Source: Actinomycetes bacterium
GTDB lineage: Bacteria > Actinomycetota > CALGFH01
Assembly: GCA_036003705.1 (NCBI GenBank)
Contig: DASYSE010000126.1
Span: forward strand, 1,746 to 65,745
Length of the DNA: 64,000 nt
Direction of reading: 5' to 3'
Part shown: positions 1 to 64,000 of the stretch, in pieces
How the letters are laid out: the number at the start of each line of letters is the position of its first letter
Numbering within the stretch: position 1 is the first letter of the stretch
The notes under the pieces: model-generated
Databases searched by the model: none
Told to the model about the DNA's origin: nothing
Seen by the model: the letters and a program-made list of their open reading frames with translations, nothing else
Made by a program: the position numbers and the translations under genes

Positions 1-355
1 ACTCGATCCCGTCGGTGACGAAGGTGAACGTCGTGCCACCGCTCATGGGCAGCATCGGGCGCGGATGGTGCGTCAGGACGAAGACCGGCCCGTGGTACGG
101 CGGCTCGTCGCCCCACCAGCCCTTCCACTCCAGGTCCCAGTCGTCGCGACCAGGCCCGAACATGTTGCGGCCCATGATGAAGGCTCCCGCCGCCGTGATG
201 CCCTGGATCTCCGCGGCGTTCGCCTCGGGCTCCTCGAACATCCACCGATGCAGACGGTCCCCGACCCCCTCGCCGAAGGGATTGGCCAGGCTCTGGTTCG
301 GGCCCGCGACGAAACCGTCGACGGACATCGACATATCAGAGGTGACCTTGCTCAT
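1..355 (-). CDS. dihydrofolate reductase family protein (RibD C-terminal domain); C-terminus runs off the window start
   Basis: Own translation of the reverse strand from the ATG at complement 353-355: MSKVTSDMSMSVDGFVAGPNQSL...GPVFVLTHHPRP..., which resembles RibD_C/YwjB-like proteins. Not in the ORF track because it is truncated. Confidence 0.55.
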   Translation of the reverse strand, partial: MSKVTSDMSMSVDGFVAGPNQSLANPFGEGVGDRLHRWMFEEPEANAAEIQGITAAGAFIMGRNMFGPGRDDWDLEWKGWWGDEPPYHGPVFVLTHHPRPMLPMSGGTTFTFVTDGIE

Positions 356-678
356 CTCGCTGTCTCCTCCCGCTTGAACGGGTCGGTGCTCTCGGCGCTC
401 GATCAGCACCGCTCACGAACCGGACTCACTACTACAGGGTCCTGGGTGTCAGCTTGGCGAGTCACGAGACTGACAGGCCGTCATCAGGGTCAGGTACGAA
501 GGGCGACAATGAACGAGGGCGACCTGGAGCGGAAGTCTATCTGTGGCGGCCCGGGCTGATCAGGCGGCATCCTCCTTCCGGCGACCTGCGGTTCCTCCGA
601 ACCGTCGGCAACCGGTGGTGACCGCTGCTGCCCGTGCTCGACCGTTGCGGCACGGATCCAGCGTGGACCGAGCGCCGG

Positions 679-1110
679 TCAGGACCGCGCGATGCCGTGC
701 GCCTGCTGGATCGTCCGCAGCTGGGCCGCATCGGCGTTCGCGGCCAGCGCCGCCGACAGCTCCGCGAAGTACTCGTCCAGCCCGCCCGGCGTCACGATCA
801 GCAGCGCCGTCGCCGGACCACCCACGGACCGGAACACGTGCGGCAGGTTGCGCGGCAGGAACACAAACGACCCGGGCCCGGCCCGGAACCGGTCCTCGCC
901 GCACTCCACGTCCAGGGTCCCCGTGAGGACGTAGAGGCTCTCGTCCTCGCGGCTGTGGGTGTGCCTGGGCGGCCCACCGTCGATGGTGGACTCGATCACG
1001 GTGAGGCTGCCGCCGGTCGACCGGCCGGACGCCTTCACGTCGGGTCCCCGGCCGGGCACGCCCTCACCTGGTCCGACGACGTATCCACGGGTGACGGGCT
1101 GGTTGGACAC
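679..1110 (-). CDS. cupin domain protein
   Basis: Track ORF 679..1194; the translation has a cupin-like core (HTHSREDESLYVLTGTL...GSFVFLPRNLPHVF). Start placed at the in-frame GTG at 1110, preceded by GGGAGG. Confidence 0.6.
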   Translation of the reverse strand: MSNQPVTRGYVVGPGEGVPGRGPDVKASGRSTGGSLTVIESTIDGGPPRHTHSREDESLYVLTGTLDVECGEDRFRAGPGSFVFLPRNLPHVFRSVGGPATALLIVTPGGLDEYFAELSAALAANADAAQLRTIQQAHGIARS

Positions 1111-1937
1111 AGCGGCCTCCCTGGAGCAGTTCCGACGCCTGAGCGCAAGGTACATCGCCTCGCCATGCCGGCGCGCTCGCCTACCTGAGCCCAAGCTGGT
1201 TGCGCAGCCTCAGCCTGCCTACAGAACAGCGTGACCGCCGCTCTGGTAGGACGCCCTCCCGCCACCCTGTCCTCGATCCGCGCACCTCAGGGTGGCTTTC
1301 GCTGTGCAGGGCGGTCCACAGTAGTCGCCTGAAGTCGTCACGGTGGCGGTCAACTTGGCCGTTCAGGCACCTCCGCTCCCGTATGCCCGCAGCAGCAGTG
1401 GAATCAGACTCACAGATGCCCGAAGGGCCTCCCGATGTTCGGCTGCAAGGCTCGTGTGGGTCGGTGCGTTGCAGAGCTGGCAGGCGCCCCGCAGGGCGCG
1501 CAACGGGCGTCTGTAGCACCGGTTGCGCGTTGCGCTTGGTTCGGCTGCACACGCCGCGGCCCCGAGTGTCCACCCGGGGCCGCGCGGAGCGGCATCGCTC
1601 GGGGCCTGTCCCCAGCAAGCCCGTCATCCCCGGCCTCGCCCACCCCCAAGTTGGGAGGGCCGGTCCATGGCTCGTGCCCTGGACCTGGAGCGGGCAAAAC
1701 GCCGCGCCGGACAAGTACGTAGAAGTAACCGCCCTTTCATTCATGAAGCGTGGAACGGGTCACCGTGACGGCGTTGTCCGTCGTCGATCGTCGACCTCGG
1801 ATCGCCTCGTGACGGCCTGACCCACGTGTGCGACCTTGAGGCATGCGCCTGCTCGCAGTGACCGGGCTGGCTCCCTGCTCGCCCGCGCCGTAGCGTGCCG
1901 GAATTCACGAAACGCCAACGAGACGGGGACGCGGCGC

Positions 1938-2525
1938 ATGGACTTCCAGCAGGTGGTGCAGAAGCGACGGATGGTCCGGGCGTTTCGGGAGGAGCCGCTG
2001 GCCCGCGAGGTGGTCGAGCGCATCCTGGCCAACGGCAACCGGGCACCCTCGGCCGGCTTTACCCAGGGCTATGGGTTCCTGGTTCTGGAGGAAGCTGTCG
2101 ACCGGGCCCGTTTCTGGGAGACGGTCACCACTGCCGACCACCAGCCGGCGGTCGAGGAGGTGGCCGCTCCGCTGCTCGTGATCCCGCTGGCCTGCAAGAT
2201 TGCTTACTTGGACCGCTATGCCGAGCCGGACAAGGGTTGGACCGATCGAGACGAGGCCTACTGGCCAATTCCCTACTGGTACATCGACACCGCCTTTGCT
2301 GCCCTGCTGATGCTGTTGACTGCGGTCGATGAGGGTTTGGGAGGGCTGTTTTTCGGCCTTCCGCCGGAGGCGACTCCCGTCCTTCGGACGGTCTTCGGCG
2401 TTCCCGATGACCATGAGCCGATCGGCGTGATCGCCATCGGCCAGCCGGCGCCGGGCGGGTCGACCGGGTCGGCCTGGCGGGGACGGCGACCGCTGGATCA
2501 GGTGGTCCACCGGGGTCACTGGTGA
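1938..2525 (+). CDS. nitroreductase family protein
   Basis: MDFQQVVQKRRMVRAFREEPL...ANGNRAPSAG...GGLFFG is typical of the nitroreductase fold. Start at M35 of ORF 1836..2525. Confidence 0.75.
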   Translation: MDFQQVVQKRRMVRAFREEPLAREVVERILANGNRAPSAGFTQGYGFLVLEEAVDRARFWETVTTADHQPAVEEVAAPLLVIPLACKIAYLDRYAEPDKGWTDRDEAYWPIPYWYIDTAFAALLMLLTAVDEGLGGLFFGLPPEATPVLRTVFGVPDDHEPIGVIAIGQPAPGGSTGSAWRGRRPLDQVVHRGHW

Positions 2526-2896
2526 GCCACGAAGCGACCCAAGCATGACCTCCATCGGGCCGCCGAGCAGGTCCGTGATCGAGTCGCAGGCATAGCCGCC
2601 GTCGGCTCCTCCAGGTTCTCGAGGGCGGCCGTGGCGGCGGCGTGGGCCTGGTCGGCGGCGCCGGTGGCCTCCTTGGCGACCGCACGCCGCTCGGTCGCGG
2701 CGGTCGCGGCCGGATCCCTTCCAGCGCCCGCGCCGCCGCCTGCCGGGCCCGGTCCCGCTCATCAGCCGCCCGGCCGAACCCGGCCCCAGCCGGGAGCGGT
2801 CCCCTCCATCCTTGCTCGGTACGACGTCGCGCTCGAGGTCGAACGCTATCGTCTATTCGGGCGGAGGTGTCGATCTCGTCGGTTCCCGTTTGTCTC

Positions 2897-3025
2897 ATGG
2901 GTGACCATCCCGAGGAGGAGGGAGCGACGAAGTACATGCTGCTGATCCATCAAGGCGACACGCCGACGCCGCGGTCGCCGAAGGCGGGGGCGAAGCTCTC
3001 CGAGGCCGAACAGAAGGCGCGCTAA
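2897..3025 (+). pseudogene. YciI-like (DGPF domain) gene remnant, 5' fragment only
   Basis: ...KYMLLIHQGDTPTPRSPKAGAKLSEAEQKAR then a stop. This matches the N-terminus of YciI-like proteins (MKYMLLIY...ALSEEE...), but only about 40 codons remain. Confidence 0.3.
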
Positions 3026-3110
3026 AAGGGGGCCCCCAGGTCCACCTTGCCGTTTCGTTTCGTCATCGAGGTTGAGGTGTTCAACGCAACGTCCAAGAAG
3101 GGAGACAACC

Positions 3111-3500
3111 ATGCCTCTGGAAGTGACCGCGATCATGATCGGTGTGGAGGACCTGGCCCGCTCGAAGCAGTTCTATGGGGAAGGCTTGGGCTGCACGATC
3201 GACAAGGACTATCGCAACTTCGTGTCGTTCGACCTGGGTGAGGGATCGTCGTCGCTGGCCCTCTACGAGTGGGAGGCAGCGGCCCAAGACGCCGGCGTCT
3301 CCTCTGAGGGTTCCGGCTTCCGGGGCGTGTCGTTCCATTTCATCGTCCCGTCGAGCGAGGCTGTGGACGAGGTCATGGGCAACGCCGTGGCTGCCGGTGG
3401 CGGCGTCGTGAAGGAAGCGGCGGCCTCCCAGTGGGGCGGGTACTTCGGGTACTTCAGCGACCCGGACGGCTACCTCTGGAAGGTCGCATCCCCCTCCTAA
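3111..3500 (+). CDS. VOC family protein (glyoxalase/bleomycin-resistance fold)
   Basis: MPLEVTAIMIGVEDLARSKQFYGEGLGC...DPDGYLWKV. Start at M14 of ORF 3072..3500. Confidence 0.7.
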   Translation: MPLEVTAIMIGVEDLARSKQFYGEGLGCTIDKDYRNFVSFDLGEGSSSLALYEWEAAAQDAGVSSEGSGFRGVSFHFIVPSSEAVDEVMGNAVAAGGGVVKEAAASQWGGYFGYFSDPDGYLWKVASPS

Positions 3501-3820
3501 CGCCAGGCCGCCGAGCAGCTGGTTCATGGGCGCAACGCCGGGCACGCTCCAGCTCCCTGACATCGACTTGGCAGCGTGCCGGCAACGCGCTGGATCCAGG
3601 TGGGCGGCCGCCCGGGCAGGCATCGCCACGGCAGCCGGCCCGCTGCTGGCGTCGAGTGACGGGCGGCTCAGGCGGCGGGCGGAAGCGAAGGCGGGCCCGA
3701 TCGTCAGGTGGATGCTGCTGGGCAGGTCCGGGCCATCACGTCCGGTGGTTGATCGCACGGATCACCATCGCGGCATGCCCGACCACCGTTGAGGTCATGC
3801 AGCTACGCTCCATGGCGCCA

Positions 3821-4516
3821 TCAGCGGCGCAGTATCACCCATAGGTGCCGATGCCCACGCGGTCGTAGCTCGACGCGGATCCCCGGTCTGGACGCGGCCT
3901 GGAGTAGCCGGTGCCTCGGGACACGGGTGCCGCGCCAGGCAGCCGACCACACCCGGCGACCCTGGGCGGCGTGAACAAGGTGACCGGCGAGGTCGACCGC
4001 CCACGGCAGCGGACCCGGATGGCGCACCTGCAGCGCACCAAGCCCACCTGGTCTCAGCACGCGGCCGGCCTCGTCTAAGTAGCCAAGGACCGCCGCACCA
4101 GTTGGGACGTGCTGCAGGGTGATGTAGGAGAAGACGTCGTCGACTGAACGGTCGGGAATCCCGGCAAGGTCGGCACCGGAGCCGAGCGCCCACTCCACGT
4201 TGCCGACGCCGGCCAGGTTGCCGCGGCCGAGCGTTAGCATCTCGTCAGACACGTCGAGGGCGATCACCCGTCCGTACAACTCGGCGAAGCGGTGAGTCAT
4301 GCGACCGGCCCCGGCGCCGATCTCCAGCAAGGTCTTGTCCTTGGACGGCTGGAGTCCGCAGAAGGCGATGAGCTCGTCGGTGTCCCGGCGGCCGCGCTCG
4401 AAGAAGGGGTCGGAGGCCGTGGCGATGTACCAGCTGGCGTCTTCATGTGCGGCGCGGTTCCACCAGACTCTGGAGTCGGCCACCGGATCCCTCACGCCAT
4501 TCTCGACGAGCGTCAT
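3821..4516 (-). CDS. class I SAM-dependent methyltransferase
   Basis: LEIGAGAGRMTHRFAELYGRVIALDVSDEML is a motif I GxGxG-type SAM-binding site. Confidence 0.75.
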   Translation of the reverse strand: MTLVENGVRDPVADSRVWWNRAAHEDASWYIATASDPFFERGRRDTDELIAFCGLQPSKDKTLLEIGAGAGRMTHRFAELYGRVIALDVSDEMLTLGRGNLAGVGNVEWALGSGADLAGIPDRSVDDVFSYITLQHVPTGAAVLGYLDEAGRVLRPGGLGALQVRHPGPLPWAVDLAGHLVHAAQGRRVWSAAWRGTRVPRHRLLQAASRPGIRVELRPRGHRHLWVILRR

Positions 4517-4624
4517 TTGCGCGCGGACTCTACGAGAGTCCGCCTAAGGGGACAAGCTGGCGAACCCAGGGGGTGCGCGGAGGTCCGGTTCCGTACTGCG
4601 TTATCCCGTTGACCTGGGCCGATG

Positions 4625-4700
4625 TGGTGGGCAGGGACGGGATCGAACCGCCGACCTTGCGGTTTTCAGCCGCACGCTCTACCGACTGAGCTACCTGCCC
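4625..4700 (-). tRNA. tRNA-Phe (GAA)
   Basis: The reverse complement folds as a tRNA: GGGCAGGTAGCTCAGTCGGTAGAGC...CTGAAAA...GGTTCGATCCCGTCCCTGCCCACCA, anticodon GAA, CCA encoded. Confidence 0.9.
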
Positions 4701-4735
4701 GGGGGAGCCGGGGGCGGGTTGCCTCCGGTCCGGAG

Positions 4736-4811
4736 CGGTCCCGACGGGATTTGAACCCGCGACCTCCGCCTTGACAGGGCGGCGAGCACAGCCAAGCTGC
4801 TCCACGGGACC
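4736..4811 (-). tRNA. tRNA-Asp (GTC)
   Basis: Reverse complement GGTCCCGTGGAGCAGC...CCTGTCAAGG...GGTTCAAATCCCGTCGGGACCG, anticodon GTC; acceptor stem pairs. Confidence 0.88.
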
Positions 4812-4830
4812 ACGCATGGTGGCCATCCTG

Positions 4831-4903
4831 TGCCCCCAGCGGAGTTCGAATCCGCGTCGCCACCTTGAAAGGGTGGTGTCCTAGGCCACTAGACGATGGG
4901 GGC
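4831..4903 (-). tRNA. tRNA-Glu (TTC)
   Basis: Reverse complement GCCCCCATCGTCTAGTGGCCTAGGACACCACCCTTTCAAGGTGG...TTCGAACTCCGCTGGGGGCA, anticodon TTC. Confidence 0.88.
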
Positions 4904-4920
4904 CCGGCTCGGTTGCGGGG

Positions 4921-4993
4921 TGGGCCGCGTCGGCCTCGAACCGACGACACCCCGGTTAAAAGCCGGGTGCTCTACCAACTGAGCTAGCGGCCC
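4921..4993 (-). tRNA. tRNA-Lys (TTT)
   Basis: Reverse complement GGGCCGCTAGCTCAGTTGGTAGAGCACCCGGCTTTTAACCGG...GGTTCGAGGCCGACGCGGCCCA, anticodon TTT. Confidence 0.88.
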
Positions 4994-5054
4994 ACGACAG
5001 AGCGCGCCGATGGTGCCATCGTCGTCGGCGCCCTGTCAAAGGATACCTAGTCGG

Positions 5055-5555
5055 CTAGCCCCAGCCGGGAGTGGTCTGCTCGAAGTTCACCGTCACCCAG
5101 ATGGTCCGTCCGCTGATCCAGGTTCCGACCCCGAACAGGTTGGCCCGGCGGTAGAGGATGTTGGCCCGGTGCTGCGGGGAGTCCATGAACGCGTCCTGGA
5201 GCCGGCGCACCGACGGCCCGATGCCGTCGGACCCCATGGTGCCGCAGCCGACGTTCTGGCCGAGCCAGACCCAGTGGTCGCTGGCACTGGAGATGTCGTT
5301 GTGCCAGAGCGCTCGGCTGTCGCAGCGGCCGCCGTAGCGCTGAGCGGCCTTGCGGGCCATCGCCACCGAGTGCGACCGGGACAGCTTGGCCAGGGTGGCC
5401 GAGGTGGTCAGCGAGCGCAGGCCGTTGGCGCGCCGATCGGCGTTGGTGACGCGGACGAACTCGGCGTCGGTGCGGGGTCCCGCGCCGGCCGGGACCGGCA
5501 GCGCGAGCATGCCTACGACCAACAGCAGCAACGTGAGCAGGCGGCGGACCGACAT
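5055..5555 (-). CDS. CAP (SCP/PR1-like) domain secreted protein
   Basis: N-terminal signal peptide (LLTLLLLVVGMLALPVPAGAG) followed by CAP-like HSVAMARK...HRANIL...FGVG. Confidence 0.65.
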   Translation of the reverse strand: MSVRRLLTLLLLVVGMLALPVPAGAGPRTDAEFVRVTNADRRANGLRSLTTSATLAKLSRSHSVAMARKAAQRYGGRCDSRALWHNDISSASDHWVWLGQNVGCGTMGSDGIGPSVRRLQDAFMDSPQHRANILYRRANLFGVGTWISGRTIWVTVNFEQTTPGWG

Positions 5556-5633
5556 GGGCGCCCTCCTGGGGAGCGGACCTGGGACCGGATGTACGGGTCT
5601 TCGGCCGCTCCGGGGGGGGCCTTGAGCAATTGG

Positions 5634-6374
5634 CTAGGGCCCGGCTTCGCGCTCCGCCCTGGCCTGGTCCGCCGGCAGCAGCTTGTAGCCGACGCCACGG
5701 ACGGTGGCGATCATCGACTCGTGCTCGGGGCCGAGCTTGGCCCGCAGGCGGCGGACGTGCACGTCCACGGTGCGGGTGCCGCCGAAGAAGTCGTAGCCCC
5801 AGACCTCCTGGAGCAGCTGGGCCCGGGTCGACACCCGACCCGGTCTGGCGGCGAGAAACCGCAGCAGCTCGAACTCCTTGTAGGTGAGGTCGAGCGGCCG
5901 GCTCCTGAGCCGGACCTGGTAGGAGACGGGGTCCACGACCAGGTCGCCAACCCGGATGGCGGCGTCGGGGTCGGCGACCTCCGGGCGCTGGACCAGCAGC
6001 CGGAGCCGGGCCTCGACCTCGCCCGGCCCGGCGCCGGGGAGCACGAAGTCGGAGGCGCCCCAGTCGCGCTGCAGCCCGGCCAGGCCGGCCTCCGGCATCA
6101 CCACCAGGATGGCCAGGTGCTCGGAGCCGCCCCGCAGGGTCCGGCAGAGCGCCTGGGCGCGGGACAGGTCGCGGGTGGCGTCGATCACCACCAGCTCCTT
6201 GGCCGCGGCAGCCAGCAGGCTGGCTGCGTCGAGGGGCATCGTGGCAACCGGATGGGCCAGGTACTCCAGGGCGGGCAGGACCTCTTTCGCCCCCCCGGCC
6301 CGACCTGTCAGGCAGGCGAGCTCGGCCACCCGATCTCCTCCGTGGAATTGCCGCCGCGGCGAACAGCCGCGCAA
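5634..6374 (-). CDS. OmpR/PhoB-type winged-helix regulator with a degenerate (pseudo-)receiver domain
   Basis: C-terminus RAQLLQEVWGYDFFGGTRTVDVHVRRLRAKLG...RGVGYKL is a canonical OmpR wHTH. The N-terminal REC-like region lacks the acidic pair and the conserved KP. The start is uncertain; an alternative M would give 5634..6239. Confidence 0.65.
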   Translation of the reverse strand: MRGCSPRRQFHGGDRVAELACLTGRAGGAKEVLPALEYLAHPVATMPLDAASLLAAAAKELVVIDATRDLSRAQALCRTLRGGSEHLAILVVMPEAGLAGLQRDWGASDFVLPGAGPGEVEARLRLLVQRPEVADPDAAIRVGDLVVDPVSYQVRLRSRPLDLTYKEFELLRFLAARPGRVSTRAQLLQEVWGYDFFGGTRTVDVHVRRLRAKLGPEHESMIATVRGVGYKLLPADQARAEREAGP

Positions 6375-6388
6375 CCTACCATAGCGGT

Positions 6389-6628
6389 ATGGTCAGGATC
6401 CGACTGTTCGCCGCCCTGCGCGAGGCGGCCGGCGTGCCGGAGGCGGAGGCCCAGCCGGGCCCCCTCCAGGCGATCCTCGACGAGCTCGGCGAGCGCTTCG
6501 GCCACCGCTTCGTCGCCGTCCTCGGCTACTCGAGCGTGCTGGTGGACGGCGAGCGCTGGCGCGACCCGGCCGCCCCGGTCCCCGACGGCGCCGAGCTGGC
6601 CCTGCTGCCGCCGTTCTCCGGGGGTTGA
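6389..6628 (+). CDS. MoaD/ThiS family sulfur-carrier protein (ends in GG)
   Basis: 79 aa, MVRIRLFAALREAAG...ALLPPFSGG. Ubiquitin-like size with a C-terminal Gly-Gly. Confidence 0.7.
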   Translation: MVRIRLFAALREAAGVPEAEAQPGPLQAILDELGERFGHRFVAVLGYSSVLVDGERWRDPAAPVPDGAELALLPPFSGG

Positions 6629-6680
6629 CCGCGCCTCCGATGGATCGATGCGGCTGGCTCGTGACAATCTAGGCGGTGCC

Positions 6681-7373
6681 ATGCGCAAGCTGCTGATCGC
6701 CGCCGTCGTCCTGCTGATCCTTGGCGCCGCCGCCGACTTCGCCGCCGCCCGCGTCTTCGAGGACCGGGTCACCGACGTGCTGCAGCGCGAGTACGAGCTC
6801 GGCCGGCGGCCGGTGGTGCAGGTCCGCGACTTCCCGTTCCTGCCCCACCTGGCCACCGGGCGGTTCTCGACCATCGACGTCGCCGCCACCGACGCGAAGA
6901 CCGAAGGGATCAACGCCGCCAGGGTCCAGCTCCACCTCCGCGGCGTCCGGGTGCCGCGGGACGTCCTGTTCGGCGAGCCGGGCCGGATCACCGTCGACCG
7001 GGCGGACGGCCAGGTCGAGCTGACCGAGGCCGAGGTCAACCGGCTGCTGGCCGACCGCCTGCAGGGCGGGGCGCTGGCCATCGGTGAGGACGGGGTGCGG
7101 GTGCGCGTCCAGGTCGAGTTGCTCGGCCGGTCGCTGGACGCGGTGGTCACCGGCAAGCTGGGGGCCCGTGACGGCGCGGTCACGTTCACGCCCAACGACG
7201 TGCGCCTTGGCGGGGGCATCGACCCGGCCCTCGGGCCCCAGATTGCCTCGCGGTTCACCTTCGAGGTGCCGTTGCCGGAGCTGCCGGCCGGCCTGCAACT
7301 GGAGCGGGTCGACACCCGGCCGGGGACCGTGGTGCTCAGCGGCCGGGCGGCGGCCGTGGGCGTATCCGCCTGA
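6681..7373 (+). CDS. DUF2993 (LmeA-like) membrane-anchored protein
   Basis: MRKLLIAAVVLLILGAAADFAAARVFE...; N-terminal TM helix. Start at ATG 6681, computed by amino-acid index within the artefactual ORF 5010..7373. Confidence 0.6.
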   Translation: MRKLLIAAVVLLILGAAADFAAARVFEDRVTDVLQREYELGRRPVVQVRDFPFLPHLATGRFSTIDVAATDAKTEGINAARVQLHLRGVRVPRDVLFGEPGRITVDRADGQVELTEAEVNRLLADRLQGGALAIGEDGVRVRVQVELLGRSLDAVVTGKLGARDGAVTFTPNDVRLGGGIDPALGPQIASRFTFEVPLPELPAGLQLERVDTRPGTVVLSGRAAAVGVSA

Positions 7374-7385
7374 TACGCTGCACCC

Positions 7386-7484
7386 ATGACCCTGGAGTTC
7401 TGGTACACGGCCTTGCTGGTCGCCATGCTGGGCGCCGCGGGCGTGTTCGCCATCTACGTCGTCTACCGCCTGCTCAAGGACTGA
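7386..7484 (+). CDS. candidate small membrane peptide (32 aa)
   Basis: MTLEFWYTALLVAMLGAAGVFAIYVVYRLLKD: a single hydrophobic helix plus a basic tail, directly downstream of the DUF2993 gene. Below the ORF-track size cut-off. Confidence 0.3.
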   Translation: MTLEFWYTALLVAMLGAAGVFAIYVVYRLLKD

Positions 7485-7771
7485 CGGCGGGCCCTGGCTG
7501 GATCCGGGCAAGAAAAGGCCCAGGGGGTTGTGCTCTCCGCTCTTGCAAGCGGCGCCATCTCGGTCGGACCAGGCCGAGGCCCCCTGGGTTCGGTGATCTG
7601 TTTGGATTCCGGGGGTGATCCACTCCCCGCGATCGAGGTCTGATCGCCCTACCGGGCAGTCACCTCACGGGTCCGTACCGGTTCTGACAGCTGGACCACC
7701 TCCCTTCTCGCGTGATTCCAGTTAGCCACACCGCCGTCCGGACCGCAAACATGTTTGGCTACCATGGGGCC

Positions 7772-8755
7772 ATGCACGCATTGACCAGCCCACTCGACGC
7801 GCTCGCGGCGGCAAGGGAGCGCGTGGTCGCGGTCGACCGGCCCGACCTGGCGACGGTCGCCTTGACCGGAGCCGACGTGCTCCGCTACCTGCACGCCGTC
7901 TGCACCCAGCACACCGCCGACCTGCGTCCCGGCGACGCCGCCCAGGCGCTGCTGCTGTCGCCCAAGGGCAGGATCGAGCTCGCCTTCCGGCTGGCCGTGC
8001 TCGATGGCGGCGTGCTGCTGGACGCCGATGCCGAGACCGCCCAGGCGCTGGCCGCGCGGCTGGCCCGCTTCGTGTTCCGCTACGACGTGGCGGTCGCCCA
8101 GCCGGTCGCGGGAGCGGCGACCCTGCTCGGCCCGGCCGCCGACGCCGCCCTGACGGCCGCCGGGCTCCCGGCCCCGGCGGCGGGCCGGGTGGCGATCGTC
8201 GGGCCGGAGCTGGTGGTCCACCGCACGCCGGTCGGGGTCGACCTGGTCGGCCCGGGCGCCACCGCGGCGGCCGCGCGCCTGGAGCGGGCCGGGGTCGGGC
8301 GTGCCACGGCCGGGCTGTGGGAGCTGGTCAGGGTCGAGCACGGTCTGCCGCGGGCCGGCCGCGAGCTGACCGACGACGTGCTGGCCGAGGAGGCAGGGCT
8401 GCTGGGCTCCCACGTCCACCTGGACAAGGGCTGCTACCCGGGCCAGGAGACGGTGGCCAGGGTGCACAACCTCGGGCAGGTCCAGCGCCGCCTGGCCGGC
8501 CTCCGCTTCAAGCCGGCCGGCGGCCGGGACCCCGATGACCTGCCGGTTGGCGTCCAGGGTGGGGACGACCTGCCAGCCCCCCGGACCGACCTGGTCACCG
8601 ACGACGGCCGCCGCGCCGGCCAGCTCCGCAGCGTCGTCCGCCATCCCGAGCTCGGCCCGATCGGCCTGGCCTACGTCCGCCGGGTGGTCGAGCCGGGGCG
8701 CCTGGTGATCGCCGATGGCCGGCTCGCGACGGTCGTCGAGTTGCCGTTCGGCTGA
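7772..8755 (+). CDS. ygfZ: YgfZ/GcvT-family folate-binding protein
   Basis: ...KGCYPGQETVARVHNLG is a hallmark of the YgfZ/GcvT C-terminal barrel. Start at M21 of ORF 7712. Confidence 0.7.
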   Translation: MHALTSPLDALAAARERVVAVDRPDLATVALTGADVLRYLHAVCTQHTADLRPGDAAQALLLSPKGRIELAFRLAVLDGGVLLDADAETAQALAARLARFVFRYDVAVAQPVAGAATLLGPAADAALTAAGLPAPAAGRVAIVGPELVVHRTPVGVDLVGPGATAAAARLERAGVGRATAGLWELVRVEHGLPRAGRELTDDVLAEEAGLLGSHVHLDKGCYPGQETVARVHNLGQVQRRLAGLRFKPAGGRDPDDLPVGVQGGDDLPAPRTDLVTDDGRRAGQLRSVVRHPELGPIGLAYVRRVVEPGRLVIADGRLATVVELPFG

Positions 8756-8807
8756 ATGGCCTACAATCTGTCCCGCTCCGTGGGCCGGTGGCGATCAGGG
8801 GGGATGG

Positions 8808-9350
8808 ATGAGCGTGGAGGTAGTTCCCGGCGGCCAGCGCCGCATCGACCGGGTCCTCGACCCGCGCTTCACCGATGGCGTCGACCAGCTCGGCCTGCCA
8901 GAGCTGCGCGCCCGCCGCGAGGAGGCCGAGGCCGAGGAGGCCGACGTCTCCTACCTGCGGCGGCTGCTCCAGGGCCGGCTGGACATCCTCAGGGCCGAGC
9001 TGGTCCGTCGTTCGACCGGCGGCGACGTCGGCGGCCTGCTGGCCGGCCTGCCCGCCATCCTGACCGACGACGCGCCGGGCACCTTCAGCGCCGTCCCGCG
9101 CGTCCAGGTGCCCTCCCGGGCCGGCGAGCACCGGCGCCGGGTCGAGCGGCTGGTCTCGGACGAGACCATCGCCCGCCTGCCCGAGCTGGACGTCGAGGAG
9201 CTGACCAGGGCGGTCGAGGTGCTGGCGCGCGAGGAGGAACACGTCTCCGGCCACCGGCGGACGGTCCAGCGGGTGGTCGACCTGCTTCGTGGCGAGCTGG
9301 CCCGGCGCTACCGGGACGGCACCGCGCAAGTGTCGCAACTCCTCGAGTGA
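8808..9350 (+). CDS. RsiG-like c-di-GMP-binding anti-sigma factor homolog
   Basis: 180 aa, helical. Two exact E-x3-S-x2-R-x3-Q-x3-D motifs: E44ADVS48YLR51RLLQ55GRLD59 and E143EHVS147GHR150RTVQ154RVVD158. This is the c-di-GMP binding signature of Streptomyces RsiG. Confidence 0.65.
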   Translation: MSVEVVPGGQRRIDRVLDPRFTDGVDQLGLPELRARREEAEAEEADVSYLRRLLQGRLDILRAELVRRSTGGDVGGLLAGLPAILTDDAPGTFSAVPRVQVPSRAGEHRRRVERLVSDETIARLPELDVEELTRAVEVLAREEEHVSGHRRTVQRVVDLLRGELARRYRDGTAQVSQLLE

Positions 9351-9460
9351 TCTCCTCGATCCCCTCGAAGGACTCAAGTCTTGCCGGCTCCGGTCCGATG
9401 GGTACAGAACCGGTCCGACTGCGCCTCCCTGCCCAGCGTGGGCGACGGAAGGTGGCCCCG

Positions 9461-9832
9461 ATGGAGCTGAACCGCGTGCTGGTGGTCGACGACGACCCAG
9501 CCATCAGGCGGGTGGTCTGCGCCCTGCTCGACCTTGACGAGTATGGCCTGCTCGAGGCGGCCGACGGCCAGGCCGCCCTGGAGGTGGTCAGGGTCGAACG
9601 GCCGGATCTGGTGATCCTCGACCTCACCATGCCGAGGCTGGACGGGCTTCGCGCCTGCCAGGCGCTGCGCTCCGACCCGGAGCTGTCCGGGACCCGGGTG
9701 CTGGTGCTGACCGGCCGCGACCAGCCGGACGACCGGGCGGCCGCCCGCGACGCCGGGGCCGACGCCTACCTGGTCAAGCCGTTCTCCTCCCTGGCCCTGC
9801 TGGACGCCGTCAAACAGCTGATGGACGGCTGA
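9461..9832 (+). CDS. response regulator, stand-alone receiver (CheY-like)
   Basis: MELNRVLVVDDDPAIRR...LVILDLTMPRLDG...LVLTGR...AYLVKPF contains every conserved REC residue. Confidence 0.85.
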   Translation: MELNRVLVVDDDPAIRRVVCALLDLDEYGLLEAADGQAALEVVRVERPDLVILDLTMPRLDGLRACQALRSDPELSGTRVLVLTGRDQPDDRAAARDAGADAYLVKPFSSLALLDAVKQLMDG

Positions 9833-9835
9833 GCC

Positions 9836-10651
9836 GTGGACCCGGGCAGCAGCCATCTGCAGCAGCTGGAGGCCGCCGAGCGGCAGCTGCTGGTGTTCGC
9901 GCACGAGATCAACCACCTCTACCAGGCCGAGCGGGCGCGGGCGCTCGAGCTGGAGCGGGCGCTGGGCCGCCTGCGCGAGTCCTACCTCGACATGATCAAG
10001 ACCCTCGCATTCGTGGTCGAGGCCAAGGACCCGAGCACCAGGGCCCACCTCCAGCGGACCCACGACTACGCGGTCGCCCTGGCCGAGGCCGTCGACCCCG
10101 AGCTGGCCGCCGACGAGCAGCTGCGCTACGGGTTCCTGCTCCACGACGTGGGCAAGGTCGGCATCCCCGAGGCGGTGCTCAACAAGCCGGGCCCGCTGGA
10201 CGACGGCGAGTGGGAGGTCATGCGCGCCCACCCGATGCTCGGAGTCCAGATGGTTGCCGGCATCAAGTCGCTCGGCAGCGCCGTCGAGGTGATCCGCTGC
10301 CACCACGAGCGCTGGGACGGCAAGGGCTACCCTGCCGGGCTGGCCGGCGAGGCGATCCCGGCGGGGGCACGGGTGTTCGCCGTCGCCGACGCCTTCGACG
10401 CGATGACCTCCGACCGCCCCTACCGCCAGGCCATGCCCTTCGACCGGGCCTGCCAGGAGATCGCCGAGGGGGCCGGCTCCCAGTTCGACCCATCCGTGGT
10501 CGACGCCTTCACCGCCATCGTCCCGGGCCTCCCCGACCTGCACGCGTCCCTGCACGAGGCGGGGGCCAGGGAGGGCAGGCCCAGCCTGCCGGCGGAGCGC
10601 GCTCCGGGGCTCTCGGTGGTGCCGGCACGGGTCCCGGCCGAGCGGTCCTGA
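9836..10651 (+). CDS. HD-GYP domain c-di-GMP phosphodiesterase
   Basis: HDVGKVGIP...HHERWDGKGYP are the HD and GYP motifs. GTG start 4 nt after the receiver gene stop. Confidence 0.85.
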   Translation: MDPGSSHLQQLEAAERQLLVFAHEINHLYQAERARALELERALGRLRESYLDMIKTLAFVVEAKDPSTRAHLQRTHDYAVALAEAVDPELAADEQLRYGFLLHDVGKVGIPEAVLNKPGPLDDGEWEVMRAHPMLGVQMVAGIKSLGSAVEVIRCHHERWDGKGYPAGLAGEAIPAGARVFAVADAFDAMTSDRPYRQAMPFDRACQEIAEGAGSQFDPSVVDAFTAIVPGLPDLHASLHEAGAREGRPSLPAERAPGLSVVPARVPAERS

Positions 10652-10692
10652 TAGCCTCGGGGGCTCCATCCTCGAGCCCAGGGAGGCGGCCG

Positions 10693-11685
10693 ATGGAGGT
10701 CAGGGCCGAGATCCTCGCCGAGGTCGAGCGGTCCGGGTTCGTCGAGAGCCGGCACCTGGGCGTGGTCGCGGTCGCCGACGCCGACGGCGAGCTGCTGGCC
10801 TCCGCCGGCGACCCGGACCTGGTCATCTACGCTCGTTCCTGCTCCAAGCCCTTCCAGGCGATGGCCGTGCGCGACCTCGGGGTCGAGGCCGAGCTGGGCC
10901 TCGGCCAGCTCGCCCTTGCCGGTGCCTGCGGCTCCCACAACGGCGAGCCCGACCACGTGGCCTCGGTCCGCAAGGTGCTGGAGGCGGCCGGCCTCGACGA
11001 GACGGCGCTGCGCTGCCCGCCGGCGATGCCCACCGACCGCAAGGCCCGCTCGTTGGCCGACGGCCCGGCCGCGGTGTACCACAACTGCTCCGGCAAGCAC
11101 GCCTACATGCTCGCCGGCTCGGTGGTCAGGGACTGGGCCCCCGAGCGCTACACCGAGCCCGACCACCCGCTGCAGGCGGTGGTGACCGACACCCTCAGCG
11201 AGTTCGTCGGGATCCCGGTCGAGCACGTCGGCGTCGACGGCTGCGGGGTCCCCGTCCACGCCGTCCCCCTCCGCGGCCTGGCCACCGCCTACGCCCGCCT
11301 CGGCACGCGCGCCGCCGCGGGCGAGGAGCGACCCGCGGCGGTGGTCGAGGCGGCCCGCCGCCACCCGTTCATGCTCGCCGGCACCGGCCAGCTCGACACC
11401 CTCCTGCTGGAGGCGACCGGCGGCCGGGTGCTCGCCAAGGTCGGCGCCGAGGCCGCCTACGCCGCGGTCGACCTGTCCACCGGCACCGGCCTCGCCCTCA
11501 AGGTCCTCGACGGCGCTCCGCGGGCGAGAGCGGCGGCGCTGCTGGCCGCCCTGCGCGCCCTCGGCTGGCTCGACGGCCAGCAATGGGAGGCCCTGCTCCC
11601 GGCGGCGACGGTCGAGATCCACGGCGGCGGCCAGACGGTCGGCAAGGTCCGCCCGGCCAAGCTCGACCTCCCGGCGCCGGACTGA
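10693..11685 (+). CDS. asparaginase (asparaginase_2/AnsA-like family)
   Basis: RSCSKPFQAMAV...YHNCSGKHAYML. Confidence 0.75.
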   Translation: MEVRAEILAEVERSGFVESRHLGVVAVADADGELLASAGDPDLVIYARSCSKPFQAMAVRDLGVEAELGLGQLALAGACGSHNGEPDHVASVRKVLEAAGLDETALRCPPAMPTDRKARSLADGPAAVYHNCSGKHAYMLAGSVVRDWAPERYTEPDHPLQAVVTDTLSEFVGIPVEHVGVDGCGVPVHAVPLRGLATAYARLGTRAAAGEERPAAVVEAARRHPFMLAGTGQLDTLLLEATGGRVLAKVGAEAAYAAVDLSTGTGLALKVLDGAPRARAAALLAALRALGWLDGQQWEALLPAATVEIHGGGQTVGKVRPAKLDLPAPD

Positions 11686-11788
11686 CCCGCCGACGGTCGC
11701 GCTGCCGCCGGCCAGACGGTCGTGGGCGGCGTTGCTTGCAAAAGTTAATCGTCCGGACTACTCTAGATAGCGTCAGGAGGAGGAAGCG

Positions 11789-12181
11789 GTGCCAGCGGGG
11801 ATTGACCAGCTTGGCGACGTCGGTCGCTACATCCGCGAGCAGCGGCGCCAGGCCGAGCTGTCGCTGCGCAAGCTGGCCAGTCAGGCCGGGGTGTCGAACC
11901 CCTACCTGTCGCAGATCGAGCGGGGGCTGCGCCAGCCGTCGGCAAGGATCCTCAAGGACATCGCCAAGGCCCTGCGGATCAGCGCCGAGACGCTGTACCT
12001 GCGGGCCGGGATCCTCGACGACGACGCCGAGGCCGCCGACTTGGAGGTCGCCATCCTCCGGGATCCCCACCTGACCGAGCGGCGCAAGCAGGTCCTGATC
12101 GACGTCTACCGCTCGTTCCGGGCCGAGGCCGCGGCGCAACCCCGGGCCGAGGAAGCAACCACGAGGAAGGAGCAACCCTAG
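11789..12181 (+). CDS. XRE-family helix-turn-helix transcriptional regulator
   Basis: LSLRKLASQAGVSNPYLSQIERGLRQPS. GTG start with AGGAGG about 9 nt upstream. Confidence 0.8.
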   Translation: MPAGIDQLGDVGRYIREQRRQAELSLRKLASQAGVSNPYLSQIERGLRQPSARILKDIAKALRISAETLYLRAGILDDDAEAADLEVAILRDPHLTERRKQVLIDVYRSFRAEAAAQPRAEEATTRKEQP

Positions 12182-12571
12182 ATGCCAACGCCCAGCACCA
12201 AGGACGCCAAGCAGGCGCTGTACGCCGTCGCCGGCGTCGCGGATCTGGCCGTCTCGACCATCCGGCACCTGCCGCGGGAGGCGGGCCGGATCCGGGCCCG
12301 CATTCCCGGCGAGGCCGCCAGGACCTACGAGCAGCTGGTCCGCCGGGGCGAGACCCTGGTCACCGGCGTCCGCCGGTCGCCGACCACCCGTCAGGCCACC
12401 GAGGCCACCCGCGACGCCGTCTCCCGGACCAAGGCGGCCAACACCCGGGTCCGCCGCAGCACCAAGACCACCCGTTCGTCGGTGAAGTCGGCCGGCACCA
12501 CCGCACGCCGCGCCGCCGCGTCCGACACCAAGGCAGTCAAGGCGGCGGCCGCCAAGGTCGGCGAGAAGTAA
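12182..12571 (+). CDS. Ala/Lys/Arg-rich HbhA-like (heparin-binding hemagglutinin-like) protein
   Basis: ALYAVAGVADLAVSTIRHL resembles the HbhA N-terminus, followed by a basic tail. ATG overlaps the XRE stop (TAGATG). Confidence 0.45.
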   Translation: MPTPSTKDAKQALYAVAGVADLAVSTIRHLPREAGRIRARIPGEAARTYEQLVRRGETLVTGVRRSPTTRQATEATRDAVSRTKAANTRVRRSTKTTRSSVKSAGTTARRAAASDTKAVKAAAAKVGEK

Positions 12572-12618
12572 CCGGCAAACGTCGGTAGCATGGAAGCACC
12601 CGCGGGGTTTTCCCGCGG

Positions 12619-13935
12619 GTGCTTCGCGTCTCACGGTGGCGGAGCGGGAGCGGCCCAGGGAGCCCCCGGTTGGAGACCTTCGAGCGGCCGGTTCGCCGGG
12701 TCGCGGTCCTTTCGGTGCACTCGTCGCCGCTCGCCCCTCCAGGGGTCGGGGACTCCGGGGGCATGAACGTCACCGTCCGCGCCCTTGCCGGTGAGCTGGC
12801 CAAGGTCGGGATCGAGTCCGACCTGTACACCAGGGCCACCTCCCCCGATGACCCGCCGGTGGTCGCGGTCGGGCCGGGTGTCAGGGTGCTGCACCTGCCC
12901 GCGGGGCCGCTGGAGCCGATCCCCAAGCAGCACCTTCCCCGCTACCTGTGCGCGTTCCTGTGCTCGCTGCTGCGGGCCGGTCAGCGGTACGGCCCCTACG
13001 ACATCCTGCACAGCCACTACTGGGTGTCGGGCTGGGTGGCCAGGCTGGTCCGGGAGCGCTGGGACATCCCGGTGGCGCACTCGTTCCACACCCTCGGCCG
13101 GGTCAAGAACCTCAGCCTGGCCGACGGCGACGAGCCCGAGCCGCCGACCCGGCTGGCCGGCGAGGAGCGGGTGGTGGCCGCCGCCGACTGCCTGCTCGCC
13201 CCGTCCCCGGCCGAGGCCCGGCAGCTGGTCGAGCTGTACGGCGCCTCCCCGGCCAAGGTCCGCATCGTCCCCCACGGCGTCGACCAGACCCGCTTCCACC
13301 AGGGCGACCGTGAGGCGGCCCGGGCCGCCCTCGGGATCGCCCGCCGCCACGTGCTCGCCTTCGTCGGGCGGCTGCAGCCGCTCAAGGCGCCGGACGTCGC
13401 CGTCCTCACCCTTGCCGCCCTGCGCGCGCAGCGGCCCGACCTCGACGTCGAGCTGCTGGTCGTCGGGGGGGCCTCCGGCAACGGCGACGGCGAACCGGCC
13501 CGGCTGGTCCGGCTGGCCGCCGAGGCCGGGGTCGCCGACCGGATCCGCTTCCTCGCCCCGCGGCCCCACGACCGCCTCGCCACCATCGACCGGGCGGCCG
13601 ACCTGGTGCTGATGCCATCCTGGTCGGAGTCGTTCGGGCTGGTCGCCCTCGAGGCCCAGGCCTGCGGGACCCCGGTGGTGGCGGCCGGGGTCGGGGGCCT
13701 GCTGCACGCGGTCGGCGACGGCACCACCGGGATCCTGCTGGCCAACCACCAGCCGGCGGCATGGGCCGATTCGGTCGCCCGGCTGCTGTCCAGCCCCCGC
13801 CGCCTGGCCGCCATGAGCACCGCCGCCGCCCGCTTCGCCGGCGCCCACGGCTGGGACCAGAGCGCCGCCCGTCTTCTCGAGATCTACGGGGACCTGGTTC
13901 GGGTCCGCGAGGTTGTTCTGGAGCAGACCAGCTAA
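12619..13935 (+). CDS. mshA: GT4 glycosyltransferase, D-inositol-3-phosphate glycosyltransferase MshA-like
   Basis: VAVLSVHSSPLAPPGVGDSGGMNV...HSHYWVSGWV...ESFGLVALEAQACGTPVVA are MshA hallmark blocks. The exact start is uncertain; an in-frame GTG about 50 nt downstream is possible. Confidence 0.8.
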   Translation: MLRVSRWRSGSGPGSPRLETFERPVRRVAVLSVHSSPLAPPGVGDSGGMNVTVRALAGELAKVGIESDLYTRATSPDDPPVVAVGPGVRVLHLPAGPLEPIPKQHLPRYLCAFLCSLLRAGQRYGPYDILHSHYWVSGWVARLVRERWDIPVAHSFHTLGRVKNLSLADGDEPEPPTRLAGEERVVAAADCLLAPSPAEARQLVELYGASPAKVRIVPHGVDQTRFHQGDREAARAALGIARRHVLAFVGRLQPLKAPDVAVLTLAALRAQRPDLDVELLVVGGASGNGDGEPARLVRLAAEAGVADRIRFLAPRPHDRLATIDRAADLVLMPSWSESFGLVALEAQACGTPVVAAGVGGLLHAVGDGTTGILLANHQPAAWADSVARLLSSPRRLAAMSTAAARFAGAHGWDQSAARLLEIYGDLVRVREVVLEQTS

Positions 13936-13971
13936 GACGCGGCCGCAGCTTGACCTCCCGTGGTCCCCGAA

Positions 13972-14030
13972 CCATGTGGGGAAGCTCCGGCTCCACCCCA
14001 CCGCCACGCTGGCGCGCCGGTGCCACGGCC
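13972..14030. repeat. copy A of a ~58-bp imperfect direct repeat (partner at 16006..16063)
   Basis: ccatgtggggaagctccggctccaccccaccgccacgctggcgcgccggtgccacggcc versus ccaggtgggaagctccggctccccgcaaccgccacgcaagcgcgcctgtgccttggtcc, same orientation, about 80-85% identity. Confidence 0.55.
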
Positions 14031-14199
14031 AGGGTGATCGCCTTCCACACCCTGGACACGCGCGGTCGCTGAGGCCGGCGACCGCTGGTCGTTCCGAGCC
14101 GCGGAACGCGATGCGATGAACGCTTCGATCCCGTCGAGGACCCGCGGCAGCCCGAAGGTGCCCGGCCTGCGCCGTCACCGCGCTCTGGGCCGCGCCCAC

Positions 14200-15036
14200 C
14201 TAGCCCGGGCGGGTGCGGCGGTTGCGACGGCGCGACTCCGGGGTGCGGGGTTCCCAGCGGAACTTGCGGACGGCGACCAGGAGGCCGGCGGCGCCCCAGA
14301 GGGCGACGACGGCGAGATGGCCCCAGCGGAACCCGGCGCCGGAGACGAAGGGGTTGAAGGTCGCCTCCAAGGCGAGGGCGAAATGTTTCACGGGGAACAC
14401 GGAGCCGATCACCCGGAGCCAGGTGGGTGCGTTGTCGAGGGGGAAGAACAGGTCGGAGACGAAGGCAACGGGCAGCACGGTGAAGTTGGCGACCGCCGGG
14501 GCGGCCTCGCCGTTGGGGATCAGGGCGGCAACGGCCATGCCGAGGGCGCAGAAGCAGCCCGCGCCCAGCAGCAGGGTCACGACCGCCGCCGGCAGCATCC
14601 GCCAGATGAGCTCGACGTCGAACAGGACGACCCCGACCCCGACCATGATCACGGCGCTGACCACCGAGAACCAGACCGAGGACAGGATCCGGGCGGCCAC
14701 GTACACCGACGCCGGCAATGGCGTGCCCCTGACCCGCTTGAGGATGCCCATGTCGCGATTCATCGCCACCCCGGTGGCCAGGCCGGTGTAGCAGGTGGAG
14801 ACGACCGCGAACGCCAGCAGCCCCGGGGTGAGGAACTGGGCGTAGGGGATGCCGCCCCGCCCGGCGAGGCGCTGACCGGAGTTCAGCGAGCCGAGCAGGA
14901 GCAGGAACATGACCGGGAAGGCGAGCGAGAAGAAGGCCGAGAACGGGTTGCGCAGGAACAGCTTGTTCTGATGGCGAATCTGTCGCAGGAGCAGCGACCC
15001 GGTCGCCGGGCGGCCGGTGCGCGCCTGCACGCTCAC
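14200..15036 (-). CDS. ABC-2 type transporter permease
   Basis: Six predicted TM helices with an ABC-2 signature; overlaps the upstream ATPase gene by 4 nt. Confidence 0.8.
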   Translation of the reverse strand: MSVQARTGRPATGSLLLRQIRHQNKLFLRNPFSAFFSLAFPVMFLLLLGSLNSGQRLAGRGGIPYAQFLTPGLLAFAVVSTCYTGLATGVAMNRDMGILKRVRGTPLPASVYVAARILSSVWFSVVSAVIMVGVGVVLFDVELIWRMLPAAVVTLLLGAGCFCALGMAVAALIPNGEAAPAVANFTVLPVAFVSDLFFPLDNAPTWLRVIGSVFPVKHFALALEATFNPFVSGAGFRWGHLAVVALWGAAGLLVAVRKFRWEPRTPESRRRNRRTRPG

Positions 15037-15938
15037 CGGTCGCCGCCGGTCAGGCGCAGGTAGACGTCCTCCAGGGACGGGCGGGTGACGGCCAGGGCCT
15101 CCAGCTCGTCGCCCCTGGAGAGAGCCCAGCCGGTCAGGGCGTGGAGGGCGCCGGTCGGGGACCCGGTGCGCAGGACCACCCGGCCATCCTCGAGCCGCGG
15201 CCTGGCCGGCCCGAGCGCCGGCAGGTCGTCGAGGCCGGCGCCGTCAGGGAGCCGGAAGCTGATCTCGGCCTCGGCGACGTCGCGGCCGCCCAGCGAGGCC
15301 GGGCTGCCCTCGGCCACGATCCGCCCGGCGGCCATGATGGCGACCCGGTCGGCCAGGTTCTGGGCCTCGTCCATGTAGTGGGTGGTGAGCAGGATGGTCT
15401 TGCCCAGCGCACGCAGGCTGTCGACCAGCTCCCAGGCGTGCCGCCTGGCCGACGGGTCGAAGCCGGTGGTGGGCTCGTCGAGGAAGATCAGGTCGGGGTC
15501 GCCGACGATGCCGAGGGCGAGGTCGAGCCGGCGCTGCTGGCCACCGGAGAGGGTCCGGGAGCGGGCGTCGCGCTTGGAGGCCAGCCCGACCAGATCGATC
15601 ACCTCGGCCGGGCTCCGGGGATGCGGGTAGTAGCTGCCGAACAGGCCGACCAGCTCGGCGACGGTCAGCTCGCGGTCGATGCCGGCCGACTGCAGCACGA
15701 TGCCGATGCGCTCCCGGAGGTCGCGCCCGCCCTGCTCCGGGTCGAAGCCGAGCACCTCGACCGAGCCGCCGGAGCGACTGCGGTAGCCCTCGAGGACCTC
15801 CAGCGTGGTCGTCTTGCCGGCACCGTTCGGTCCCAGCAGGGCGAAGCACTCGCCCTCGGCCACCTCGAAGCTGACGCCGGCCACCGCCTCGACCGCCCCG
15901 TACGCCTTGCGAAGGTCCTTGACCTGGATCGCCGCCAC
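15033..15938 (-). CDS. ABC transporter ATP-binding protein
   Basis: GPNGAGKTT (Walker A), LSGGQQRRLDLA (signature), LIFLDEPTTGFD (Walker B). GTG start at 15938 with AAGGGAGG upstream. Confidence 0.85.
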   Translation of the reverse strand: MAAIQVKDLRKAYGAVEAVAGVSFEVAEGECFALLGPNGAGKTTTLEVLEGYRSRSGGSVEVLGFDPEQGGRDLRERIGIVLQSAGIDRELTVAELVGLFGSYYPHPRSPAEVIDLVGLASKRDARSRTLSGGQQRRLDLALGIVGDPDLIFLDEPTTGFDPSARRHAWELVDSLRALGKTILLTTHYMDEAQNLADRVAIMAAGRIVAEGSPASLGGRDVAEAEISFRLPDGAGLDDLPALGPARPRLEDGRVVLRTGSPTGALHALTGWALSRGDELEALAVTRPSLEDVYLRLTGGDR

Positions 15939-16005
15939 GAGCCTCCCTTGGTCAATGCAAGAACCCCACTCCCCCCAAAACGGGCTCCCAAGGCCAGCCT
16001 CGATC

Positions 16006-16063
16006 CAGGTGGGAAGCTCCGGCTCCCCGCAACCGCCACGCAAGCGCGCCTGTGCCTTGGTCC
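16006..16063. repeat. copy B of the ~58-bp direct repeat flanking the ABC-2 operon
   Basis: See copy A. Lies in the divergent promoter region between the ABC ATPase start (15938) and the YbjN-like gene (16087). Confidence 0.55.
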
Positions 16064-16086
16064 GTCTCAACTGTAGTCTCGGGGGT

Positions 16087-16590
16087 GTGAACAGACGACC
16101 CGAGCCGGAAGAGTCGCGGGCGGCCGCGGTGGCGGCGGTGGAAGCGTTCGTCGCCGATGCCGGCGTGGCCGCCGAGGAGCTGGGCGACGGGCGCTGGTTC
16201 CTGCGCCTGGCCGGCGAGCGCAAGCTCGGGATCGGCGTCCACCTGGCCATCGGCGACCGTACCCTGCGGGTGGAGTCGTTCTTCATGCGAGCCCCCGAGG
16301 AACAGCAGGAGCGGCTCTACCGGGACCTGCTGCTGCGCCAGGCGACCAGCTACGTGCTCCGGTTCACCCTCGACGAGGCCGGCGACCTGTTCCTGGTCGG
16401 CCAGGTCCCGCTGCGGGCGGTCACCCCGGAGGAGGTCGATCGGGTGGTCGGCTCGGTCCTCGATCTCGCCGATGCCGCCTATTTGCCCGCGGTGGAGATT
16501 GGGTTCGCATCGAGCATTGCAGCCGAAAAAGCGTGGCGGGCGCGCCTGGCCGAGGGTTCGGCGCGTTCACCAGAAATTCCATCGAAGTAA
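16087..16590 (+). CDS. YbjN domain protein (putative bacterial sensory transduction regulator fold)
   Basis: WFLRLAGERKLGIGVHLAIGDRTLRVESFFM...LRFTLDEAGDLFLVGQVP is the YbjN-like pattern. GTG start at 16087 by amino-acid index. Confidence 0.55.
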   Translation: MNRRPEPEESRAAAVAAVEAFVADAGVAAEELGDGRWFLRLAGERKLGIGVHLAIGDRTLRVESFFMRAPEEQQERLYRDLLLRQATSYVLRFTLDEAGDLFLVGQVPLRAVTPEEVDRVVGSVLDLADAAYLPAVEIGFASSIAAEKAWRARLAEGSARSPEIPSK

Positions 16591-16641
16591 TTTTACCCGT
16601 CTCTACCTGGACATACGCGTCTGACCAGGGGAAACGCCCCC

Positions 16642-16670
16642 TTGACGGGCCTGGTGCCGCCTTCTAGATT
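16642..16670 (+). promoter_or_regulatory. sigma70-like promoter candidate (TTGACG-17-TAGATT) giving a ~350-nt leader before apgM
   Basis: cTTGACGggcctggtgccgccttcTAGATTg read directly from the sequence. Confidence 0.3.
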
Positions 16671-17031
16671 GCGCTTCGCCCCGAGGGGCCGACGCGGTTG
16701 GACTGGGAAATCCGGATAGGAGTTCCTGCTAGAAGGGCTGACGGGCCCGGACGGCGCGTCGCGGACGGCGGGTACGCGCATCCTGCTGCATCGCGGCGAG
16801 GTCCAAGCGGCCTCAGGGTCGTAGGACGGGACTCTCTCGAGTCGTGCTCGGGAAGGCCACGGGAGTTCCTCGGGGCGCCGATGACCCCCAGGGGCCCAAT
16901 CGGCCGGGAGCAGGCGGGCTTGCCCGCCGGTCAACCGGACGGGGTTCCTGGGGGTCGTCACTCTTTTCGCCCCAGCCGCCTGCGGCCCGTAGACTCGCAC
17001 CAAGTGTCCGCTGCAGCCCACGGAGGCGCCC

Positions 17032-18243
17032 ATGTCGCTCACCACCGATTCCGTTGTGACCGAGATGGCCAGGCCGGAGGGCAAGAAGGCGCTCCTGTTG
17101 GTGATGGACGGTCTCGGCGGCTACCGGACCGCCGAGCGGGGCTCGGAGCTGACCGAGGCCGCCACCCCCAACCTCGACCGGCTGGCCGGCGAGGGTTCCC
17201 TCGGCCTGCATGACCCGGTCACCCGGGGCATCACCCCCGGGTCCGGCGCCGGCCACCTGGGCCTGTTCGGCTACGACCCGCTGGCCTACGAGATCGGCCG
17301 GGGCGCCCTCTCGGCGGCCGGCATCGGCTTCGAGCTCCAGCCCGGCGACGTGGCCGCCCGGATCAACTTCTGCACCCTCGCCCCAGACGGGAACGTCGCC
17401 GACCGCCGGGCCGGACGGCTCCCCACCGAGGAGGCGGCCGGCATCTGCGCGCTGCTGATGCGCGAGGTCCGCCTGGAAGGGGTCGAGTTCTTCCTCCAGC
17501 CCGAGCGGGAGCACCGCGGCCTGCTGGTGCTGCGCGGGCAGGGCCTGGACCGGGACCTGACCGACACCGACCCGCAGCGCGAGGGCGTGCCGCCGCTGGA
17601 ACCGCAGGCCCGCTCGCCCGAGGCCACCCGGACCGCCGAGCTGGTCAAGCGCCTGCTCGACCAGGCCCGCTCCCTGCTCGCCGACCGCGAGCGCGGCAAC
17701 TTCCTGCTCCTGCGCGGCTTCGACAGCGTCAAGGAGCTGCCGAGCTTCCCGGACCGCTACCAGGTCAGGGCGCTGGCCATCGCCGCCTACCCGATGTACG
17801 TCGGCATCTCGCGGCTGCTCGGCTTCCAGACCCACCAGGTCGACGGGGCCGCCCCCGAGGAGGTCGACGCCCTGGCCGAGCTGCTGCCAGCCCACGATTT
17901 CGTGTTCATGCACATCAAGAAGACCGACTCGGCCGGTGAGGACGGCGACTTCGAGCGCAAGGTCGCCGCCATCGAGGAGGTCGACTCGCTCGTCCCGCGG
18001 ATGCTGGACGCCGGGGTCGACGTCCTGGCCGTCACCGGCGACCACTCCACCCCGGCCCAGATGGCCGCCCACTCCTGGCACCCGGTCCCTGTGCTGCTGT
18101 GGGGCGGCACCGCCGCCGCCGACGGCCTGCCCGGCTTCGACGAGGTCAACTGCCGCCAGGGGTCGCTCGGCCGCTTCGAGGCCAAGCATCTCCTGCCCCA
18201 GCTGCTCGCCGCCGCCGGACGCCTGGCCAAGTACGGCGCCTGA
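17032..18243 (+). CDS. apgM: cofactor-independent phosphoglycerate mutase, archaeal-type (ApgM family)
   Basis: LLLVMDGLGG...TPNLD...VAVTGDHSTP matches the metalloenzyme/ApgM family. Confidence 0.8.
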   Translation: MSLTTDSVVTEMARPEGKKALLLVMDGLGGYRTAERGSELTEAATPNLDRLAGEGSLGLHDPVTRGITPGSGAGHLGLFGYDPLAYEIGRGALSAAGIGFELQPGDVAARINFCTLAPDGNVADRRAGRLPTEEAAGICALLMREVRLEGVEFFLQPEREHRGLLVLRGQGLDRDLTDTDPQREGVPPLEPQARSPEATRTAELVKRLLDQARSLLADRERGNFLLLRGFDSVKELPSFPDRYQVRALAIAAYPMYVGISRLLGFQTHQVDGAAPEEVDALAELLPAHDFVFMHIKKTDSAGEDGDFERKVAAIEEVDSLVPRMLDAGVDVLAVTGDHSTPAQMAAHSWHPVPVLLWGGTAAADGLPGFDEVNCRQGSLGRFEAKHLLPQLLAAAGRLAKYGA

Positions 18244-18354
18244 CCTCATCGGCTCAAGAGGGTGAGACCAGTGGCGGGCCGCGCAGTTGGGGGGGTTCGG
18301 GGGGGAGGACTCCCCCCCCGAATGAACCGGGCCGGCGGGTGATGCAGCCGGGCC

Positions 18355-19125
18355 ATGAAGCGAGAGAGAGGACCTCAACCGGTGAAGGGCGTCATCCTTG
18401 CAGGGGGCACAGGATCTCGGCTGCATCCGCTGACCCGCATCACCAACAAGCACCTGCTGCCGATCTACGACCGGCCGATGGTCACCTATGCCATCGAGAC
18501 GCTGGTCTCGGCCGGCATCACCGAGCTCATGCTGGTCACCGGCGGCACCCACGCCGGCGAGTTCCTGCGCCTGCTCGGCAACGGCCACGAATACGGCATC
18601 GACCGGCTGCTCTACGCCTACCAGGAACGGCCGGGCGGCATCGCCGAGGCCCTCGGACTGACCGAGCGCTTCGTCGACGGCGACAGGGTCGTGGTGATGC
18701 TGGCCGACAACGTGGTCGAGCGCAGCCTGCGGCCGGCCGTGGCCAACTTCCTGGCCCAGGAGTCGGGCGCCCGCATCGTCCTGGCCCGCATCGACGACCC
18801 GGCCCACCTGCGCCACCTGGGCGTGCCGGAGCTGGACACCGACGGCCGGGTCGTCCGCATCCACGAGAAGCCCGACGACCCACCGAGCAGCTACGTGGTC
18901 ACCGGCATCTACTTCTACGACGAGCACGTCTTCGACGTGATCCCGACCCTGCAACCGTCGGGCCGGGGCGAGCTCGAGATCACCGACGTGAACAACTCGT
19001 ACGTCGAGCGCCGGTCGATGCAGTACGACGTCCTCGACGGCTTCTGGGGCGACGCCGGCGAGTCGATCGACGCCTACTACGAGGTCAACGACTTCGTCCG
19101 CGTCCACGGCGCCAACAAGGGCTGA
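18355..19125 (+). CDS. sugar-phosphate nucleotidyltransferase (glucose-1-phosphate thymidylyl/uridylyltransferase-like)
   Basis: KGVILAGGTGSRLHPLTRITNKHLLPIYDRPM is a canonical RmlA-type N-terminus. The start may instead be the GTG at 18382. Confidence 0.8.
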   Translation: MKRERGPQPVKGVILAGGTGSRLHPLTRITNKHLLPIYDRPMVTYAIETLVSAGITELMLVTGGTHAGEFLRLLGNGHEYGIDRLLYAYQERPGGIAEALGLTERFVDGDRVVVMLADNVVERSLRPAVANFLAQESGARIVLARIDDPAHLRHLGVPELDTDGRVVRIHEKPDDPPSSYVVTGIYFYDEHVFDVIPTLQPSGRGELEITDVNNSYVERRSMQYDVLDGFWGDAGESIDAYYEVNDFVRVHGANKG

Positions 19126-19176
19126 AACGTCTGTATTGTGCGTCACCGGGTCCTGGTGCGGTAGAACCTTGCGCCG

Positions 19177-20217
19177 ATGCTTCCGCACCCGAGGAGTGTG
19201 CCGCTCGTGGCAGTCGCCGGACCAACCCTGATCTCCGGGATCGTCGCCAACGACAAATGGTTGACACGGTTCCGGATGATCCTGGTCGCCATGCTCGGCG
19301 GGGCCGTCCTCGGCATCGCCTGCCTGGCCTTCTACACCAGCTTCGAGGCGATCCGCAGCTACGCGGTCCGCTCCCAGGGCATCGCCCCCGAGCACGGCTG
19401 GGCCGTGCCCCTGCTGGTCGACTCCTTCATCGTGGTCGCCACCGGCGCCGACCTGTGGTTCACCACCACCAAGCAGCGCCGTGCCTGGTGGGAGGCGTGG
19501 TGGCCGAAGCTGCTGCTGGCCGGCGCCGCCGGGGTCAGCTTCGTGCTCAACGTCGCCCATGCCGAGCCGTCCTGGGCCGCCCGCGGGGTCGCCGCCATCC
19601 CGCCGGCCGCCCTCGTGCTCGGGGTCGAGCTGCTGATGATGGTGCTGCGGCGGGCCACCACCATCCGCGCCGCGCGCCTCCAGGCCGAGGCCGAGGCGGC
19701 GCAGGAGGCGGCCATGTCGGCTCCCCTGGCCAGGATCCAGATCGAGGCCATGCGCCGGCCCCGCCGCCCAGACACCACGCTGACCGCCGGCCCCGCCGCC
19801 CCGACCGCGAGGCCCGCGGGGACCGAGGCACGGGCCGGAGCGCTGCCCCGGCCGATGGTGCAACGACCGGCGGTGGCCCCCGAACGGGAGCAGGGGCGGC
19901 TGCCGGCGGACACCTTCAAGCAGGCGGTCGCGGCGGCAAAGGGCGACGAGGGACGGCCGCGACGCCGGCAGGCCCCCTACATGGTCGCCGCCGCCATCCT
20001 GGACGAGCAGGCCGACGCCGACTCGCTGGGCCCCGCCGAGCTGGTGGAGGCGATGGCCGCCCGCGGCGTCAACGTCGGCCTGTCCACCGCCCAGGCGCTC
20101 CTGCGCGAGCTGCGGCCACCCCTCTCGCCCCGGCTGTCCACCCGACGGCCCAGCCGCGAGCCACGCTCGACCCGCGTCGACAACGGCGGCGGCCGCCCAG
20201 CCCCCCGCCCCCGCTAG
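19177..20217 (+). CDS. DUF2637 domain membrane protein
   Basis: N-terminal multi-TM region (MILVAMLGGAVLGIACLAFYTSFEAI...WAVPLLVDSFIVV...), an Ala/Glu-rich linker, and an Arg/Pro-rich tail. Confidence 0.55.
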   Translation: MLPHPRSVPLVAVAGPTLISGIVANDKWLTRFRMILVAMLGGAVLGIACLAFYTSFEAIRSYAVRSQGIAPEHGWAVPLLVDSFIVVATGADLWFTTTKQRRAWWEAWWPKLLLAGAAGVSFVLNVAHAEPSWAARGVAAIPPAALVLGVELLMMVLRRATTIRAARLQAEAEAAQEAAMSAPLARIQIEAMRRPRRPDTTLTAGPAAPTARPAGTEARAGALPRPMVQRPAVAPEREQGRLPADTFKQAVAAAKGDEGRPRRRQAPYMVAAAILDEQADADSLGPAELVEAMAARGVNVGLSTAQALLRELRPPLSPRLSTRRPSREPRSTRVDNGGGRPAPRPR

Positions 20218-20354
20218 GCCCGGCCGGCCCGGCGGTTCAGCCGGGACGGAGAACCTCGAGACCGATCAGGGCAAGCTTGGATTGCCGAGACCGGTCGCTA
20301 TCGGTCAAGCTGGGCAGGACGTTGGCGGGGGAGGGTCATGGGGAGGCTGTGCCC

Positions 20355-20873
20355 GTGGTCTATCTCGTGCGTCACGCCCACGCCGGCAGGAAATCGGAGT
20401 GGCAGGGCCCAGACCGGGCCAGGCCGCTGTCGGCGGAAGGACGCATGCAGGCCCTCGGGCTGATCGACCGGCTACGCGACCACCGGGTGCGCCGCGTGCT
20501 CTCCAGCCCGGCCGAGCGCTGCCTGCAGACGGTCGAGCCGCTGGCCGGCCGGCTCGGACTGGCGGTGGAGCCGAGCGACGCCCTCGGGGTCGACGGGTCG
20601 GCGGCCGGCGTGCTGGAGCTGCTGGCCAGCCCGGGCCTGCACCAGACGGTACTGTGCACCCATGGCGAGATCATCGGCGAGGTGTTCGACCGGCTACGGG
20701 ACGTCGGTATCGAGCTGTCGGACCAGCCCCGGTGGCCCAAGGGCTCGATCTGGGTCATCGGCCACGACGGCGGCCAGGCCTGGAAGGGCAGCTACCTGAG
20801 GCCGCTGTCGGTGCCGGCCGCCGGGTCCCCGTGGGCCACGGTGACGCCGGGGAGCAAGGAGGACGCGGGATGA
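20355..20873 (+). CDS. histidine phosphatase family protein (SixA-like phosphohistidine phosphatase)
   Basis: VVYLVRHAHAG...GPDRARPLSAEGRMQA...VLCTHGEII has the RHG motif. GTG start with GGGAGG 9 nt upstream. Confidence 0.75.
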   Translation: MVYLVRHAHAGRKSEWQGPDRARPLSAEGRMQALGLIDRLRDHRVRRVLSSPAERCLQTVEPLAGRLGLAVEPSDALGVDGSAAGVLELLASPGLHQTVLCTHGEIIGEVFDRLRDVGIELSDQPRWPKGSIWVIGHDGGQAWKGSYLRPLSVPAAGSPWATVTPGSKEDAG

Positions 20874-22357
20874 AGGAGCGAGAGGCGAAGCTGGCCGTGC
20901 CGGTCGCCTTCGACCTGCCAGAGCTTGGCGGCCCCGACGACGACTTCCTGGCCGAACCTCAGGCACCGAGGCGGCTGCGGACCACCTACTACGACACCCC
21001 CGATCTCCGGCTGGCCCGCTGGGGTGTCAGCCTGCGACACCGGCCAGGCGAGGGCTGGACGGTGAAGCTGCCCGAGGGCCAGGACGGGGTCCTGCTCGTC
21101 CGCGGTGAGCACGTCTTCCAGGGCGACGCCCGCAAGCCGCCGGCCGAGGCCGTGGCGCTGGTGCGGGCGTTCGTGCGCACCGCCCAGCTGTCGCCGGCGG
21201 TGCGCATGCGCACCCTGCGCCACCCCGTCGAGTTGCGCGACCCCGCCGGCGGACGGCTGGCCGAGCTGGTCGACGACCAGGTGCAGGTGCTGGACGGCCG
21301 CCGGATCGTTGGCCGTTTCCGCGAGATCGAGGTCGAGCTGGCCGAGGAGGCCGACCCCGGCGTGCTCGACCAGGTGCTGGACCGGCTGTTCCAGGCCGGA
21401 GCCCAGGCGGCCGAGCCGACCCCCAAGTACCTGCGCGCGCTCGGCGGCCGCGAGCGCGCGCTCGGCCCCGAGGTCGTCGAGCTGGAGGTGGACGCCGAGG
21501 CCACCGTGGAGGCACTGCTCCGCCACGACCTCGCCGCCAGCACCCTGCGGCTGTTCCGGCACGAGGCCGGGGTCCGGATCGGCGAGGACCCGGAGGCGGT
21601 GCATCAGGCCAGGGTGGCCACCCGCCGGGTGCGGTCCACCCTGCGGACCTTCTCGAGCCTGCTCGAACCGGAGTGGACCGACCCGCTCCGCGACGAGCTC
21701 AAGTGGCTGGCCGACCTGCTCGGCGCCGTCAGGGACGCAGACGTGCTGCTGGCCCGGTTCCAGCAGCACCTGGCGGCCCTGCCGGCCGCCGACGCCAAGG
21801 CCGGTTCCCGGCTGCTGGCCGGCCTGGTCGAGCAGCGCGAGACCGCCCGCCGGCGGCTGCTGCCCGGCATGGCCGAGCCCCGCTACGCCGCCCTGCTCGA
21901 CGGCCTGGTCGCGGCCGCGGCCGCGCCGGTGCTGCTGCCAGGGACCGACCGTCCGGCCGCCGAGGTGATGCCGGCGCTGGTCGCCAAGCCGTGGAAGAGG
22001 CTGCGCAAGGCGGTGAAGCAGGCCGGCGGCGACCCGCCCGACGACCAGCTCCACCAGATCCGCATCCGGGCCAAGCGCGCCCGCTACGCCGCCGAGGCGG
22101 TCGAGCCGGTGATCGGCAACCCGGCCGAGCGGTTCGCCGACGCCGCCGCCGACCTCCAGGGTGTGCTCGGCGACCACCACGACGCGGTCGTCGGCGAGCA
22201 GTGGCTGCGACAGGCCGCCGCCTCGGCCAGGCGCGACGCCGCGCTTCTGGCCGGGCTGCTGATCGCCGCCGAGCGGGCCAGTGCCGCCGCCTCCCGCGAC
22301 GCCTGGCGGTCGGTCTGGAACGCGCTCGACCGCAAGAAGCTGCGTGCATGGCTGTGA
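20870..22357 (+). CDS. CYTH and CHAD domain-containing protein
   Basis: N-terminal EAKL...YYDTPDLRLAR...FREIEVEL is a CYTH triphosphate-tunnel signature. The C-terminal Arg/His-rich helices match CHAD. ATGA overlap with the phosphatase gene. Confidence 0.8.
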   Translation: MKEREAKLAVPVAFDLPELGGPDDDFLAEPQAPRRLRTTYYDTPDLRLARWGVSLRHRPGEGWTVKLPEGQDGVLLVRGEHVFQGDARKPPAEAVALVRAFVRTAQLSPAVRMRTLRHPVELRDPAGGRLAELVDDQVQVLDGRRIVGRFREIEVELAEEADPGVLDQVLDRLFQAGAQAAEPTPKYLRALGGRERALGPEVVELEVDAEATVEALLRHDLAASTLRLFRHEAGVRIGEDPEAVHQARVATRRVRSTLRTFSSLLEPEWTDPLRDELKWLADLLGAVRDADVLLARFQQHLAALPAADAKAGSRLLAGLVEQRETARRRLLPGMAEPRYAALLDGLVAAAAAPVLLPGTDRPAAEVMPALVAKPWKRLRKAVKQAGGDPPDDQLHQIRIRAKRARYAAEAVEPVIGNPAERFADAAADLQGVLGDHHDAVVGEQWLRQAAASARRDAALLAGLLIAAERASAAASRDAWRSVWNALDRKKLRAWL

Positions 22358-22405
22358 GCCGACCGCCCCGGACCAGCCGTCCAGCGTCCGCGGCATGCTG
22401 AAGCG

Positions 22406-22753
22406 GTGGACGGCGACCGGCGCGAGCCCGACTACCGCTTCTCCCTGGCCAACGAGCGGACCCTGCTGGCCTGGGTGCGGACCGCCCTCGCCCTGGACGC
22501 GGCCGGTCTCGGGGTGATCCGGTTCGCGCCGACGCTGGGTGGCCCTGGCGGCCGCGAGGCGGTCGGCGCCATCCTGATCCTGCTCGGCGCCATCACCGCC
22601 TGGAGCGGTTACCAGCGGTTCCTCTCCGCCGACCGGGCCATCCGCGCCGGCACCCCCCTGTCGGCCCACGCCGCCCCCCGGATCCTCGCCGCCGCCATGG
22701 CCGTGCTGTCGCTGGGCATCCTCGCGATGCTGCTGGTCGACCGGCTCGACTGA
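22406..22753 (+). CDS. DUF202 (YidH) family membrane protein
   Basis: PDYRFSLANERTLLAWVRTALAL plus two TM helices. Confidence 0.65.
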   Translation: MDGDRREPDYRFSLANERTLLAWVRTALALDAAGLGVIRFAPTLGGPGGREAVGAILILLGAITAWSGYQRFLSADRAIRAGTPLSAHAAPRILAAAMAVLSLGILAMLLVDRLD

Positions 22754-22756
22754 CGG

Positions 22757-24034
22757 TCAGGCCACCGGCCCCGGGGGGCCCGCGACCGGCAGGGTGACCG
22801 TGAAGGTGCTGCCGCGGCTGAGCTCGCTGTCGACCCGGACCGTGCCGCCGTGGGCCTCGGCGACGTGGCGGACGATGGCGAGGCCGAGGCCGGTCCCTCC
22901 GGTCTGGCGGGCCCTTGCCTTGTCGACCCGGTAGAAGCGCTCGAAGATGCGTGGCAGCTCGGCGGCCGGGATGCCCTCGCCGGTGTCGGCCACCTGGAGC
23001 GCGGCCCGGCTCTCGGTGGCGTCCAGGCGGACGCAGACGGTCCCCTTGGCGGGGGTGTAGCGCAGCGCGTTGTCGATCAGGTTGGACAGCAGCAGCCCGA
23101 GCTGGGCCCGGTCGCCACGCACGGCGACGCTGGGCCGCAGCTCGGTGCTGAGCCTGACGCGCCGCTCCTCGGCCCGGTCGGCGTAGCCGCCGACCACCTC
23201 CTTGACCAGCCCGACCAGGTCGACCGGCTCGACGTCGAGGGTTCCCCGCTCGACCCGCGAGAGGTCGAGCAGGTCCCTGGCCAGGACGTCGAGGCGCTCG
23301 GCCTCCCAGCCGATCCGGACCGCGAAGCGGCGGCCGGCCTCCGGGTCCTCGGGCAGGGCGGTCAGCAGGGTCTCGGCAAGGGCCCGCACGGCCGCCACCG
23401 GCGTCTTCAGCTCGTGGGAGGCGTTGGCCACGAAGTCGCGGCGCAGCACCTCGAGCCGGCGGCGCTGGGTGATGTCGGCCATGGTGACCACGATCCGCCC
23501 GGTCGGGCCCCGGTCGGCCAAGGGGAAGGCGCGAAGGGCCAGGGTGCGGGGCTCCGGGAACACCATGGTCAGGTTGCCGACCACCGGTGCCCCCGCCTCG
23601 GCCGCTCTCTCGGCCAGCTCGCTGACCTGGGGGACGCCGAGCACCCGCTGGACCGGCAGCCCCGGACGCAGGTCGTCGGGAAGCCCGAACCAGGACCGGG
23701 CGGCCGGGTTGGCGACCAGCAGCCGGCCGGCGCCGTCCAGCAGCAGCACGCCGTCGTCGAGGGCATCGAGGATCTGACCGGCCCGATCGCGTTCCTCGGT
23801 CAGCCCGTCGAGCCGCTCGCGCAGGCGGGTGGTGATGGCGCTCAGCTCGTTGGTCAGCCCCTGCACGTCGTCCGGCTCGGTCCAGCGCCAGCTGGGAAGG
23901 GTGCTGTCGGCCAGGCGGTGGACGGTCCGGCGCAGGGCGGCGACCGGCCGTCCCACCGCTCTGGCGGTGAGGAAGGCCAGCACCGCCGCCGCCACCAGAC
24001 CGACCCCGATCGCGATCAGGGTGGGCGTTGGCAC
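22757..24034 (-). CDS. sensor histidine kinase (PhoR/SenX3-like)
   Basis: HELKTPVAAV (H-box), DNALRYT (N-box), DTGEGIP, GGTGLGLAIV (G-boxes). Lies immediately downstream of phoU. Confidence 0.85.
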   Translation of the reverse strand: MPTPTLIAIGVGLVAAAVLAFLTARAVGRPVAALRRTVHRLADSTLPSWRWTEPDDVQGLTNELSAITTRLRERLDGLTEERDRAGQILDALDDGVLLLDGAGRLLVANPAARSWFGLPDDLRPGLPVQRVLGVPQVSELAERAAEAGAPVVGNLTMVFPEPRTLALRAFPLADRGPTGRIVVTMADITQRRRLEVLRRDFVANASHELKTPVAAVRALAETLLTALPEDPEAGRRFAVRIGWEAERLDVLARDLLDLSRVERGTLDVEPVDLVGLVKEVVGGYADRAEERRVRLSTELRPSVAVRGDRAQLGLLLSNLIDNALRYTPAKGTVCVRLDATESRAALQVADTGEGIPAAELPRIFERFYRVDKARARQTGGTGLGLAIVRHVAEAHGGTVRVDSELSRGSTFTVTLPVAGPPGPVA

Positions 24035-24049
24035 GGTCGTCGATCGCTC

Positions 24050-24733
24050 CTAGACGTCCTCGACGCCGGCCCGGATCGCCTTGGAGGGCACGAGCTCCTT
24101 GACCTCGCCGGTGACGATGAACACCACCTGCTCGCCGATGTCCACCGAGTGGTCGCCGAGCCGTTCGAGGTAGCGGGCGACCAGGATCATGCGGCTGGCC
24201 CACTCCAGCGCCCGGTCGTCGGTGGCCCGGTCGATCTGCCGGAAGATCTCGCTGTTCAGGCGGTCCAGCGGCTGGTCGAGGATGGGCAGGCGCTCGGCCA
24301 GCTCCAGGTCGCGCCTGGCGAAGCAGGTCATGGCCGCGGCCACCATCCGCTGGGCGTGGGAGCCCATCTCGGTCAGGGTGGACTGGATCTCGGGGACCGG
24401 CGGGTAGTCCTTGGTGATGCGGACGAACTTGGCCATGTTCACGCACAGGTCGCCCATCCGCTCGATGTGCGAGTTGATGTGGAGCACGCCGGCCACCAGC
24501 CGGAGGTCCTTGGCCACCGGGGCCTGCAGGGCCAGGGTCCGCAGGATCTCCTGCTCGACCTCGACGTAGACTCGGTCGATCTGGTCGTCGCGCACGATGA
24601 CCTCGTCGGCCAGGGTGGTGTCGAACGAGGCCAGCGCCTCGAGGGTCCGCTCGAGCTGGCTCTGGACCAGCTGGCCCATCTGCAGCAGCTTCGCCTCGAG
24701 TCCCTCGAGGCGTTGTTCGAACGTGGTGCGCAC
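24050..24733 (-). CDS. phoU: phosphate signalling complex protein PhoU
   Basis: Two PhoU repeats (...DDQIDRVYVEVEQEILRTLALQAPVAKDLR... / ...LDRLNSEIFRQ...). GTG start at 24733, verified on the sequence. Confidence 0.9.
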   Translation of the reverse strand: MRTTFEQRLEGLEAKLLQMGQLVQSQLERTLEALASFDTTLADEVIVRDDQIDRVYVEVEQEILRTLALQAPVAKDLRLVAGVLHINSHIERMGDLCVNMAKFVRITKDYPPVPEIQSTLTEMGSHAQRMVAAAMTCFARRDLELAERLPILDQPLDRLNSEIFRQIDRATDDRALEWASRMILVARYLERLGDHSVDIGEQVVFIVTGEVKELVPSKAIRAGVEDV

Positions 24734-24896
24734 TCGGAACCCCCCTGGGCACCGTGCCGGGCTCGGGTTATTCGTCAGGTCATCGTACGCGCAGGTCGAA
24801 CACCGCGAGGTCCGGCAGGTGGCCGGAAGGGAAACGGACGGTGAAGGTTTCCCATCGCTCGTTGCCCGGACGCGCTGTGCGTGGAATTTTGGTGCC

Positions 24897-25586
24897 ATGC
24901 CGAAGGTGATGGTCGTCGACGACGAGGAGTCGCTGCTCGAGGCGATCCGCTACGCGCTGTCGCGCGAGGGCATCGAGGTGGTGACCGCGCGGGACGGCGG
25001 CGACGCCATCCGCGACTTCGAGGCCGAGCGGCCCGACCTGGTGGTGCTCGACCTGATGCTCCCGACCCTCAACGGCTGGGACGTGTGCCGCCGCATCCGC
25101 GCCAGCAGCCAGGTGCCGATCCTGATGCTCACCGCCCGCGACGCCGAGGTCGACCGGGTGGTCGGGCTGGAGATGGGGGCCGACGACTACGTCACCAAGC
25201 CGTTCTCCCTGCGTGAGCTGGTGGCCAGGGTCCGCGCCCTGCTCCGGCGGGCCGGCACCGCCCAGGGCGGGCTGCGCCCGGAGGCGCCGGTGCTGGAGGC
25301 GGCCGGCATCCGCCTGGACCAGGAGCGGCACGAGGTCAGCGTCCGCGGGACGCAGGTGAGCCTGCCCCTGAAGGAGTTCGAGCTGCTCGAGATCCTGATG
25401 GAGAACCGCAACCGGGTCCTGACCCGCCAGACGCTGATCGACCGGGTCTGGGGCTACGACTACGTCGGCGACACCAAGACCCTCGACGTGCACGTGAAGC
25501 GGTTGCGGGCCCGGGTCGAGCAGGACCGCCACGAGCCCAAGCTGATCGTGACCGTCCGCGGCGTGGGCTACCGGTTCGACGGCTAG
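24897..25586 (+). CDS. OmpR-family response regulator (PhoP/RegX3-like)
   Basis: MVVDDEESL...LVVLDLMLP...ADDYVTKPF plus a wHTH output domain. Divergent from phoU. Confidence 0.85.
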   Translation: MPKVMVVDDEESLLEAIRYALSREGIEVVTARDGGDAIRDFEAERPDLVVLDLMLPTLNGWDVCRRIRASSQVPILMLTARDAEVDRVVGLEMGADDYVTKPFSLRELVARVRALLRRAGTAQGGLRPEAPVLEAAGIRLDQERHEVSVRGTQVSLPLKEFELLEILMENRNRVLTRQTLIDRVWGYDYVGDTKTLDVHVKRLRARVEQDRHEPKLIVTVRGVGYRFDG

Positions 25587-25721
25587 CGCTGGTTGTTCAC
25601 TTTCGGCTGCATGCAAGCTTCCCATCCCGTTCATCTTCCGTTCATGTTCCGTCGCCTGCTGCGTCAGCGACCGCCCGTACCGTCGCCCCGGATCGACACG
25701 TTCTCTAGGAGGCATGCAGGT

Positions 25722-26687
25722 ATGACGCGACGGATGCGACGCTGCGGTGGGCTGCTCGGCCTGACCCTGGCGCTCGCCCTGGTCGCCGCCGCATGCGGCG
25801 GCGACGACGACAGTGGGACCACCGGCGGCGGTGGGACCCAGCTCTCGGGCACGATCAACATCGACGGCTCGAGCACGGTCGCGCCGCTGAGCGAGGCCGC
25901 TGCCGAGCTGTTCCAGGAGCAGAACTCGGGCGTCAGGGTGACGGTGGGCACCTCCGGTACGGGCGGTGGCTTCGAGAAGTTCTGCGCCGGCGAAACCGAC
26001 ATCTCCGATGCGTCCCGCGCGATCGAGGACGACGAGAAGCAGGCCTGCCAGAGCAAGGGGATCAAGTACGAGGAGGTCCAGGTCGCCAACGACGGGCTCT
26101 CGGTGGTGGTGAACCCACAGAACAACTGGGCCAAGTGCCTGACCGTGGCGCAGCTCAAGAAGATCTGGGACAAGGGCAGCAAGGTCAACAACTGGAACCA
26201 GGTCGACCCGAGCTTCCCCAACGAGCCGCTGAAGCTGTTCGGTGCCGGCACCGACTCGGGGACCTTCGACTACTTCACCAAGGCGATCAACGGTGAGGAG
26301 GGCCGCAGCCGGTCCGACTATTCGGCGACCGAGGACGACAACGTCACCGTGACCGGTGTCAGCGGCACCAAGGGCGGCCTTGGCTACTTCGGCCTGTCCT
26401 ACCTGCAGGAGAACGAGGGCAAGATCCAGGGCGTCCAGGTCGACGGCGGCGGCGGCTGTGTCGCCCCGACGGTCGACACGGTCCAGGATGGCAGCTACAC
26501 GCCGCTGTCGCGGCCGCTGTTCATCTACCCCAGCGACAAGGCGTTGGAGCGCCCCGAGGTCAAGGCCTTCCTCGAGTACTACGTGAACAACTACCAGAAG
26601 ATCGCCGAGGATGCCCTGTTCGTCCCCCTGACCGATGAGCAGGCGGTCGAGGCCAAGGGGAAGATCGCCCAGCTCGCAGCCAGCTAG
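25722..26687 (+). CDS. pstS: phosphate ABC transporter substrate-binding lipoprotein PstS
   Basis: Lipobox LVAAACGG followed by GSSTVAPL...TGGGF..., the PstS fold. AGGAGG upstream of ATG 25722. Confidence 0.9.
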   Translation: MTRRMRRCGGLLGLTLALALVAAACGGDDDSGTTGGGGTQLSGTINIDGSSTVAPLSEAAAELFQEQNSGVRVTVGTSGTGGGFEKFCAGETDISDASRAIEDDEKQACQSKGIKYEEVQVANDGLSVVVNPQNNWAKCLTVAQLKKIWDKGSKVNNWNQVDPSFPNEPLKLFGAGTDSGTFDYFTKAINGEEGRSRSDYSATEDDNVTVTGVSGTKGGLGYFGLSYLQENEGKIQGVQVDGGGGCVAPTVDTVQDGSYTPLSRPLFIYPSDKALERPEVKAFLEYYVNNYQKIAEDALFVPLTDEQAVEAKGKIAQLAAS

Positions 26688-26714
26688 GTCGACCCGGGCG
26701 AAGAGGACTCGACG

Positions 26715-27665
26715 TTGCAAGCCGCACCGTCCCGCGCGATCCCCAGGGAGCCGGTCCCGCCCCTGGGGGTCGCTCGCCCGCGCTGGGGCGAGCGGGTGAT
26801 CGTCGGCTTGCTGTTCCTGTGCGGGCTGCTGTCGGTCGCGACGACGCTGGCGATCGTTCTGTCGTTGCTCCAGCCGGTGCTCGACTTCTTTTCCGAGGTC
26901 AGCCTCGGTGAGTTCTTCGGTGGGCGGGACTGGGCGCCGCTGTTCAACCCGCCGTCGTTTGGGGTGCAGCCGCTGCTGCTGGCCACCTTCACCACGACGA
27001 TCTGGGCGCTGCTGATCTGCATCCCGTTCGGGCTGGGGTCGGCCATCTACCTCAGCGAGTACGCCAGCCCCCGGGTGCGCAAGGTGCTGAAACCGATCCT
27101 CGAGATCCTGGCCGGCATCCCAACCGTCGTCTATGGCTTCTTTGCCTTGACGTTGGTGTCGCCGCTGTTGCAGGACGTCTGGTTCTTCAGCGACAAGAAA
27201 CCCGACCTGTTCAACGCCCTGGGTCCCGGCCTGGTCATGGGGATCATGATCCTGCCGACGGTGGCGTCGCTGTCGGAGGATGCGATGTCGGCGGTCCCCC
27301 AGGGGCTGCGCGCCGGCGCCTACGCCCTTGGCAGCACCAAGCTGCAGGTGAGCACGCGGGTGGTCGTTCCCGCGGCGATCTCGGGCATCGTCGCCTCGTT
27401 CGTGCTGGCCATCTCCCGGGCCGTGGGCGAGACGATGATCATGCTGATTGCGGCCGGCAACAACCCCAACTTCACCCTGGACCCCAGAGAGGGCGTCCAG
27501 ACCATGACCGCCTTCATCGGCGCGACCGGCATCGGTGACGTGCCCCAGGGGACGACCGGCTACCTGACCATCTTCGCGGTCGGGGCCACCCTGTTCGTGA
27601 TCACGCTGGTGATCAATCTGATCGCGATCCGCCTGGTGCGCCGGTTCCGGGAGGTGTACGAGTGA
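26715..27665 (+). CDS. pstC: phosphate ABC transporter permease PstC
   Basis: Six TM helices with the EAA-type loop of PstC. TTG start per the ORF track. Confidence 0.85.
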
Positions 27666-28567
27666 GCAGCGCCTCGTCGCGCTACGCCATCACCAAGGAG
27701 CACCGCGGAGCGGAGCGGGCCGGCGACCGCCGCAAGGCTCGAGTGTTCCAGGGGCTGATGTTGTTCAGCCTGGCGGTCGGCATCGTCACCTTGGTGGTGC
27801 TGCTCATCCAGGTGGTCGTGGAGGGCTGGCCGCGGCTGAACATGGATCTGCTCACCAATTTCCCGTCGCGGCGGCCGGCGAGATCCGGCGCCCAGTCGGC
27901 CATCTTCGGAACCATCTGGCTCATGGGGATCGTGATGGCGACCGCCGTCCCCCTCGGCTTTGGCGCCGCCATCTACCTGGAGGAGTACGCCGATCCCAAA
28001 CGCTGGTACAACCGCCTGATCGAGCTGAACATCCAGAACCTGGCCGCGGTCCCATCGATCGTCTACGGCATCCTCGGCCTGGCCTTCCTGGCCCGCGGGC
28101 CCTTTGGGCTTGGCCGGACGCTGCTGGCGGGCGGGTTGACCCTTACCCTGCTGGTGCTGCCCATCGTCATCATCTCCGGCCGCGAAGCCATCCGCGCGGT
28201 GCCCAACTCCATCCGCCAGGCATCGCTGGCGTTGGGCGCGACCAGGTGGCAGACCGTCCGCCGCCAGGTCCTCCCGGCCGCCATCCCGGGGATGGCCACC
28301 GGCACGATCCTTGGGCTTTCCCGCGCCATCGGGGAGACCGCCCCGCTGATCCTCCTCGGCGCGCTGACCTTCGTCACCTTCAACCCCGACGGGCTGACCA
28401 GCCAGTTCACCGCCCTCCCAGTCCAGATCTTCAACTGGATCTCGCGGCCTCAAGAGGAGTTCAAGGTGCTGGCCGCGGCGGCGATCGTGGTCCTGCTGGT
28501 GGTCCTGCTGGCCATGAACGCGACCGCGATCTGGCTACGCAACCGGTTCTACCAGCGCCGATGGTGA
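27662..28567 (+). CDS. pstA: phosphate ABC transporter permease PstA
   Basis: Overlaps pstC by 4 nt; PstA-like TM topology. Confidence 0.85.
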
Positions 28568-28637
28568 CCGCTGGTGGCCAGCGCCCGCTCGGCGCGCGCA
28601 ATGTTGGCACACGACGACAGATCTGGGCGATGACCGG

Positions 28638-29534
28638 ATGGCGCAAGGACGGACCGAAATGACCCAGGAAGACCGAGAGGATCCATCGGCCACCACCGAC
28701 GGCCCACGCATCGGGACCGAGGTCAAGCCGCGCGAGCGGACGGATACACCCACCGAGACGGTGTTCCGGCTCGACGACGTCCACGTCTACTACGGCGGCT
28801 TCCTGGCCCTGCGCGGGGTGAACCTGGATATCAACGAGAAGGAGATCACGGCGTTCATCGGCCCGTCCGGGTGCGGCAAGAGCACGCTCATCCGCTGCCT
28901 GAACCGCATGAACGACCTGATCCCCGAGGCCAGGGTCGAGGGCAAGATCGAGTACCACGACCAGGATCTGTACGGCGACGAGGTCGACCCGGTCGAGGTA
29001 CGCCGGCGCATCGGCATGGTGTTCCAGAAGCCCAACCCGTTCCCCAAGTCGATCTACGAGAACATCGCCTTCGGGCCCAAGGTCATCGGCATGAAGCCGG
29101 CCAGCATGGATCAGCTGGTGGAGGAATCCTTGCGTAGAGCGGCCCTGTGGGACGAGGTCAAGGACAAGCTCAAGCAGAACGCGCTCTCCCTGTCGGGCGG
29201 CCAGCAGCAGCGGCTCTGCATCGCCAGGGCGATTGCCGTCTCGCCCGACGTGATCCTGATGGACGAGCCGGCCTCGGCCCTCGACCCGGTCTCCACCGGG
29301 CGGATCGAGGACCTGATGGAGCAGCTCAAGCAGGACTACACGATCGTGATCGTCACCCACAACATGCAGCAGGCGGCCCGCATCTCCGACCGCACGGCGT
29401 TCTTCAACGCCGAGCCGGCCGAGGGAACCGGGGACCGCACCGGCGTGCTGGTCGAGTACGACCGCACCGACGCGATCTTCACCCACCCGGCCGACAAGCG
29501 CACCGAGGACTACATCACCGGCCGCTTCGGGTAG
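28638..29534 (+). CDS. pstB: phosphate import ATP-binding protein PstB
   Basis: [29 protein letters not shown]. An alternative start at M8 would be 28659. Confidence 0.9.
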
Positions 29535-29601
29535 GTCGGCTGGCTCTCGGCCCTGCCGCGCTGGTACGGTTCGCGTGCTTCCCACGTCGACGGGAGGACG
29601 C

Positions 29602-30231
29602 TTGAAGCTGCGGATCTTTCCTCGCGAGGAGTCCTATTTCGACCTGTTCGACGAGGTCGCGGCCAACCTCGCCGAGGCGGCCAGGAACCTGCTGGACTTG
29701 GTCGAGGATTTCGTCGACCCGGAGATGAAGGCCAAGCGCCTGGTCGAGGCCGAGCACGAGGGCGACCGGCTCACCCACGCCATCTACTCCCGGCTCAACT
29801 CGACCTTCATCACCCCCTTCGACCGCGAGGACATCCACTCCCTCGCCGGGCACCTGGACGACGTGCTCGACTCCATCGAGGCGGCGGCCGACATGCTGGT
29901 GCTCCACAAGGTGACCGAGCCGCTGGACGCGGTGGTCGAGCAGGCCCGGCTGATCGACCGGGCGGCCAGGGCGACCGCCGACGGCCTGCGCAGCCTGCGC
30001 GGGCTCAAGCAGGAGCCGCTGCGGTCCTACCTGATCAACATCAACGAGCTGGAGAACGACGGCGACCGGCTGTACCGCCGGGCAAGGGCCGACCTCTACA
30101 ACTTCAACGCCGAGCACCCGGCCCGCTACGTGCTCATCTGGAAGGACATCGTCGAGCAGCTCGAGGAGGCGCTCGACGGCTTCGAGCACGTCGCCAACAC
30201 CGTGGAGACCGTCATCATCAAGCATGCCTGA
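29602..30231 (+). CDS. DUF47 PhoU-like phosphate transport regulator (Pit accessory protein)
   Basis: LKLRIFPREESYFDLFDE is a typical DUF47 N-terminus. TTG start with GGGAGGA upstream. Confidence 0.8.
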   Translation: MKLRIFPREESYFDLFDEVAANLAEAARNLLDLVEDFVDPEMKAKRLVEAEHEGDRLTHAIYSRLNSTFITPFDREDIHSLAGHLDDVLDSIEAAADMLVLHKVTEPLDAVVEQARLIDRAARATADGLRSLRGLKQEPLRSYLININELENDGDRLYRRARADLYNFNAEHPARYVLIWKDIVEQLEEALDGFEHVANTVETVIIKHA

Positions 30232-31351
30232 CCTGGCCCTCGTCGCGGTCGTCGCCATCGTCCTCCTGGCCCTGGTGTTCGACTTCACCAACGGCTTCCA
30301 CGACGCCGCCAACTCGATCGCCACCGTGGTCTCGACCCGGGTGCTGACCCCGCGGATCGCGGTCGTCTGGGCGGCGCTGTTCAACTTCGTCGCCTTCCTC
30401 GTCTTCCAGACCCACGTGGCCAACACCGTCGGCAAGACCGTCGACCCGTCGGTGGTCAGCGAGGCGGTGATCTTCGCCGGGCTGGCCGGGGCCATCGCCT
30501 GGAACCTCCTCACCTGGTGGCTGGGCCTGCCGACCTCCTCGTCGCACGCGCTGATCGGCGGCTTCGCCGGGGCCGGGGTCGCCAAGGCCGGCTTCGGCGC
30601 GCTGGACGCCAGCAGCCTGCAGAAGATCATCCTGTTCATCCCGCTGTCGCCGCTGTTCGGGCTGGCCCTCGGCTTCCTGCTGATGCTGGCCAGCCTCTGG
30701 ATCTTCCGGCGGTCCAGCCCGGCCAGGGTCGACGGGCTGTTCCGCCGCCTCCAGCTGCTCTCGGCGGCGGCGTTCAGCCTCGGCCACGGCGGCAACGACG
30801 CCCAGAAGACCATGGGCATCATCGCCGCGCTGCTGGTCGGCTCCGGCTACCTCAAGCTCGAGGACAACGGCGACCTCCCGGTGCCCCTTTGGGTGGTGCT
30901 GGCCGCCCATGCGGCCATCGCGCTCGGCACCCTGACCGGCGGCTGGCGGATCGTGAGGACCCTCGGCCAGCGGATCACCGCGCTCAAGCCGGTCGGCGGC
31001 TTCTCGGCCGAGACCGCCGCCGCCTGCTCGCTGTACCTGGCCACCGCCCTGGGCATCCCCGTGTCCACCACCCACACCATCACCGGGGCGGTCGTCGGCG
31101 TCGGGGCGACCCGGCGGCTGTCGGCGGTCCGCTGGGGGGTTGCCGGGCGGATCGTCTGGGCCTGGGTCCTGACCATCCCGACCGCCGGGGCGGTGGCGGC
31201 GGTCATCTACGCGATCACCGTCTCCCCGTTCGCGCTGGCCGCGCTCGTCCTGGCCGGCGCGGCGGTGGTGGCCGCGATGATGGCCCGCGGACGCCGGGCA
31301 GCCAGCCGGACGGCCGAGCCGGCAGAGCCGGTCGAGGCCGTGGAGCGCTGA
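30224..31351 (+). CDS. pitA: inorganic phosphate transporter (PiT family, PitA)
   Basis: FDFTNGFHDAANSIATVVSTR and a repeated GHGGNDAQKTMGII signature. 8-nt overlap with the DUF47 gene. Confidence 0.9.
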   Translation: MPDLALVAVVAIVLLALVFDFTNGFHDAANSIATVVSTRVLTPRIAVVWAALFNFVAFLVFQTHVANTVGKTVDPSVVSEAVIFAGLAGAIAWNLLTWWLGLPTSSSHALIGGFAGAGVAKAGFGALDASSLQKIILFIPLSPLFGLALGFLLMLASLWIFRRSSPARVDGLFRRLQLLSAAAFSLGHGGNDAQKTMGIIAALLVGSGYLKLEDNGDLPVPLWVVLAAHAAIALGTLTGGWRIVRTLGQRITALKPVGGFSAETAAACSLYLATALGIPVSTTHTITGAVVGVGATRRLSAVRWGVAGRIVWAWVLTIPTAGAVAAVIYAITVSPFALAALVLAGAAVVAAMMARGRRAASRTAEPAEPVEAVER

Positions 31352-31437
31352 GAAGGGTCCGCTCGGGTCCGCTCGCCGTCCTCGACGTCGGCTCGAACAC
31401 CATCCCCCCAGGCTCCGCACGAGGTATCTTCTTGTGC

Positions 31438-32349
31438 ATGCTGAAGGCAACGTTGCTGAAGGCGGCGGGTTCGGCGTTCCTGCAGCGTCAGGTGACCGCC
31501 AACCCGATCGCCCGCCGGGTCGCCGACCGGTTCATCGCCGGCCACACCCTCGACGAGGCCGAGCATGCGATCCGCCGGCTGAACGCCCGCGGGGTGTCGG
31601 TCGCGCTCGACCACCTGGGCGAGAACACCGAGTCCGAGACCCAGGCCCGCGACTCGACCGGCGCCTACCTGGCCGCCCTCGACCGCATCCAGGAGCGCGG
31701 CATGGACGCCAACACCTCGGTCAAGCTGACCGCGATGGGCCTCGACATCCGGCCGGAGCTGGCATTGGAGGAGGCCTCCAAGGTGGCCGCGAGGGCCAAG
31801 GAGGTCGGCGTCATGGTCGGCGTCGACATGGAGGCCGGGGCCTACGTCGGGCGGACCCTCGACATCGTCGAGGCGCTGAAGCGCGACTACGACAACGTCG
31901 GCGTCTGCATCCAGTCCTACCTGTACCGCAGCCGCGACGACCTCGACCACCTGAACCAGCTCGGCGTCCCGGTCCGTCTGGTCAAGGGGGCCTACCAGGA
32001 GCCGCCCGAGGTCGCCTACCCGCAGAAGGCCAGCGTCGACCACGCCTACGCCCGCATGCTCGACTCGCTGATCGACCTCAACCCCTACCCGATGGTGGCC
32101 ACCCACGACCCGGCCATGGTCCGTCTCACCAAGGCCCTGGTCGCCAGGTACGGCCGCGACCGCGACACCTTCGAGTTCCAGATGCTCTACGGCGTCCGCC
32201 GCGATCTCCAGGAACAGGTCGTCGCCGAGGGCTACCGGCTCCGCGTCTACCTCCCCTACGGCACCCAGTGGTACCCCTACTTCATGCGCCGCCTCGCCGA
32301 ACGACCCGCCAACCTCTACTTCTTCCTCTCCAACCTGGTGAAGCGCTGA
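31438..32349 (+). CDS. proline dehydrogenase
   Basis: ...VKLTAMG...VRLVKGAY...YLPYGTQWYPYFMRRLAERPANLYFF matches monofunctional PRODH. Confidence 0.8.
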   Translation: MLKATLLKAAGSAFLQRQVTANPIARRVADRFIAGHTLDEAEHAIRRLNARGVSVALDHLGENTESETQARDSTGAYLAALDRIQERGMDANTSVKLTAMGLDIRPELALEEASKVAARAKEVGVMVGVDMEAGAYVGRTLDIVEALKRDYDNVGVCIQSYLYRSRDDLDHLNQLGVPVRLVKGAYQEPPEVAYPQKASVDHAYARMLDSLIDLNPYPMVATHDPAMVRLTKALVARYGRDRDTFEFQMLYGVRRDLQEQVVAEGYRLRVYLPYGTQWYPYFMRRLAERPANLYFFLSNLVKR

Positions 32350-32385
32350 GCCGCGAGCATCCCCCTCGCCGCCTCGGCGGCGGGG

Positions 32386-32411
32386 TCCGAGGCTCGCTGG
32401 AGCGAGCCTCG
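32386..32411 (+). terminator. stem-loop terminator candidate after the proline dehydrogenase gene
   Basis: ccgaggctcgc-tgga-gcgagcctcgg: 11-bp perfect stem followed by a weak T tract (agcctttcc). Confidence 0.3.
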
Positions 32412-32511
32412 GAGCCTTTCCAGCCGCAGTCCCGACCGCTCACCAGCCGGGCGGCTTCCTGATCGTTCCCGGTCGTGGAGGCTGTGGACGCAGAACCACC
32501 CGCTGGCATCT

Positions 32512-33933
32512 ATGCTGGCCTGGGTGGTCGTCGGCGAGGAAGGGTGGCGGATGCGGCACGGGTCGTCCGGGGCTGCCGCCGCCCTCGGGCTGGTTGCCGT
32601 GCTCGTCCTCGGGGCGTGCGACTCGGGAGACGGCGGGCGCTATGCGGCCGAGGTCGTGCGGCCGGCCGAGGTGGTCGAGCGGGTCAGCGCACCCGGGGCG
32701 GTGCAGCCGGCGGGGCAGGCCGACCTGAAGGCGCCGGCCGCGGCCAGGGTCGAGCGGCTGGTCGTCAAGGACGGGCAGAAGGTGCGGAGCGGGCAGCTGG
32801 TGGCGGAGCTGTCCTCCGAACAGGTCGACGATCAGGTCCGGCAGGCGCAGGCGGCCGTCGACGCCGCGTCCGCGCTCGGCGGGGTGGCGCCGACGCTGCC
32901 CACCGGGTCAGCCCTCTCCGCCTTCCAGCAGGTCCAGTCGCAGGTCACCGCGACCAGCGCCGCCGTCATCGCCGCCCTGCGCTCGGCGCTGCCGTTGCTG
33001 CCGCGAGCCCAGCGGGCCCGGCTCCAGGCCAGGATCGACCGGGCGCAGGTCCGGGTGGCCGAGCTGGAGCGGCAGGCCGACCGGGCGGCCGAGGACGCGT
33101 CGGCCGCGGCCGACGCCCAGGCCGACTCCCTGCGGCGCTCGATCCAGGCGGCCACCGCCGCCCAGCGCGGCCAGGCGGAGCTGGCCCTCGAGCTGGCCAG
33201 CGACCAGCAGGAGCGCCTGACCCTGCGGGCGCCGCTGGCCGGCACCGTCCAGCTGGGCCGCTCGGGCGGTGGCGGCGGCACGGCCCTTCCCGACCTGCAG
33301 GGCCTGCCTCAGGGAGCCGAGCAGGCTCTCCAGGGGCTCGGCGGTGGGACCCAGCCCGCCCAGACCGGCCCGCCGCTGCGGGTCGGCGCCGAGGTCGCCG
33401 CCGGGCAGACCGTGGCCACCGTGTTCGACGTCAGCGACCTGCTGGTGGCCGCCGAGGTCGACGAGACCGACATCGCGCTGGTCCGGCCGGGGCAGGCGGC
33501 CCAGGTCGAGCTGGACGCCTTCCCGCAGGCCACCTTCGCGGCCACCGTGCGCCGGGTCGCGGTCGCCCCGACGGCCGGCCAGTCGGCCGCCGGCGGGGTC
33601 ACCTACCAGGTCGACCTGGCCCTTGGGGACGCCGAGTCGGCCGCCGCCGGCGCGGTCCGGCCGGTGCCGCGGGTCGGGATGACCGCCACCGCGGCCATCG
33701 AGGTCCGCAGGGCCGCCGGCAAGCTCTCGGTGCCCGGCTCGGCCCTGGTCGGCCGGTCCGGCGGTCAGGCCGTGTTCGTGGTGGAGAACGGCAAGGTCCG
33801 TCTGCGGCCGGTCCAGGTCGCCGCCGACGGCGAGGACCGGGTGGCGCTCGCCTCGGGTCTGCGCGAGGGCGAGCGGGTGGTGTCCCGCGGGGCCGAGCGC
33901 CTGCGCGACGGCCAGGACTGGCCGGGCGACTGA
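32512..33933 (+). CDS. efflux periplasmic adaptor (HlyD/MacA-like membrane fusion protein)
   Basis: N-terminal signal/anchor, long coiled-coil segments (QAQAAVDAA...RIDRAQVRVAELERQ), and a C-terminal beta-domain. Confidence 0.7.
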   Translation: MLAWVVVGEEGWRMRHGSSGAAAALGLVAVLVLGACDSGDGGRYAAEVVRPAEVVERVSAPGAVQPAGQADLKAPAAARVERLVVKDGQKVRSGQLVAELSSEQVDDQVRQAQAAVDAASALGGVAPTLPTGSALSAFQQVQSQVTATSAAVIAALRSALPLLPRAQRARLQARIDRAQVRVAELERQADRAAEDASAAADAQADSLRRSIQAATAAQRGQAELALELASDQQERLTLRAPLAGTVQLGRSGGGGGTALPDLQGLPQGAEQALQGLGGGTQPAQTGPPLRVGAEVAAGQTVATVFDVSDLLVAAEVDETDIALVRPGQAAQVELDAFPQATFAATVRRVAVAPTAGQSAAGGVTYQVDLALGDAESAAAGAVRPVPRVGMTATAAIEVRRAAGKLSVPGSALVGRSGGQAVFVVENGKVRLRPVQVAADGEDRVALASGLREGERVVSRGAERLRDGQDWPGD

Positions 33934-34010
33934 CGGTGGCCCAGCCGGGAGGTGGCGCCGGGAGCCCGCGGGTTGGCGGGGGGCCCGGGCGTCTCGAGCC
34001 CGGGCGACCG

Positions 34011-34694
34011 GTGGTGGAGGCCCTTGGGGTCAGCAAGGTGTACCGGCTGGATGGGGTCGAGGTGCGGGCGCTCGACGGGGTGGAGATGGTGGTGGAGCGG
34101 GGGGACTCGGTGGCGATCATGGGGCCGAGCGGGTCCGGCAAGTCGACCCTGCTCGGCCTGCTCGGCGGCCTGGACCGGCCGACCGGAGGGACGCTCCGGT
34201 TCGACGGCCGGGACGTCACCGGCCTGTCCGAGGACGAGCTGGCCGCGGTGCGCAACCGGGTCGTCGGCTTCGTCTTCCAGAGCTTCCAGCTGCTGGCGCG
34301 CACCCCCGCCGTGGCCAACGTCGGCCTGCCGCTGGTCTACCGCGGGCTCGGCCGGGGCGAACGCCGCCGGCTGGCGGTCGATGCGCTGCGGTCGGTCGGG
34401 CTGGCACACCGGCTGCAGCACCGGCCGTCGCAGCTCTCCGGCGGGGAGCAGCAGCGGGTGGCCATCGCCCGCGCTCTGGTCACCGAGCCGGCCATGCTGC
34501 TGGCCGACGAGCCCACCGGGAACCTCGACACCCGTTCCGGCGAGGAGGTGCTCGACCTGCTCGGCCGCCTCCACGACGAGCGCGGGGTGGCGGTGGTGGT
34601 GGTCACCCACGACCCAGGGGTGGCGGCCCGCCTCCGGCGCCGCGTCACCCTGCGCGACGGCCGCATGGTGTCGGAGCGGGAGCTGACGCGTTGA
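34011..34694 (+). CDS. MacB-like ABC transporter ATP-binding protein
   Basis: GPSGSGKSTLL, LSGGEQQRVAIARAL, LLADEPTGNLD. GTG start by amino-acid index. Confidence 0.85.
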   Translation: MVEALGVSKVYRLDGVEVRALDGVEMVVERGDSVAIMGPSGSGKSTLLGLLGGLDRPTGGTLRFDGRDVTGLSEDELAAVRNRVVGFVFQSFQLLARTPAVANVGLPLVYRGLGRGERRRLAVDALRSVGLAHRLQHRPSQLSGGEQQRVAIARALVTEPAMLLADEPTGNLDTRSGEEVLDLLGRLHDERGVAVVVVTHDPGVAARLRRRVTLRDGRMVSERELTR

Positions 34695-34715
34695 ACCGGA
34701 CGGGCCTGACCCTTG

Positions 34716-34930
34716 GGGTCCGGCCGGACGGGTCGTACCCCCGGGGTCCGGCCAGAGGGGCCCGGCCGGACGGGTCGTACCCCCGGGGTCCGGCCGGAGG
34801 GGTCCGGGGAACCCCGAAGGGGTGCCCCGGTGGATCGGGGAGCTCTTCCGAAGGGGTGCCCCGGTGGATCGGGAAGCGCTTCCGCACGGGTGCACCGGTG
34901 AATCGGGCGGCGCTTCCGAGGGGGCGCCCC
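34716..34930. repeat. tandem repeat array between the macB-like ATPase and permease genes
   Basis: A ~39-bp unit ccggacgggtcgtacccccggggtccggcc(a/g)gagggg occurs twice. A ~34-bp unit cttccgaaggggtgccccggtggatcggg occurs twice, with two further degenerate copies. Each unit holds a GGGG-n-CCCC mini-hairpin. Confidence 0.6.
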
Positions 34931-34931
34931 G

Positions 34932-36116
34932 GTGAGAGCCTCGGAGGCGGTCCGGGTCGCCTGGGAGGCGCTGCGGGCCAACAAGCTCCGCTCGGGGCTG
35001 ACCATGCTCGGGGTGGTCATCGGTGTGGCCAGCGTCGTCCTGCTGGTGGCGATCGGCAGCGGCGCCCGTGACGAGGTCACCTCAGGGGTCGAGTCGCTCG
35101 GCTCCAACATCCTGTTCGTGGCCCCCGGCAACCTCTCGTTCGGCTCGGCCCCGAGCGTCTCCCGGCTGGGGCTGGAGGACGTCCGCCGCATCGGCGACGC
35201 CATCGGCGACCCGCGCCGGGTCGCGGCCACCGTCGCCTCGGGGGAGATCGCCAGGGTCGGCATCCGGCGGGCAAGCGTCAACGTCAACGGCACCAACGAG
35301 ACCATCCCGCTGGTGTTCGACCGGACCCTGTCCCGAGGCGCCTTCTTCAGCGCCGCCGACGTGGAGACCCGCCGGAGGGTGGCGGTGCTCGGCGCCGACC
35401 CGGCCGACAGCCTGTTCCCCGACCGCGACCCGGTCGGCAAGTCGATCACCGTCGGCGGGGTGCGCTTCCGGGTCATCGGCGTGATGAGCCGGGTCGGCAC
35501 AGCTTTCGGGGTGGCCCGCGACGCCGAGCTGTTCGTGCCCGTCACCGCCGCCCAGCGCCTGTTCGGGATCACCCGGGTCGACGGGATCGCGGTGAAGGCG
35601 CCGAGCACCGGGGAGATCGACCAGGAGCAGGCGATCATCCGCGAGGTGGTCGCCCGGGCCCATCCCGACCAGGAGTACCAGGTCCTCACCCAGGAGGACA
35701 TCCTCGGCGTGGTCGGTCGCATCCTCGGCATCCTGACCCTGGTGCTGGCCTCGATCGCCGGCATCTCGCTGGTCGTGGGCGGGGTCGGGGTGATGAACAT
35801 CATGCTGGTCAGCGTGTCGGAGCGGACCCGGGAGATCGGGCTGCGCAAGGCGGTCGGAGCCCGCACCCGCGACGTGCTCCGCCAGTTCCTGCTCGAGGCG
35901 GTCGCCCTGTCCATGAGCGGCGGGGTCGTCGGGATCCTGGTCGGGATCGGCGGGGCCCTGGTGGTTGGTCGCTTCTCGCCGGTGCCGGCGGCCATCACCG
36001 GCTGGTCGGTGGCCCTGGCCTTCGGGGTGAGCGTCGCCGTCGGCGTGTTCTTCGGAGTCTGGCCGGCCCGCAAGGCAGCCCGCATGCAGCCGATCGTGGC
36101 GTTGCGCTACGAGTAG
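34932..36116 (+). CDS. ABC transporter permease (MacB/FtsX-like)
   Basis: MacB_PCD-like periplasmic domain plus FtsX TM helices. Confidence 0.85.
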   Translation: MRASEAVRVAWEALRANKLRSGLTMLGVVIGVASVVLLVAIGSGARDEVTSGVESLGSNILFVAPGNLSFGSAPSVSRLGLEDVRRIGDAIGDPRRVAATVASGEIARVGIRRASVNVNGTNETIPLVFDRTLSRGAFFSAADVETRRRVAVLGADPADSLFPDRDPVGKSITVGGVRFRVIGVMSRVGTAFGVARDAELFVPVTAAQRLFGITRVDGIAVKAPSTGEIDQEQAIIREVVARAHPDQEYQVLTQEDILGVVGRILGILTLVLASIAGISLVVGGVGVMNIMLVSVSERTREIGLRKAVGARTRDVLRQFLLEAVALSMSGGVVGILVGIGGALVVGRFSPVPAAITGWSVALAFGVSVAVGVFFGVWPARKAARMQPIVALRYE

Positions 36117-36222
36117 CCGGATCGGGACCAGCCCATCCACGATCGCCGAGGTCGGCGACCGCTTCGAGGGCGACCTGCTCGGCGACGACCCCCGAGGGTT
36201 GACGACCCCGGGGGCGGAGGGT

Positions 36223-36798
36223 TCAGCCGGTGTTGCGCAGGGCGTCCAGGATGTGGCCGCGGATCGCCTGGGGGCCGGCCCCGAGCCGGACGAGGATCAG
36301 CATGGCCAGGCCCTCGCCCTCACGGACCAGGCCGAGCAGGAGGTGCTCGGTGCCGATGTGGCGGTGCTTGAGGGCCAGCGCCTCGCGCAGGCTCAGCTCC
36401 AACACCTTCTTGGCCCTCGGCGAGAACGGGATGTGCCCGCCGACGGGGAACGGGTTCCTGGCGCGGCGGCAGCGTGGGTCGGGATTCCAGTACAGGGCGC
36501 CAGGACCGAACGACGCCTCGACCCGGCGACGCACCTCGTCAAGGTCGATGCCGATCGCGCCCAGCGCCGCGGCGTCCCCAGGGCCCAGCGGGCCACGTCC
36601 GACCTCGGCGAGCATCTCGCGCTCCACCGCGGCCGGCGTGATCCCGAGGCCGGCCAGCACCTGGGCGGCGATGCCGTCGCCCTGCAGCAGCCCGAGCAGG
36701 AGGTGCTCGGTGCCGGTGGAGCCGTGCCCGAGCCGGCGGGCCGACGCCTGGGCGTCGACGGTCACCTTCCTGGCCCGGTCGGTGAAGCGCTCGAACAT
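36223..36798 (-). CDS. Clp amino-terminal (Clp R) domain protein
   Basis: Two ClpN repeats: MFERFTDRARKVTVDAQ...GTEHLLLGLLQ / ...AKKVLELSLREALAL...GTEHLLLGLVRE. Confidence 0.75.
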   Translation of the reverse strand: MFERFTDRARKVTVDAQASARRLGHGSTGTEHLLLGLLQGDGIAAQVLAGLGITPAAVEREMLAEVGRGPLGPGDAAALGAIGIDLDEVRRRVEASFGPGALYWNPDPRCRRARNPFPVGGHIPFSPRAKKVLELSLREALALKHRHIGTEHLLLGLVREGEGLAMLILVRLGAGPQAIRGHILDALRNTG

Positions 36799-37038
36799 TC
36801 AGTCCCTCCGCAGAAGGCCCCGGCGGGCCGCATGCTTCTTGTGGACCGCCTGCCGGCTCACCCCGAGCTCGGAGGCGATCTCCTGCCATGACCAGCCGGC
36901 GGCGCGGGCGCTGGCCACCTGCAGGGTCTCCAGCTGCTCCAGCAGCCGACGCAGGGCGGCCACCGCCCGCAGCCCGACCCGCGGGTCCTTGCTGTCCACC
37001 GCGTTCGCCAGCTCGGTTGCCTCATCCATGGCTGTCAT
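36799..37038 (-). CDS. small helix-turn-helix DNA-binding protein (sigma-70 region-4-like HTH)
   Basis: SWQEIASELGVSRQAVHKKHA; likely co-transcribed with the ClpN-domain gene. Confidence 0.7.
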   Translation of the reverse strand: MTAMDEATELANAVDSKDPRVGLRAVAALRRLLEQLETLQVASARAAGWSWQEIASELGVSRQAVHKKHAARRGLLRRD

Positions 37039-37080
37039 CCTAGGTTGACAGCCATGGGGTTGTCAACCCCTGTTGACAGC
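37027..37080 (-). promoter_or_regulatory. nested palindromic operator overlapping a TTGACA-17-TAGGAT promoter and the HTH start codon
   Basis: Minus strand: gcTGTCAACAggggTTGACAaccCCATGGCTGTCAacctaggaTGACAGCCATGGatgag. There is a 12-bp perfect inverted repeat CCATGGCTGTCA/TGACAGCCATGG, and TGTCAAC/GTTGACA half-sites occur three times. Confidence 0.5.
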
Positions 37081-37096
37081 GGCGAGCCCCGGCCGG

Positions 37097-37966
37097 CTAG
37101 CGGGTCTCGTCCGGGTCCGGCGGGGTCTGGCCGAGGAACTTCTCCAGCTCGGCGGCGATCTCGTCGCCCGAGGGGATGCGCTCGTCGGCGCCCTCCTCGA
37201 CGAGGCTCCGGATCTGCTCGACGAACTCAGCGATCTGCGGCCGCTCGCGGATCGCCTGCTCGACCTGCTCCAGGTGGTCCTTGGTGGCCGCCTCCAGCTC
37301 GGTGGCCTCGATCGCGAGCCCGGTCAGCCGGGCAAGCGTCCGCACCAGGGCGAGCGCAGCCGGCGGATGGGTGCCGCCGGCCAGGTAGGGTGGCACCCGG
37401 GCCCACAGCCCAGTGGCCGGGATGCCGGCCCGGTGGAGCCGTTCCTCGAGCACGGTCTGGATCCCGGCCGACAGCTCCACGATCGCCGGCACCGTCTCCA
37501 GCCTTGCCGCCAGGTCGGAGTCGGCCGAGGTCCCGACGACCGCCACCGGGTCGGTGTGCAGCGCCGGCGCCGGGAAGGCGCCGAGGCCGAACACCTCGAC
37601 GACGGCCAGCTCCCGGCACGCCTCGACCACCTCGTCGCAGAACGCCTTCCAGCGGAAGTCGGGCTCCGGCCCGGTCAGCAGCAGCGCGTCCCGCTCGCCG
37701 CCGGTCGCGGCCAGCGACAGCTCGGTCGGCGACCAGGTCACCTCTTCGATGGTGCCGCCGGCCAGGCGCACGATCGGTCGCCTGGCCCGGAAGTCGATCA
37801 GCTCGTCGGCGTCGAACTCGGCCAGCGGGGTCGCGTTCCAGCGCGCGCGCAGGAACACCGCCGCGGTCTGGCCGGCCAGCCCGGCGTCGGTCCAACCGTG
37901 CAGGTGGATGACCAGGAACGGGTCCCGGAGCGCCGGGCCGTCTGGGAGGTCGAGCAGCTTGCCCAT
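37097..37966 (-). CDS. PAC2 (proteasome assembly chaperone 2-like) family protein
   Basis: LVIHLHGWTDAGLAG...LLLTGPEPDFRWK is typical of bacterial PAC2 proteins. Confidence 0.75.
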   Translation of the reverse strand: MGKLLDLPDGPALRDPFLVIHLHGWTDAGLAGQTAAVFLRARWNATPLAEFDADELIDFRARRPIVRLAGGTIEEVTWSPTELSLAATGGERDALLLTGPEPDFRWKAFCDEVVEACRELAVVEVFGLGAFPAPALHTDPVAVVGTSADSDLAARLETVPAIVELSAGIQTVLEERLHRAGIPATGLWARVPPYLAGGTHPPAALALVRTLARLTGLAIEATELEAATKDHLEQVEQAIRERPQIAEFVEQIRSLVEEGADERIPSGDEIAAELEKFLGQTPPDPDETR

Positions 37967-38088
37967 GGCAGGCAGGGTAGCCGGTTCCGGCCCGGTACGG
38001 GGGATCGTACGAGGCGTTCGACTTCTTCGGGCTCGCGCTGGAGTGAGCCCGCGGGCGGGCGGGGCCCGGGTCCCGGTAGCCTTGCTGG

Positions 38089-39570
38089 GTGACCAGCCCC
38101 ACCCGCCCGTCGCCGGGATCGCCGTTCCGCCCGTTCCGGCACCGCGCGTTCGCCACCGTGTGGGCGGGGAGCTTCGTCTCCAACATCGGCACCTGGATGG
38201 AGACGGTGGCCATCGGGGTCTACGTCACCCAGGCCACCGGCCAGGCGGCCTGGACGGGCACGGTGGCCGCCCTCACCTATGTGCCGACGGTGCTCCTCGG
38301 GCCCTTCGGCGGCGCGCTCGCCGACCGCTTCGACCGCCGGCGGTTCCTGGTCGCCGTGACCCTGTTCCAGACGCTGCTGGCGGCCACCCTCACCCTGCTG
38401 GCGGCGACCGATCGGCTGTCGGTGGCCGCCGTGGCCGCCATCGTGCTGCTGGCCGGCTGCGCGTTCGCCGTGGCCATGCCGGCCGTCCAGGCCATGACCC
38501 CCGACCTGGTCGGCGCCGACGACCTGCTCGGAGCCATGAGCCTGGGAGCGGCCCAGTTCAACCTGGGGCGGGTGGCCGGGCCGGCCCTTGCCGGGCTGGT
38601 CATCACCGCCGGGGGGCTGGCCTGGGCGTTCGGGTTGAACGCTGTCAGCTTCGGCGCGGTCCTGCTCGCCCTCGCCCTGGTCCGCATCCCGCCGCTGGCC
38701 AGGAGCGACGGGCAGCGGCCCAGGGTGCTGCGGACCATCGCCGAGGGAGTGTCCGCGGCCCGCCGTGACCCTGGCATCCGCACCGCCCTGCTGCTCCTGC
38801 TGGCCACCACCTTCCTGGTGTCGCCGTTCATCGGGCTGGTGCCGGCCGTTGCCATCAAGGTGTTCGGGCGGGGCGCCACCGGCACCTCGGCGCTGGTCAC
38901 CGCCCAGGGCGTCGGGGCGGTCTGCTCGGCCCTGGCCGCCGGGCCCTTGGCCGGCCTGCTGGGCCGGCGCCGCTTGCTGGTCTCGGCGCTGCTGCTTGTC
39001 GGCCCGGCGGCGGTCCTGTACGGGCTGGCCCCGACGTTTCCCCTCGCCGTGGTCGCGATCGCCGTGCTCGGCTTCGTATACCTGGCCGTGCTGTCGGGCA
39101 CCAGCACCGTCTGCCAGCTTCGGGCCCCGCGCGAGCTGCGCGCCCGCATCGCCAGCCTGTTCATGCTCGGGGTCGGCGGCGGGCACGCGCTCGGGCTGGT
39201 CATCCAGGGGTGGCTGGGGGACCGGGTCGGGCTGCCGGTCGTGACCATGGCCACCGGGCTGCTGCTGCTCGGGATCGTGGTCGCGATGCGCCTGCTCCGT
39301 CCCGGGCTGCTGGAGGCGATGGAACCTTCAGGGGATGTCCATGCCCTCCAGGCGGCGGACGGACAGCACCAGGGCGGCCAGGGTGACGACGGCGGCGAGC
39401 ACGGTCGCGCTGACCGGCCCCAGCCGGGTGGTGAGATCGAGCCCTCCGCCGCGCAGGACGGCCGCCAGCACGCCCTCGGTGTAGCCGCGGATGGACAGCG
39501 ACGACGCCGAAGGCGCGACCGAGACGACCGCACCCTCCCAGAGCAGGGCATAGGCCAGGCCGACCAGTAG
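38089..39570 (+). CDS. MFS transporter (EntS/enterobactin-exporter-like)
   Basis: 12 TM helices, FRHRAFATVWAGSFVSNIGTWM. The last ~80 codons overlap the convergent ABC-2 permease gene, and the true C-terminus may be earlier. Confidence 0.7.
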   Translation: MTSPTRPSPGSPFRPFRHRAFATVWAGSFVSNIGTWMETVAIGVYVTQATGQAAWTGTVAALTYVPTVLLGPFGGALADRFDRRRFLVAVTLFQTLLAATLTLLAATDRLSVAAVAAIVLLAGCAFAVAMPAVQAMTPDLVGADDLLGAMSLGAAQFNLGRVAGPALAGLVITAGGLAWAFGLNAVSFGAVLLALALVRIPPLARSDGQRPRVLRTIAEGVSAARRDPGIRTALLLLLATTFLVSPFIGLVPAVAIKVFGRGATGTSALVTAQGVGAVCSALAAGPLAGLLGRRRLLVSALLLVGPAAVLYGLAPTFPLAVVAIAVLGFVYLAVLSGTSTVCQLRAPRELRARIASLFMLGVGGGHALGLVIQGWLGDRVGLPVVTMATGLLLLGIVVAMRLLRPGLLEAMEPSGDVHALQAADGQHQGGQGDDGGEHGRADRPQPGGEIEPSAAQDGRQHALGVAADGQRRRRRRDRDDRTLPEQGIGQADQ

Positions 39571-40056
39571 CGCCCTGGCCATCAGCAGCGACAGCAGCAC
39601 CCCGAGGGCGCAGTAGGCGAGCGTGCCGACCACCACGGCCAGCAGCATGCCGGCGAGCAGGTCGGTCGAGCCGAGCCCGCCGGCGGCGACCAGATGCCCG
39701 ATCGCCTGGGCGGGCAGCAGCACCAGCAGCGTTGCCAGCACGGCGGCCAGGTACTTGGCCCCGAGCACGGCCGGGCGGGGAATCGGCTTGAGCAGGAGAT
39801 TGGTGATCGTGCCGTCGCGCAGCTCCGCCCCGAGGCTGGAGGTCGCGAAGGTGAGGCCGACCACCGGGAGCAGCACCGGCAGGACGAGCTGGCGGAACAG
39901 CTCGAGGGTGAAGGTGGCCGGGTCGACGTCGGCCCCTGCCGCGACCACGGCCGGCAGGACCAGCGCCAGCGCCACCAGCGGCAGGATGACCAGCAGCCGC
40001 CGCCCGGCCAGCAGCTGCCCGAGACTGAACCGCAGCAACCTCAGCGTCTTGCTCAT
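39328..40056 (-). CDS. ABC-2 family transporter permease
   Basis: Six TM helices; downstream of its ATPase. Confidence 0.7.
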   Translation of the reverse strand: MSKTLRLLRFSLGQLLAGRRLLVILPLVALALVLPAVVAAGADVDPATFTLELFRQLVLPVLLPVVGLTFATSSLGAELRDGTITNLLLKPIPRPAVLGAKYLAAVLATLLVLLPAQAIGHLVAAGGLGSTDLLAGMLLAVVVGTLAYCALGVLLSLLMARALLVGLAYALLWEGAVVSVAPSASSLSIRGYTEGVLAAVLRGGGLDLTTRLGPVSATVLAAVVTLAALVLSVRRLEGMDIP

Positions 40057-40093
40057 CGGGGCACCCCCCTGGGGTTCCCCGAACCCCTCCGGT

Positions 40094-41053
40094 TCATCGC
40101 CGCCCCACCAGGTAGCGGAAGACCTGCTCGAGCGACTCGTCGGTGGTGCGGACCTCGCGGAGCGTCGCTCCCTGGTCGCGGGCCAACCTGGGCAGGGCGG
40201 TGGCGAAGCTGTCGACCGAGCGGGTGCGGGCGCGCAGCCCCTCGCCGTCGACCTCGACGGCGACCGTGGTCGGCAGGGCGATCAGCCCGGCCGCCAGCCG
40301 GCGGGCGTGGTCGGCCTTGACCATCACCGTGCGCGGCTGGTCGGCCATGAGGTCGCGGATGGCGCGGTAGTCCCCGGAGGCGGCCAGCCGTCCCGAGACC
40401 ATGACCAGGATCTGGGAGGCGAGCCGCTCCACCTCGGCCAGGATGTGGCTGGAGACCAGGATGGTGACCCCGGCCGAGGCGATCATCCCGACCAGCTCGA
40501 TGAAGCGGGCCCGCTGCCCCGGGTCCATGCCGGTCATCGGCTCGTCCAGGACGAGCAGGGCCGGCTGGTGGACGATCGCCCCCGCCACCTTGGTCCGCTG
40601 GCGCTCGCCCTTGGAGAGCCCCTTGAGGCGCCGCTCGGCCAGCGGCGCCATGTCGACCTCGGCGATGGCCCGCTCGGCGGCCGCGCCCGCGTCGGCCAGC
40701 CCCTGCAGCTCGGCGTGGAGCCGGACGTAGGAGCGGACGGTCAGCCTCGGGTACAGGCGGTCGCCGTCGGGGACGACGCCGATCGCCCGGTACAGCATCG
40801 GGTCGCGCCGGATCGGCCGCCCGAACAGCAGCACCTCGCCCTGCGACGGATGGAGCAGGCCGCAGATCGCCTTCAGGGTGGTCGTCTTGCCGGCCCCGTT
40901 GGGCCCGAGCAACCCGGTCACCCCCGGCCGCAGCTCGAAGGACAGGTCGGCCACCGCGACCACGTCCCCGTACCACTTGGAGAACCGGCGCAGCTCGACC
41001 ACCGGGGCCGGGGCCGGGGTCGAGGCCGCTGTCGGGGCCAGGTGCCCGGTCAT
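40094..41053 (-). CDS. ABC transporter ATP-binding protein
   Basis: GPNGAGKTTTL, LSKGERQRTKVAGA, LVLDEPMTGMD. ATG 41053 verified on the sequence; the long ORF 40094..42271 is an artefact upstream of it. Confidence 0.85.
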   Translation of the reverse strand: MTGHLAPTAASTPAPAPVVELRRFSKWYGDVVAVADLSFELRPGVTGLLGPNGAGKTTTLKAICGLLHPSQGEVLLFGRPIRRDPMLYRAIGVVPDGDRLYPRLTVRSYVRLHAELQGLADAGAAAERAIAEVDMAPLAERRLKGLSKGERQRTKVAGAIVHQPALLVLDEPMTGMDPGQRARFIELVGMIASAGVTILVSSHILAEVERLASQILVMVSGRLAASGDYRAIRDLMADQPRTVMVKADHARRLAAGLIALPTTVAVEVDGEGLRARTRSVDSFATALPRLARDQGATLREVRTTDESLEQVFRYLVGRR

Positions 41054-41940
41054 GGGCGCAGGCGCAGGACGCGCCAGGTGAGGATCGCGCCGGCGACCAC
41101 GGTCACCACCGCCATCGCGACCAGGTAGCCGGGGCCGGTGAAGCCGGCCTGGTCGGCCAGGGTGCCCGGGTCGAAGCCGTCTCCGAACAGCCAGTCGACG
41201 AACCGCCCGGGCAGGCCCCCGAGGGAGACGAAGGTGAGCCAGCGCCGGCCCTCGAAGCGGGCGGTGAAGAACAGGATGTTGGCCAGCGCCGAGGTGCCGA
41301 GGAACACCCCGAGCAGCCCGGCCGTGGCCACCGCCCGCCGATCGGTCAGGCTGGCCGCGGCCAGGGCGATGACCGAGTAGAAGACGGTCAGCACCGACCC
41401 GGCGAACAGGATGCGGCCCAGGTCGTCGACGTTGTCGTGCAGGTAGGTGGCGGCGCTGTCGGAGGTCAGGGTGTTGCCGAGGAAGAGCACCACCAGGGGG
41501 ACGACCGCGATCAGCCCGACCACCGCCAGCAGCGCGGCCAGCTTGGCCAGCAGGTAGTCGGACCGGGTCACCGGCCGGGTGAAGATCAGGGCGAGGACGT
41601 TCTGCCGGCGGTCGGGGCAGAGCAGCTCCGGGCCGGCGGTGGCCGCGAACAGCAGCAGCAGGCCGGCGACGATGCGCAGGTAGCGGCCGTAGCCGAGGAA
41701 GTCCCCGACCGCCTCGCCGATCAGCACGCGGGCGCCGATGAAGGCGAACACCGGGCCGAAGGCCAGCACCAGCAGCCCGAACGGCACCACCTTGGTCTTC
41801 CAGTTGCGCTTGAGCCCGAGCACGCGGCGCACGCCGGCGACCGCGATCGCCCGGACCCGCCGTCCTCGCCCCTCCCTCGGCCCCTCGTAATGCCGGTAGC
41901 CGCGGTCGTAGATGGTCCCAGCCGGGCTGTTGACGGTCAC
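41050..41940 (-). CDS. ABC-2 family transporter permease
   Basis: Multi-TM protein; 4-nt overlaps with both neighbouring ATPase genes. Confidence 0.7.
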   Translation of the reverse strand: MTVNSPAGTIYDRGYRHYEGPREGRGRRVRAIAVAGVRRVLGLKRNWKTKVVPFGLLVLAFGPVFAFIGARVLIGEAVGDFLGYGRYLRIVAGLLLLFAATAGPELLCPDRRQNVLALIFTRPVTRSDYLLAKLAALLAVVGLIAVVPLVVLFLGNTLTSDSAATYLHDNVDDLGRILFAGSVLTVFYSVIALAAASLTDRRAVATAGLLGVFLGTSALANILFFTARFEGRRWLTFVSLGGLPGRFVDWLFGDGFDPGTLADQAGFTGPGYLVAMAVVTVVAGAILTWRVLRLRP

Positions 41941-42950
41941 CGTCGCACCCCCCAGGCAGCCTCCGGGGTGGGCGGTGGCTGGACCGCCCGGACCGGCGGG
42001 CCGCCCTGGGCCGCCTGCAGCCGGAGGAACGTCTCCTCCAGGCTGGGCGCCCTTGGGACCAGCCGCCGCAGCGCCCAGCCTCGCTGGGCGGCCACGTCGC
42101 GGACCAGGTCGGAGGATCCCTGAACGAGCAGCTCGTCACCCGCCGGCCGGACCTCCAGCCCGGCCAGCTGCAGGGAGGCCAGCACCTCGGGGCCGTTGTC
42201 GCCCAGACGGATGCCGAAGCCCGGCTCGGTGGTGCCGGCGACCTCGGCGATCGGGCCCTGGGCGAGGACATGGCCGCCGTGGACCATCACCACCCGGTCG
42301 CAGACCCGCTCGACGTCGCCGAGCAGGTGGGTGGAGACCAGCACGTCGATCCCCAGCTCGCCGCGGACACGGGCGATGAGGTCGAGCATGTCCTCGCGGC
42401 CCTGCGGGTCCATGCCGTCGGTCGGTTCGTCCAGCAGCAGCAGGCTGGGGTCGTGGACCAGCGCGACCGCCAGCTTGACCCGCTGCTGCATGCCGGTGGA
42501 GAACCCGCCGACGGCCCGGTAGCGCTCCTCCTCCAGGCCGACCTGGTAGCAGACCTCGGCCGCCCGTTCACGGGCCGGGCGCGGGGGCAGGCCGCCGAGC
42601 TGGGCCATGAAGGCGACGAAGTCGGCGGCGGTCACGTCCCCTGGCAGGCAGGCGCCCTCGGGCAGGTAGCCGACCCGGGCCCGGACGGCGAGCGGGTCGG
42701 CGGCGACGTCGTGGCCGAGCACGCTGGCCCGGCCCTGATCTGGCGTGAGCAGCCCGAGCAGCAGCTTGATCAGCGTCGACTTGCCCGCCCCGTTGGATCC
42801 GACCAGCCCGGTGCAGCCGGGCTCGACCACCACGTCGACCCGGTCGAGGGCCTGGACGGTCCCGTACCGCTTGCTCAGGCCTTCGACCTGCGCGACCAAC
42901 ACGAGCGCGAGGACCTCCACTGGGGTCGGACGGCACGACCCGGCCACCAT
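41937..42950 (-). CDS. ABC transporter ATP-binding protein
   Basis: GSNGAGKSTL, FSTGMQQRVKLAVAL, LLLDEPTDGMD. The start may be an internal GTG. Confidence 0.85.
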   Translation of the reverse strand: MVAGSCRPTPVEVLALVLVAQVEGLSKRYGTVQALDRVDVVVEPGCTGLVGSNGAGKSTLIKLLLGLLTPDQGRASVLGHDVAADPLAVRARVGYLPEGACLPGDVTAADFVAFMAQLGGLPPRPARERAAEVCYQVGLEEERYRAVGGFSTGMQQRVKLAVALVHDPSLLLLDEPTDGMDPQGREDMLDLIARVRGELGIDVLVSTHLLGDVERVCDRVVMVHGGHVLAQGPIAEVAGTTEPGFGIRLGDNGPEVLASLQLAGLEVRPAGDELLVQGSSDLVRDVAAQRGWALRRLVPRAPSLEETFLRLQAAQGGPPVRAVQPPPTPEAAWGVRR

Positions 42951-43006
42951 CTCATACCCGCAGCCACCGTGCTCGGGGTCGGCTGGCGTATGCCATCATT
43001 GTGCTC

Positions 43007-43672
43007 ATGGTCAAGCCCATCGCCGTCTACCTCGAGCTGGGTACCAAGAAGGTGTTCGCCTGCTCGATCGACTTCCCGGGCTGGTGTCGTTCCGGCAAGT
43101 CCGATGAGCTGGCGCTGGAGACGCTGGCCGGCTACGCAACCCGGTACGCCGAGGTCGCCAGGAAGGCCAAGGTCGCCTTCCCGGCCAGGGCGGGCGCGGA
43201 GGACCTGGAGGTCGTCGAGCGGGTCAAGGGGTCGGGGGCGACCGACTTCGGGGTACCCCACGAGCTCGCCAAGGCCGACGCCGAGCCCCTCACCGCCCGC
43301 CAGGCGGCCCGCCAGGTCGAGCTGGTCCGGGCGGCGTGGGCGGTCCTTGACCGGGTCGCCAAGAGCTCGCCGGCCGAGCTTCGCAAGGGCCCACGCGGTG
43401 GCGGCCGCGACCGGGACAAGATGCTCGGCCACGTCCTCGGTGCCGAGGCCGCCTATGCCCGCATGCTCGGCGTCAAGCACCCCCAACCGGAGCTCGGCGA
43501 CACCAGGGCCATCAACGCCCTGCGCGACGACATCGTCAAGACCCTCCGCGGCTCGTCCGACGGCTCGCCGCTCGCCCCCAAGGGCTGGCCGCCCCGGTAC
43601 GCCGCCCGCCGCATCGCCTGGCACGTCCTGGACCATGCCTGGGAGATGCAGGACCGCGGCCGGCCCGGCTGA
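43007..43672 (+). CDS. hypothetical protein with an N-terminal HicB-like domain and a C-terminal DinB_2-like helical bundle
   Basis: KPIAVYLELGTKKVFACSIDFPGWCRSG...ALETLAGYA resembles the HicB/UPF0150 fold. The C-terminus LGHVLGAEAAYARML...WHVLDHAWEM resembles the DinB/YfiT His-motifs. Confidence 0.45.
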   Translation: MVKPIAVYLELGTKKVFACSIDFPGWCRSGKSDELALETLAGYATRYAEVARKAKVAFPARAGAEDLEVVERVKGSGATDFGVPHELAKADAEPLTARQAARQVELVRAAWAVLDRVAKSSPAELRKGPRGGGRDRDKMLGHVLGAEAAYARMLGVKHPQPELGDTRAINALRDDIVKTLRGSSDGSPLAPKGWPPRYAARRIAWHVLDHAWEMQDRGRPG

Positions 43673-43680
43673 CGGAACGG

Positions 43681-46506
43681 TCAGGGCGCCCGCAGGGTGT
43701 GCCCGCCGATCACGCCCCCGCCGGCGTCCACCAGCAGCAGCGCGCCGCCACCGGTGGGCGGCGGTTGGCGCAGCAGCAGCACCAGCGGCTCGGCCTGGTC
43801 GGGCGGCAGCTCGATCCCCTGGAGCCACGGCTGCACGTCGGCGTCCCGGCGGCCGCCCGGGAGCGGGAAGGCGGCCGCCAGGTCGAGCCGTTCGGCGAGG
43901 CTGAGGTCCTCCTGGACGAGCGCCACCAGCTCCGGCCGCCAGGGCTCGGCCACCCGCCCCGGCACCAGCCCCGCCGCCAGGGCCAGTCCGGCCAGCCGCC
44001 TCCCCAGCACCAGCCCGGCGGTCAGCTGGTGGACCCACCTCTCGGCGGCCAGTGCCAGCGGCCCTCCGCCAGCCGCCGCCCACAGCTCGAGACGGACCAC
44101 CCGGGGTGCTCCCGTGGGGGTTCGGGCTGGCGCGGCCGCCCCCCTCCCCGGCGGGCCACCCTCCGGGCCCGGGCCGAGCACGGTCAGGTTCTTGAGCCCC
44201 CAGCGCCCGTCGGCCACCAGCCCGGCCGGGTCGCCCGCCGGCACCGTCGCGGCCCCGTCGGCGGCGGCGACGGCCAGCAGGCAGACGCCCCGGGTCATGT
44301 CGGGGGGCACCTCCCAGTCGAAGCTGGCCACGCCGGACCGGCCCGGCTCCAGGTCGCCGACCAGGCCTGGAGGTCCGACCGGCCGCCAGGGCGACCCCGG
44401 GGGCGGGTCACCGCCCATCACCCACGCGCCGCCGGGGAGGTCGGGCGGCCGCAGGCAGGCCGGGACGGCCAGGACCCGGGCCCGGACGCCCCGCAGCGGC
44501 AGCCCGCCCCGCTGGTGGACCTGCACGTGCACCCGGGCCGGCTGACCGGGCCGGACCCGACCGCCCAGCTCGAGCAGGCCGGCCGCCCCCGGCCCGCGAT
44601 CGTCCTCGAACTCCACCGGCTCCACCGGCCCGGCCGCCGGCGCCGGCGAGGCCTCCACCTTGATGTCCGGGCACTCCCACCACCAGCCTCCGGGCCCATC
44701 CTCGGGACGGGGGCGGCTGGCGCGGAGGACGGGGGCGGCCGCCGCCGGGCCGGGGGCGTCGTCGAGGGCGACCTCCCAGACGCCGCGGCCGAGCAGGCCG
44801 ACCCGCAGCAGGCGTCCGGGCCGGTGCAGCGCGAGGGCGAGGGCCGGGGCGTTGGGCAGCCCGTTCCCGAACGGGTGCCAGCCGGCCCCGTCGTCGACGC
44901 GACGCCACACGCCGGCGTCGGTGGCCGCGAACACCGTGCCTGGCCGGTCCGGGTCGAGGGCGAGCGCGCTCACCGGGACCGCGGGCAGCTCACCGCTGCG
45001 GTCCTCCCAGCTCACCCCGCCGTCGCCCGACCGCCACACCCGCCAACCCCGCGGGCCCGACCAGGCCGCCCACACGATCTCCGGGTGCTCGGGGTCGGCG
45101 GCGACCGCGGTGACGTTCTCCCGCGCCCGCGGCGGGGCGGTCTCCGTCCCGACCTGCGGCGGCTGGTCGGCGGTGGCGGCCTGGGACCAGACCTCGGTGC
45201 CCTCGTAGCTGAGGGTGCCGAGCGCGCCGGCTCCGGCGAGCAGCCAGCGGTGGTCGTCGGGGTGGTCGGCCAGCCGGTCGACCTCGGCGACGGCCAGGCC
45301 GGTGCTCAGGGACCGCCAGGAGCGCCCGCCGTCGGGCGAGCGGAACAGGCCGCCCTCATTGGCCACATAGAGCGTCCCGGGGTCGCCGGGGGCGAACACC
45401 ACGGCGTGCTGGCCCGGCGGGAGGCTGTCGCCGGCCGGCCGCGCCGCCAGGTCGACCCACGACCAGCGGCCGCCCGCCCCGCGGGCCCCCCGGTGCAGGC
45501 CGAACGCGCCCAGCCAGACCACCTCGGGATCGGCCGGGTCGGCCGCGCAGGCCCAGTGGTGCCAGGCCTGCTGGCTCTGGAGGTCGGCCGGCGGCTTGAC
45601 CGGGTCGAACGGGCCGTTGGCGTGGTCGCGCCGCCACAGGTGCCCGACGCCGTCGCCGGCGGCGAACACGTAGGCCACCTGGCCGCCGGCCGCGTGCGCG
45701 ACCGCCACCCGGTCGAAGCCGACGGGTGCCGACGCCAGGACCAGCGGCCGCCAGGTCGCCCCGCCGTCCTCCGACCGGTGCACCCCGTGCTCCCCACCGG
45801 CCAGCAGCTCGCCGCCGGCTCCCGCGGAGACCGCCCATGCCCGGCCGGCCAGCCGCCGCTCCCAGCCGGTGCCGCCGTCGCGTGACGCCCACAGCCCGGC
45901 GGTGGTGGCGGCGAGCAGCCGGCCGGCGTCACCCGGGTCGACCAGCAGGTCGTGGAAGCCGGCGCCGAGCAGCTCGGCTGCGACCAGCGGCCGCCAGGTG
46001 GCCCCGCCGTCGTCCGAGCGCAGCAGCCCGACCCCGAGCGCGGCCAGCGCCTCACCCTGACCGGTGCCGGCATAGGCCACCGCCGGGTTCCCCGGGGCGA
46101 ACGCGACGGCGCCGATGGCCAGCGACGGCAGGTCGTCGGCGCGCGGCCGCCAGCGCCGACCGCCGTCGCGGCTCTCCCAGATCCCGCCGGCGCCGGCGCC
46201 CGCCAGCAGGTGCCCGGGATCATCCGGGTCGATCGCCACCGCCGCCACCCGCCCGGCAACCCTGGGGCGGCTGCCCGGCCCGGACCCGGCCGTGCGGCCG
46301 TGCGGGATCGCGAACGGGCCGAGCGGCCGCCACCCCGGCCCGGGCGGCGCCGCCGCCAGCGCGCCCGCGAGCTCGTCGAGGGCGGCCAGGCGGGCGGCGG
46401 CGTAGGCCGCCCGGTCCTCGTCCTCGAGGGATCGTCGCAGGCGGAAATGGTCGAGGCGGGCACGGTCTGGCGCCCCGGCTCGCCTGGGGCCAACCGGCAG
46501 GTACAT
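43681..46506 (-). CDS. large BNR/Asp-box repeat protein (sialidase/Ycf48-like beta-propeller), no signal peptide
   Basis: At least seven S-x-D-G-G-x-(T/S)-W motifs (SRDGGRRW, SDDGGATW, SRDGGTGW, SEDGGATW, SPDGGRSW, SGDGGVSW, VDDGAGW). The ~300-aa C-terminal region has no recognisable motif. Confidence 0.65.
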   Translation of the reverse strand: MYLPVGPRRAGAPDRARLDHFRLRRSLEDEDRAAYAAARLAALDELAGALAAAPPGPGWRPLGPFAIPHGRTAGSGPGSRPRVAGRVAAVAIDPDDPGHLLAGAGAGGIWESRDGGRRWRPRADDLPSLAIGAVAFAPGNPAVAYAGTGQGEALAALGVGLLRSDDGGATWRPLVAAELLGAGFHDLLVDPGDAGRLLAATTAGLWASRDGGTGWERRLAGRAWAVSAGAGGELLAGGEHGVHRSEDGGATWRPLVLASAPVGFDRVAVAHAAGGQVAYVFAAGDGVGHLWRRDHANGPFDPVKPPADLQSQQAWHHWACAADPADPEVVWLGAFGLHRGARGAGGRWSWVDLAARPAGDSLPPGQHAVVFAPGDPGTLYVANEGGLFRSPDGGRSWRSLSTGLAVAEVDRLADHPDDHRWLLAGAGALGTLSYEGTEVWSQAATADQPPQVGTETAPPRARENVTAVAADPEHPEIVWAAWSGPRGWRVWRSGDGGVSWEDRSGELPAVPVSALALDPDRPGTVFAATDAGVWRRVDDGAGWHPFGNGLPNAPALALALHRPGRLLRVGLLGRGVWEVALDDAPGPAAAAPVLRASRPRPEDGPGGWWWECPDIKVEASPAPAAGPVEPVEFEDDRGPGAAGLLELGGRVRPGQPARVHVQVHQRGGLPLRGVRARVLAVPACLRPPDLPGGAWVMGGDPPPGSPWRPVGPPGLVGDLEPGRSGVASFDWEVPPDMTRGVCLLAVAAADGAATVPAGDPAGLVADGRWGLKNLTVLGPGPEGGPPGRGAAAPARTPTGAPRVVRLELWAAAGGGPLALAAERWVHQLTAGLVLGRRLAGLALAAGLVPGRVAEPWRPELVALVQEDLSLAERLDLAAAFPLPGGRRDADVQPWLQGIELPPDQAEPLVLLLRQPPPTGGGALLLVDAGGGVIGGHTLRAP

Positions 46507-46617
46507 GAGGCCACCTCCGGATCCAGGAGTCTATGGAGCCGCTGATCCGGCTGTCCAGCGATCGCCAGGCGCCTCTATCCTGGCCGGGTCAGCAAGGGAT
46601 GCGGAAAGGTCGACTGG

Positions 46618-47769
46618 ATGGCGGGACCGGTGGCGGTCGTCTGGGACGAGCAGCTGGCCGCGTACGACTTCGGGCCCGAGCATCCGCTGCGGCCGGCGAG
46701 GGTGCAGCTGACCGTGGCCCTGGCCGGCGCCTGCGGGCTGCTGGAGCAGGCACGGCTGGTCGAGCCGGCGGCCATCTCAGGGACCGACCTGGCCCGGGTC
46801 CACGAGCTCGACTACCTGGCGGCGGTCAAGGCGGCGGAGGGGGGAGCTCCGGCGCCAAGCTATGGCTTCGGGCCCGGCGACAACCCGCCGTTCGCCGGCA
46901 TGCACGAGGCGGCCAAGCGGGTCTGCGGGGCGACCGTGGCGGCCGCCGAGGCGATCCGCTCCGGGCAGGCCCTGCACGCCTTCTCGCCCGCCGGCGGGCT
47001 CCACCACGCCATGCCGAGCCGGGCCAGCGGCTTCTGCGTCTACAACGACCCGGCGGTGGGGATCGCCTGGCTGCTCGACCAGGGGGTCGAGCGGATCGCC
47101 TACCTGGACGTCGACGTCCACCACGGCGACGGGGTCGAGGCGGTGTTCGCGGACGAGCCGAGGGTGCTGACCGTGTCGCTGCACGAGTCCGGGCGGTACC
47201 TGTTCCCCGGCACCGGCTTCGCCCACGAGGTCGGGGTGGGCCCGGCCCGCGGCACCGTGGCCAACCTGCCGCTGCCGCCCTCGACCACCGACGACCTGTA
47301 CCTGGCCGCCTTCGACGCGGTGGTGCCGGCTCTGGTCAGGGCCTTCCAGCCCGAGCTGCTGGTCACCCAGCTCGGCTGCGACACCCACTACACCGACCCG
47401 CTGGCCCACCTGGGACTGACCGTGAACGCCTACCGGCAGCTCGCCGGAAGGCTCCACGATCTCGCCCATACGGTGGCCGGTGGTCGCTGGCTGGCCACCG
47501 GCGGTGGTGGCTACCAGTGGGCGGCGGTGGTGCCGCGGGCGTGGTGCACCTACCTTGCCGAGATGGTCGGGTCCGAGCTGCCGGAGCGGCTCCCCAAGCC
47601 CTACCTGGACGAGGTGACCGAGCGGTTCGGCGTCCTGCTGGACCCGGAGATGGCCGACGAGGTGGTCGCGCTGCGCAGCGAGCACCGGTCCCGGGTCGAG
47701 GCCGAGCTCGGCCGCACCATCGAGGTGGCCAGGACCAACCTGTTCCCCCTCCATGGCCTGACCGTCTGA
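46618..47769 (+). CDS. acetoin utilisation AcuC / histone-deacetylase-family protein
   Basis: GFCVYND...YLDVDVHHGDG...SLHESGRYLFPGTG is the arginase/deacetylase metal site. Confidence 0.85.
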   Translation: MAGPVAVVWDEQLAAYDFGPEHPLRPARVQLTVALAGACGLLEQARLVEPAAISGTDLARVHELDYLAAVKAAEGGAPAPSYGFGPGDNPPFAGMHEAAKRVCGATVAAAEAIRSGQALHAFSPAGGLHHAMPSRASGFCVYNDPAVGIAWLLDQGVERIAYLDVDVHHGDGVEAVFADEPRVLTVSLHESGRYLFPGTGFAHEVGVGPARGTVANLPLPPSTTDDLYLAAFDAVVPALVRAFQPELLVTQLGCDTHYTDPLAHLGLTVNAYRQLAGRLHDLAHTVAGGRWLATGGGGYQWAAVVPRAWCTYLAEMVGSELPERLPKPYLDEVTERFGVLLDPEMADEVVALRSEHRSRVEAELGRTIEVARTNLFPLHGLTV

Positions 47770-47830
47770 GTCCGGCCAGGCTCGCGTTCGCTACCATAAG
47801 AGGCCGACCCACGACGACCGGAGCGCGAGC

Positions 47831-48607
47831 ATGCCCGACCTTCTCTCCCGCGACGAGCTCGGCCGTCACCTGGTCACGGCCCGGATCGCCGGGCCGGTGC
47901 GGACGCCCGTCTGGGACGTGCTCCGCAAGGCCGGGCTGGTCGCCGCCGGCGACCCGGACCACTGCTTCGGCCTGTCGGGCATGCGCCGGTACACCCAGGA
48001 CCAGGTGCTGGCCGAGGTCGCGCGCCAGTTCGGCTGGGCCCACACGCCCGGCGAGCCCGGCGACGGTCCCACCTGGATCGAGCCGGGACCGCTGCTGGAC
48101 GAGCTCGACCGGGCGGCCGAGCGCCTGGCCGGGGCGGCCGCGGCCGGCGAGCACGTGCTGTTCGCCACCGGCCACCCGACCGGCCTGCTCGGGCTCTACC
48201 AGCAGCTCGCCGCGGCCATGCGCCACTCCGGGGCCAAGCTGTCGCGGCCCGGCGACGGCCTCGCCTTCCGCTTCCACGAGCACCGGCGCCGCATCATCTA
48301 CGTCGGCTGGGTGGCGGTGCTGGCGTCGGGCGCCAACCTGTACCACACACATGACGCCCACCCGATGGAGCTGGTGCTGGAGCAGGCCACCAAGGTCGAC
48401 CTGGTGGTCGGCGACCACGGCTGGGCGGGGGTGGCCGCCGAGCGCGGCATCGAGGTGGTCGCGGTGGCCGACATCAACGACCCCGCCCTGCCGATGGCCA
48501 AGGCCGAGGGACGGGCCGGGGTGGTCATCGGCATGGACGACAACGTGCGCCCGACCCCGGCGGTCTACGACCCGCTCGGCGACTACCTCGTCGCCAGGTT
48601 GCCGTGA
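47831..48607 (+). CDS. conserved hypothetical protein
   Basis: 258-aa ORF with coding-like composition and no motif I can assign. Lies between the acuC-like and Clp1-like genes. Confidence 0.45.
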   Translation: MPDLLSRDELGRHLVTARIAGPVRTPVWDVLRKAGLVAAGDPDHCFGLSGMRRYTQDQVLAEVARQFGWAHTPGEPGDGPTWIEPGPLLDELDRAAERLAGAAAAGEHVLFATGHPTGLLGLYQQLAAAMRHSGAKLSRPGDGLAFRFHEHRRRIIYVGWVAVLASGANLYHTHDAHPMELVLEQATKVDLVVGDHGWAGVAAERGIEVVAVADINDPALPMAKAEGRAGVVIGMDDNVRPTPAVYDPLGDYLVARLP

Positions 48608-48653
48608 CCACGGCGGACGCACACCAGGCCGGGCTTGGTCGGAGGGAGCGCCG

Positions 48654-49547
48654 GTGACGGACCGTTACGACCGCCTGATCGAGCAGGTGCTCGACGACCC
48701 CGGCACGGTCCTGCTGCTCGGGTCGATGGACTCCGGCAAGACCACCTTCGCCAGAGCCCTGCTGGCCGGCGCCGTCGACCGCGGGATCCCGGCCGCCTAC
48801 CTGGACACCGACCTCGGCCGGACGACGGTGGGGCCGCCGACCACCATCGGCCTCAAGCACGTGCTCAAGGCCAAGCATCTCGAGGACGACGAGCTCGCCC
48901 TGGCGGACGGGCTCTATTTCGTCGGCTGGGTCACTGCCCAGTTCCACCTGCTCCCCCTGGTCGCCGGGACGGCCAAGCTGATGGACGTCGTCCGCCGGGC
49001 CGGGGCCGAGCTGGTGGTCGTCGACACCTCGAGCCTGATCAGCGGCGTCTACGGCCAGATCCTCAAGTACCACAAGATGGAGGTCACCCGCCCCGAGTAC
49101 GTCATCGGCTTCGAGCGCGGCGAGGAGCTGGAGCCGCTGCTCGGCATCGCCCGCCGCTTCACCCCGGCCCGCGTCGAGGCCTACCCCGTCCACCCGGACG
49201 CGCGCCCGACCACCGCCGACGAGCGCTCCGAGACCCGCCGAGCCCGGTTCGCCGCCTACTTCTCCGGCAACCTGCACCGCTGGCGGGTCAAGCCGACGGT
49301 GTTCCTGCCCTCCCTGCCCCCCGACGCCGACCTGGCCGGCCTGGCCGGCCTGCTGGTCGGCATGGAGGACGGCAAGGGCTCCTGCGTCGGCATCGGCTAC
49401 CTCGAGCTGGCCGAGGACGGCGGTCTGCGCATGATCTCCGCCGTCTCCGAAGGGGCCAGGGCCCTCCGCCTCGGCTCCACCCGCATCACCCCCGACTGGA
49501 CCTCCACCACCCGGGTCGACCTGCGCCACCTGTTCGGCACCGAATAG
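48654..49547 (+). CDS. Clp1/Grc3-like P-loop polynucleotide 5'-hydroxyl kinase family protein
   Basis: LLLGSMDSGKTT (Walker A) ... VVVDTSSLI. GTG start with GGAGGGA upstream; the 1004-aa track ORF 46533..49547 is an artefact upstream of it. Confidence 0.65.
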   Translation: MTDRYDRLIEQVLDDPGTVLLLGSMDSGKTTFARALLAGAVDRGIPAAYLDTDLGRTTVGPPTTIGLKHVLKAKHLEDDELALADGLYFVGWVTAQFHLLPLVAGTAKLMDVVRRAGAELVVVDTSSLISGVYGQILKYHKMEVTRPEYVIGFERGEELEPLLGIARRFTPARVEAYPVHPDARPTTADERSETRRARFAAYFSGNLHRWRVKPTVFLPSLPPDADLAGLAGLLVGMEDGKGSCVGIGYLELAEDGGLRMISAVSEGARALRLGSTRITPDWTSTTRVDLRHLFGTE

Positions 49548-49728
49548 CCGGACGGGTCGCCCCTGCGGCCGGGGGCGAGCCGGTCTGGCGGCGGCCGGGC
49601 GCTCGGGCGACCATGGCGCGCAGCCGGGCGCAACCTTCGGGGTCGGCCCTCAGCGGCCCCGCCTTCGCCGTCCTTGGCCACCTCCCGGCAACCGCCACGG
49701 GCGTGGCACCGCAGGGGGTCGTGCCACA

Positions 49729-50562
49729 ATGCCTGCCATGGCTGGGTACGACTGGATCACCTTCACCTCGGATTACGGGTTGGACGACCATTTCGTGGGG
49801 GTGTGCCACGGGGTGATGGCCAGGGTCGCCCCGCGGGTCCGGGTGATCGATGTGAGCCATGCGGTGCGGGCGCAGGACGTGCGGCACGGGGCGGTGCTGC
49901 TGGCCCAGGCCGTGCCGTTTCTCCCGGTGGCGGTGCATCTGGCCGTCGTCGACCCGGAGGTCGGGACCGGGCGGGGGATGGTGGCGATCGAGGCCGGCGG
50001 GCAGGTGCTGGTCGGGCCCGACAACGGGCTGCTGATCTGGGCGGCCGAGGCGCTCGGCGGGGCCGGCCGGACGCATGCGCTCCAGAACCCGCGCTACCGG
50101 CTGGGCCCGGTGTCGAGGACCTTCCACGGGCGCGACGTGTTCGCGCCGGCGGCGGCCCATCTCGCCACCGGGGTCGACCCGGCCGAGCTGGGGCCGGAGG
50201 TCGACCCGGACCGGCTGGTCCGGCTGGAGCGGGCGGCATCTCGGGTCGACGGCGACCAGGTCCACGGCAGCGTCGTGCTGGTCGACCACTTCGGCAACCT
50301 GGCGCTCGACCTGCGCCGGGCGGACCTGGAGCGGGTCGGGGTGGCGACCGGCGACCCGGTGGACCTCCACCTCGGCGGCCAGACCCACCGGCTGCGGTTC
50401 GCGGACACGTTCGGGTCGGTGCCGACCGACAGCCTGGTCCTGCACGAGGACTCCTTCGGTTCGCTGGCCGTGGCCGTCAACCGCGGCCGGGCCGCCGAGC
50501 GACTCGATGCCCGCTCCGGCGACCCGGTGGTGGTCGCCCGCGTCGCGCCGGGCCGGGACTGA
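49729..50562 (+). CDS. SAM hydroxide adenosyltransferase (SAM hydrolase / DUF62 fluorinase-like family)
   Basis: ITFTSDYGLDDHFVGVCHGVM...VDHFGNL matches the N- and C-domain motifs of the family. Confidence 0.8.
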   Translation: MPAMAGYDWITFTSDYGLDDHFVGVCHGVMARVAPRVRVIDVSHAVRAQDVRHGAVLLAQAVPFLPVAVHLAVVDPEVGTGRGMVAIEAGGQVLVGPDNGLLIWAAEALGGAGRTHALQNPRYRLGPVSRTFHGRDVFAPAAAHLATGVDPAELGPEVDPDRLVRLERAASRVDGDQVHGSVVLVDHFGNLALDLRRADLERVGVATGDPVDLHLGGQTHRLRFADTFGSVPTDSLVLHEDSFGSLAVAVNRGRAAERLDARSGDPVVVARVAPGRD

Positions 50563-51626
50563 TGGGCCGTCGCATCCTGGTGACCGGGGCGGCCCGCTCG
50601 ACCGGGCGCCGGCTGGTCGCCGCGCTGGCCACCGACCCCGAGGTGGATGCGGTGGTGGCGGTCGACGACCTCGGGCCGGACCAGCCGTTCCCGCCCGGGG
50701 TCGAGCAGCTCCGGGTCGACCTGCGCAGCCCGGCGCTGGTCAGGACCGTCCAGTCGACCGGGATCGACACCTGCGTGCACCTCGGGGTGACCGCCGAGCC
50801 GAGGGCCGCCGGGGGCCGGGCGACCATGAAGGAGCGCAACGTGCTCGGCACCATGCAACTCCTCGCCGCCGCCTACCATGCTCCCGACCTTCGCCGCCTC
50901 GTGCTCAAGTCGACCACGGCGGTGTACGGGGCCGCGGCCGGCGACCCGGCCGTGTGGACCGAGGCGATGGGCCACGAGACGCCCCGCCACGGCTTCGGCA
51001 AGGACGCCATCGAGGTCGAGGACTACGTCCGCTCCTTCGACCGGCGCCGGCCCGACGTCGCCGTCACCGTCCTGCGGCTCGCCAACCAGGTCGGGCCGAC
51101 CGTCGACAACCCCTTGACCCGCTACTTCGAGCTCCCCGTCTGCCCGACGGTGTTCGGCTTCGATCCCCGGCTGCAGTTCCTGCACGAGGACGACACGGCC
51201 GAGGTCCTGCTCCAGGCCACCCTCGGCCCGGCCGCCCGCGGCACCTTCAACGTCGCCGGGGACGGGGTGGTCCTGCTCAGCCAGGCCATCCGGATCGCCG
51301 GCAAGCCGCCCCTGCCCATTCCCGAGCCGCTGGTCAACCGTGTTGCCGAGCTGGTCGGGCGGACCGTCGACTTCTCCCCGGAGCAGGTCCGCTTCCTCCA
51401 GTACGGGCGGGTGGCCGACACCACGGCAGCCCGCAAGCAGCTCGGCTTCTCCCCGGAATGGACCTCGTTGCACGCCTTCGAGGACTTCGCCGCCACCAGG
51501 CTGCGCAGGCTGGTCACCGAGGAGCGGGTGGCGAGGCTCGAGCAGGAGGTGCTGGCCGGCCTGCGCCGTGCCGCCGGCTGGCTGTTCCGAGGGGATGCCA
51601 CGGTGCGAGGTGAGGGTTCCCGGTGA
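50562..51626 (+). CDS. NAD-dependent epimerase/dehydratase family protein
   Basis: ILVTGAARSTGRRL is a Rossmann GxxGxxG motif. ATGA overlap with the upstream gene. Confidence 0.8.
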   Translation: MGRRILVTGAARSTGRRLVAALATDPEVDAVVAVDDLGPDQPFPPGVEQLRVDLRSPALVRTVQSTGIDTCVHLGVTAEPRAAGGRATMKERNVLGTMQLLAAAYHAPDLRRLVLKSTTAVYGAAAGDPAVWTEAMGHETPRHGFGKDAIEVEDYVRSFDRRRPDVAVTVLRLANQVGPTVDNPLTRYFELPVCPTVFGFDPRLQFLHEDDTAEVLLQATLGPAARGTFNVAGDGVVLLSQAIRIAGKPPLPIPEPLVNRVAELVGRTVDFSPEQVRFLQYGRVADTTAARKQLGFSPEWTSLHAFEDFAATRLRRLVTEERVARLEQEVLAGLRRAAGWLFRGDATVRGEGSR

Positions 51627-52618
51627 GCCGGGCGGGGGAGCGTTGCCAGGCGCTCACCAAGAAGGGCGAGCGCTGCCGCAACCCGGCCGGGCCGGGCGGC
51701 CGCTGCGCCCGCCACCGCCAGCCCGGGACCACCCGGGGAGCCGGGCCCGACCCCGGCGCCGAGGGTGATCTGGGGGCGGCGGCGCTGCTCCGCTGGGCCG
51801 AGGAGGCGCTGGAGTTCCTCGGTCGCCGGCTGCTTGGCGACTACGAGGTCGACGAGTTCGGCCACGACCCCGACCTGGTCCAGCACGTGCTGGCCCCGCT
51901 GCTGCGCCCCCTGTACCGGCACTGGTGGCGGGTGGAGACCCGCGGCCTCGAGCACGTCCCGGCCAAGGGCCCTGCCCTGGTGGTGGGCAACCACGCCGGC
52001 ACCTTGCCGTTCGACGCCCTGATGGTCGCCCTCGCCCTGCTCGACCACCACCCGGCCCACCGGTCGCTGCGCATGCTCGCCGCCGACCTCGCCTTCGACC
52101 TCCCGGTGGTCGCCCCCCTTGCCCGCAAGTCGGGCAACACCCTGGCCTGCGCCGAGGACGCCAGGCGGCTGCTGGAGGCCGGCGAGCTGGTCGGGGTCTG
52201 GCCGGAGGGCTACAAGGGCCTCGGCAAGCCGTACCGCGAGCGCTACCGGCTCCAGCGCTTCGGCCGCGGCGGCTTCGTGGAGATCGCGCTGCGCACCGGG
52301 GCACCGATCGTGCCGGTGGCGGTGCTGGGCAGCGAGGAGATCTACCCGATGGTGGCCAACCTGCGTCGGCTGGCCCGCCTGCTCGGCCTCCCCTACTTCC
52401 CGGTGACGCCCACCTTCCCGCTGCTCGGCCCGCTGGGGGCGATCCCCCTGCCATCGAAATGGCTGATCGAGTTCTGCCCCCGGATCGAGACGGCCCATCT
52501 CGGGCCGGAGGCGGTCCTGGATCCCATGGTGCTGTTCGACCTGACCGACCAGGTCCGCGACACCATCCAGCAGACGGTCCACGCGAACCTGGTCGCCCGC
52601 CGCGGCGTCTTCAGCTGA
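51623..52618 (+). CDS. lysophospholipid acyltransferase (1-acyl-sn-glycerol-3-phosphate acyltransferase family)
   Basis: VVGNHAGTLPFD (HxxxxD-like block) and VWPEGYKG; N-terminal Arg/Cys-rich extension. Confidence 0.75.
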   Translation: MSRAGERCQALTKKGERCRNPAGPGGRCARHRQPGTTRGAGPDPGAEGDLGAAALLRWAEEALEFLGRRLLGDYEVDEFGHDPDLVQHVLAPLLRPLYRHWWRVETRGLEHVPAKGPALVVGNHAGTLPFDALMVALALLDHHPAHRSLRMLAADLAFDLPVVAPLARKSGNTLACAEDARRLLEAGELVGVWPEGYKGLGKPYRERYRLQRFGRGGFVEIALRTGAPIVPVAVLGSEEIYPMVANLRRLARLLGLPYFPVTPTFPLLGPLGAIPLPSKWLIEFCPRIETAHLGPEAVLDPMVLFDLTDQVRDTIQQTVHANLVARRGVFS

Positions 52619-52785
52619 AGGCCGCCGCCCCGTCGAGCCACGCGAACGCCTCGCGGTCACCGGCCGCGGCCCGTTCGAGCGGCGGCAGCCGGCCCGCGGT
52701 CTCGGCGGGCGGGTCGCCGTGCCGGCAGGGGCAGGCGACCAAGTGGGCGTCCCGGAGGACGGTCGAGTCTGGTCGTCACGGGGAG

Positions 52786-52872
52786 TCAGCGGCTGAGCAG
52801 GAGCTGCAGCGCGGCCGCGAGCACGATCATCACGAGCAGGGCGCCCACGACGATGGCGGTCCCGGTTCGCAT
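52786..52872 (-). CDS. candidate small membrane peptide (28 aa)
   Basis: MRTGTAIVVGALLVMIVLAAALQLLLSR starts 13 nt after the stop of the isomerase gene on the same strand. Own translation; below the track size cut-off. Confidence 0.3.
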   Translation of the reverse strand: MRTGTAIVVGALLVMIVLAAALQLLLSR

Positions 52873-52884
52873 CGGCGGCGGCTT

Positions 52885-53808
52885 CTACCCGTTTCGCAGG
52901 GCCGCGCGTGAACGCGCCCGTTGTGCGCCCCTGGCCAGATGGCCCCTGGCGATCTCGAGGTTCTCCCGGAGCACGTCGAGCAGGGCCGGGCGGTCGTCGG
53001 CCCAGGTGCGCACGTCGAGCTCGAGGGTGACGGCGCCGCCGAAGCCGGCGCTCCCGACCGTCTGGAGGAACTCGGGGATGGGCAGGACGCCCCGGTCCAG
53101 CAGCCCGTGGGTGTCGCGCCCGCGCCCGTCGTTGTTGGAGACGTGCAGGTGCACCACCCGGTCGGCCAGCTCCTCCCAGGCGGCCATCAGGTCGCCGCCG
53201 GCAACGGCCAGATGGCTGGTGTCCAGGACCAGAGACGGCCAGCGACCCAGTTCGGACGGGGCGGTGCCGCTGAAGAAGCGGAGGCTGCGACCGTTCACGT
53301 TGATCGGGAACATGTTCTCGACCGCGATCGTCACCCCGGTCTCCTCGCGGATGCGGGGGATGGCCTCGTCCAGCCAGTCGGCGTACACGGTCTGCCAGCG
53401 GTACGGCGGGTGGATCACGACGGTCGAGACCTTGGCCGTCTCGGCGAAGCGCACGCAGCGCTCGAGCTTGCCCTTGGGGTCGGTCCCGAACACCAGCCAG
53501 GTGGCGACGAGGAACGGCCCGTGCACGGCCGGCACGGGCACGCCGTAGCGGGCGGCCAGCGCCCCCAGCCGGTGCGGGTCCTGGCTCACCTTGTCCTGCA
53601 TGATCATCAGCTCGGCACCGTCGAAGCCGGTCTCGGCGATCAGCTCGAAGGTCTCCTCGAGCGAGAACATGAAGAACGGCCCGGTGGCGACGAGAACCGG
53701 AGGCACCGAGGGCACCGGCACCGAGGGCACCGGAGGAAGCTTGGACAAGATCGCTCCTCGTGAACGACAAGCCGGGCGTACCGCTGAGCGCGCGGCGGAT
53801 GCTACCAA
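52885..53808 (-). CDS. sugar phosphate isomerase/epimerase (xylose-isomerase-like TIM barrel)
   Basis: ELIAETGFDGAELMI...VVIHPP...IAVENM...DTSHL. The start is uncertain; a 15-bp tandem repeat (caccgagggcaccgg x2, encoding PSVPVPSVP) lies in the putative N-terminus or 5' region. Confidence 0.7.
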   Translation of the reverse strand: MVASAARSAVRPACRSRGAILSKLPPVPSVPVPSVPPVLVATGPFFMFSLEETFELIAETGFDGAELMIMQDKVSQDPHRLGALAARYGVPVPAVHGPFLVATWLVFGTDPKGKLERCVRFAETAKVSTVVIHPPYRWQTVYADWLDEAIPRIREETGVTIAVENMFPINVNGRSLRFFSGTAPSELGRWPSLVLDTSHLAVAGGDLMAAWEELADRVVHLHVSNNDGRGRDTHGLLDRGVLPIPEFLQTVGSAGFGGAVTLELDVRTWADDRPALLDVLRENLEIARGHLARGAQRARSRAALRNG

Positions 53809-53851
53809 GCTACAAGAAGTGCAGTTGTCCGGGCTGGACTAGACTGCGGGC

Positions 53852-54541
53852 ATGCACTGGCTGCTCCCCGCCGTCGCCGCGGTCGCCTCGGCCGCGTTCG
53901 CGGTGGCGGTGCTGCGCCAGTACGCCGCCCGGCGCCGACCGCACCAACTCGCCTGGGGCCTTGCCCTGACCATGTTCGCGGTCGCCTCGCTGGCCCTGCT
54001 GGCCGGGGTGACGGTTGGCTGGACGCCGCTCTCGTTCAAGGTCTACTACCTGTTCGGGGCGGTCCTGAACGTGCCCTGGCTGGCGCTGGGCACCGTCGAG
54101 CTGCTCGCCGGTCGGGCCACCGGCCGTGCCTACGCCGCCAGCCTGGCCGTGTTCACGGTGCTCAGCCTGGTCCTGGTCGTGCTGGCCAGGGTCGACCATG
54201 GCGACCTGGCCGGCCGGCTGCTGCCCGAGGGCAAGCAGTTCCTGCCGGCGGCCGTCCGGGTCCTCGCCGTGCTCGGCAATACCGTCGGCACCCTGATCGT
54301 GGTCGTCGGCGCGGTGTCCAGCGGCCTCGCCATGCGCTCCCGGCGGGACCAGCGACCCCGGTTCGAAGGAAATCTCCTCATCGCGCTCGGGGTGCTGCTC
54401 GCGGCCGGCGGCGGGGTGTTCGCCTTCCTGGCCTCCAGCGACCAGCTGGCCCTCGGCCTGGCCCTGGGGGCGAGCGTGATGTACCTGGGCTTCAGGCGTG
54501 CCTCGGCACCGGCACGGCCGCCGGTGCCCACCGGCCCATGA
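53852..54541 (+). CDS. hypothetical integral membrane protein
   Basis: Six or seven hydrophobic helices; 4-nt overlap with the downstream glutaredoxin-like gene. Confidence 0.5.
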   Translation: MHWLLPAVAAVASAAFAVAVLRQYAARRRPHQLAWGLALTMFAVASLALLAGVTVGWTPLSFKVYYLFGAVLNVPWLALGTVELLAGRATGRAYAASLAVFTVLSLVLVVLARVDHGDLAGRLLPEGKQFLPAAVRVLAVLGNTVGTLIVVVGAVSSGLAMRSRRDQRPRFEGNLLIALGVLLAAGGGVFAFLASSDQLALGLALGASVMYLGFRRASAPARPPVPTGP

Positions 54542-54786
54542 TCCGGGTCACGCTCTACACCAGGGTCGGCTGCCACCTGTGCGAGGAGGCCGAGCGGGTC
54601 CTCCAGGAGGAGCGGGCGACCACGCCGTTCCACCTCGACCTGGTGGACATCGACCGCGACCCGGCGCTGGCCCGACGCTACGGGGTGCGGGTTCCGGTGG
54701 TGGCGGTGGACGGCGTGGAGCTGTCCGAGTACGAGGTCCCCGTTGACCTGCTGCGGGCGCGGTTGGGCAGGGTTGGCGCCGATTGA
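54538..54786 (+). CDS. glutaredoxin-family protein (CxxC, DUF836-like)
   Basis: VTLYTRVGCHLCEEAERVL. Confidence 0.75.
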   Translation: MIRVTLYTRVGCHLCEEAERVLQEERATTPFHLDLVDIDRDPALARRYGVRVPVVAVDGVELSEYEVPVDLLRARLGRVGAD

Positions 54787-54843
54787 GAACACGATCACGT
54801 GAGCCTAGACTCGAAGTGAACCAGTGGACGGGGGTGGGAGTCC

Positions 54844-55545
54844 GTGCGAGACCGTATTCCGGAGGCAACCATCGCCCGCCTGCCCGTGTACCTCCGCTGC
54901 CTGGTCGACATGTCGGAGCGCGGCACCCATCGCGTCTCCTCCGACCAGCTGGCCGATGCGGCGGGGGTGAACTCGGCCAAGGTCCGCAAGGACCTCTCCT
55001 ACCTCGGCTCCTACGGCACCAGGGGCGTCGGCTACGACGTCGAGTACCTGATCTACCAGGTCCGCCGCGAGCTCGGCCTGGAGCAGGCCTGGGCGGTGGC
55101 GATCATCGGGGTCGGCAACCTCGGCCACGCCCTCGCCAACTACCGGGGCTTCGGCGAGCGCGGCTTCCGTATCGCCGCCCTGCTGGACGCCGACACCGGC
55201 AAGGTCGGCGAGGAGCTGGGCGAGCTGACCATCGACCACATCGACGAGCTGGACCGCGTGGTCAAGGAAGAGCAGGTCGCGATCGGCATCATCGCTACCC
55301 CGGCCGGGGCGGCGCAGGAGGTCTGCGACCGGCTGGTCGCCGCCGGCGTCACCTCGATCCTGAACTTCGCTCCCGCCCACCTCCAGGTGCCGGCCGGGGT
55401 CTCGCTCCGCAAGGTCGACCTCTCCACCGAGCTGCAGATCCTCTCCTTCCATGAGCAGCGCCGGACCGCCGTCGACCTGGTCCGCCGGGTCGCGGCCAGG
55501 AACCGGGGCGTTGACGCCGGTCCTGGGCCAGAGGCCCGGGACTGA
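54844..55545 (+). CDS. rex: redox-sensing transcriptional repressor Rex
   Basis: IPEATIARLPVYLRCL...SSDQLA...VAIIGVGNLGHALANY (Rossmann). Confidence 0.9.
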   Translation: MRDRIPEATIARLPVYLRCLVDMSERGTHRVSSDQLADAAGVNSAKVRKDLSYLGSYGTRGVGYDVEYLIYQVRRELGLEQAWAVAIIGVGNLGHALANYRGFGERGFRIAALLDADTGKVGEELGELTIDHIDELDRVVKEEQVAIGIIATPAGAAQEVCDRLVAAGVTSILNFAPAHLQVPAGVSLRKVDLSTELQILSFHEQRRTAVDLVRRVAARNRGVDAGPGPEARD

Positions 55546-55551
55546 GCGGCC

Positions 55552-56841
55552 GTGCCGGTCTTCGTCGTCGGGGCCAACTTCCGCAGCGCCCCGCTGGAGC
55601 TGCTGGAGCGGCTCGCCGTCGACCGCGAGCAACGCCCCAAGGTGCTGGCCGGCCTGCTCGACCAGGAGCACGTCCACGAGGCGGTCGTCGTCTCCACCTG
55701 CAACCGGGTCGAGGTCTACACCGCCATCAGCCGCTTCCACGGCGCCGCCGGCGACGTCAGGCGATTCCTGGCCGACCTCAACGGCCTGCAGCTCGGGGAG
55801 TTCGCCCACCAGCTGTACGACTACTACGAGGAGCGGGCCGTCCGGCACCTGTTCGCGGTGGCCGCCGGGATCGACTCGATGGTGGTGGGCGAGGAGCAGA
55901 TCCTCGGCCAGGTCCGGGAGGCGTTCCAGGCCGCCCAGGGTGAACGGTCGGTCGGGCCGGTACTGTCGGCCCTGTTCATCCGGGCCGTCAAGGTCGGCCG
56001 GCGGGTCAGGAGCGAGACCGGCATCGGCGCCGGGCGTGCCTCCACCGTCACGGTCGGGCTGCGCGTGGCCGACGAGCAGCTCGGTGGCCTGGCCGGGCGC
56101 CGGGCGCTGCTGATCGGGGCCGGCAGCCTGACCCGCCTGGCCGGCCGGAGCCTGCGCGAGGCCGGAGCCGGCGAGCTGGTGGTGGCCAACCGGACGCCGG
56201 CCACGGGCGCCGCCCTCGCCCGCGAGCTCGGCGGCCGTGCCGTGGCCCTGGAGCGCGTCTCCGATGAGCTGGCCGCCGCTGACCTGGCCATCGCGGCCAC
56301 CGCCGGGTCCACCCCGACCGTCACCACGGCAACCGTGTCCGCCGCCATGGCCCGCCGTGCCGCCGACGGCCCGCTGGTCCTGCTCGACCTGGGGGTGCCT
56401 CGCGACGTGGAGCCTGAGGTCCGGGAGCGGCCCGGGGTCGTCCTGGCCGACCTGGACGCGCTGCGGGCGGTGCTGGAGACCGACGAGGGCCCGCGGCGCG
56501 AGGTCGAGCGAGTCCGCGCCCTGATCGCCGAGGAGGCGGACTCGTTCATGGGCGGCCGGCGCGAGGCCAGGCTGGGCCCGACCATCCGGGCGCTGCGGGC
56601 CAGGGCCGAGCAGGTCCGCCAGCAGGAGCTGGCCAGGGGCGCATCCAGGCTGGCCGGCCTCGACGAGCGCCAGCGGGCCGCGGTCGACGCGGTGACCAGA
56701 GGACTGGTCAACAAGCTGCTGCACGACCCGATGGTCCGCGGCAAGGCCCTGGCCGCCAGGCCCGACGGCGACCTGTACGTCGCCGCCCTGCGCGAGCTCT
56801 ACGGCCTCGACCCCCAGCCGGCCGACGATGACCAGCGGTAG
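55552..56841 (+). CDS. hemA: glutamyl-tRNA reductase
   Basis: VSTCNRVEVY...LIGAGSLTRLAGRSL. Confidence 0.9.
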   Translation: MPVFVVGANFRSAPLELLERLAVDREQRPKVLAGLLDQEHVHEAVVVSTCNRVEVYTAISRFHGAAGDVRRFLADLNGLQLGEFAHQLYDYYEERAVRHLFAVAAGIDSMVVGEEQILGQVREAFQAAQGERSVGPVLSALFIRAVKVGRRVRSETGIGAGRASTVTVGLRVADEQLGGLAGRRALLIGAGSLTRLAGRSLREAGAGELVVANRTPATGAALARELGGRAVALERVSDELAAADLAIAATAGSTPTVTTATVSAAMARRAADGPLVLLDLGVPRDVEPEVRERPGVVLADLDALRAVLETDEGPRREVERVRALIAEEADSFMGGRREARLGPTIRALRARAEQVRQQELARGASRLAGLDERQRAAVDAVTRGLVNKLLHDPMVRGKALAARPDGDLYVAALRELYGLDPQPADDDQR

Positions 56842-57778
56842 CCCCGGCCGGCTGCGGCTGGCCACGCGGGCCAGCGCGCTGGCGCTGGCCCAGAGCCGGC
56901 TGGTCGCCGACGGCCTGCGGGCGGCCTGGCCTGATCTCCGCACCGAGCTGGTCACCGTCGTCACCGAGGGGGACCGGCGCCGCGACCTGCCGGCGGCCGC
57001 CCTTGGCGGCAAGGGCATCTTCACCGCCGCCGTGCAGGATGCGGTGCTGGACGGGCGGGCCGACCTGGCCGTCCACTCGGCCAAGGACCTGCCCGCCGCC
57101 CAGGTCCCCGGCCTGGTGCTGGCCGCCGTGCCCGAGCGCGACGACCCTCGGGACGTGCTGGTCGGCCGGCACCGGCTGGCCGGCCTGGACGACCTGGCGC
57201 CCGGGGCCAGGGTCGGCACGGGCAGCCCACGGCGGGTCGCGCTGCTGAACTGGGCCCGGCCCGACCTCGAGCTGGTCGCCATCCGAGGCAACGTCGACAG
57301 CCGGGTGCGCAGGGTCCATGGCGGCGAGCTGGACGCGGTCGTCCTGGCCGCGGCCGGGCTGCGCCGGCTCGGGCTGGGCCTTGACGCGGCCGTCCCGCTC
57401 GACCCGGAGGTGTTCACGCCAGCCCCCGGCCAGGGCACCCTGGCCGTCGAGGCGCGCGAGGACGACACCGGCGCCCTCGGCATGCTGAGCGCCCTGACCC
57501 ACCGGCCGTCGCGGGTCGCGCTGCGGGCCGAGCGGGCGTTCCTGGAGCGGCTCGGCGGGTCGTGCACGCTGCCCGCCGGCGCGCTGCTGCGCCGGGTCGA
57601 CGACGGCCCGCTGGAGATCCAGGGCTTCCTGTCCGCCCTCGACGGCAAGGGCCTGGTCCGCGAGCGCCTCCGCGGCCCCGCCGGCCAACCCGAGGCCGTC
57701 GGCCGGGCCCTGGCCGACCGCCTGCTCGACGCCTGCGGCCCCGAGGTCCGCTCCCTGGTCGAGGACAGCCGCCGGTGA
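56828..57778 (+). CDS. hemC: hydroxymethylbilane synthase (porphobilinogen deaminase)
   Basis: [15 protein letters not shown]...AVHSAKDLP...LGGSCTLP (cofactor-binding Cys loop). Confidence 0.9.
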
Positions 57779-58554
57779 CCGCACCGGACGGCTCGCTGGC
57801 CGGGTTGACCGTGCTGGTGCCGCGGGCGCGGGACCAGGCGGGCGGGTTCTCGGTGCTGCTGCGGGCCAGGGGGGCCGAGGCGCTGGAGGTGCCGACCATC
57901 GAGATCCGGCAGGTCGCCTCCACCGCCGAGCTCGACCGGGCGGTCGAGGCGCTGGCCGCCGGGCGCTTCGACTGGATCGTGCTGACCAGCGTGAACGGGG
58001 TGGCGGCGATACGGGCCAGGGCCGAGGCGCTGGGGTACGGCCCCGCCGCCCTCGGCCCGGTCGGCGTGGCCGCCGTCGGCCCGGCCACCGAGTCGGCGCT
58101 GCGGGACTGGGGGGTCGCCCCCGACCTCGTCCCCGAGGCCGCCACCACCGCGGCCCTGGGCCAGGCGTTCCCCGACCCCTCCGGCTCCGGGGCGGTCCTG
58201 CTGGCCAGGGCCGACCTGGCCAACCCCGCGCTGGGAGTGATCCTGCGCGACAAGGGCTGGCAGACCTCCGAGGTGGTGGCCTACCACACCGTCCCGGTCG
58301 GGGAGCTCGACCCGGCGGCCCGCCGGCGCCTGGATGGCGGCGAGGTCGACTGGGTGGCGTTCACCGCCTCCTCCACCGTCGAGGGGTTCCTGCGCGGGTA
58401 CGGCGGCCCGCCACCGCCAGGAGTGCGGGTGGCCGCGATCGGCCCGGTGACCGCCGACGCCGCCCGCTCGGCCGGGATGCGGGTGGTGGCCACCGCCGCC
58501 GAGCACACCATCCCCGGCCTGGTCGCCGCCATCGAGCGCGCCGTCGCGAGGTAG
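57775..58554 (+). CDS. hemD: uroporphyrinogen-III synthase (stand-alone HemD, not fused to a cobA methyltransferase)
   Basis: GTG overlapping the hemC stop (GTGA). ~260 aa with the HemD fold pattern ([12 protein letters not shown]...[12 protein letters not shown]...[12 protein letters not shown]). Confidence 0.8.
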
Positions 58555-58592
58555 GGTTGACCCGGCCGAGCAGACGAATCCGAGGAGTCGGT

Positions 58593-59585
58593 ATGCAACC
58601 TGCGCCGTTTCCGGTGAGCCGTTCGCGGCGGCTGCGCCACACCCGGGTGCTGCGAGAACTGGTGCGCGAGACCGAGCTGTCACGCCGCCACCTGGTCGCC
58701 CCGCTGTTCGTCAAGCAAGGCATCGCCGAGCCGGCGCCGATCGCCTCGATGCCCGGCCACGCCCAGCACACCCTCGAGAGCCTTCGCAAGGAGGCGGCCG
58801 AGCTGGCCGGCCTCGGCGTCCCCGCCCTGCTGCTGTTCGGCATCCCGGCCGGCAAGGACGCCGAGGGCTCCCAGGCCTGGGCGCCGGAAGGGATCGTCCA
58901 GCGGGCGCTGCGGGCCCTGGCCGCCGACCTCGGCGACGAGGTCGCCCTGATCGCCGACCTGTGCCTGTGCGAATACACCGACCACGGCCACTGCGGGGTC
59001 ATCGCCGACGCGCCCGGGGGCCAGGTGGTGGCCAACGACCCGACGCTGGAGCGGTACCGGCGGATCGCCGTCGCCCAGGCCGAGGCCGGGGCGTCGATGA
59101 TCGCACCCAGCGGGATGATGGACGGCCAGGTGGCCGCCATCCGGAGCGCCCTGGACGAGGCCGGCTTCGCCGACACGCCGATCCTGGCCTACGCGGCCAA
59201 GTACGCCTCGGGCCTGTACGGCCCGTTCCGGGAGGCTGCCGAGGGCGCACCCCGCTTCGGCGACCGGTCCGGCTACCAGATGGACCCGGCCAACGGTGAC
59301 GAGGCGTTGCGCGAGGTCGCCCTCGACGTCGCCGAGGGTGCCGACCTGGTCATGGTCAAGCCGGCCCTGGCCTACCTGGACGTGCTCTGGCGGGTGAAGC
59401 AGACCTTCGGGCTGCCGACCGCCGCCTACCATGTGTCCGGCGAGTACGCGATGGTCAAGGCGGCCGCCGAGCGCGGCTGGATCGACGGCGAGCGCGTCAT
59501 GCTCGAGGTGCTGACCGGCATCCGGAGGGCCGGAGCCGACCTGGTCGTCACCTATTTCGCCCGCGACGCCGCCCGGCTGCTCTAG
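58593..59585 (+). CDS. hemB: porphobilinogen synthase (delta-aminolevulinic acid dehydratase)
   Basis: RRLR...LVAPLFV...[16 protein letters not shown] (metal-site Cys triad) ... active-site Lys region. Confidence 0.9.
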
Positions 59586-59669
59586 GAAGGTTCCACGTGA
59601 AACCTTGGCGCGTCGGCCCGAAAGGCCGCTTCGAGCAGCAGACCGTCACCAGTCGGGACTAGCCCACCC

Positions 59670-60326
59670 ATGGCCGACCCGTTCGACCTGGTCATCTTCG
59701 ACTGCGACGGCGTGCTGGTCGACAGCGAGCGCATCGCCGTCCGGGTCGAGGCCGAGCTGCTGGCCGAGCTGGGCTGGCCGCTGAGCGAGGCCGAGGTCGT
59801 CGAGCGGTTCATGGGCCGGACCGACGAGTTCATGGACGAGGCGATCGAGGCCCAGCTCGGGGACCGGCTGCCCGCCGACTGGAAGGACCAGTTCCAGCGC
59901 CGCTCCCGGGCGGCCTTCGCCGCCGAGCTCGTCCCGGTCGACGGCATCCTGGAGGCGCTCGACCAGATCACCACGCCGACCTGCGTCGCCTCCGGCGGCA
60001 GCTACGACAAGCTCCGCTTCACCCTGGGGCACACCGGCCTGTACCGGCGGTTCGAGGGCCGGATCTTCAGCGGCAAGGAGGTCGCCAACGGCAAGCCGGC
60101 CCCTGACCTGTACCTCCACGCGGCCGCACGGATGGGGGTCGAGCCGGCGGCCTGCGCGGTGGTCGAGGACAGCCACTACGGTGTCCTGTCGGCCCGGGCT
60201 GCCGGGATGCGCGTCTTCGGCTACGCCGGCGGCCTGACCCCGGCGCACCGCCTGGAAGGCCCGGGGACGGTGGTGTTCGACGACATGCGCGAGCTGCCGC
60301 GCCTGCTGGCGGGCGCGCGCACCTGA
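59670..60326 (+). CDS. HAD-superfamily hydrolase (beta-phosphoglucomutase-like, subfamily IA)
   Basis: [14 protein letters not shown] (motif I DxD) ... KPAPDLY ... VEDSHYG. Confidence 0.8.
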
Positions 60327-60344
60327 GACCGGCCAGACGCCGGC

Positions 60345-60430
60345 GGTCTCAGAACCGGCCGGCGCGGCGCAACCGCCTCGGGCGACCGGTCTCAGAACCG
60401 GCCGGCGCGGCGCAACCGCCTCGGGCGACC
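60345..60430. repeat. perfect 43-bp tandem duplication (2 copies) spanning the stop and last 12 codons of the PLD gene
   Basis: ggtctcagaaccggccggcgcggcgcaaccgcctcgggcgacc x2 (60345-60387 and 60388-60430). Copy 2 encodes ...[10 protein letters not shown] plus the stop; copy 1 is the identical sequence in the 3' UTR. Confidence 0.75.
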
Positions 60431-61996
60431 GTCGGGATCGACCAGCGTCCTGTAGACCGGAGTGGCCCACCAGGCCGCCCAGGGCTGGACCGGGCCCGGG
60501 ACGTGCTCGCGGGCGTGGCCGGGTGGGCGCGGCCCGCGCCGACCGCCTTCGTGCCAGGCGGTCAGGGTGGCGGCCGTCCGCCGCCAGGCGTCGAAGCCGT
60601 CGACCGAATCCAGCAGGTCGCCGTCCTCGCCGGGCCCGCGCCCGAGATGCTCCCGCCACAGGTGCAGGCGCAACCGCCTGGCGAACACCCGGGCGCCGTC
60701 GCCGAGGCCGGCCGGGTCGCGCGGCTCCCGCTCGTCGCTGGTGTCGTCAAGGACGGCCGCCGACAGCTCGGCGTCGTGGGTCCAGGACCGGCGGTTCATG
60801 TTGTCGGAGCCGACGGCCGCCCACACGTCGTCGATCACGCAGACCTTGGCGTGCACGTAGATCGGCGTGCCCTGCTGGTTCTCGAGGTCGTAGACGGCGA
60901 CCCGGTCGCCGCCGGCCGCCTGCAGCAGGTCGAGCGCGGCCTGCTGGCCGATCCGGTTGGGCGGGCCCGTCATGCGCCCGTCCTGGTCGGGATAGCGGGG
61001 GACGACCGCGATCAGCCGCAGCTCGGCCGAGCGGCGCAGCGCGTCGGCCAGGGCCTGGGCGATCTCCTCCGACCACAGATACTGGTCCTCGAGGTAGACG
61101 AACCGGCGGGCCCGCCACAGGGCCTTGAGGTAGGCGCGGGCGATGCTGCGCTCCCCGGCCGGCGCGAACGGCAGCGGCGGCCGCTTGGCCGGGTAGGTGC
61201 GCAGCACCTGGACGGCGTGGGGACCGGCCGGGGCCGGGTCGCGGAGCATGGGCGGCAGCGGGCTTGGATGCCTCGGCTGGCCGACCCGCCTGGTCAGCCG
61301 GGCCCGCCACGGGTTGCGGTGGTCCAGCGGGGTCGGGTCCTCCCACCGCTCCCTGAAGGTGACCGCCAGGTCGCCGACGGCCGGGCCGCGCAGCTCGAGC
61401 TGCACGTCGTGCCATGGGGGGTTGGGGCCGTACCGCTCGTCCATCGGCACCGCCTGCGGGTCGCCCAGGTGGCGCTCGTCGTCCCTGCGCCCGTGGCACA
61501 GGTCGATCCCGCCCATGAAGGCGACGTCCTCGTCCTCCCGGTCGAGGTGGTGGACCAGGATCAGCTTCTGGTGCTGGCTTCCCGGCCCCCTGACCCGTTC
61601 GTCGAGCAGGATCTCGCCGCCCGCCTGGTTGACCACCTCGCCCAGGTGCAGGTTCTGCTCCTCGTTGAAATGGGCGAGATTCGGGTGGGAGCGCCAGAGC
61701 AGGCCCCGCACCTGCACGCCCCGCCTGGCCAGGCCGGCCAGGACGGTCCCGAGCTCGGTGCCCTCACCATCCAGCAGCTCGTCGGTGTCGCCACGCCAGT
61801 CGGTGATGCCGACCAGGTCGCCCCCGCGCAGCGTGCGAAGCGCCGCCAGCAGCCGCGGATAGTAGGTGGCCCCATGGACCAGCGGCTCGACCCGGTTCCC
61901 CTCGGTCCAGGCCCGCCCGTCCCGCCGGCGCCGGTCGATCTCGGTCGCCTTGTTGCCTCGTTCCTGAGCCGTCAGGAACCAGTCCTCGGTCGCCAC
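60392..61996 (-). CDS. phospholipase D family protein (two HKD motifs)
   Basis: HQKLILV...GGIDL and HAKVCVIDD...GSDNMNRRS. Confidence 0.85.
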
Positions 61997-62126
61997 CTCC
62001 GCCTCCCTTCAGGGTCGGCCCTCCGCCGCCATGCAAGAGCACCGGTGCCATGGCCACCCCTGATCCAGTTCCCGTTGGGGAGCGGTCGTAGACTGGGCGC
62101 GCCGCCCCGTCTCCAAGGAGCCTCCC

Positions 62127-63104
62127 GTGCGCCACCGCCGCCTCGGCTCGACCGACCTGGTCGTCAGCGAGCTCGGGTTGGCGGTGTGGCCGCTGGTCGC
62201 CGGGCCGCTGGCGCGGTCCGACGAGCAGGTCGCCGACCTGCTCGGCGCCGCCCTCGACCTCGGGATCGGCTACTTCGCCGCCACCGACGCCGACGACGGG
62301 GGACGGGCCGAACGCCTCCTTGGCGCAGCCGTCCGCGGCCACCGGGACGAGGTCACGGTGGCCACCACCTTCGGCTACGACACCACCCCCAACCCCTGGC
62401 AACCGGCGCCCCAGCCGCCGCGGCACGACTGGTCGACGGCGTTCGCCGGAGCGGCGCTGGACCGCTCACTCGACCGCCTGCGGCTGGAGCCGATCGACCT
62501 GTGGCTGCTCCATCATCCGGGCATGGACGCCGTCGAGTCCGATGCGCTGTTCCACTTCCTCGGCGAGCAGGTGGAGAAGGGCAAGATCCGGCACTATGGG
62601 GTGGCGCTCGGCCCCGGGGTCGGCTGGGGCGACGAGGGCGCGCTGGCGTTGCGGGACCGCCGGGTCGTGGCCGTCGAGACCGTCTACAACGTCGCCGAGC
62701 AGGACCCAGGCCGCGAGCTGGCCGCCCTGGCCACCGAGGTCGGCGCCGGCCTGGTGGTTCGCGATCCGCTGGCCCCGCGGCTGCCGGCCGCGGCCAGGGA
62801 GCGGCTGGAGTTCCTGACCAGGGACCGCGACAAGACCCTCGACCAGGCGCTGCTGCGGTTTGCGCTCGCCGACCCGGCCGCGGCCACGGTCCTGCCGCCG
62901 GTGCCGGACCAGGCGGTCCTGGCGGAGCTGGCCGCCGCCGCCGACCTGCCGCCGCCGACCGCCCAGGACCTGGACCTGATCGCCGAGCTCCACGAGGCAC
63001 GGTTCGGCGTGCCTGCGGGGGGCGGCGGGGCCGCGGCGGATGGCGGTCGTGCCGATCATCGTCATCCCCATCGTCATCCCGACCTTCCTGGAGTGAGCCG
63101 ATGA
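62127..63104 (+). CDS. aldo/keto reductase
   Basis: [14 protein letters not shown]...YFATDAD...DLWLLHHP. The C-terminal HRHPHRHP tail overlaps the hemL start (ATGA). Confidence 0.75.
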
Positions 63105-64000
63105 CCCGAGCCCTGCGGAGCGCGGCGCTGTTCGAGCGGGCGAAGGCCGCGATCCCCGGCGGGGTGAACTCGCCGGTGCGGGCGTTCGGAGCGGTCGGAG
63201 GCACACCCCGGTTCTTCGCCGGCGGCCAGGGGCCTCACCTCTGGGACGTCGACGGCGGCCGCTACGTCGACCTGGTCTGCTCGTGGGGCCCGCTGATCGC
63301 CGGCCACGCCCACCCGAGGGTCGTCGAGGCGGTGCAGGCCGCCACCGCGCGAGGCACCTCCTTCGGCGCTCCCACCGAGGCCGAGGTCGAGCTGGCCGAG
63401 GAGGTGGCCCGGCGCGTGCCGGCCGTCCAGAAGCTCCGTATGGTCAACTCGGGCACAGAGGCCACCATGAGCGCGGTCCGCCTGGCCAGGGCGGCCACCG
63501 GCCGGGCCAAGCTGGTCAAGTTCGCCGGCTGCTACCACGGCCACGCCGACGGTCTGCTGGCCGCGGCCGGCTCCGGCGTCGCCACCCTCGGCCTGCCCGA
63601 CTCGCCGGGCGTCACCGCCGCCCAGACCGCCGACACGATCGTGCTCCCCTACAACGACGAGCAGGCCCTCGCCGACGCCTTCTCCACCGGCGGCGACCAG
63701 ATCGCCGCCGTGATCGTCGAGCCGATCGCCGCCAACATGGGCGTCGTCGCCCCAACCCCAGGCTTCCTGGCCGCGCTGCGGGCCGAGACCCGCCGGGCTC
63801 GGGCACTGCTGATCCTCGACGAGGTGATGACCGGCTTCCGGGTCCACCGCGGCGGCGCCACCGGGCTGTGGTCGCTGGAGCCCGACCTGCTCACCTTCGG
63901 CAAGGTGCTCGGGGGCGGGCTGCCCGCCGCCGCCTACGGGGGCCCGGCGCGCCTGCTCGACCTGGTCGCCCCCGAGGGGCCGGTCTACCAGGCGGGCACG
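63101..64000 (+). CDS. hemL: glutamate-1-semialdehyde 2,1-aminomutase, N-terminal ~300 codons; continues past the window end
   Basis: Own translation [29 protein letters not shown]...[10 protein letters not shown]...DEVMTGFR, a PLP aminotransferase class III pattern. Absent from the ORF track because no stop lies in the window. Confidence 0.9.

Follow-up and report, generated by a model that had tools for sequence, protein, structure and literature searches.

In an uncultured soil actinobacterium, the gene of a predicted RsiG-family anti-sigma factor, a type of protein that restrains a developmental sigma factor by means of the signal molecule c-di-GMP, lies directly beside genes for a receiver and a predicted c-di-GMP-destroying enzyme, an arrangement that is kept in several actinobacterial lineages and missing from Streptomyces. 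We read this rsiG-REC-HD-GYP locus as a self-contained c-di-GMP switch cassette and put the probability of this reading at roughly 55%. The protein family is known, but the conserved module is apparently undescribed. The locus was studied within a stretch of 64 kb, hereafter the window, in which the features are placed as follows.

7712-8755, + strand: gene for a ygfZ/CAF17-like folate-binding protein (NCBIfam TIGR03317, E 1.9e-22; Pfam GCV_T)
8808-9350, + strand: rsiG, 180 aa, predicted twin-motif RsiG-family c-di-GMP-dependent anti-sigma factor (Pfam PF22802, PDB 6pfj match, AF2 model)
8937-8984, + strand: predicted c-di-GMP-binding motif 1, EADVSYLRRLLQGRLD, RsiG residues 44-59 (exact E-x3-S-x2-R-x3-Q-x3-D)
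9234-9281, + strand: predicted c-di-GMP-binding motif 2, EEHVSGHRRTVQRVVD, RsiG residues 143-158 (exact E-x3-S-x2-R-x3-Q-x3-D)
9373-9401, + strand: sigma-28/WhiG-type promoter-like element, CTCAAG-N15-TCCGATGG (equivalent to TCAA-N16-TCCGA; WhiG2 search criteria)
9461-9832, + strand: stand-alone CheY-like receiver (REC), 123 aa (Pfam PF00072)
9836-10651, + strand: stand-alone HD-GYP protein, 271 aa, predicted binuclear c-di-GMP phosphodiesterase (Pfam HD_5)
10693-11685, + strand: L-asparaginase II family gene, asnII (Pfam PF06089, E 1.5e-101)

The two outermost genes are not part of the module: ygfZ is a synteny anchor 5′ of rsiG, and the L-asparaginase II gene is the one that ancestrally lay 3′ of rsiG. 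An initial annotation of this DNA had extended the module to 11685, which is the end of the asparaginase II gene, whereas the HD-GYP gene stops at 10651. Its description of a receiver gene followed by an HD-GYP gene with a GTG start 4 nt past the stop is accurate (TGA at 9830-9832, then gcc, then GTG at 9836). That this stop and this start share a frame is coincidental; REC and HD-GYP lie in different frames in the related loci L007 and L008. The identical arrangement of 180, 123 and 271 aa recurs on six independent JGI metagenome contigs and is therefore not an assembly artefact.

By sequence, fold and synteny, the protein encoded upstream of the pair is a genuine, orthodox twin-motif RsiG. 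The initial annotation had recognized it as RsiG-like from two exact copies of the c-di-GMP-binding signature in a 180-aa protein, and both copies were found again at residues 44-59 and 143-158. A Pfam search returned PF22802 in two matched stretches (109.8 bits, cut-off 27, E 5.1e-32), and a search of NCBIfam gave no matching model. In the comparisons with known RsiG proteins that the annotation had also suggested, S. venezuelae RsiG/AmfC (PDB 6pfj) aligned end to end (residues 7-179 vs 4-175, E 5.4e-25) and the single-motif RsiG of Rubrobacter was recovered at E 1e-6. An AF2 model (pLDDT 77) places motifs 1 and 2 on helices 30-70 and 129-170, respectively, joined by a linker that is of low confidence at residues 80-98. 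When this model was compared with the PDB by Foldseek, only chains of 6pfv and 6pfj matched (E<=3.4e-5, TM 0.65-0.78, probability 1.00), the next entry having an E of 0.8. The assignment to RsiG was thus upheld in each of the comparisons made.

The motifs themselves point the same way. Translation of the 64-kb window in six frames (127,996 aa) yields just two occurrences of E-x3-S-x2-R-x3-Q-x3-D, both within the RsiG protein; from composition, 3.7e-4 would be expected for each protein of this sort. Among 32 homologs, E44, S48, R51 and D59 of motif 1 and E143, S147, R150 and D158 of motif 2 are invariant, and Q55 and Q154 are nearly so. An alternative start at the upstream ATG 8715 was ruled out by the N-terminus MSVEVVPGGQRRIDRVL, whose conservation in homologs fixes the start of rsiG at 8808.

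The protein shares family, fold, length and architecture with S. venezuelae RsiG (Vnz_19430/AmfC; 6pfj, 6pfv; PMC7005675), at 42-43% full-length identity and with both E(X)3S(X)2R(X)3Q(X)3D motifs in place, one per long helix. As in S. venezuelae, rsiG is flanked by ygfZ on its 5′ side and by asparaginase II on its 3′ side; this is the Streptomyces rsiG context and marks orthology by synteny. RsiG homologs beyond Streptomyces are already well documented, and the protein itself is not new. What sets the locus apart from Streptomyces rsiG is the dedicated receiver and HD-GYP pair adjoining it; in Streptomyces, an unlinked GGDEF-EAL protein, RmdB, has been credited with ending the signal (PMC13232838).

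The receiver matches PF00072 over its full length (positions 1-111 of 111, 99.6 bits) and has no output domain. Its VVDDD acidic pocket and T/S position are present, and neither the phospho-acceptor Asp (the D of VILDLTMP) nor the Lys of KP[FY]S varies among 12 orthologs, by which the protein is predicted to be phosphorylatable. No histidine kinase gene is linked to the cluster.

For the HD-GYP protein, Pfam HD_5 scores 119.9 bits and the NCBIfam model of the REC-HD-GYP ‘NosR family’ (NF053512) 140 bits, the latter over profile positions 160-355 of 422. The protein contains LLHDVGK (HD) and HHERWDGKGYP (HHExxDGxGYP), and on the strength of such features it is a predicted HD-GYP c-di-GMP phosphodiesterase (HD_5/COG2206). 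Its domain aligns with three solved enzymes: the 3′3′-cGAMP-specific phosphodiesterase V-cGAP3 (5z7c, E 1.6e-43), which is the best match and slightly ahead of PmGH of Persephonella marina (4mcw, E 8e-41), and PA4781 (4r8z). Like PmGH and PA4781, the window protein retains H, HD, H, HH and D as ligands together with the GYP loop, and these positions, judged against 4mcw, are invariant in 12 orthologs. Unlike in PmGH, the position of the third-metal ligand E185 is occupied by Ser (KDPSTRAH vs KDPETQNH), and none of the 12 orthologs has Glu or Asp, the mark of the trinuclear subclass, at the equivalent site. On account of this Ser, the protein was assigned to the binuclear subclass, like PA4781, members of which are expected to halt at pGpG (bioRxiv 10.1101/2021.11.05.467447). 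Where PmGH and PA4781 carry a GAF or REC domain, the N-terminal region of the window protein is a single conserved helix of ~45 aa, and all of its best 120 homologs are stand-alone proteins without a REC domain.

The pairing is reminiscent of RpfG-type REC-HD-GYP regulators (Xanthomonas RpfG; NF053512), in that a receiver accompanies an HD-GYP enzyme that it is predicted, by analogy, to control. In contrast to the RpfG type, the window and all relatives inspected encode REC and HD-GYP as two polypeptides, from genes that lie in different frames or have 4-11-nt overlaps, and the gene to which the pair is linked is that of an anti-sigma factor rather than of a cognate kinase. The HD-GYP protein may work like RpfG without being a member of the fused architecture.

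The compact module envisaged in the initial annotation proved to be conserved as a gene cluster across several lineages. Among 80 genome loci, ygfZ lies upstream of rsiG in nearly all, and asparaginase II lies directly 3′ of rsiG in many loci of Streptomyces and other actinomycetes. About 60 Streptomyces and other genomes mostly show the order ygfZ-rsiG-asparaginase; the Streptomyces loci (about 60) contain no REC/HD-GYP, and rsiG there directly precedes asparaginase II or other genes. L007 and L008 (90-93% RsiG identity), L093 and L098 (66-74%), and also L027 and the Nitriliruptorales locus L018 have REC and HD-GYP placed between rsiG and asnII. L095, L096, L097, L099 and L100 (about 45-52% RsiG identity) share this placement, with different genes upstream. 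The module ranges over the window's clade, other actinobacterial MAG lineages (one of them Frankiaceae-related) and Nitriliruptorales. Starting from the enzyme gives the same picture: seven HD-GYP orthologs (60-67% identity), picked for long contigs only and blind to context, directly follow rsiG in 7/7 cases.

Overlapping or almost abutting stop and start codons, which indicate operons, are seen between rsiG and REC in L022, L023, L027, L093 and L099 and between REC and HD-GYP in L018, L027, L095-L097, L099 and L100. Across 10 loci, the pairwise identities of RsiG and HD-GYP correlate (Spearman 0.81), consistent with co-inheritance. Decay states also exist: HD-GYP without REC in L089, L091 and L101, REC without HD-GYP in L023, a truncated HD-GYP in L022, and neither gene in L087. 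The module is hence dispensable, close relatives having lost parts of it and Streptomyces running the RsiG switch without REC/HD-GYP.

A promoter-like element, TCAA-N16-TCCGATGG at 9374-9401, lies 60 nt 5′ of the receiver ATG. The search criteria published for WhiG2 are T(A/C)AA, N16 and GCCGA with at most one mismatch and CGA intact, no more than 200 bp from a start codon (PMC12871210); the element agrees with these at the cost of a single mismatch, G to T, which is allowed. It thereby matches WhiG2 promoters in consensus and in N16 spacing (PMC12871210, PMC7005675), save for T or A at the position of the first G and a missing terminal AA. CTCAAG and CCGAT are invariant and the spacer is variable in the orthologous regions of L007, L008, L089, L091 and L093; L101 also carries the element and L098 has a CTTAAG variant of it, and with that variant counted it is kept in every one of the eight clade members with HD-GYP. 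L087, the clade member without HD-GYP, lacks it, and it was not found in L095-L097, L099 and L100 (~45-52% RsiG identity), L018 or L027. Within the window, CTCAAG-N16-CCGA occurs three times against 0.15 expected. From this sequence pattern, the element is a candidate sigma-28/WhiG-type promoter in front of REC/HD-GYP, and its conservation within the clade suggests positive feedback.

Such an arrangement has parallels in the WhiG-dependent dgc/pde genes of Rubrobacter and other Actinomycetota, where a sigma-28/WhiG-type motif (T(A/C)AA-N16-GCCGA...) likewise precedes a c-di-GMP-metabolising gene (PMC8325347, PMC12871210). These two studies had put forward WhiG-driven dgc/pde genes and feedback loops, both for Rubrobacter and across the phylum; neither mentions HD-GYP proteins or says which genes surround rsiG. 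The candidate target described here differs in being attached to rsiG and in being gated, as predicted, by a phosphorylatable receiver.

As to the sigma factor itself, the 64-kb window gave no sigma-28 homolog in tblastn with S. venezuelae WhiG 47-274 (best E 0.79), in agreement with the initial annotation, which had seen no FliA/WhiG-type sigma gene there, and neither did any of the other loci compared. Because about 1.5 Mb separates rsiG from whiG in S. venezuelae (PMC7005675), the missing whiG is uninformative. In the same work, whiG was present in 134/134 genomes with rsiG (PMC7005675). The enrichment of sigma-28-type promoter motifs in the window is an indirect hint, at the level of DNA sequence, of a WhiG in this genome.

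From these elements, the cassette would work as follows. At high c-di-GMP, RsiG would clamp a c-di-GMP dimer and sequester a WhiG2-type sigma-28 encoded elsewhere in the genome, by analogy with the S. venezuelae and Rubrobacter systems. The orphan receiver and the stand-alone HD-GYP enzyme would form a ‘split RpfG’, in which a histidine kinase would phosphorylate the receiver and the phosphorylated receiver would activate the enzyme, probably via its conserved N-terminal helix. The enzyme would then hydrolyse c-di-GMP, presumably to pGpG given its binuclear site, and RsiG, having lost its ligand, would free the sigma factor. In the window's clade, the REC/HD-GYP operon appears, from the conserved promoter-like motif, to be transcribed by the same sigma class; freed sigma factor would then yield more phosphodiesterase, a positive feedback that could make the switch sharp or irreversible. 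Weighing against this reading are the dispensability of the module, the 3′3′-cGAMP-specific enzyme as nearest solved structure of the HD-GYP domain, the departures of the promoter-like element from the consensus and its absence from L095-L097, L099, L100, L018 and L027, and the lack of a histidine kinase gene linked to the cluster.

Conserved neighbourhood can of course also arise passively. RsiG would then be genuine and the REC/HD-GYP pair a general nucleotide-turnover unit, for c-di-GMP or another molecule, that was inserted once into a stable block and has no functional tie to RsiG. In favour of this, the whole surrounding order GlnR-ThiS-LmeA-YgfZ-RsiG-AsnII-XRE is strongly conserved, AsnII and ygfZ accompany rsiG just as faithfully without an obvious functional link, and the pair has repeatedly been lost while rsiG stayed. 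Yet the triad is intact in L095-L097, L099 and L100 despite changed flanks (BKACE, hydrolase or AMP-ligase genes upstream; CEMIP or metallophosphatase insertions downstream), the rsiG/REC stop-start overlaps indicate co-translation, all of the blindly sampled HD-GYP family members adjoin rsiG, and RsiG and HD-GYP are predicted to handle the same small molecule. We therefore regard a purely passive linkage as unlikely.

Two other explanations are more doubtful still. The receiver could target RsiG or the RsiG-sigma complex directly, as a phosphorylation-dependent antagonist in the manner of an anti-anti-sigma partner switch, with HD-GYP as an accessory. Nitriliruptoraceae, which keep the receiver coupled to rsiG by an ATGA overlap although HD-GYP is truncated (L022) or gone (L023), would fit this, and S. 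venezuelae RmdB, which binds WhiG and blocks RsiG, offers a precedent (PMC13232838). The opposite decay, with HD-GYP left beside rsiG and the receiver gone, is at least as common, however, and the pairing of REC and HD-GYP mirrors the fused RpfG-type architecture, a REC-HD-GYP fusion being the nearest curated family; direct action on RsiG is thus quite improbable. Alternatively, the HD-GYP protein could act in vivo on another cyclic dinucleotide, such as 3′3′-cGAMP, or mainly by protein contacts, leaving its connection to RsiG indirect. Both roles are known for HD-GYP domains (bioRxiv 10.1101/2021.11.05.467447), V. cholerae V-cGAP3 is the closest solved structure, and activity is more variable among members of the binuclear class to which the Ser at the E185 position assigns the protein. 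Against this stand the invariance of the GYP loop and of every catalytic and metal residue in the 12 orthologs, the identity of the sole conserved partner gene, whose product has c-di-GMP as its known ligand, the discrimination of RsiG against c-di-AMP (PMC7005675), and the failure to identify a cGAMP synthase gene in the annotated parts of the window. To such a shift in substrate or mode of action we likewise give little credence.

As part of the reading of the locus as a c-di-GMP switch cassette, the cassette looks ancestral at its chromosomal position, and it would have been lost in Streptomyces and several other lineages. This reading can be carried one step further. On such a tentative view, which we think somewhat less probable than its converse, rsiG-REC-HD-GYP would be the ancestral RsiG locus, an autonomous autocatalytic cassette whose phosphodiesterase is gated by a phosphorelay and, in at least one clade, transcribed by the very sigma factor that it liberates. 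Streptomyces and other model actinomycetes would then be the derived state, in which termination of the signal has been outsourced to unlinked enzymes such as RmdB. If this is true, the ancestral autocatalytic cassette would constitute a bistable commitment device.

The three genes at the centre of this analysis, rsiG, a stand-alone receiver (REC) gene and a stand-alone HD-GYP gene, lie in tandem within a ~73%-GC window of an uncultured actinomycete. The initial annotation had assigned them a span of 8808-11685, the start and other coordinates of which stand; its end, 11685, belongs to the asparaginase II gene. The placement of the two further genes next to rsiG is borne out, with the receiver stop codon (TGA) at 9830-9832 and the HD-GYP start codon (GTG) at 9836.

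Genes and intervals around rsiG in the window
7712-8755, + strand: ygfZ/CAF17-like gene
8808-9350, + strand: rsiG, 180 aa
9351-9460, + strand: rsiG-receiver intergenic region, 110 nt
9461-9832, + strand: stand-alone receiver gene, 123 aa
9836 (GTG) to 10651, + strand: stand-alone HD-GYP gene, 271 aa
10693-11685, + strand: asparaginase II gene
11789-12181, + strand: XRE-type HTH gene

An ATG at 8715, which would extend RsiG to 211 aa, was rejected as the start codon, given that homologs begin MSVE..PGGxRRIDRVL. A scan of 8600-10800 found neither a sigma-70-type promoter nor an intrinsic terminator. Elsewhere in the window, a 941-aa ORF with repeated S-x-D-G-G-x-x-W (BNR/Asp-box-like) motifs fills an 80%-GC stretch at 43681-46506 (-) and was missed by GC3-based gene calling.

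As had been noted at the outset, the 180-aa protein carries two exact copies of the c-di-GMP signature E-x3-S-x2-R-x3-Q-x3-D, namely motif 1 (EADVSYLRRLLQGRLD, residues 44-59) and motif 2 (EEHVSGHRRTVQRVVD, residues 143-158). No other occurrence is present in the six reading frames of the window, and the expectation for a protein of this composition is ~4e-4. The proposed kinship with RsiG was confirmed by the Pfam RsiG profile (PF22802; 109.8 bits versus a cut-off of 27, in two matched stretches) and by a phmmer search of PDB sequences, which aligned residues 7-179 with residues 4-175 of Streptomyces venezuelae RsiG (listed as ‘AmfC’, 6pfj/6pfv; E 5.4e-25). The same search aligned the first helix with the single-motif Rubrobacter RsiG (7lq2-4; E 1e-6), a resemblance that the initial annotation had raised as a check. 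In an AlphaFold2 model built from 32 homologs (pLDDT 77, pTM 0.71), each motif is borne by a long helix (30-70 and 129-170), and the linker between the helices is of low confidence. Foldseek matched this model to RsiG chains in the PDB (E 5e-6 to 3e-5, TM 0.65-0.78, probability 1.00), the best non-RsiG match having an E of 0.8. Across the 32 homologs (68-92% identity), E, S, R and D are invariant in both motifs and Q nearly so; an identical protein, P0001, is named ‘aerial mycelium formation protein’ at NCBI and also occurs on JGI metagenome contigs. Taken together with the neighbouring genes shared with Streptomyces, the profile, PDB, fold and conservation data argue for an orthodox twin-motif RsiG ortholog rather than a carrier of chance motifs. 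Since RsiG is well documented outside Streptomyces (PMC7005675, PMC8325347, PMC12871210), the protein is a member of a known family.

The predicted receiver matches PF00072 from end to end (99.6 bits) and retains an acidic pocket (VVDDD), a phospho-acceptor Asp (in VILDLTMP), a T/S residue and a Lys (in KPF); neither the Asp nor the Lys varies among 12 orthologs. It is thus predicted to be a phosphorylatable, stand-alone receiver. The HD-GYP protein scores 119.9 bits with Pfam HD_5 and 140 bits with the NCBIfam REC-HD-GYP ‘NosR family’, where it covers profile positions 160-355, i.e. the part beyond the receiver. It was aligned with PmGH (4mcw; E 8e-41), V-cGAP3 (5z7c; E 1.6e-43) and PA4781 (4r8z). 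The H, HD, H, HH and D residues as well as the GYP loop are kept in these alignments and identical in 12 orthologs, pointing to an intact binuclear site. The third-metal residue of PmGH, E185, is a Ser here and never acidic in the orthologs, which assigns the family to the binuclear class, for which pGpG is generally the end product (bioRxiv 10.1101/2021.11.05.467447). Residues 1-45 (9836-9970) form an N-terminal helix (QL..FA.E.N..Y..ER.R..ELE.AL) that is conserved in all 12 orthologs and is a plausible candidate for a receiver-docking or dimerisation element. This stand-alone HD-GYP family seems to form an ‘RsiG-associated’ subfamily of its own, a distinction helpful for annotation.

In the window, the receiver TGA and the HD-GYP GTG share a frame with a single codon between them (9830-9838), an arrangement that resembles a nonsense-split fusion; a broken RpfG-type fusion or read-through was therefore considered. 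Four observations led us to reject a broken fusion: the split into 123 and 271 aa is identical on six independent metagenome contigs; two related loci with RsiG proteins 90-93% identical to that of the window (L007, L008) have the two genes in different frames; the genes overlap by 4-11 nt in the homologous loci L018, L027, L095-L097, L099 and L100; and a REC domain was found in 0 of the 120 closest HD-GYP homologs. By sequence, the shared frame in the window is a coincidence, and the gene pair is an anciently split ‘RpfG’: where RpfG-type proteins fuse REC and HD-GYP, the window and its relatives have two separate genes.

How widely the three genes travel together was examined in an RsiG alignment scan with one genome per GTDB species, which yielded 530 relatives, 80 of which were kept (L007-L086) and searched with the window proteins by tblastn. 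Some 60 Streptomyces species among these 80 share the order ygfZ-rsiG-asparaginase II, in many cases with the XRE gene next, as do Kineosporiaceae, Motilibacter, Trujillonella (Geodermatophilaceae) and several Mycobacteriales MAGs; REC and HD-GYP are absent from all of these loci by tblastn. Both genes stand between rsiG and the asparaginase gene in L007, L008, a Nitriliruptorales MAG (L018) and an Actinomycetota MAG (L027). Two Nitriliruptoraceae MAGs keep the receiver, with an ATGA overlap onto rsiG; in one, the HD-GYP gene is reduced to a 103-aa C-terminal remnant from which the HD motif region is deleted (L022:8937-9248), and in the other it is gone entirely, the receiver being kept (L023:4081-4488). 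Within the window's own synteny clade, RsiG homologs of 66-76% identity differ in gene context, with the full triad in L093, HD-GYP only in L089 and L091, and neither gene in L087.

Seven HD-GYP orthologs (60-67% identity) were picked solely for their long contigs. In all seven, rsiG lies immediately upstream, with the receiver between the two genes in six and missing in L101. Five of these loci (L095-L097, L099, L100) have other upstream neighbours (BKACE, hydrolase, AMP-ligase), and two carry extra genes between the triad and the asparaginase gene; the triad thus stays intact where its surroundings differ. One HD-GYP homolog (P0198 and P0240), labelled Frankiaceae MAG at NCBI, has the same similarity profile. 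In L022, L023, L027, L093, L096 and L099, rsiG and the receiver gene overlap at stop and start or are set very close together, which indicates a single operon there. Over ten triad loci, pairwise RsiG identity correlates with pairwise HD-GYP identity (Spearman 0.81, for non-independent pairs that give the p-value no meaning), which fits co-inheritance. The physical module that had been proposed from one locus is hence a linkage kept across several lineages, often with translational coupling. Its simplest reading is an old rsiG-REC-HD-GYP cassette at a fixed chromosomal position that has repeatedly been lost in part or in full; alternatively, the entire block may have been transferred laterally. 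For Rubrobacter, a 48-aa fragment of the single-motif RsiG, taken from a PDB alignment and used as protein query for its neighbours, returned no candidates.

Several side observations concern these loci. The ygfZ-rsiG-asparaginase II order (7712-12181 in the window; ~80 loci) is conserved from Streptomyces to Nitriliruptoria, and in the window's clade the conserved order reaches upstream to GlnR-ThiS-LmeA. Distant lineages with the triad have Leu or Phe in place of the motif 2 Gln (E-x3-S-x2-R-x3-[L/F]-x3-D), as seen in the rsiG genes L018:244-852, L023:3491-4081 and L027:5050-5586 and in those of L022 and L095-L097, whereas the window RsiG has the canonical Gln in both motifs. An Egicoccus locus without the cluster (L020) likewise has Leu or Phe at this position, and L027 lacks the Glu of motif 1 too. 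On one 1.9-kb JGI contig, the 298-aa predicted protein P0074 joins the N-terminal 140 residues of RsiG to the receiver, a frameshift removing motif 2; it reflects an assembly error or else a frameshift that arose naturally.

The spacer between rsiG and the receiver gene contains, at 9373-9401 (+), the element CTCAAG-N15-TCCGATGG, that is, TCAA-N16-TCCGA. It agrees with the definition of WhiG2 targets by Denis et al. (T(A/C)AA, N16 and GCCGA, the last with no more than one mismatch and an unchanged CGA, not over 200 bp from a start codon; PMC12871210), and it has the N16 spacing that sets WhiG apart from true flagellar sigma factors (PMC7005675). A loose promoter pattern has 4 matches in the window versus 0.98 expected, and CTCAAG-N16-CCGA has 3 versus 0.15 expected, a number reached in none of 100 shuffles. 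Conservation carries more weight than these counts: CTCAAG and CCGAT are invariant, and the spacer is freely substituted, in the orthologous regions of L007, L008, L089, L091, L093 and L101; L098 has the variant CTTAAG. The element stands before whichever gene comes first, the receiver or, where that is lost, HD-GYP; L087, devoid of both genes, lacks it. The receiver ATG of L007 and L008 follows the -10 element at a distance of 8 nt, which would allow a leaderless transcript. The element was sought without success in L095-L097, L099, L100, L018 and L027; in these loci, rsiG and the receiver gene lie close together, and a start of transcription ahead of rsiG is presumed. We infer a putative promoter of the sigma-28/WhiG type that is conserved in one clade.

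A second copy, CTCAAG-N15-GCCGAAGA at 5598-5626 (-), lies 43 nt upstream of the ATG of a gene for a 166-aa secreted CAP/SCP-family protein (5055-5555, -; Pfam PF00188) with a strong ribosome-binding site (AGGAGG); this gene may belong to the same regulon as well. The third CTCAAG-N16-CCGA match, at 36347-36372 (-), lies inside a Clp_N-domain gene (36223-36798, -) without an obvious downstream target; it may be due to chance or be an internal or antisense promoter.

The copy before the CAP/SCP gene points indirectly to a sigma factor of the sigma-28/WhiG class in this organism. As the initial annotation had stated, no such gene lies in the window: tblastn with residues 47-274 of S. venezuelae WhiG, a query taken from a PDB alignment, gave nothing significant in the 64 kb or in the fetched loci. 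This absence does not refute a sigma partner because rsiG and whiG are ~1.5 Mb apart in S. venezuelae (PMC7005675). Moreover, whiG is present in 134 of 134 genomes with rsiG (PMC7005675), and the occurrence of RsiG is correlated with that of the WhiG2 clade (PMC12871210). A 79-aa protein (36799-37038) with only weak matches to HTH and sigma-70 region 4 was rejected as a sigma factor. Only one histidine kinase was recognised in the window (PAS-HisKA-HATPase, 22757-24034, -). With the OmpR-type response regulator close by (24819-25586, +) it seems to form a self-contained pair, and it was rejected as the partner of the orphan receiver; no conserved kinase was found near the triad in the other loci examined.

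These features can be combined into a switch, to which we assign as a whole a probability of roughly 0.55. RsiG bound to c-di-GMP would sequester a WhiG2-type sigma factor. Upon phosphorylation by a kinase, the receiver would activate the HD-GYP enzyme, c-di-GMP would drop, locally or globally, and RsiG would let the sigma factor go. In the window's clade, the freed sigma factor would then transcribe the receiver/HD-GYP operon, closing a positive feedback loop.

Three other explanations compete with this switch. The genes could be neighbours through passive synteny, the receiver and HD-GYP protein having no specific coupling to RsiG, which we consider unlikely. That some lineages keep the receiver yet lose HD-GYP would suit a receiver acting directly on RsiG or the RsiG-sigma complex, a mechanism to which we give little credence. 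Similarly improbable is a real HD-GYP substrate other than c-di-GMP, as hinted at by the best structural relative of the enzyme being a cGAMP phosphodiesterase.

If the receiver-controlled switch operates as outlined, it would bear on a step that is poorly understood even in Streptomyces, namely how the c-di-GMP signal is shut off at RsiG-WhiG (PMC13232838). RmdB, a phosphodiesterase acting locally on this node in S. venezuelae, was reported in 2026 (PMC13232838). In Streptomyces, the shut-off enzyme named so far is thus the unlinked RmdB; here, a candidate receiver-controlled HD-GYP enzyme is encoded beside rsiG. Earlier work on Rubrobacter and on the phylum as a whole has put forward WhiG promoters before dgc/pde genes and the feedback loops that would result (PMC8325347, PMC12871210). 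With both the protein family and WhiG-driven feedback already known, the advance is incremental and introduces no new principle. What appears to be new is the genetic linkage of rsiG to a receiver and HD-GYP gene, of which no description was found in the open-access full-text literature; the main text of the two papers on RsiG/WhiG evolution mentions neither HD-GYP nor gene neighbourhood.

The cluster names candidate shut-off enzymes in other actinobacteria, i.e. receiver-controlled HD-GYP proteins, probably under sigma feedback, and the arrangement would couple environmental or developmental two-component input directly to an anti-sigma switch. An ancestral cassette with repeated loss would also provide an evolutionary account for its absence in Streptomyces. 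With four proteins and one nucleotide, the system is minimal and testable, offering a concrete answer to how the RsiG switch may be shut off outside Streptomyces. The finding, which stems from uncultured organisms, extends an established paradigm.

Follow-up and report, generated by a model that had tools for sequence, protein, structure and literature searches.

A dispersed modular intergenic repeat family probably accounts for the direct repeats beside an ABC-2 exporter operon in uncultured soil Actinomycetes

Two direct repeats lie on either side of a two-gene ABC-2 exporter operon in a 64-kb stretch of DNA from an Actinomycetes bacterium (the window; 64,000 nucleotides of contig DASYSE010000126.1). 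They are most probably (probability of about 0.85) two diverged copies of a short modular intergenic repeat that is dispersed in a clade of uncultured soil Actinomycetes. Both copies belong to a multicopy family that occupies intergenic sites in random orientation and whose presence at a given site differs between relatives, and a gene next to one of the copies has been largely deleted from the window. The best reading places both in a new REP/BIME-like family of repeats dispersed between genes, a finding that is ordinary in kind. It gives this clade an apparently undescribed repeat family, defined by its consensus, its modules, and a subfamily, and it removes a false lead, as the ABC-2 exporter is not a recent acquisition and the repeats are not recombination sites.

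Two direct repeats near the ABC-2 operon

The sequence-only reading described repeats of about 58 bp in the same orientation at positions 13972-14030 and 16006-16063, and both the coordinates and the orientation are correct: the two are genuine direct repeats within the 64-kb window. The features of the locus, in window coordinates, are as follows.

12619-13935, plus strand: mshA-like GT4 gene
13958-14044, plus strand: copy A of the repeat (core 13972-14030), 3' of the mshA stop, from the repeat search
13976-14001, plus strand: weakened hairpin of copy A, GTGGGG..CCCCAC
14032-14039, plus strand: right end of copy A, GGGTGATC
14040-14079, plus strand: 3'-terminal remnant of a PIG-L (LmbE-like) deacetylase gene (..AFHTLDTRGR, stop at 14070-14072)
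14080-14199, no strand: 120 bp separating the PIG-L remnant from the permease stop
14200-15938, minus strand: two-gene ABC-2 operon, same layout in most of the related contigs L001-L080 (tblastn)
14200-15036, minus strand: ABC-2 permease (Pfam PF01061)
15033-15938, minus strand: ABC ATPase (Pfam PF00005)
15994-16078, plus strand: copy B of the repeat (core 16006-16063), in the divergent ATPase/YbjN spacer, from the repeat search
16074-16079, plus strand: TAGTCT, predicted -10-like box of the YbjN-like gene, read from the sequence
16087-16590, plus strand: YbjN-like gene, GTG start at 16087
62022-62063, plus strand: partial third copy in a further divergent intergenic region, consisting of the 3' module only (CCGCCATGCAAGAGCACCGGTGCCATGGCC)

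The similarity between the two copies survives proper alignment. The repeat search found an ungapped core of 46 nt with 87% identity (13979-14024 versus 16011-16056), and with one 1-nt indel the similarity runs from CCATGT/CCAGGT to GTGCC, at 85% over a core of ~53 nt. Smith-Waterman alignment of the intergenic region of copy A with that of copy B gave a score of 40, which was reached by none of 5,000 dinucleotide-preserving shuffles of the intergenic regions (mean, 13.4; standard deviation, 2.3; maximum, 27). A pattern for the 3' half of the repeat occurred exactly twice in the window, against 0.01 expected occurrences.

The repeats belong to a dispersed intergenic family

Searches with a first profile, which combined the window copies with their positional homologues, recovered the same element, of ~55 to 85 bp, at non-orthologous intergenic sites in both orientations. 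Copy A matched the family profile with nhmmer E values of 5e-13 to 3e-15 and copy B with E values of 1e-14 to 2e-15, and the partial copy at 62022 matched with E values of 9e-4 (fam2 profile) and 0.008 (first profile). The window has only two full copies and one partial copy in 64 kb. The window copies are worn members of a divergent subfamily in which the hairpin is weakened. Within a comparison set of 80 related metagenome contigs (L001 to L080), non-orthologous copies were located in the ybjN-pgm spacer (L041 and L067 to L075), 3' of pgm (L044 and L064), and far upstream (L064 and L076).

A pattern scan of genome contigs listed at least 115 stretches. At least 55 of these, from 11 soil Actinomycetes/Actinomycetota metagenome-assembled genomes (MAGs), were supported by nhmmer at E<1e-8; 60 of the listed stretches, from Streptomyces, Cellulomonas, and others, had no profile support. 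The MAG JBKPDO01 contained at least 23 stretches with at least 26 sites and the ten other MAGs at least 2 to 8 sites each, counts that are biased, as is the conservation in the pattern columns, by the selection of stretches through a sequence pattern. The 78 distinct copies have in common a highly conserved core of ~57 nt that includes segments outside the search pattern. The sequence-only reading had offered a REP-like repeated element as one of three options, and the multicopy intergenic family in 11 MAGs bears this out; the numbers of sites in JBKPDO01 and of supported stretches across the MAGs contradict an element specific to the transporter cassette.

Every copy occupies a short gap between coding regions; of the 71 that could be classified, 38 lie between convergent or divergent genes. 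The arrangement of the flanking genes is nearly uniform (divergent, 19; convergent, 19; antisense tandem, 18; sense tandem, 15), with coding regions taken from crude GC3-based assignments. The neighbors, among them pgk, tpiA, and fpg, are housekeeping genes unrelated to one another. Neither the consensus nor copy A matched any PLSDB plasmid in blastn searches, and two matches to viral contigs were chance pattern matches in which the remainder of the element was missing. A full-text search of the literature found no paper containing 16-mers of the consensus, and a keyword search found nothing relevant on actinobacterial intergenic repeats.

Consensus and modular structure

The family consensus is (GGTCCyC)GATCCATGT-GGGGGGAGC-TC-GCTCCCCCC-AC-GGCCCCCCAAGAGCGCCTGTGCC-ATGGTC(nnnGTGATC). 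It comprises a module forming a near-perfect GC hairpin of 10 to 11 bp, the foot of which begins with GTGG, and a nonpalindromic tail module. Many of the JBKPDO01 copies also have a left module (GCGCGCGCTTCGCGCGCC..GGGCAGATC; GCGCGCGCTTCGCGCGC), and the parts combine variably: the majority of copies are single hairpin-plus-tail units, the window copy at 62022 and a copy in L044 consist of the tail only, and direct tandem arrays can be built from either module, as in the 60-nt hairpin unit present 2.5 times in L137 and the 40-nt tail unit present 2.3 times in L155. A 33-nt unit forms a direct tandem array in L061. Tandem Repeats Finder (TRF) placed the units of these arrays head to tail, with no alternation of orientation between successive units. 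The CCATG...CCATG ends of the element are direct, the sole inverted part being a closing stem of 5 to 7 bp that is 78% paired. The conserved flanks (GGTCCyCG.. and ..GTCnnnGTGATC) may belong to the element or represent a preferred target.

Since RNAalifold returned practically no structure for 49 copies (three spurious pairs), the helices were specified by hand and pairs were then counted across the same 49 copies. Pairing held in 93.7% of cells for the central helix of 11 pairs and in 77.6% for the closing helix. Covariation was weak, with five pairs showing double changes versus 2.7 in shuffles, because the sequence is too conserved. The centroid fold of the consensus is the central hairpin, and the fold is marginally better than those of shuffled sequences (z of about -1.7); the window copies have an interrupted stem and a fold that does not improve on shuffled sequence.

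Other origins of the sequence were considered and rejected. In a coding reading, all of the differences between copies A and B would be nonsynonymous in the open frame, and variants in homopolymer length break every frame. An origin from a tRNA fragment or att site was set aside, the tRNAs of the window being confined to 4625-4994.

Origin of copy B

The central ~40 nt of copy B bears the signatures of the copy A subfamily (GCTCCGGCTCC, ACCGCCACGC, and GCGCGCC), and copy B is only 70% identical to its own positional orthologue in L001, the nearest relative. The main family type is seen in the positional homologues of copy B in L001, L002, L004 to L007, and L016. From the main-type sequence of the L001 orthologue and of its counterparts in L002, L004, and L016, it follows that copy B was overwritten in the lineage of the window. 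Copy A is limited to the window and L001 among the related contigs, and since its orthologue is present in L001 (4322-4410; core 91% identical), the subfamily copy A predates the split of the two.

The same observations would be expected had the similarity between the copies arisen locally, by duplication of the mshA-proximal sequence or by conversion of copy B by copy A, which lies 2 kb away. Such a local event is unlikely, however, as copy B is no closer to copy A (84 to 85%) than to L155:4785 (84%), L174:1721 (84%), or copy A of L001 (81%), and its 3' 23 nt are identical to those of L155:4785 but not to those of copy A. Even with conversion, both partners belong to the dispersed family.

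Possible cis-acting roles

A functional cis-acting signal, whether an operator, a structured 5' untranslated region or small RNA, or a terminator or mRNA-stabilizing hairpin, would account for the strong conservation of primary sequence between genomes, which extends to unpaired segments, and for the stable central hairpin. It would also fit the TAGTCT/TAGACT -10-like boxes that directly follow copy B, the L069 to L075 copies upstream of pgm, and the partial copy at 62022, and enterobacterial REP elements have gained secondary cis-acting roles. We nevertheless consider it quite improbable as an account of the element, which is oriented at random with respect to both neighbors, stands beside functionally unrelated genes, and is absent from close relatives that keep the same genes; the window copies, moreover, have the weakened hairpin. 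There were no terminator-like sites in 13800-16300, and the hairpin is followed by ACGGCCCCCC and no T-run. Against Rfam 15, the window had no match that reached the gathering threshold, and the element had none at E≤1 in 13900-17100. Random orientation, the lack of an Rfam match, and window copies that fold like shuffled sequence likewise speak against the small repeated RNA that had been a further option of the sequence-only reading. In L168, L155, and L137, which were also searched against Rfam at E≤1, all matches were far below the gathering thresholds; those lying over element copies (Thr_leader, 28 bits versus 55, at L155 4737-4839; blv_FSE, 24 versus 34, at L137 4469-4495) were read as chance.

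Local effects of the element are probably incidental. The -10-like box, (G)GGTAGTCT/GTAGGCT, is conserved in all of the relatives with or without the repeat in the intergenic comparison, and we infer from the sequence that TAGTCT is the promoter element of the YbjN-like gene, which is probably leaderless from its GTG start. Copy B, whose end is ~10 nt upstream of this box, forms the DNA just upstream of it and is probably part of the 5' leader of the ABC operon.

The ABC-2 operon and the PIG-L deletion

The two repeats bracket the operon in the gene context that had been described, but the bracketing is not exact, as copy A is 170 bp from the permease stop. This gap consists of the 40 nt at 14040-14079 that remain from the end of a deleted PIG-L gene and of the 120 unmatched bp at 14080-14199, which in blastn against all retrieved loci matched only themselves and have no counterpart. 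In L001, copy A lies between mshA and a PIG-L gene (Pfam PF02585 on L001 open reading frames), which separates it from the operon, and the right end of copy A provides the ATG of that gene. The blastn alignment equates window positions 12604-14039 with L001 2969-4404 and positions 14040-14079 with L001 5068-5107 (97.5% identity); the remainder of PIG-L, L001 4405-5067, is missing from the window, and the deletion begins directly past the right end of copy A. An intact PIG-L gene is found in L004, L012, L031, L033, L035, L039, and L042, and the gene is frameshifted in one relative. The deletion of PIG-L makes the operon of the window appear exactly bracketed by repeats, and this appearance is a coincidence.

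The ABC-2 operon is ancestral at this position and not a recently acquired cassette. It occupies the interval from mshA to the YbjN-like gene in the majority of the 80 related contigs, and most relatives with a YbjN identity of ~75% or more have it there. The site of copy B is filled in L002, L004 to L007, and L016 and empty in L003 and L009, which have 94 to 95% YbjN identity; no element is present in the ATPase-ybjN spacers of 43 to 57 bp in L003, L009, L010, L020, L025, and L031. No target-site duplication was seen in this spacer when the empty site (CCTCG^GTCGGCC in L003 and L009) was compared with the filled site of L004, a single comparison of diverged sequences.

That the repeats are att-like or target-duplication scars of a site-specific insertion of the ABC-2 cassette between mshA and the YbjN-like gene, another option of the sequence-only reading, can be dismissed as exceedingly improbable: the repeats are direct and lie on both sides of the operon, and five distant relatives (L046, L048, L054, L057, and L059) have mshA-PIG-L-ybjN without it, but the operon is in place in L012, L031, L033, and L035, which have no nhmmer match to the element, PIG-L stands between copy A and the operon in L001, the element occurs at dozens of unrelated sites, no integrase or recombinase adjoins the repeats among the window genes, and the junction in the operon-free relatives L046, L048, L054, and L059 carries no copy by nhmmer.

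Comparison with known repeat systems

REP/REPIN-RAYT systems consist of short GC-rich palindromic units in the extragenic space of Proteobacteria (PMC3116915, PMC3337134, PMC5581495). The element resembles them as a GC-rich extragenic palindrome that numbers in the tens per genome, lies in either orientation with no obvious target-site duplication, is conserved across related species, and is at times found in ordered tandem clusters. The likeness in the hairpin holds for the consensus (93.7% paired), the window copies being interrupted, and the many extragenic copies per genome were counted in MAGs other than the window's own genome. The head of a REP is GT(A/G)G, of which the GTGG foot of the hairpin is reminiscent. 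A REPIN is an inverted REP doublet that makes one long hairpin (PMC3116915). The element, in contrast, is a single hairpin with a conserved nonpalindromic tail of ~30 nt, and its arrays are direct (units of 60, 40, and 33 nt). Its hosts also differ, being uncultured Actinomycetes; the main text of the RAYT survey does not mention Actinobacteria.

The BIMEs of Escherichia coli are mosaics of palindromic units and other conserved motifs in intergenic clusters, with successive palindromic units alternating in orientation. The element is likewise a mosaic, of left, hairpin, and tail modules whose composition varies between loci, and forms intergenic clusters, but its units are head to tail and it has no sequence similarity to BIMEs. 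The MIRUs of mycobacteria have units of 40 to 100 bp in direct tandem iteration, located in spacers between operon genes and in start/stop overlaps, and they are oriented with the operon and carry small open reading frames. Compared by description, the element shares with them an actinobacterial host, the unit size, the direct tandem iteration, and the spacer location, and the PIG-L ATG supplied by copy A in L001 recalls the MIRU start/stop overlaps; by description it is set apart by its random orientation and by homopolymer-length variation that breaks frames. It resembles MITEs in being small, noncoding, multicopy, and different in presence between relatives, but lacks long terminal inverted repeats (having only the closing stem of 5 to 7 bp) and, in one comparison, a target-site duplication.

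Proposed mechanism and significance

The dispersed-family reading suggests that the two copies reached neighboring intergenic regions independently. Copy A would have entered the gap between mshA and PIG-L, splitting genes that formerly overlapped at start and stop, and copy B would have come to occupy the divergent spacer of the ABC-ATPase and YbjN-like genes, with sequence of the A subfamily taking the place of the center of an older, main-type copy. Later loss of PIG-L, from directly past the right end of copy A, would then have left the operon looking bracketed. The element may spread in trans as a nonautonomous REP/BIME-like element, through an enzyme that recognizes the hairpin and an adjacent specific sequence, and the most plausible substrate would be single-stranded DNA, as in IS200/IS605-RAYT systems; the lack of both long terminal inverted repeats and a target-site duplication fits spread of this kind.

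The tblastn searches of ~1.5 Mb of 8-kb fragments with approximate IS200 TnpA and E. coli RAYT (YafM) queries gave no match at E<1, and inverted pairs of the element enclose no transposase: they surround pgk in L171 and an L,D-transpeptidase-like open reading frame with fpg in L137 (names from translations). A more specific proposal, which we hold as doubtful, is that the family is the nonautonomous partner of a mobilization system undescribed in Actinomycetota, either a RAYT-like domesticated HUH transposase acting on the hairpin and the ~30-nt tail or another enzyme. The element would then persist vertically like REPINs, and its near-invariant unpaired tail, CCCCCCAAGAGCGCCTGTGCC, would be a protein-recognition site co-opted next to promoters. 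If a cognate enzyme is found, REP/RAYT-type biology will extend to a clade for which the literature searched has no description.

Repeat families of this kind can serve as lineage markers and can reshape intergenic regions. At this locus, one insertion appears to have parted mshA from PIG-L and another copy to have taken the place of the DNA preceding a conserved -10 box. Several copies of the element are located at contig ends, an indication that such families break metagenome assemblies.

Two direct repeats flanking an ABC-2 operon

The two-gene ABC-2 operon lies between two similar intergenic sequences, copy A downstream of mshA (core 13972-14030) and copy B in the spacer between the ATPase gene and ybjN (core 16006-16063). 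A repeat search aligned 13979-14024 with 16011-16056 over 46 nt without gaps at 87% identity, and the copies can be aligned from CCATGT/CCAGGT through GTGCC once one 1-nt indel is allowed. The two intergenic regions gave a local alignment score of 40, whereas 5,000 dinucleotide-preserving shuffles had a mean of 13.4 (standard deviation, 2.3) and a maximum of 27, and the pattern of the 3' half occurred twice in the window compared with 0.01 expected occurrences. The same-orientation repeats described at these positions in the sequence-only reading are thereby borne out.

Features of the window relevant to the repeats
4625-4994 (-), four tRNA genes (Phe-GAA, Asp-GTC, Glu-TTC, Lys-TTT), with no relation to the repeat
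12619-13935 (+), mshA-like GT4 glycosyltransferase gene (Pfam)
14040-14079, PIG-L remnant, last 40 nt (..AFHTLDTRGR-stop; blastn against L001)
14200-15036 (-), ABC-2 permease gene (Pfam)
15033-15938 (-), ABC ATPase gene (Pfam)
16087-16590 (+), YbjN-like gene with GTG start (gene confirmed by Pfam, coordinates placed by us)
17032-18243 (+), iPGM-like mutase gene, pgm (Pfam)
62022-62063, element, tail module only

A dispersed, modular repeat family

When a profile was made from the copies in the window together with their homologues at the same positions, it matched the element in further intergenic spacers in both orientations: in the ybjN-pgm spacer of L041 and L067-L075 (minus orientation), downstream of pgm in L044 and L064, and kilobases upstream in L064 and L076 (L numbers denote retrieved relatives or element-bearing stretches). 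A scan of GTDB representatives, one genome for each species, with the pattern GCTCN{0,3}CCCCACN{9,13}GCGCCKGTGCC yielded at least 115 stretches, and nhmmer (E<1e-8) supports at least 55, all in 11 MAG assemblies among the matches listed, which are labelled Actinomycetes or Actinomycetota bacterium, uncultured actinobacterium, or just bacterium. JBKPDO01 has at least 23 stretches with at least 26 sites; among the matches listed, DATHIG01 has at least 8, JASLBL01 at least 7, DASQWY01 at least 5, DASYRU01 at least 4, and CALGFH01, the genome of L002, at least 3. The genomic copies were ascertained by the scan pattern itself, and these counts are lower bounds; besides the ascertained copy there were 5 more sites in 361 kb, or ~1 per 70 kb, a rough estimate that suggests tens of copies per genome. 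The other 60 listed stretches (Streptomyces, Cellulomonas, Proteobacteria, and others) had no profile support and were set aside as chance pattern matches, as were two matches in viral contigs; PLSDB plasmids contained no match to the element. A REP-like multicopy repeat, one of the origins originally proposed, is thus supported by the matches in other spacers and in the 11 MAGs. The genome-wide search suggested at the same time, run here on other genomes, did find many further copies, and the idea that the repeat is specific to the ABC cassette was lost with them.

Alignment of 78 distinct copies gave the arrangement (GGTCCyC)GATCCATGT-GGGGGGAGC-TC-GCTCCCCCC-AC-GGCCCCCCAAGAGCGCCTGTGCC-ATGGTC(nnnGTGATC), in which 93.7% of cells are paired for the central helix and 77.6% for a short closing helix (GA-CCATG/CATGG-TC); covariation is weak because the sequence scarcely varies. 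Copies are built from modules. An additional left module, GCGCGCGCTTCGCGCGCC..GGGCAGATC, is present in many JBKPDO01 copies, some copies stop at GTGCC, several have an inverted hairpin loop (TC to GA; CTCG to CGAG), sites with only the tail module exist (including that at 62022-62063), and both modules form direct tandem arrays (60-nt unit x2.5 in L137, 40-nt x2.3 in L155, and 33-nt x2.1 in L061). Homopolymer-length variants break all reading frames, and the element is therefore non-coding. The consensus folds slightly better than shuffled sequences (z about -1.7); copies A and B, with an interrupted stem, fold no better than shuffles (z -0.3 to +1.5). Many copies have a stop codon (TAG, TGA, or TAA) directly 5' of the left end (..TAGTCCCTGATCC, ..TGAGCCCCGATCC), so the element may often abut or supply the stop of the upstream gene; L089, L146, L194, L133, L081, L097, and L174 are examples of copies with such a stop codon or an inverted loop.

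The element is a multicopy, intergenic, orientation-independent, modular repeat whose presence varies between close relatives. It is probably a non-autonomous REP/BIME-like element whose spread would depend on an enzyme acting in trans and recognising the hairpin with the adjoining specific sequence. An HUH/Y1 enzyme (IS200/IS605-RAYT) would fit better than DDE-type MITEs because the element has neither long terminal inverted repeats nor a target duplication and its 5' flank is conserved. Searches (tblastn) of 8-kb-scale locus fragments with approximate IS200 and YafM queries gave no match. A REPIN is defined as an inverted doublet (PMC3116915), which the element is not, and it is therefore described as working like REP/BIME elements rather than as a REPIN. 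This kind of element is well known; the particular family appears to be undescribed, and a full-text literature search found no paper containing its consensus 16-mers.

Origin of copies A and B

Main-type homologues occupy the position of copy B in L001, L002, L004-L007, and L016, whereas in the similarly close L003, L009, L010, L020, L025, and L031 the spacer is merely 43 to 57 bp and holds only a conserved GGGTAGTCT box. Set against the filled site of L004, the empty site of L003 and L009, CCTCG^GTCGGCC, shows an insertion between two G residues (^) whose ends read ATCCATG...GCCATG; no target duplication was seen in this single comparison of diverged sequences. The DNA just before the ybjN -10 box would come from copy B, which is probably also part of the 5' leader of the ABC operon.

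The copy B of the window departs from that of L001 across the central ~40 nt and has the signatures of the divergent subfamily that includes copy A. Its identity is 85% with copy A, 84% with L155:4785 and L174:1721 from other genomes, 81% with L001 copy A, and 70% with the orthologue at its own position, and the similarity of A and B is therefore a matter of common subfamily membership. Local gene conversion between the two is possible, but it is unnecessary to explain their likeness and has no specific support.

In relatives, a ~700-bp gene of the PIG-L family (GlcNAc-PI de-N-acetylase/LmbE-like; Pfam) intervenes between mshA and the permease gene; from its position beside mshA, it may encode a mycothiol-related deacetylase. 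The gene begins in most relatives with a GTG that overlaps or directly adjoins the mshA stop, with neither spacer nor element in between. In L001, the closest relative (95 to 96% DNA identity), the two genes lie ~110 bp apart, with copy A in the spacer, and a frameshift breaks the PIG-L frame (ORFs 4409-4933 and 4504-5100; gene region 4405-5100). Insertion of copy A may have uncoupled PIG-L from mshA, after which PIG-L would have decayed. By blastn, window 12604-14039 corresponds to L001 2969-4404 and window 14040-14079 to L001 5068-5107; L001 4405-5067 has no counterpart, and the deletion begins right after copy A, whose right end is GGGTGATC. The exact bracketing of the operon, to which the sequence-only reading gave weight, is a product of this deletion. 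The 120 bp that follow the PIG-L remnant (14080-14199), up to the permease stop, matched none of ~195 retrieved loci.

Regulatory RNA and cassette alternatives

Seen in the orientation of the element, flanking genes (oriented by a crude GC3-based coding call) were divergent in 19 cases, convergent in 19, both antisense in 18, and both sense in 15. This near-uniform orientation and the unrelated neighbours speak against a strand-specific cis-regulatory RNA or terminator, as does the absence of a terminator-like site in the repeat region and of any matching Rfam family, and the small repeated RNA considered earlier is disfavoured accordingly. Inverted element pairs in L171 and L137 surround putative pgk, L,D-transpeptidase-like, and fpg genes, named by reading translations, which revealed no transposase inside the pairs.

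The repeats are not scars of a recent ABC cassette insertion, since among 80 metagenome loci found with the YbjN-like protein (74 to 98% identity; gene order by tblastn with five window proteins) the permease/ATPase pair sits between mshA and ybjN in most, down to ~75% YbjN identity, is missing only from L046, L048, L054, L057, and L059, and is present in L012, L031, L033, and L035, which have the full gene arrangement and zero repeat matches even at E<=1.

The ybjN-pgm spacer

A conserved, apparently structured non-coding element of ~300 nt occupies the ybjN-pgm intergenic region (16640-17000, +) and occurs also in L002 (7502-7977), L010, L012, L021, L038, L051 (7466-7935), and L053 (2785-3255). 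Its signals are a promoter-like TTGACG-N17-TAGATT and, at the end, a terminator-like long GC hairpin, GACCCCCAGGGG...CCTGGGGGTC, with CACTCTTTTCG after it. RNAalifold on eight sequences gave 113 pairs, 25 with compensatory double changes, and the window sequence folds with z=-3.8 relative to shuffles. Nothing in Rfam matches it even at E<=1, and the element is a candidate for a small RNA that has yet to be described.

The GTG start of ybjN, which is probably leaderless, is preceded at 7 to 8 nt by a conserved (G)GGTAG(T/A)CT box (16074-16079); on the opposite strand this box gives TACAGT/TACCCT, which might serve the ABC operon as an overlapping divergent -10. Essentially all relatives have a similar box upstream of pgm (window about 17004-17012). 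In more distant relatives, the ybjN-pgm spacers (L061 7405-7652, L064 7453-7753, and L044 554-788) hold other, unrelated tandem repeat families, such as GGCCGAGGGAGGGGAGGGAGCC and GGGTGAGCCGCATCGCTGG units, and intergenic regions of the clade seem prone to gaining repeats.

Follow-up and report, generated by a model that had tools for sequence, protein, structure and literature searches.

Conserved placement of a histidine kinase gene behind phoU and of a divergent RegX3/PhoP-type regulator gene in a probable Pho locus of an uncultured actinobacterium

In the stretch of DNA that we analyzed (64 kb in total, referred to as the window), the twelve genes at 20355-31351 most probably (probability of about 0.85) form the core Pho, i.e. 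phosphate-starvation, locus of an uncultured soil actinobacterium of high GC, in which the kinase gene is co-transcribed behind phoU and its RegX3/PhoP-type partner is encoded divergently. This order is constant throughout the lineage, and the RegX3-like regulator together with PHO boxes at the pstS and phoU promoters argues for a self-regulated Pho system.

Gene content of the locus

GC3 frame analysis as well as Pfam and NCBIfam searches confirmed all twelve genes where a sequence-only reading had placed them, and the gene families named there were correct. The plus strand starts with a histidine phosphatase (20355-20873; His_Phos_1, PF00300, E 2.3e-16) that has a GTG start, a GGAGG ribosome-binding site and an RHA catalytic motif at residues 6-8. 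Its designation as SixA-like stands for membership in the His_Phos_1 superfamily but not for the SixA equivalog (30 bits, cut-off 74.5), and its best NCBIfam match was the MutT1 C-terminal domain with 74 bits. The TGA of this ORF overlaps the ATG (ATGA at 20870-20873) of a YgiF-like CYTH(TTM)-CHAD protein (20870-22357, plus strand; Pfam CHAD 216.9 bits, CYTH 44.2 bits), which carries an ExExK motif (EREAK, residues 3-7) and is probably a tripolyphosphatase or polyphosphate-binding protein. Next comes the gene for a small membrane protein of the DUF202/YidH type (22406-22753, plus strand; 115 aa; PF02656, E 3.3e-17). The protein has two hydrophobic segments reaching the hydropathy threshold and a third helix predicted from sequence and family, and its best solved relatives were Vtc1 subunits (E ~0.005).

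On the minus strand, phoU (24050-24733, GTG start) encodes two PhoU domains and matched TIGR02135 phoU_full with 185 bits (cut-off 130). The kinase gene (22757-24034, minus strand) begins with a GTG 15 nt past the phoU stop and is followed after 3 nt by the convergent DUF202 gene; no regulator gene is co-transcribed with the kinase at this locus. The PhoR/SenX3-type product with PAS, HisKA and HATPase_c domains (Pfam) is anchored by one membrane helix at the N-terminus (residues 6-24 in a hydropathy scan), contains a cytoplasmic PAS domain and the HisKA histidine at position 207, and lacks an extracytoplasmic domain. The divergent gene at 24897-25586 (plus strand) encodes a RegX3/PhoP-type regulator of the OmpR family (Pfam Response_reg and Trans_reg_C), whose closest solved homologue is M. 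tuberculosis RegX3 (2oqr; 278 bits compared to 202 for MtrA). NCBIfam models built for phyla other than the Actinomycetota to which the host belongs scored below their cut-offs, both the two best models for the kinase (PnpS, 341 bits with a cut-off of 400; PhoR, 282 with 334) and the PhoB model for the regulator (232 with 296). The placement of the two proteins in their families is therefore based on the PHO boxes, the match to RegX3 and the genomic context.

The remaining six genes are all encoded on the plus strand. They comprise pstS (25722-26687; TIGR02136, 302 bits, cut-off 206.6), whose lipoprotein product starts with a signal-anchor helix and a lipobox-like LVAAAC, pstC (26715-27665; BPD_transp_1, six hydrophobic segments), pstA (27662-28567; BPD_transp_1), pstB (28638-29534; ABC_tran, 112 bits), a DUF47/PhoU_div gene (29575-30231; PF01865, 95.5 bits) and the gene for a low-affinity Pit transporter of the PHO4 family (30224-31351; PF01384, 316.9 bits). 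PstB was 78-84% identical to the PstB of most relatives, and a mosaic segment of lower GC with only 65-70% identity to relatives was observed within the pst operon. According to the ORF coordinates the DUF47 and pit genes share 8 nt; the DUF47 start is uncertain by nine codons because the JGI call of an identical locus (L082) gives a product of 209 aa. In Streptomyces, the DUF47 protein has its counterpart in Pap, the ancillary protein of Pit, whose gene pairs with pitH1 (PMC7866108). The name PitA for the transporter is justified at the level of the PHO4 family but not of the PitA equivalog (130 bits, cut-off 800).

PHO boxes and promoters

GTTCAY direct repeats with an 11-nt period were present in both intergenic regions that had been proposed to harbor PHO boxes (24734-24896 and 25587-25721). 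The PHO box of the pstS promoter (25618-25650, plus strand), which is conserved in relatives, consists of three in-phase 11-nt repeats, CTTCCCATCCC, GTTCATCTTCC and GTTCATGTTCC. Upstream of it lies a single repeat, GTTCACTTTCG (25595-25605, plus strand), offset by 1 nt from the register of the array; the GTTCAC of this single repeat was invariant in a five-locus alignment and occurred in most relatives with pstS downstream. The PHO box of the phoU-kinase promoter (24814-24846, minus strand) contains the three 11-nt direct repeats cTTCACCGTCC, gTTTCCCTTCC and gGCCACCTGCC in minus-strand reading, with 80-99% conservation of the core bases among 62 distinct relatives. Over its first eight positions, the PhoP DRu of Streptomyces (GG/TTCAYYYRG/CG) agrees with the repeat consensus; the DRu sits near the -35 of pstS and phoU (PMC2275107).

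A scoring matrix built from the pstS promoters of relatives only was used to scan the whole window. The two pstS promoter sites ranked first and second (34.8 and 17.0 bits) and minus-strand sites of the phoU promoter third and fourth (12.3 and 6.5 bits), while every other site scored below 0; the maximum over 20 shuffles was 11.5. A GTTCAY-N5-GTTCAY match with zero mismatch was found only once within the 64 kb, in the pstS box (GTTCAT-N5-GTTCAT).

Each array is followed at a distance of 58-60 nt by a conserved TAnnnT hexamer. The putative -10-like TACGAT of the phoU-kinase promoter (24782-24787, minus strand) belongs to the block GGTCATCGTAC, one of the best-conserved intergenic stretches (~70-99% per base, the most distant relatives included), and the putative -10-like TACCGT before pstS (25678-25683, plus strand) lies in the invariant block CCGTACCGTCG, followed by an invariant ribosome-binding site, AGGAGG (25707-25712, plus strand). 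Since no consensus sigma-70 promoter was found, the promoter positions were derived from conservation only.

Kinase, PhoU and regulator in related contigs

Related metagenome contigs with a PhoU identity of 73-97% were used for counting gene orders, and six longer related contexts carry Pfam labels. The regulator was divergent from phoU on all contigs with sufficient flank (67/67), and the kinase immediately followed phoU on 62/62. The sequence-only reading had described phoU and the kinase on one strand with the regulator divergent, and had contrasted this with the Streptomyces layout in which phoU is divergent from phoR-phoP (PMC7866108, PMC2275107); coordinates and related contigs bear out both statements. 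A regulator after the kinase, the arrangement named there as speaking against this description, was encountered neither in the window nor on any of the 62 related contigs.

Placement of the kinase and regulator genes in different transcription units, scores of both that fall short of the curated cut-offs for PhoR and PhoB, and an extra PhoP-like regulator inside the pst operon of some relatives (L142, L150 and L159) could be taken to indicate two half-systems, each with its partner encoded elsewhere. We consider this very unlikely, as the surrounding modules vary but the kinase-phoU-regulator triad does not on any related contig with sufficient flank, and the promoter of the kinase itself carries the kind of PHO box that the divergent regulator should recognize. 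In addition, the nearest kinase and regulator homologues in other Actinomycetota are adjacent within pst-phoU loci (L009, L011, L026, L035, L037, L065, L069 and L079), where the orthologues form co-oriented pairs. No other OmpR-type kinase-regulator pair was present within the 64-kb window, whose remaining two-component genes encode only an orphan GlnR (5634-6392) and a receiver with a fused or neighboring HD-GYP domain (~9473-10651). The specificity residues in helix 1 of the kinase DHp domain and helix 1 of the receiver were near-invariant in the clade, which left no co-variation to be measured and did not decide between the two readings. From the other lines of evidence we infer that the kinase and the divergent regulator are partners.

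Polyphosphate-associated genes and outer modules

The phosphatase, CYTH-CHAD and DUF202 genes, with ppx nearby in many relatives, probably form a polyphosphate-associated module of the kind that accompanies Pho genes in many prokaryotes. The catalytic domain of Vtc4 has a TTM/CYTH fold. In Vtc1 and Vtc4, DUF202 makes up the membrane domain, as in the SPX-VTC-DUF202 architecture (PMC12388464), and most close relatives (33 + 5 + 5 of 55 contigs) have the three genes next to the kinase. They might thus belong to the same signaling circuit, with the phosphatase acting on the phospho-histidine of the kinase, or form a VTC-like polymerase of a TTM enzyme and a DUF202 channel. Either version appears very unlikely, since the module is convergent with the kinase and not co-transcribed, the outer relatives L141 and L142 keep CYTH-CHAD beside the kinase but lack DUF202, as do the other CYTH-CHAD loci L009 and L077, and locus L086 has a YfhO gene in place of the entire module. 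Moreover, a fusion partner was absent from the 120 closest DUF202 homologues listed as well as from the 150 best library representatives, all of which were short proteins standing alone, and neighborhoods with SixA and CHAD are widespread around polyphosphate kinases without a kinase-regulator pair (PMC12995831).

The pst cassette, ppx and DUF202 varied even among close relatives. The kinase-phoU-regulator order, on the other hand, recurred on more than 60 independent contigs, which came from many samples in JGI, ENA and NCBI and three of which measure 303 kb, 135 kb and 120 kb, and this recurrence makes it the product of neither chance nor misassembly. An assembly chimera or a strain-specific rearrangement of no evolutionary persistence, which the uncultured source and the mosaic pst segment might suggest, is effectively refuted by these contigs and by junction regions that are conserved base by base among relatives.

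Comparison with known systems

In the Streptomyces phoU/phoR-phoP locus (SCO4228-4230) the same three proteins are encoded, phoU likewise goes with the two-component genes and not with pstSCAB, the bidirectional promoter has 11-nt PHO boxes (GTTCAYY... core) near the -35, and pstS has PHO boxes of its own (PMC2275107, PMC7866108). Here, however, the kinase gene lies downstream of phoU on the phoU strand and only the regulator is divergent, pstSCAB directly follows the regulator, and one N-terminal helix anchors the kinase in the membrane.

The Streptomyces pap-pitH1/pstSCAB/pptA(CHAD phosin)-nudA-ppk supercluster also combines a Pap-type protein, Pit, pstSCAB, CHAD and polyphosphate enzymes (PMC7866108). 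In contrast to it, pap-pit comes after pstB in the same orientation, a CYTH domain is joined to CHAD, a SixA-like phosphatase gene takes the place of the Nudix gene, ppx occurs in relatives while the 64-kb window contains no ppk, and the cluster also encloses phoU and the two-component genes. The locus thus merges two clusters described in Streptomyces, phoU-phoRP and pap-pitH1/pstSCAB/CHAD/ppk (PMC7866108). SixA/CHAD/PPX/PstS/PstC neighborhoods are known around PPK1, PPK2 and PPK3 (PMC12995831); they share with this locus, where the two are translationally coupled, SixA-like and CHAD genes beside Pi transport genes and, in relatives, ppx, but the window has no polyphosphate kinase gene.

Pst, Pit, two PhoU-type proteins and the polyphosphate-linked CYTH-CHAD/His-phosphatase pair do share one locus, as the sequence-only reading had noted. 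The arrangement that it called an unusual supercluster is real and well annotated, but its significance was overstated: in our locus comparison Pho gene order was highly variable across bacteria, superclusters are known (PMC7866108, PMC12995831) and the outer modules are inconstant. It is a gene-order variant of the known Pho system, and the kinase position behind phoU alters nothing fundamental.

The wider neighborhood, with mshA-like GT4, YbjN, hemA and hemC genes, presumably resembles the mycobacterial senX3 region. In mycobacteria, unlike here, senX3-regX3 is one operon, and the PhoU homologues phoY1 and phoY2 as well as the pst genes are found elsewhere. SenX3-RegX3 is their Pi-responsive system (PMC4415409).

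Proposed regulation and origin of the gene order

By homology to E. coli and Streptomyces, PstB and PhoU would keep the kinase in its phosphatase state via the PAS domain when Pi is plentiful, while under scarce Pi the kinase would phosphorylate the regulator. PhoU acts on PhoR and Pst, but Streptomyces pst and phoU mutants, unlike those of E. coli, show no derepression of the regulon (PMC4415409), so that the step in which PhoU acts as a brake may not be directly transferable. The phosphorylated regulator is predicted to bind the tandem 11-nt GTTCAYC repeats just 5' of the -35 at the pstS and phoU-kinase promoters. Its gene is followed by pstSCAB with a putative PhoP-type promoter of its own and then by the pap(DUF47)-pit pair. 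Binding would turn on high-affinity uptake and, as feedback, induce sensor and brake together at a constant ratio.

Loci of other Actinomycetota with the order pstSCAB-phoU-regulator-kinase or phoU-kinase-regulator (L009, L026, L035 and L037; L079) encode kinases with 42-53% and regulators with 54-59% identity beside phoU/pst, with all genes on one strand. In L077, which like L009 also has CYTH-CHAD and in addition SixA-like and DUF47 genes, the kinase alone is divergent, and none of these loci exhibits the kinase-phoU/regulator split. A single inversion of the phoU-kinase segment in a collinear phoU-kinase-regulator operon would be the simplest origin of the order described here; this collinear order was observed in the Acidimicrobiales locus L079.

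Gene content and organization of the phosphate locus

Third-position GC analysis revealed a single clear coding frame across 20.3-32.4 kb of the window, whose GC content ranges from 66 to 80%, and Pfam/NCBIfam profile searches recovered every gene that the sequence-only reading had named, each at its coordinates. Genes for a His_Phos_1 phosphatase (20355-20873), a CYTH-CHAD protein (20870-22357) and a DUF202 membrane protein (22406-22753) on the plus strand are followed on the minus strand by those for a PAS-HisKA-HATPase kinase (22757-24034) and PhoU (24050-24733). The plus strand then encodes an OmpR-type regulator (24897-25586), pstS, pstC, pstA and pstB (25722-29534), a DUF47/PhoU_div protein (29575-30231) and a PHO4-family Pit transporter (30224-31351). 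The next gene past pit, at ~31438-32349, encodes proline dehydrogenase, as judged from the identical locus L082 of another contig. An ATGA overlap joins the phosphatase and CYTH-CHAD genes, the 8-nt overlap between the DUF47 gene and pit follows from their coordinates, and the kinase start lies 15 nt from the phoU stop. Since the convergent DUF202 gene is the next gene past the kinase, no regulator is located behind the latter.

PhoU, with two PhoU domains/repeats (Pfam), and PstS scored above the cut-offs of TIGR02135 (185 vs 130 bits) and TIGR02136 (302 vs 206.6 bits), respectively, and PstS is followed in one operon by two BPD_transp_1 permeases and an ABC_tran ATPase, as in PstSCAB. The coupled DUF47 and pit genes correspond to a Pap(DUF47)-Pit pair (PF01865, 95.5 bits; PF01384, 316.9 bits), which is kept in relatives and scored 64.5 against the TIGR00153 cut-off of 104.3. 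Two of the proposed names were retained in part. The transporter designated PitA belongs to the PHO4 family but falls far under the PitA cut-off. Similarly, the putative SixA-like phosphatase is a member of the His_Phos_1 superfamily with an RHA motif, but reached only 30.4 of the 74.5 bits set for the SixA equivalog TIGR00249. Its greatest similarity was to the C-terminal domain of MutT1 (NCBIfam), and on these profile matches its name should stay SixA-like only. Just past the Pho cluster, genes for an HlyD-type membrane-fusion protein and a MacB/FtsX permease were present at 32512-36116; in relatives an ABC ATPase gene between the two completes a tripartite efflux-type operon.

Identity of the kinase and the regulator

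The kinase displays the domain architecture of PhoR/SenX3-type sensors, with one N-terminal transmembrane helix (residues 6-24), no external domain, a cytoplasmic PAS_4 domain (89-193), HisKA (198-264; H-box HELKTP, His207) and HATPase_c (307-418; all Pfam). This is the PhoR design, where signal sensing is intracellular (PMC4415409). The scores of the kinase were under all curated cut-offs (TIGR02966 PhoR, 282 vs 334; PRK11006, 183 vs 390; PnpS NF046044, 341 vs 400 bits), and no SenX3 or actinobacterial PhoR model was among the 25 best NCBIfam families listed for it. The regulator combines a receiver with a winged-helix OmpR-type output domain (Pfam), as in PhoP/RegX3/PhoB-type proteins; its best solved homologue was RegX3 of M. 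tuberculosis (278 bits), followed by MtrA (202 bits), and it scored 232 against the cut-off of 296 for the proteobacterial PhoB equivalog TIGR02154. The sub-cut-off PhoR, PnpS and PhoB scores are weak negative evidence because these models derive from other phyla, those for PhoR and PnpS from Proteobacteria and Firmicutes.

In the window the kinase gene is linked to phoU, pstSCAB and the gene for a PhoB/PhoP-type regulator, and the nearest homologues of kinase and regulator in other Actinomycetota are encoded side by side inside pst-phoU loci. The helix-1 residues of the DHp and receiver domains hardly varied inside the clade, and outside it they fell into two subtypes. As they thus gave no usable co-variation, for or against pairing, we infer the partnership of the two proteins from their invariant linkage and the operator-like repeats described below. 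The only other receiver proteins encoded in the 64-kb window are an orphan GlnR and a receiver adjoining an HD-GYP domain. The orphan GlnR-type regulator (GlnR_1st and Trans_reg_C; 5634-6392, minus strand) is encoded beside a tRNA Lys-Glu-Asp-Phe cluster (4625-4994, minus strand). The second receiver (9473-9787) follows a gene for an RsiG-like, c-di-GMP-dependent anti-sigma protein within 8709-10651 and precedes an HD_5/HD-GYP domain (9833-10651), with which it may form a response regulator-phosphodiesterase in a c-di-GMP module.

Conservation of the core and variation of the periphery

The kinase protein is identical to the homologue P0001 retrieved by homology search, and more than 100 homologues with 85-96% identity were present in soil metagenomes and MAGs labelled Actinomycetota. 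Among six longer contexts with Pfam labels, one of them a 303-kb ENA contig, the regulator/phoU-kinase core was found in all six, pstSCAB-DUF47-pit in five and the SixA-like/CYTH-CHAD/DUF202 module past the kinase in three. Locus L081 carries the same module genes, with a Pfam label on the CHAD domain only and the SixA-like gene recognized by tblastn only; L085 stops at the kinase and L086 has YfhO at the position of the module.

An unbiased metagenome scan with PhoU extended this comparison to 80 loci (73-97% PhoU identity), which were then mapped with the window proteins. The divergent regulator was present in all 67 loci with enough upstream sequence, and the kinase was encoded directly behind phoU on the same strand in all 62 with enough downstream sequence. 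A regulator past the kinase, which could be co-transcribed with it, was found in none of these 62 loci, in agreement with the separation of kinase and regulator proposed from the sequence alone. These counts show the core triad to be fixed across a sizeable clade rather than chimeric.

The periphery of the cluster is modular. Past the regulator, most loci continue with pstS, some directly with DUF47-pit or with the pst operon in reverse orientation. The gene past the kinase encodes DUF202 in 33 contigs, CYTH-CHAD or SixA-like proteins in 10 and other products in a further 12. Many relatives contain a gene for a 520-aa Ppx-GppA+HD exopolyphosphatase between pit and the proline dehydrogenase gene (for instance L081:1208-2770 and L084:1173-2741), which is cleanly missing from the window (31352-31437), L082 and L105 and therefore represents a presence/absence polymorphism within the clade. 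In some outer relatives (L142, L150 and L159) a second PhoP-like regulator, 57-60% identical, is encoded between DUF47 and pstB in the pst-pit operon, additional to the regulator divergent from phoU.

Variation was also apparent within the transporter genes. The segment at 26300-28750 (3' part of pstS, pstC, pstA and 5' end of pstB) was 65-70% identical to relatives or unalignable, compared with 84-91% identity to the same relatives in its flanks, and its GC content drops to 0.66-0.67. PstS, PstC and PstA were ~45-58% identical to their counterparts in most relatives, PstB, the regulator, PhoU and Pit 80-97%. From this pattern of identity and GC content, the pst permease cassette looks as if it has been replaced by a divergent allele.

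Putative PHO boxes and promoters

The prediction that PHO boxes would be present in the two intergenic regions was borne out by conserved tandem direct repeats, regarded here as putative sites, at the promoters of pstS and phoU-kinase. Upstream of pstS, three in-phase 11-nt repeats (CTTCCCATCCC, GTTCATCTTCC and GTTCATGTTCC; 25618-25650) are accompanied by a fourth (GTTCACTTTCG; 25595-25605) and followed by a TACCGT that is conserved and by the ribosome-binding site AGGAGG. This array is kept among relatives with drifting spacer DNA, and the exact pattern GTTCAY-N5-GTTCAY is present at a single site of the window. Within the divergent region, the most strongly conserved bases on the phoU strand form the series cTTCACCGTCC gTTTCCCTTCC gGCCACCTGCC (24846 down to 24814), after which comes a conserved TACGAT, at a distance of 58 nt counted from the array start; the equivalent distance at pstS is 60 nt, the same geometry.

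As a semi-independent test, both strands of the window were scanned with a position matrix whose only input was repeats from the pstS promoters of relatives, the window and its identical twin being left out. The two highest-ranking sites were located in the pstS promoter (34.8 and 17.0 bits) and the next two on the minus strand in the phoU promoter (12.3 and 6.5 bits), with all remaining sites below 0 bits and a maximum of 11.5 over 20 shuffles. The consensus GTTCAYCTYCC agrees with the PhoP repeat of Streptomyces (GG/TTCAYYYRG/CG) over the first eight positions of the latter; this Streptomyces repeat is located near the -35 of pstS and phoU and needed for their activation (PMC2275107).

Ahead of the regulator, a conserved TTGCC...AATGTT pair ends ~7 nt before the ATG, which suggests a possible leaderless regulator transcript in the inner clade. 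A scan for consensus sigma-70 promoters gave no matches, the two terminator-like matches were at chance level, and the only Rfam matches were the four tRNAs at 4.6-5.0 kb, none being in the region. Two further candidates were rejected: the hairpin CCTTGG...CCAAGG, lying past the regulator stop and ahead of the pstS PHO box, had no consensus pairs in RNAalifold on 22 sequences, and overlapping direct repeats with a period of 11 nt are a better explanation for the inverted repeat GGGAAAC-N11-GTTTCCC seen in the divergent promoter.

The polyphosphate-associated module

CHAD domains bind polyphosphate and are often found behind TTM/CYTH domains (bioRxiv 10.1101/567040), and SixA, CHAD, PPX and PstS/PstC are typical neighbours of polyphosphate kinase (PMC12995831). 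The window protein has the CYTH-CHAD (YgiF-like) architecture (CYTH, 44 bits; CHAD, 217 bits), with its ExExK motif as EREAK at residues 3-7, and is predicted to be polyphosphate-associated. The cluster resembles the Streptomyces pap-pit/pstSCAB/CHAD/ppk supercluster fused with the phoU/two-component cluster, although ppk is lacking in the window.

The catalytic domain of the eukaryotic polyphosphate polymerase VTC has a TTM fold, and CYTH-CHAD plus DUF202 could therefore be a split analogue. The best solved matches of the DUF202 protein were to Vtc1, and DUF202 is the membrane domain of VTC, whose architecture is SPX-VTC-DUF202 (PMC12388464). Such a bacterial counterpart would synthesize polyphosphate at the membrane, or transport it to the other side, under the Pho system, with the SixA-like phosphatase, translationally coupled to CYTH-CHAD, as regulator; we consider this very improbable. 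Among the loci and homologues compared, the TTM and DUF202 domains are coupled neither by fusion nor as a conserved pair. Pairing of DUF202 with CYTH-CHAD is limited to the inner sub-clade, where the DUF202 gene sits between kinase and CYTH-CHAD. DUF202 is missing from the outer relatives, in which CYTH-CHAD abuts the kinase directly (L141:10052-10246, L142:10063-10119), and from two other CYTH-CHAD loci. Neither the 120 closest homologues listed nor the best 150 library representatives included a DUF202 fusion, all being short, stand-alone proteins. This distribution argues against a conserved DUF202/CYTH-CHAD coupling.

Gene-order variation and functional implications

Pho gene order was surveyed in 80 genomes with distant kinase homologues (30-46% identical); the kinase scan was dominated by the generic peptide FERFYRVD, and this kinase-seeded survey returned no close relative. 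The order of the locus is highly fluid. Arrangements included pstSCAB-phoU-regulator-kinase, kinase-pstSCAB-phoU-regulator, phoU divergent from kinase-regulator (Geodermatophilus, as in Streptomyces), phoU divergent from regulator-kinase (Euzebyales), kinase divergent from pstSCAB-phoU-regulator (L077) and, once, collinear pstB-phoU-kinase-regulator in the Acidimicrobiales locus L079. By parsimony, though not as a demonstrated history, inversion of phoU-kinase in the L079 layout would yield the window order, and inversion of phoU alone the Streptomyces order.

The unusual phoU-phoR order with divergent phoP, observed and interpreted from the sequence alone, holds as a variation in gene order on an extensively studied system, found in a lineage with fluid order. 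The supercluster concept is already published, and no new mechanism or component was revealed. The locus is a clean, well-conserved case of re-partitioned Pho signalling genes in an abundant uncultured soil actinobacterial lineage. Sensor and brake would share one PhoP-dependent transcript; the regulator gene lies on the other strand, immediately followed by those of the transporter, pstS having its own putative PhoP-type promoter. This lineage shares the Streptomyces-type PHO-box motif (GTTCAYC, 11-nt period), which makes its Pho regulon predictable from metagenomes.

Gene identities, their conserved order and the repeats resembling operators were observed directly; by homology, the locus most likely works like the Streptomyces and E. 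coli Pho systems. Under Pi limitation the kinase would be freed from PstB/PhoU control and phosphorylate the regulator, which would bind the repeats and activate pstSCAB and the phoU-kinase transcript, probably along with the downstream pap-pit. Specific to the layout, sensor and negative modulator would be produced from a single autoregulated mRNA and the regulator from its own promoter. The functional consequence, if any, is probably a fixed PhoU:PhoR stoichiometry, which would refine an already well-understood system and not define a new one.

The wider context may loosely resemble the mycobacterial senX3-regX3 chromosomal region; since a literature check on gpm1-senX3 synteny found no paper and the phosphoglycerate mutase encoded in the window belongs to the metalloenzyme class, this resemblance stays a side remark. 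Besides the mutase, the upstream context (12589-18243) encodes an mshA-like GT4, an ABC-2 exporter and an NTP-transferase, with YbjN seen in relatives, and Rex, hemA and hemC are located downstream (54820-57778).
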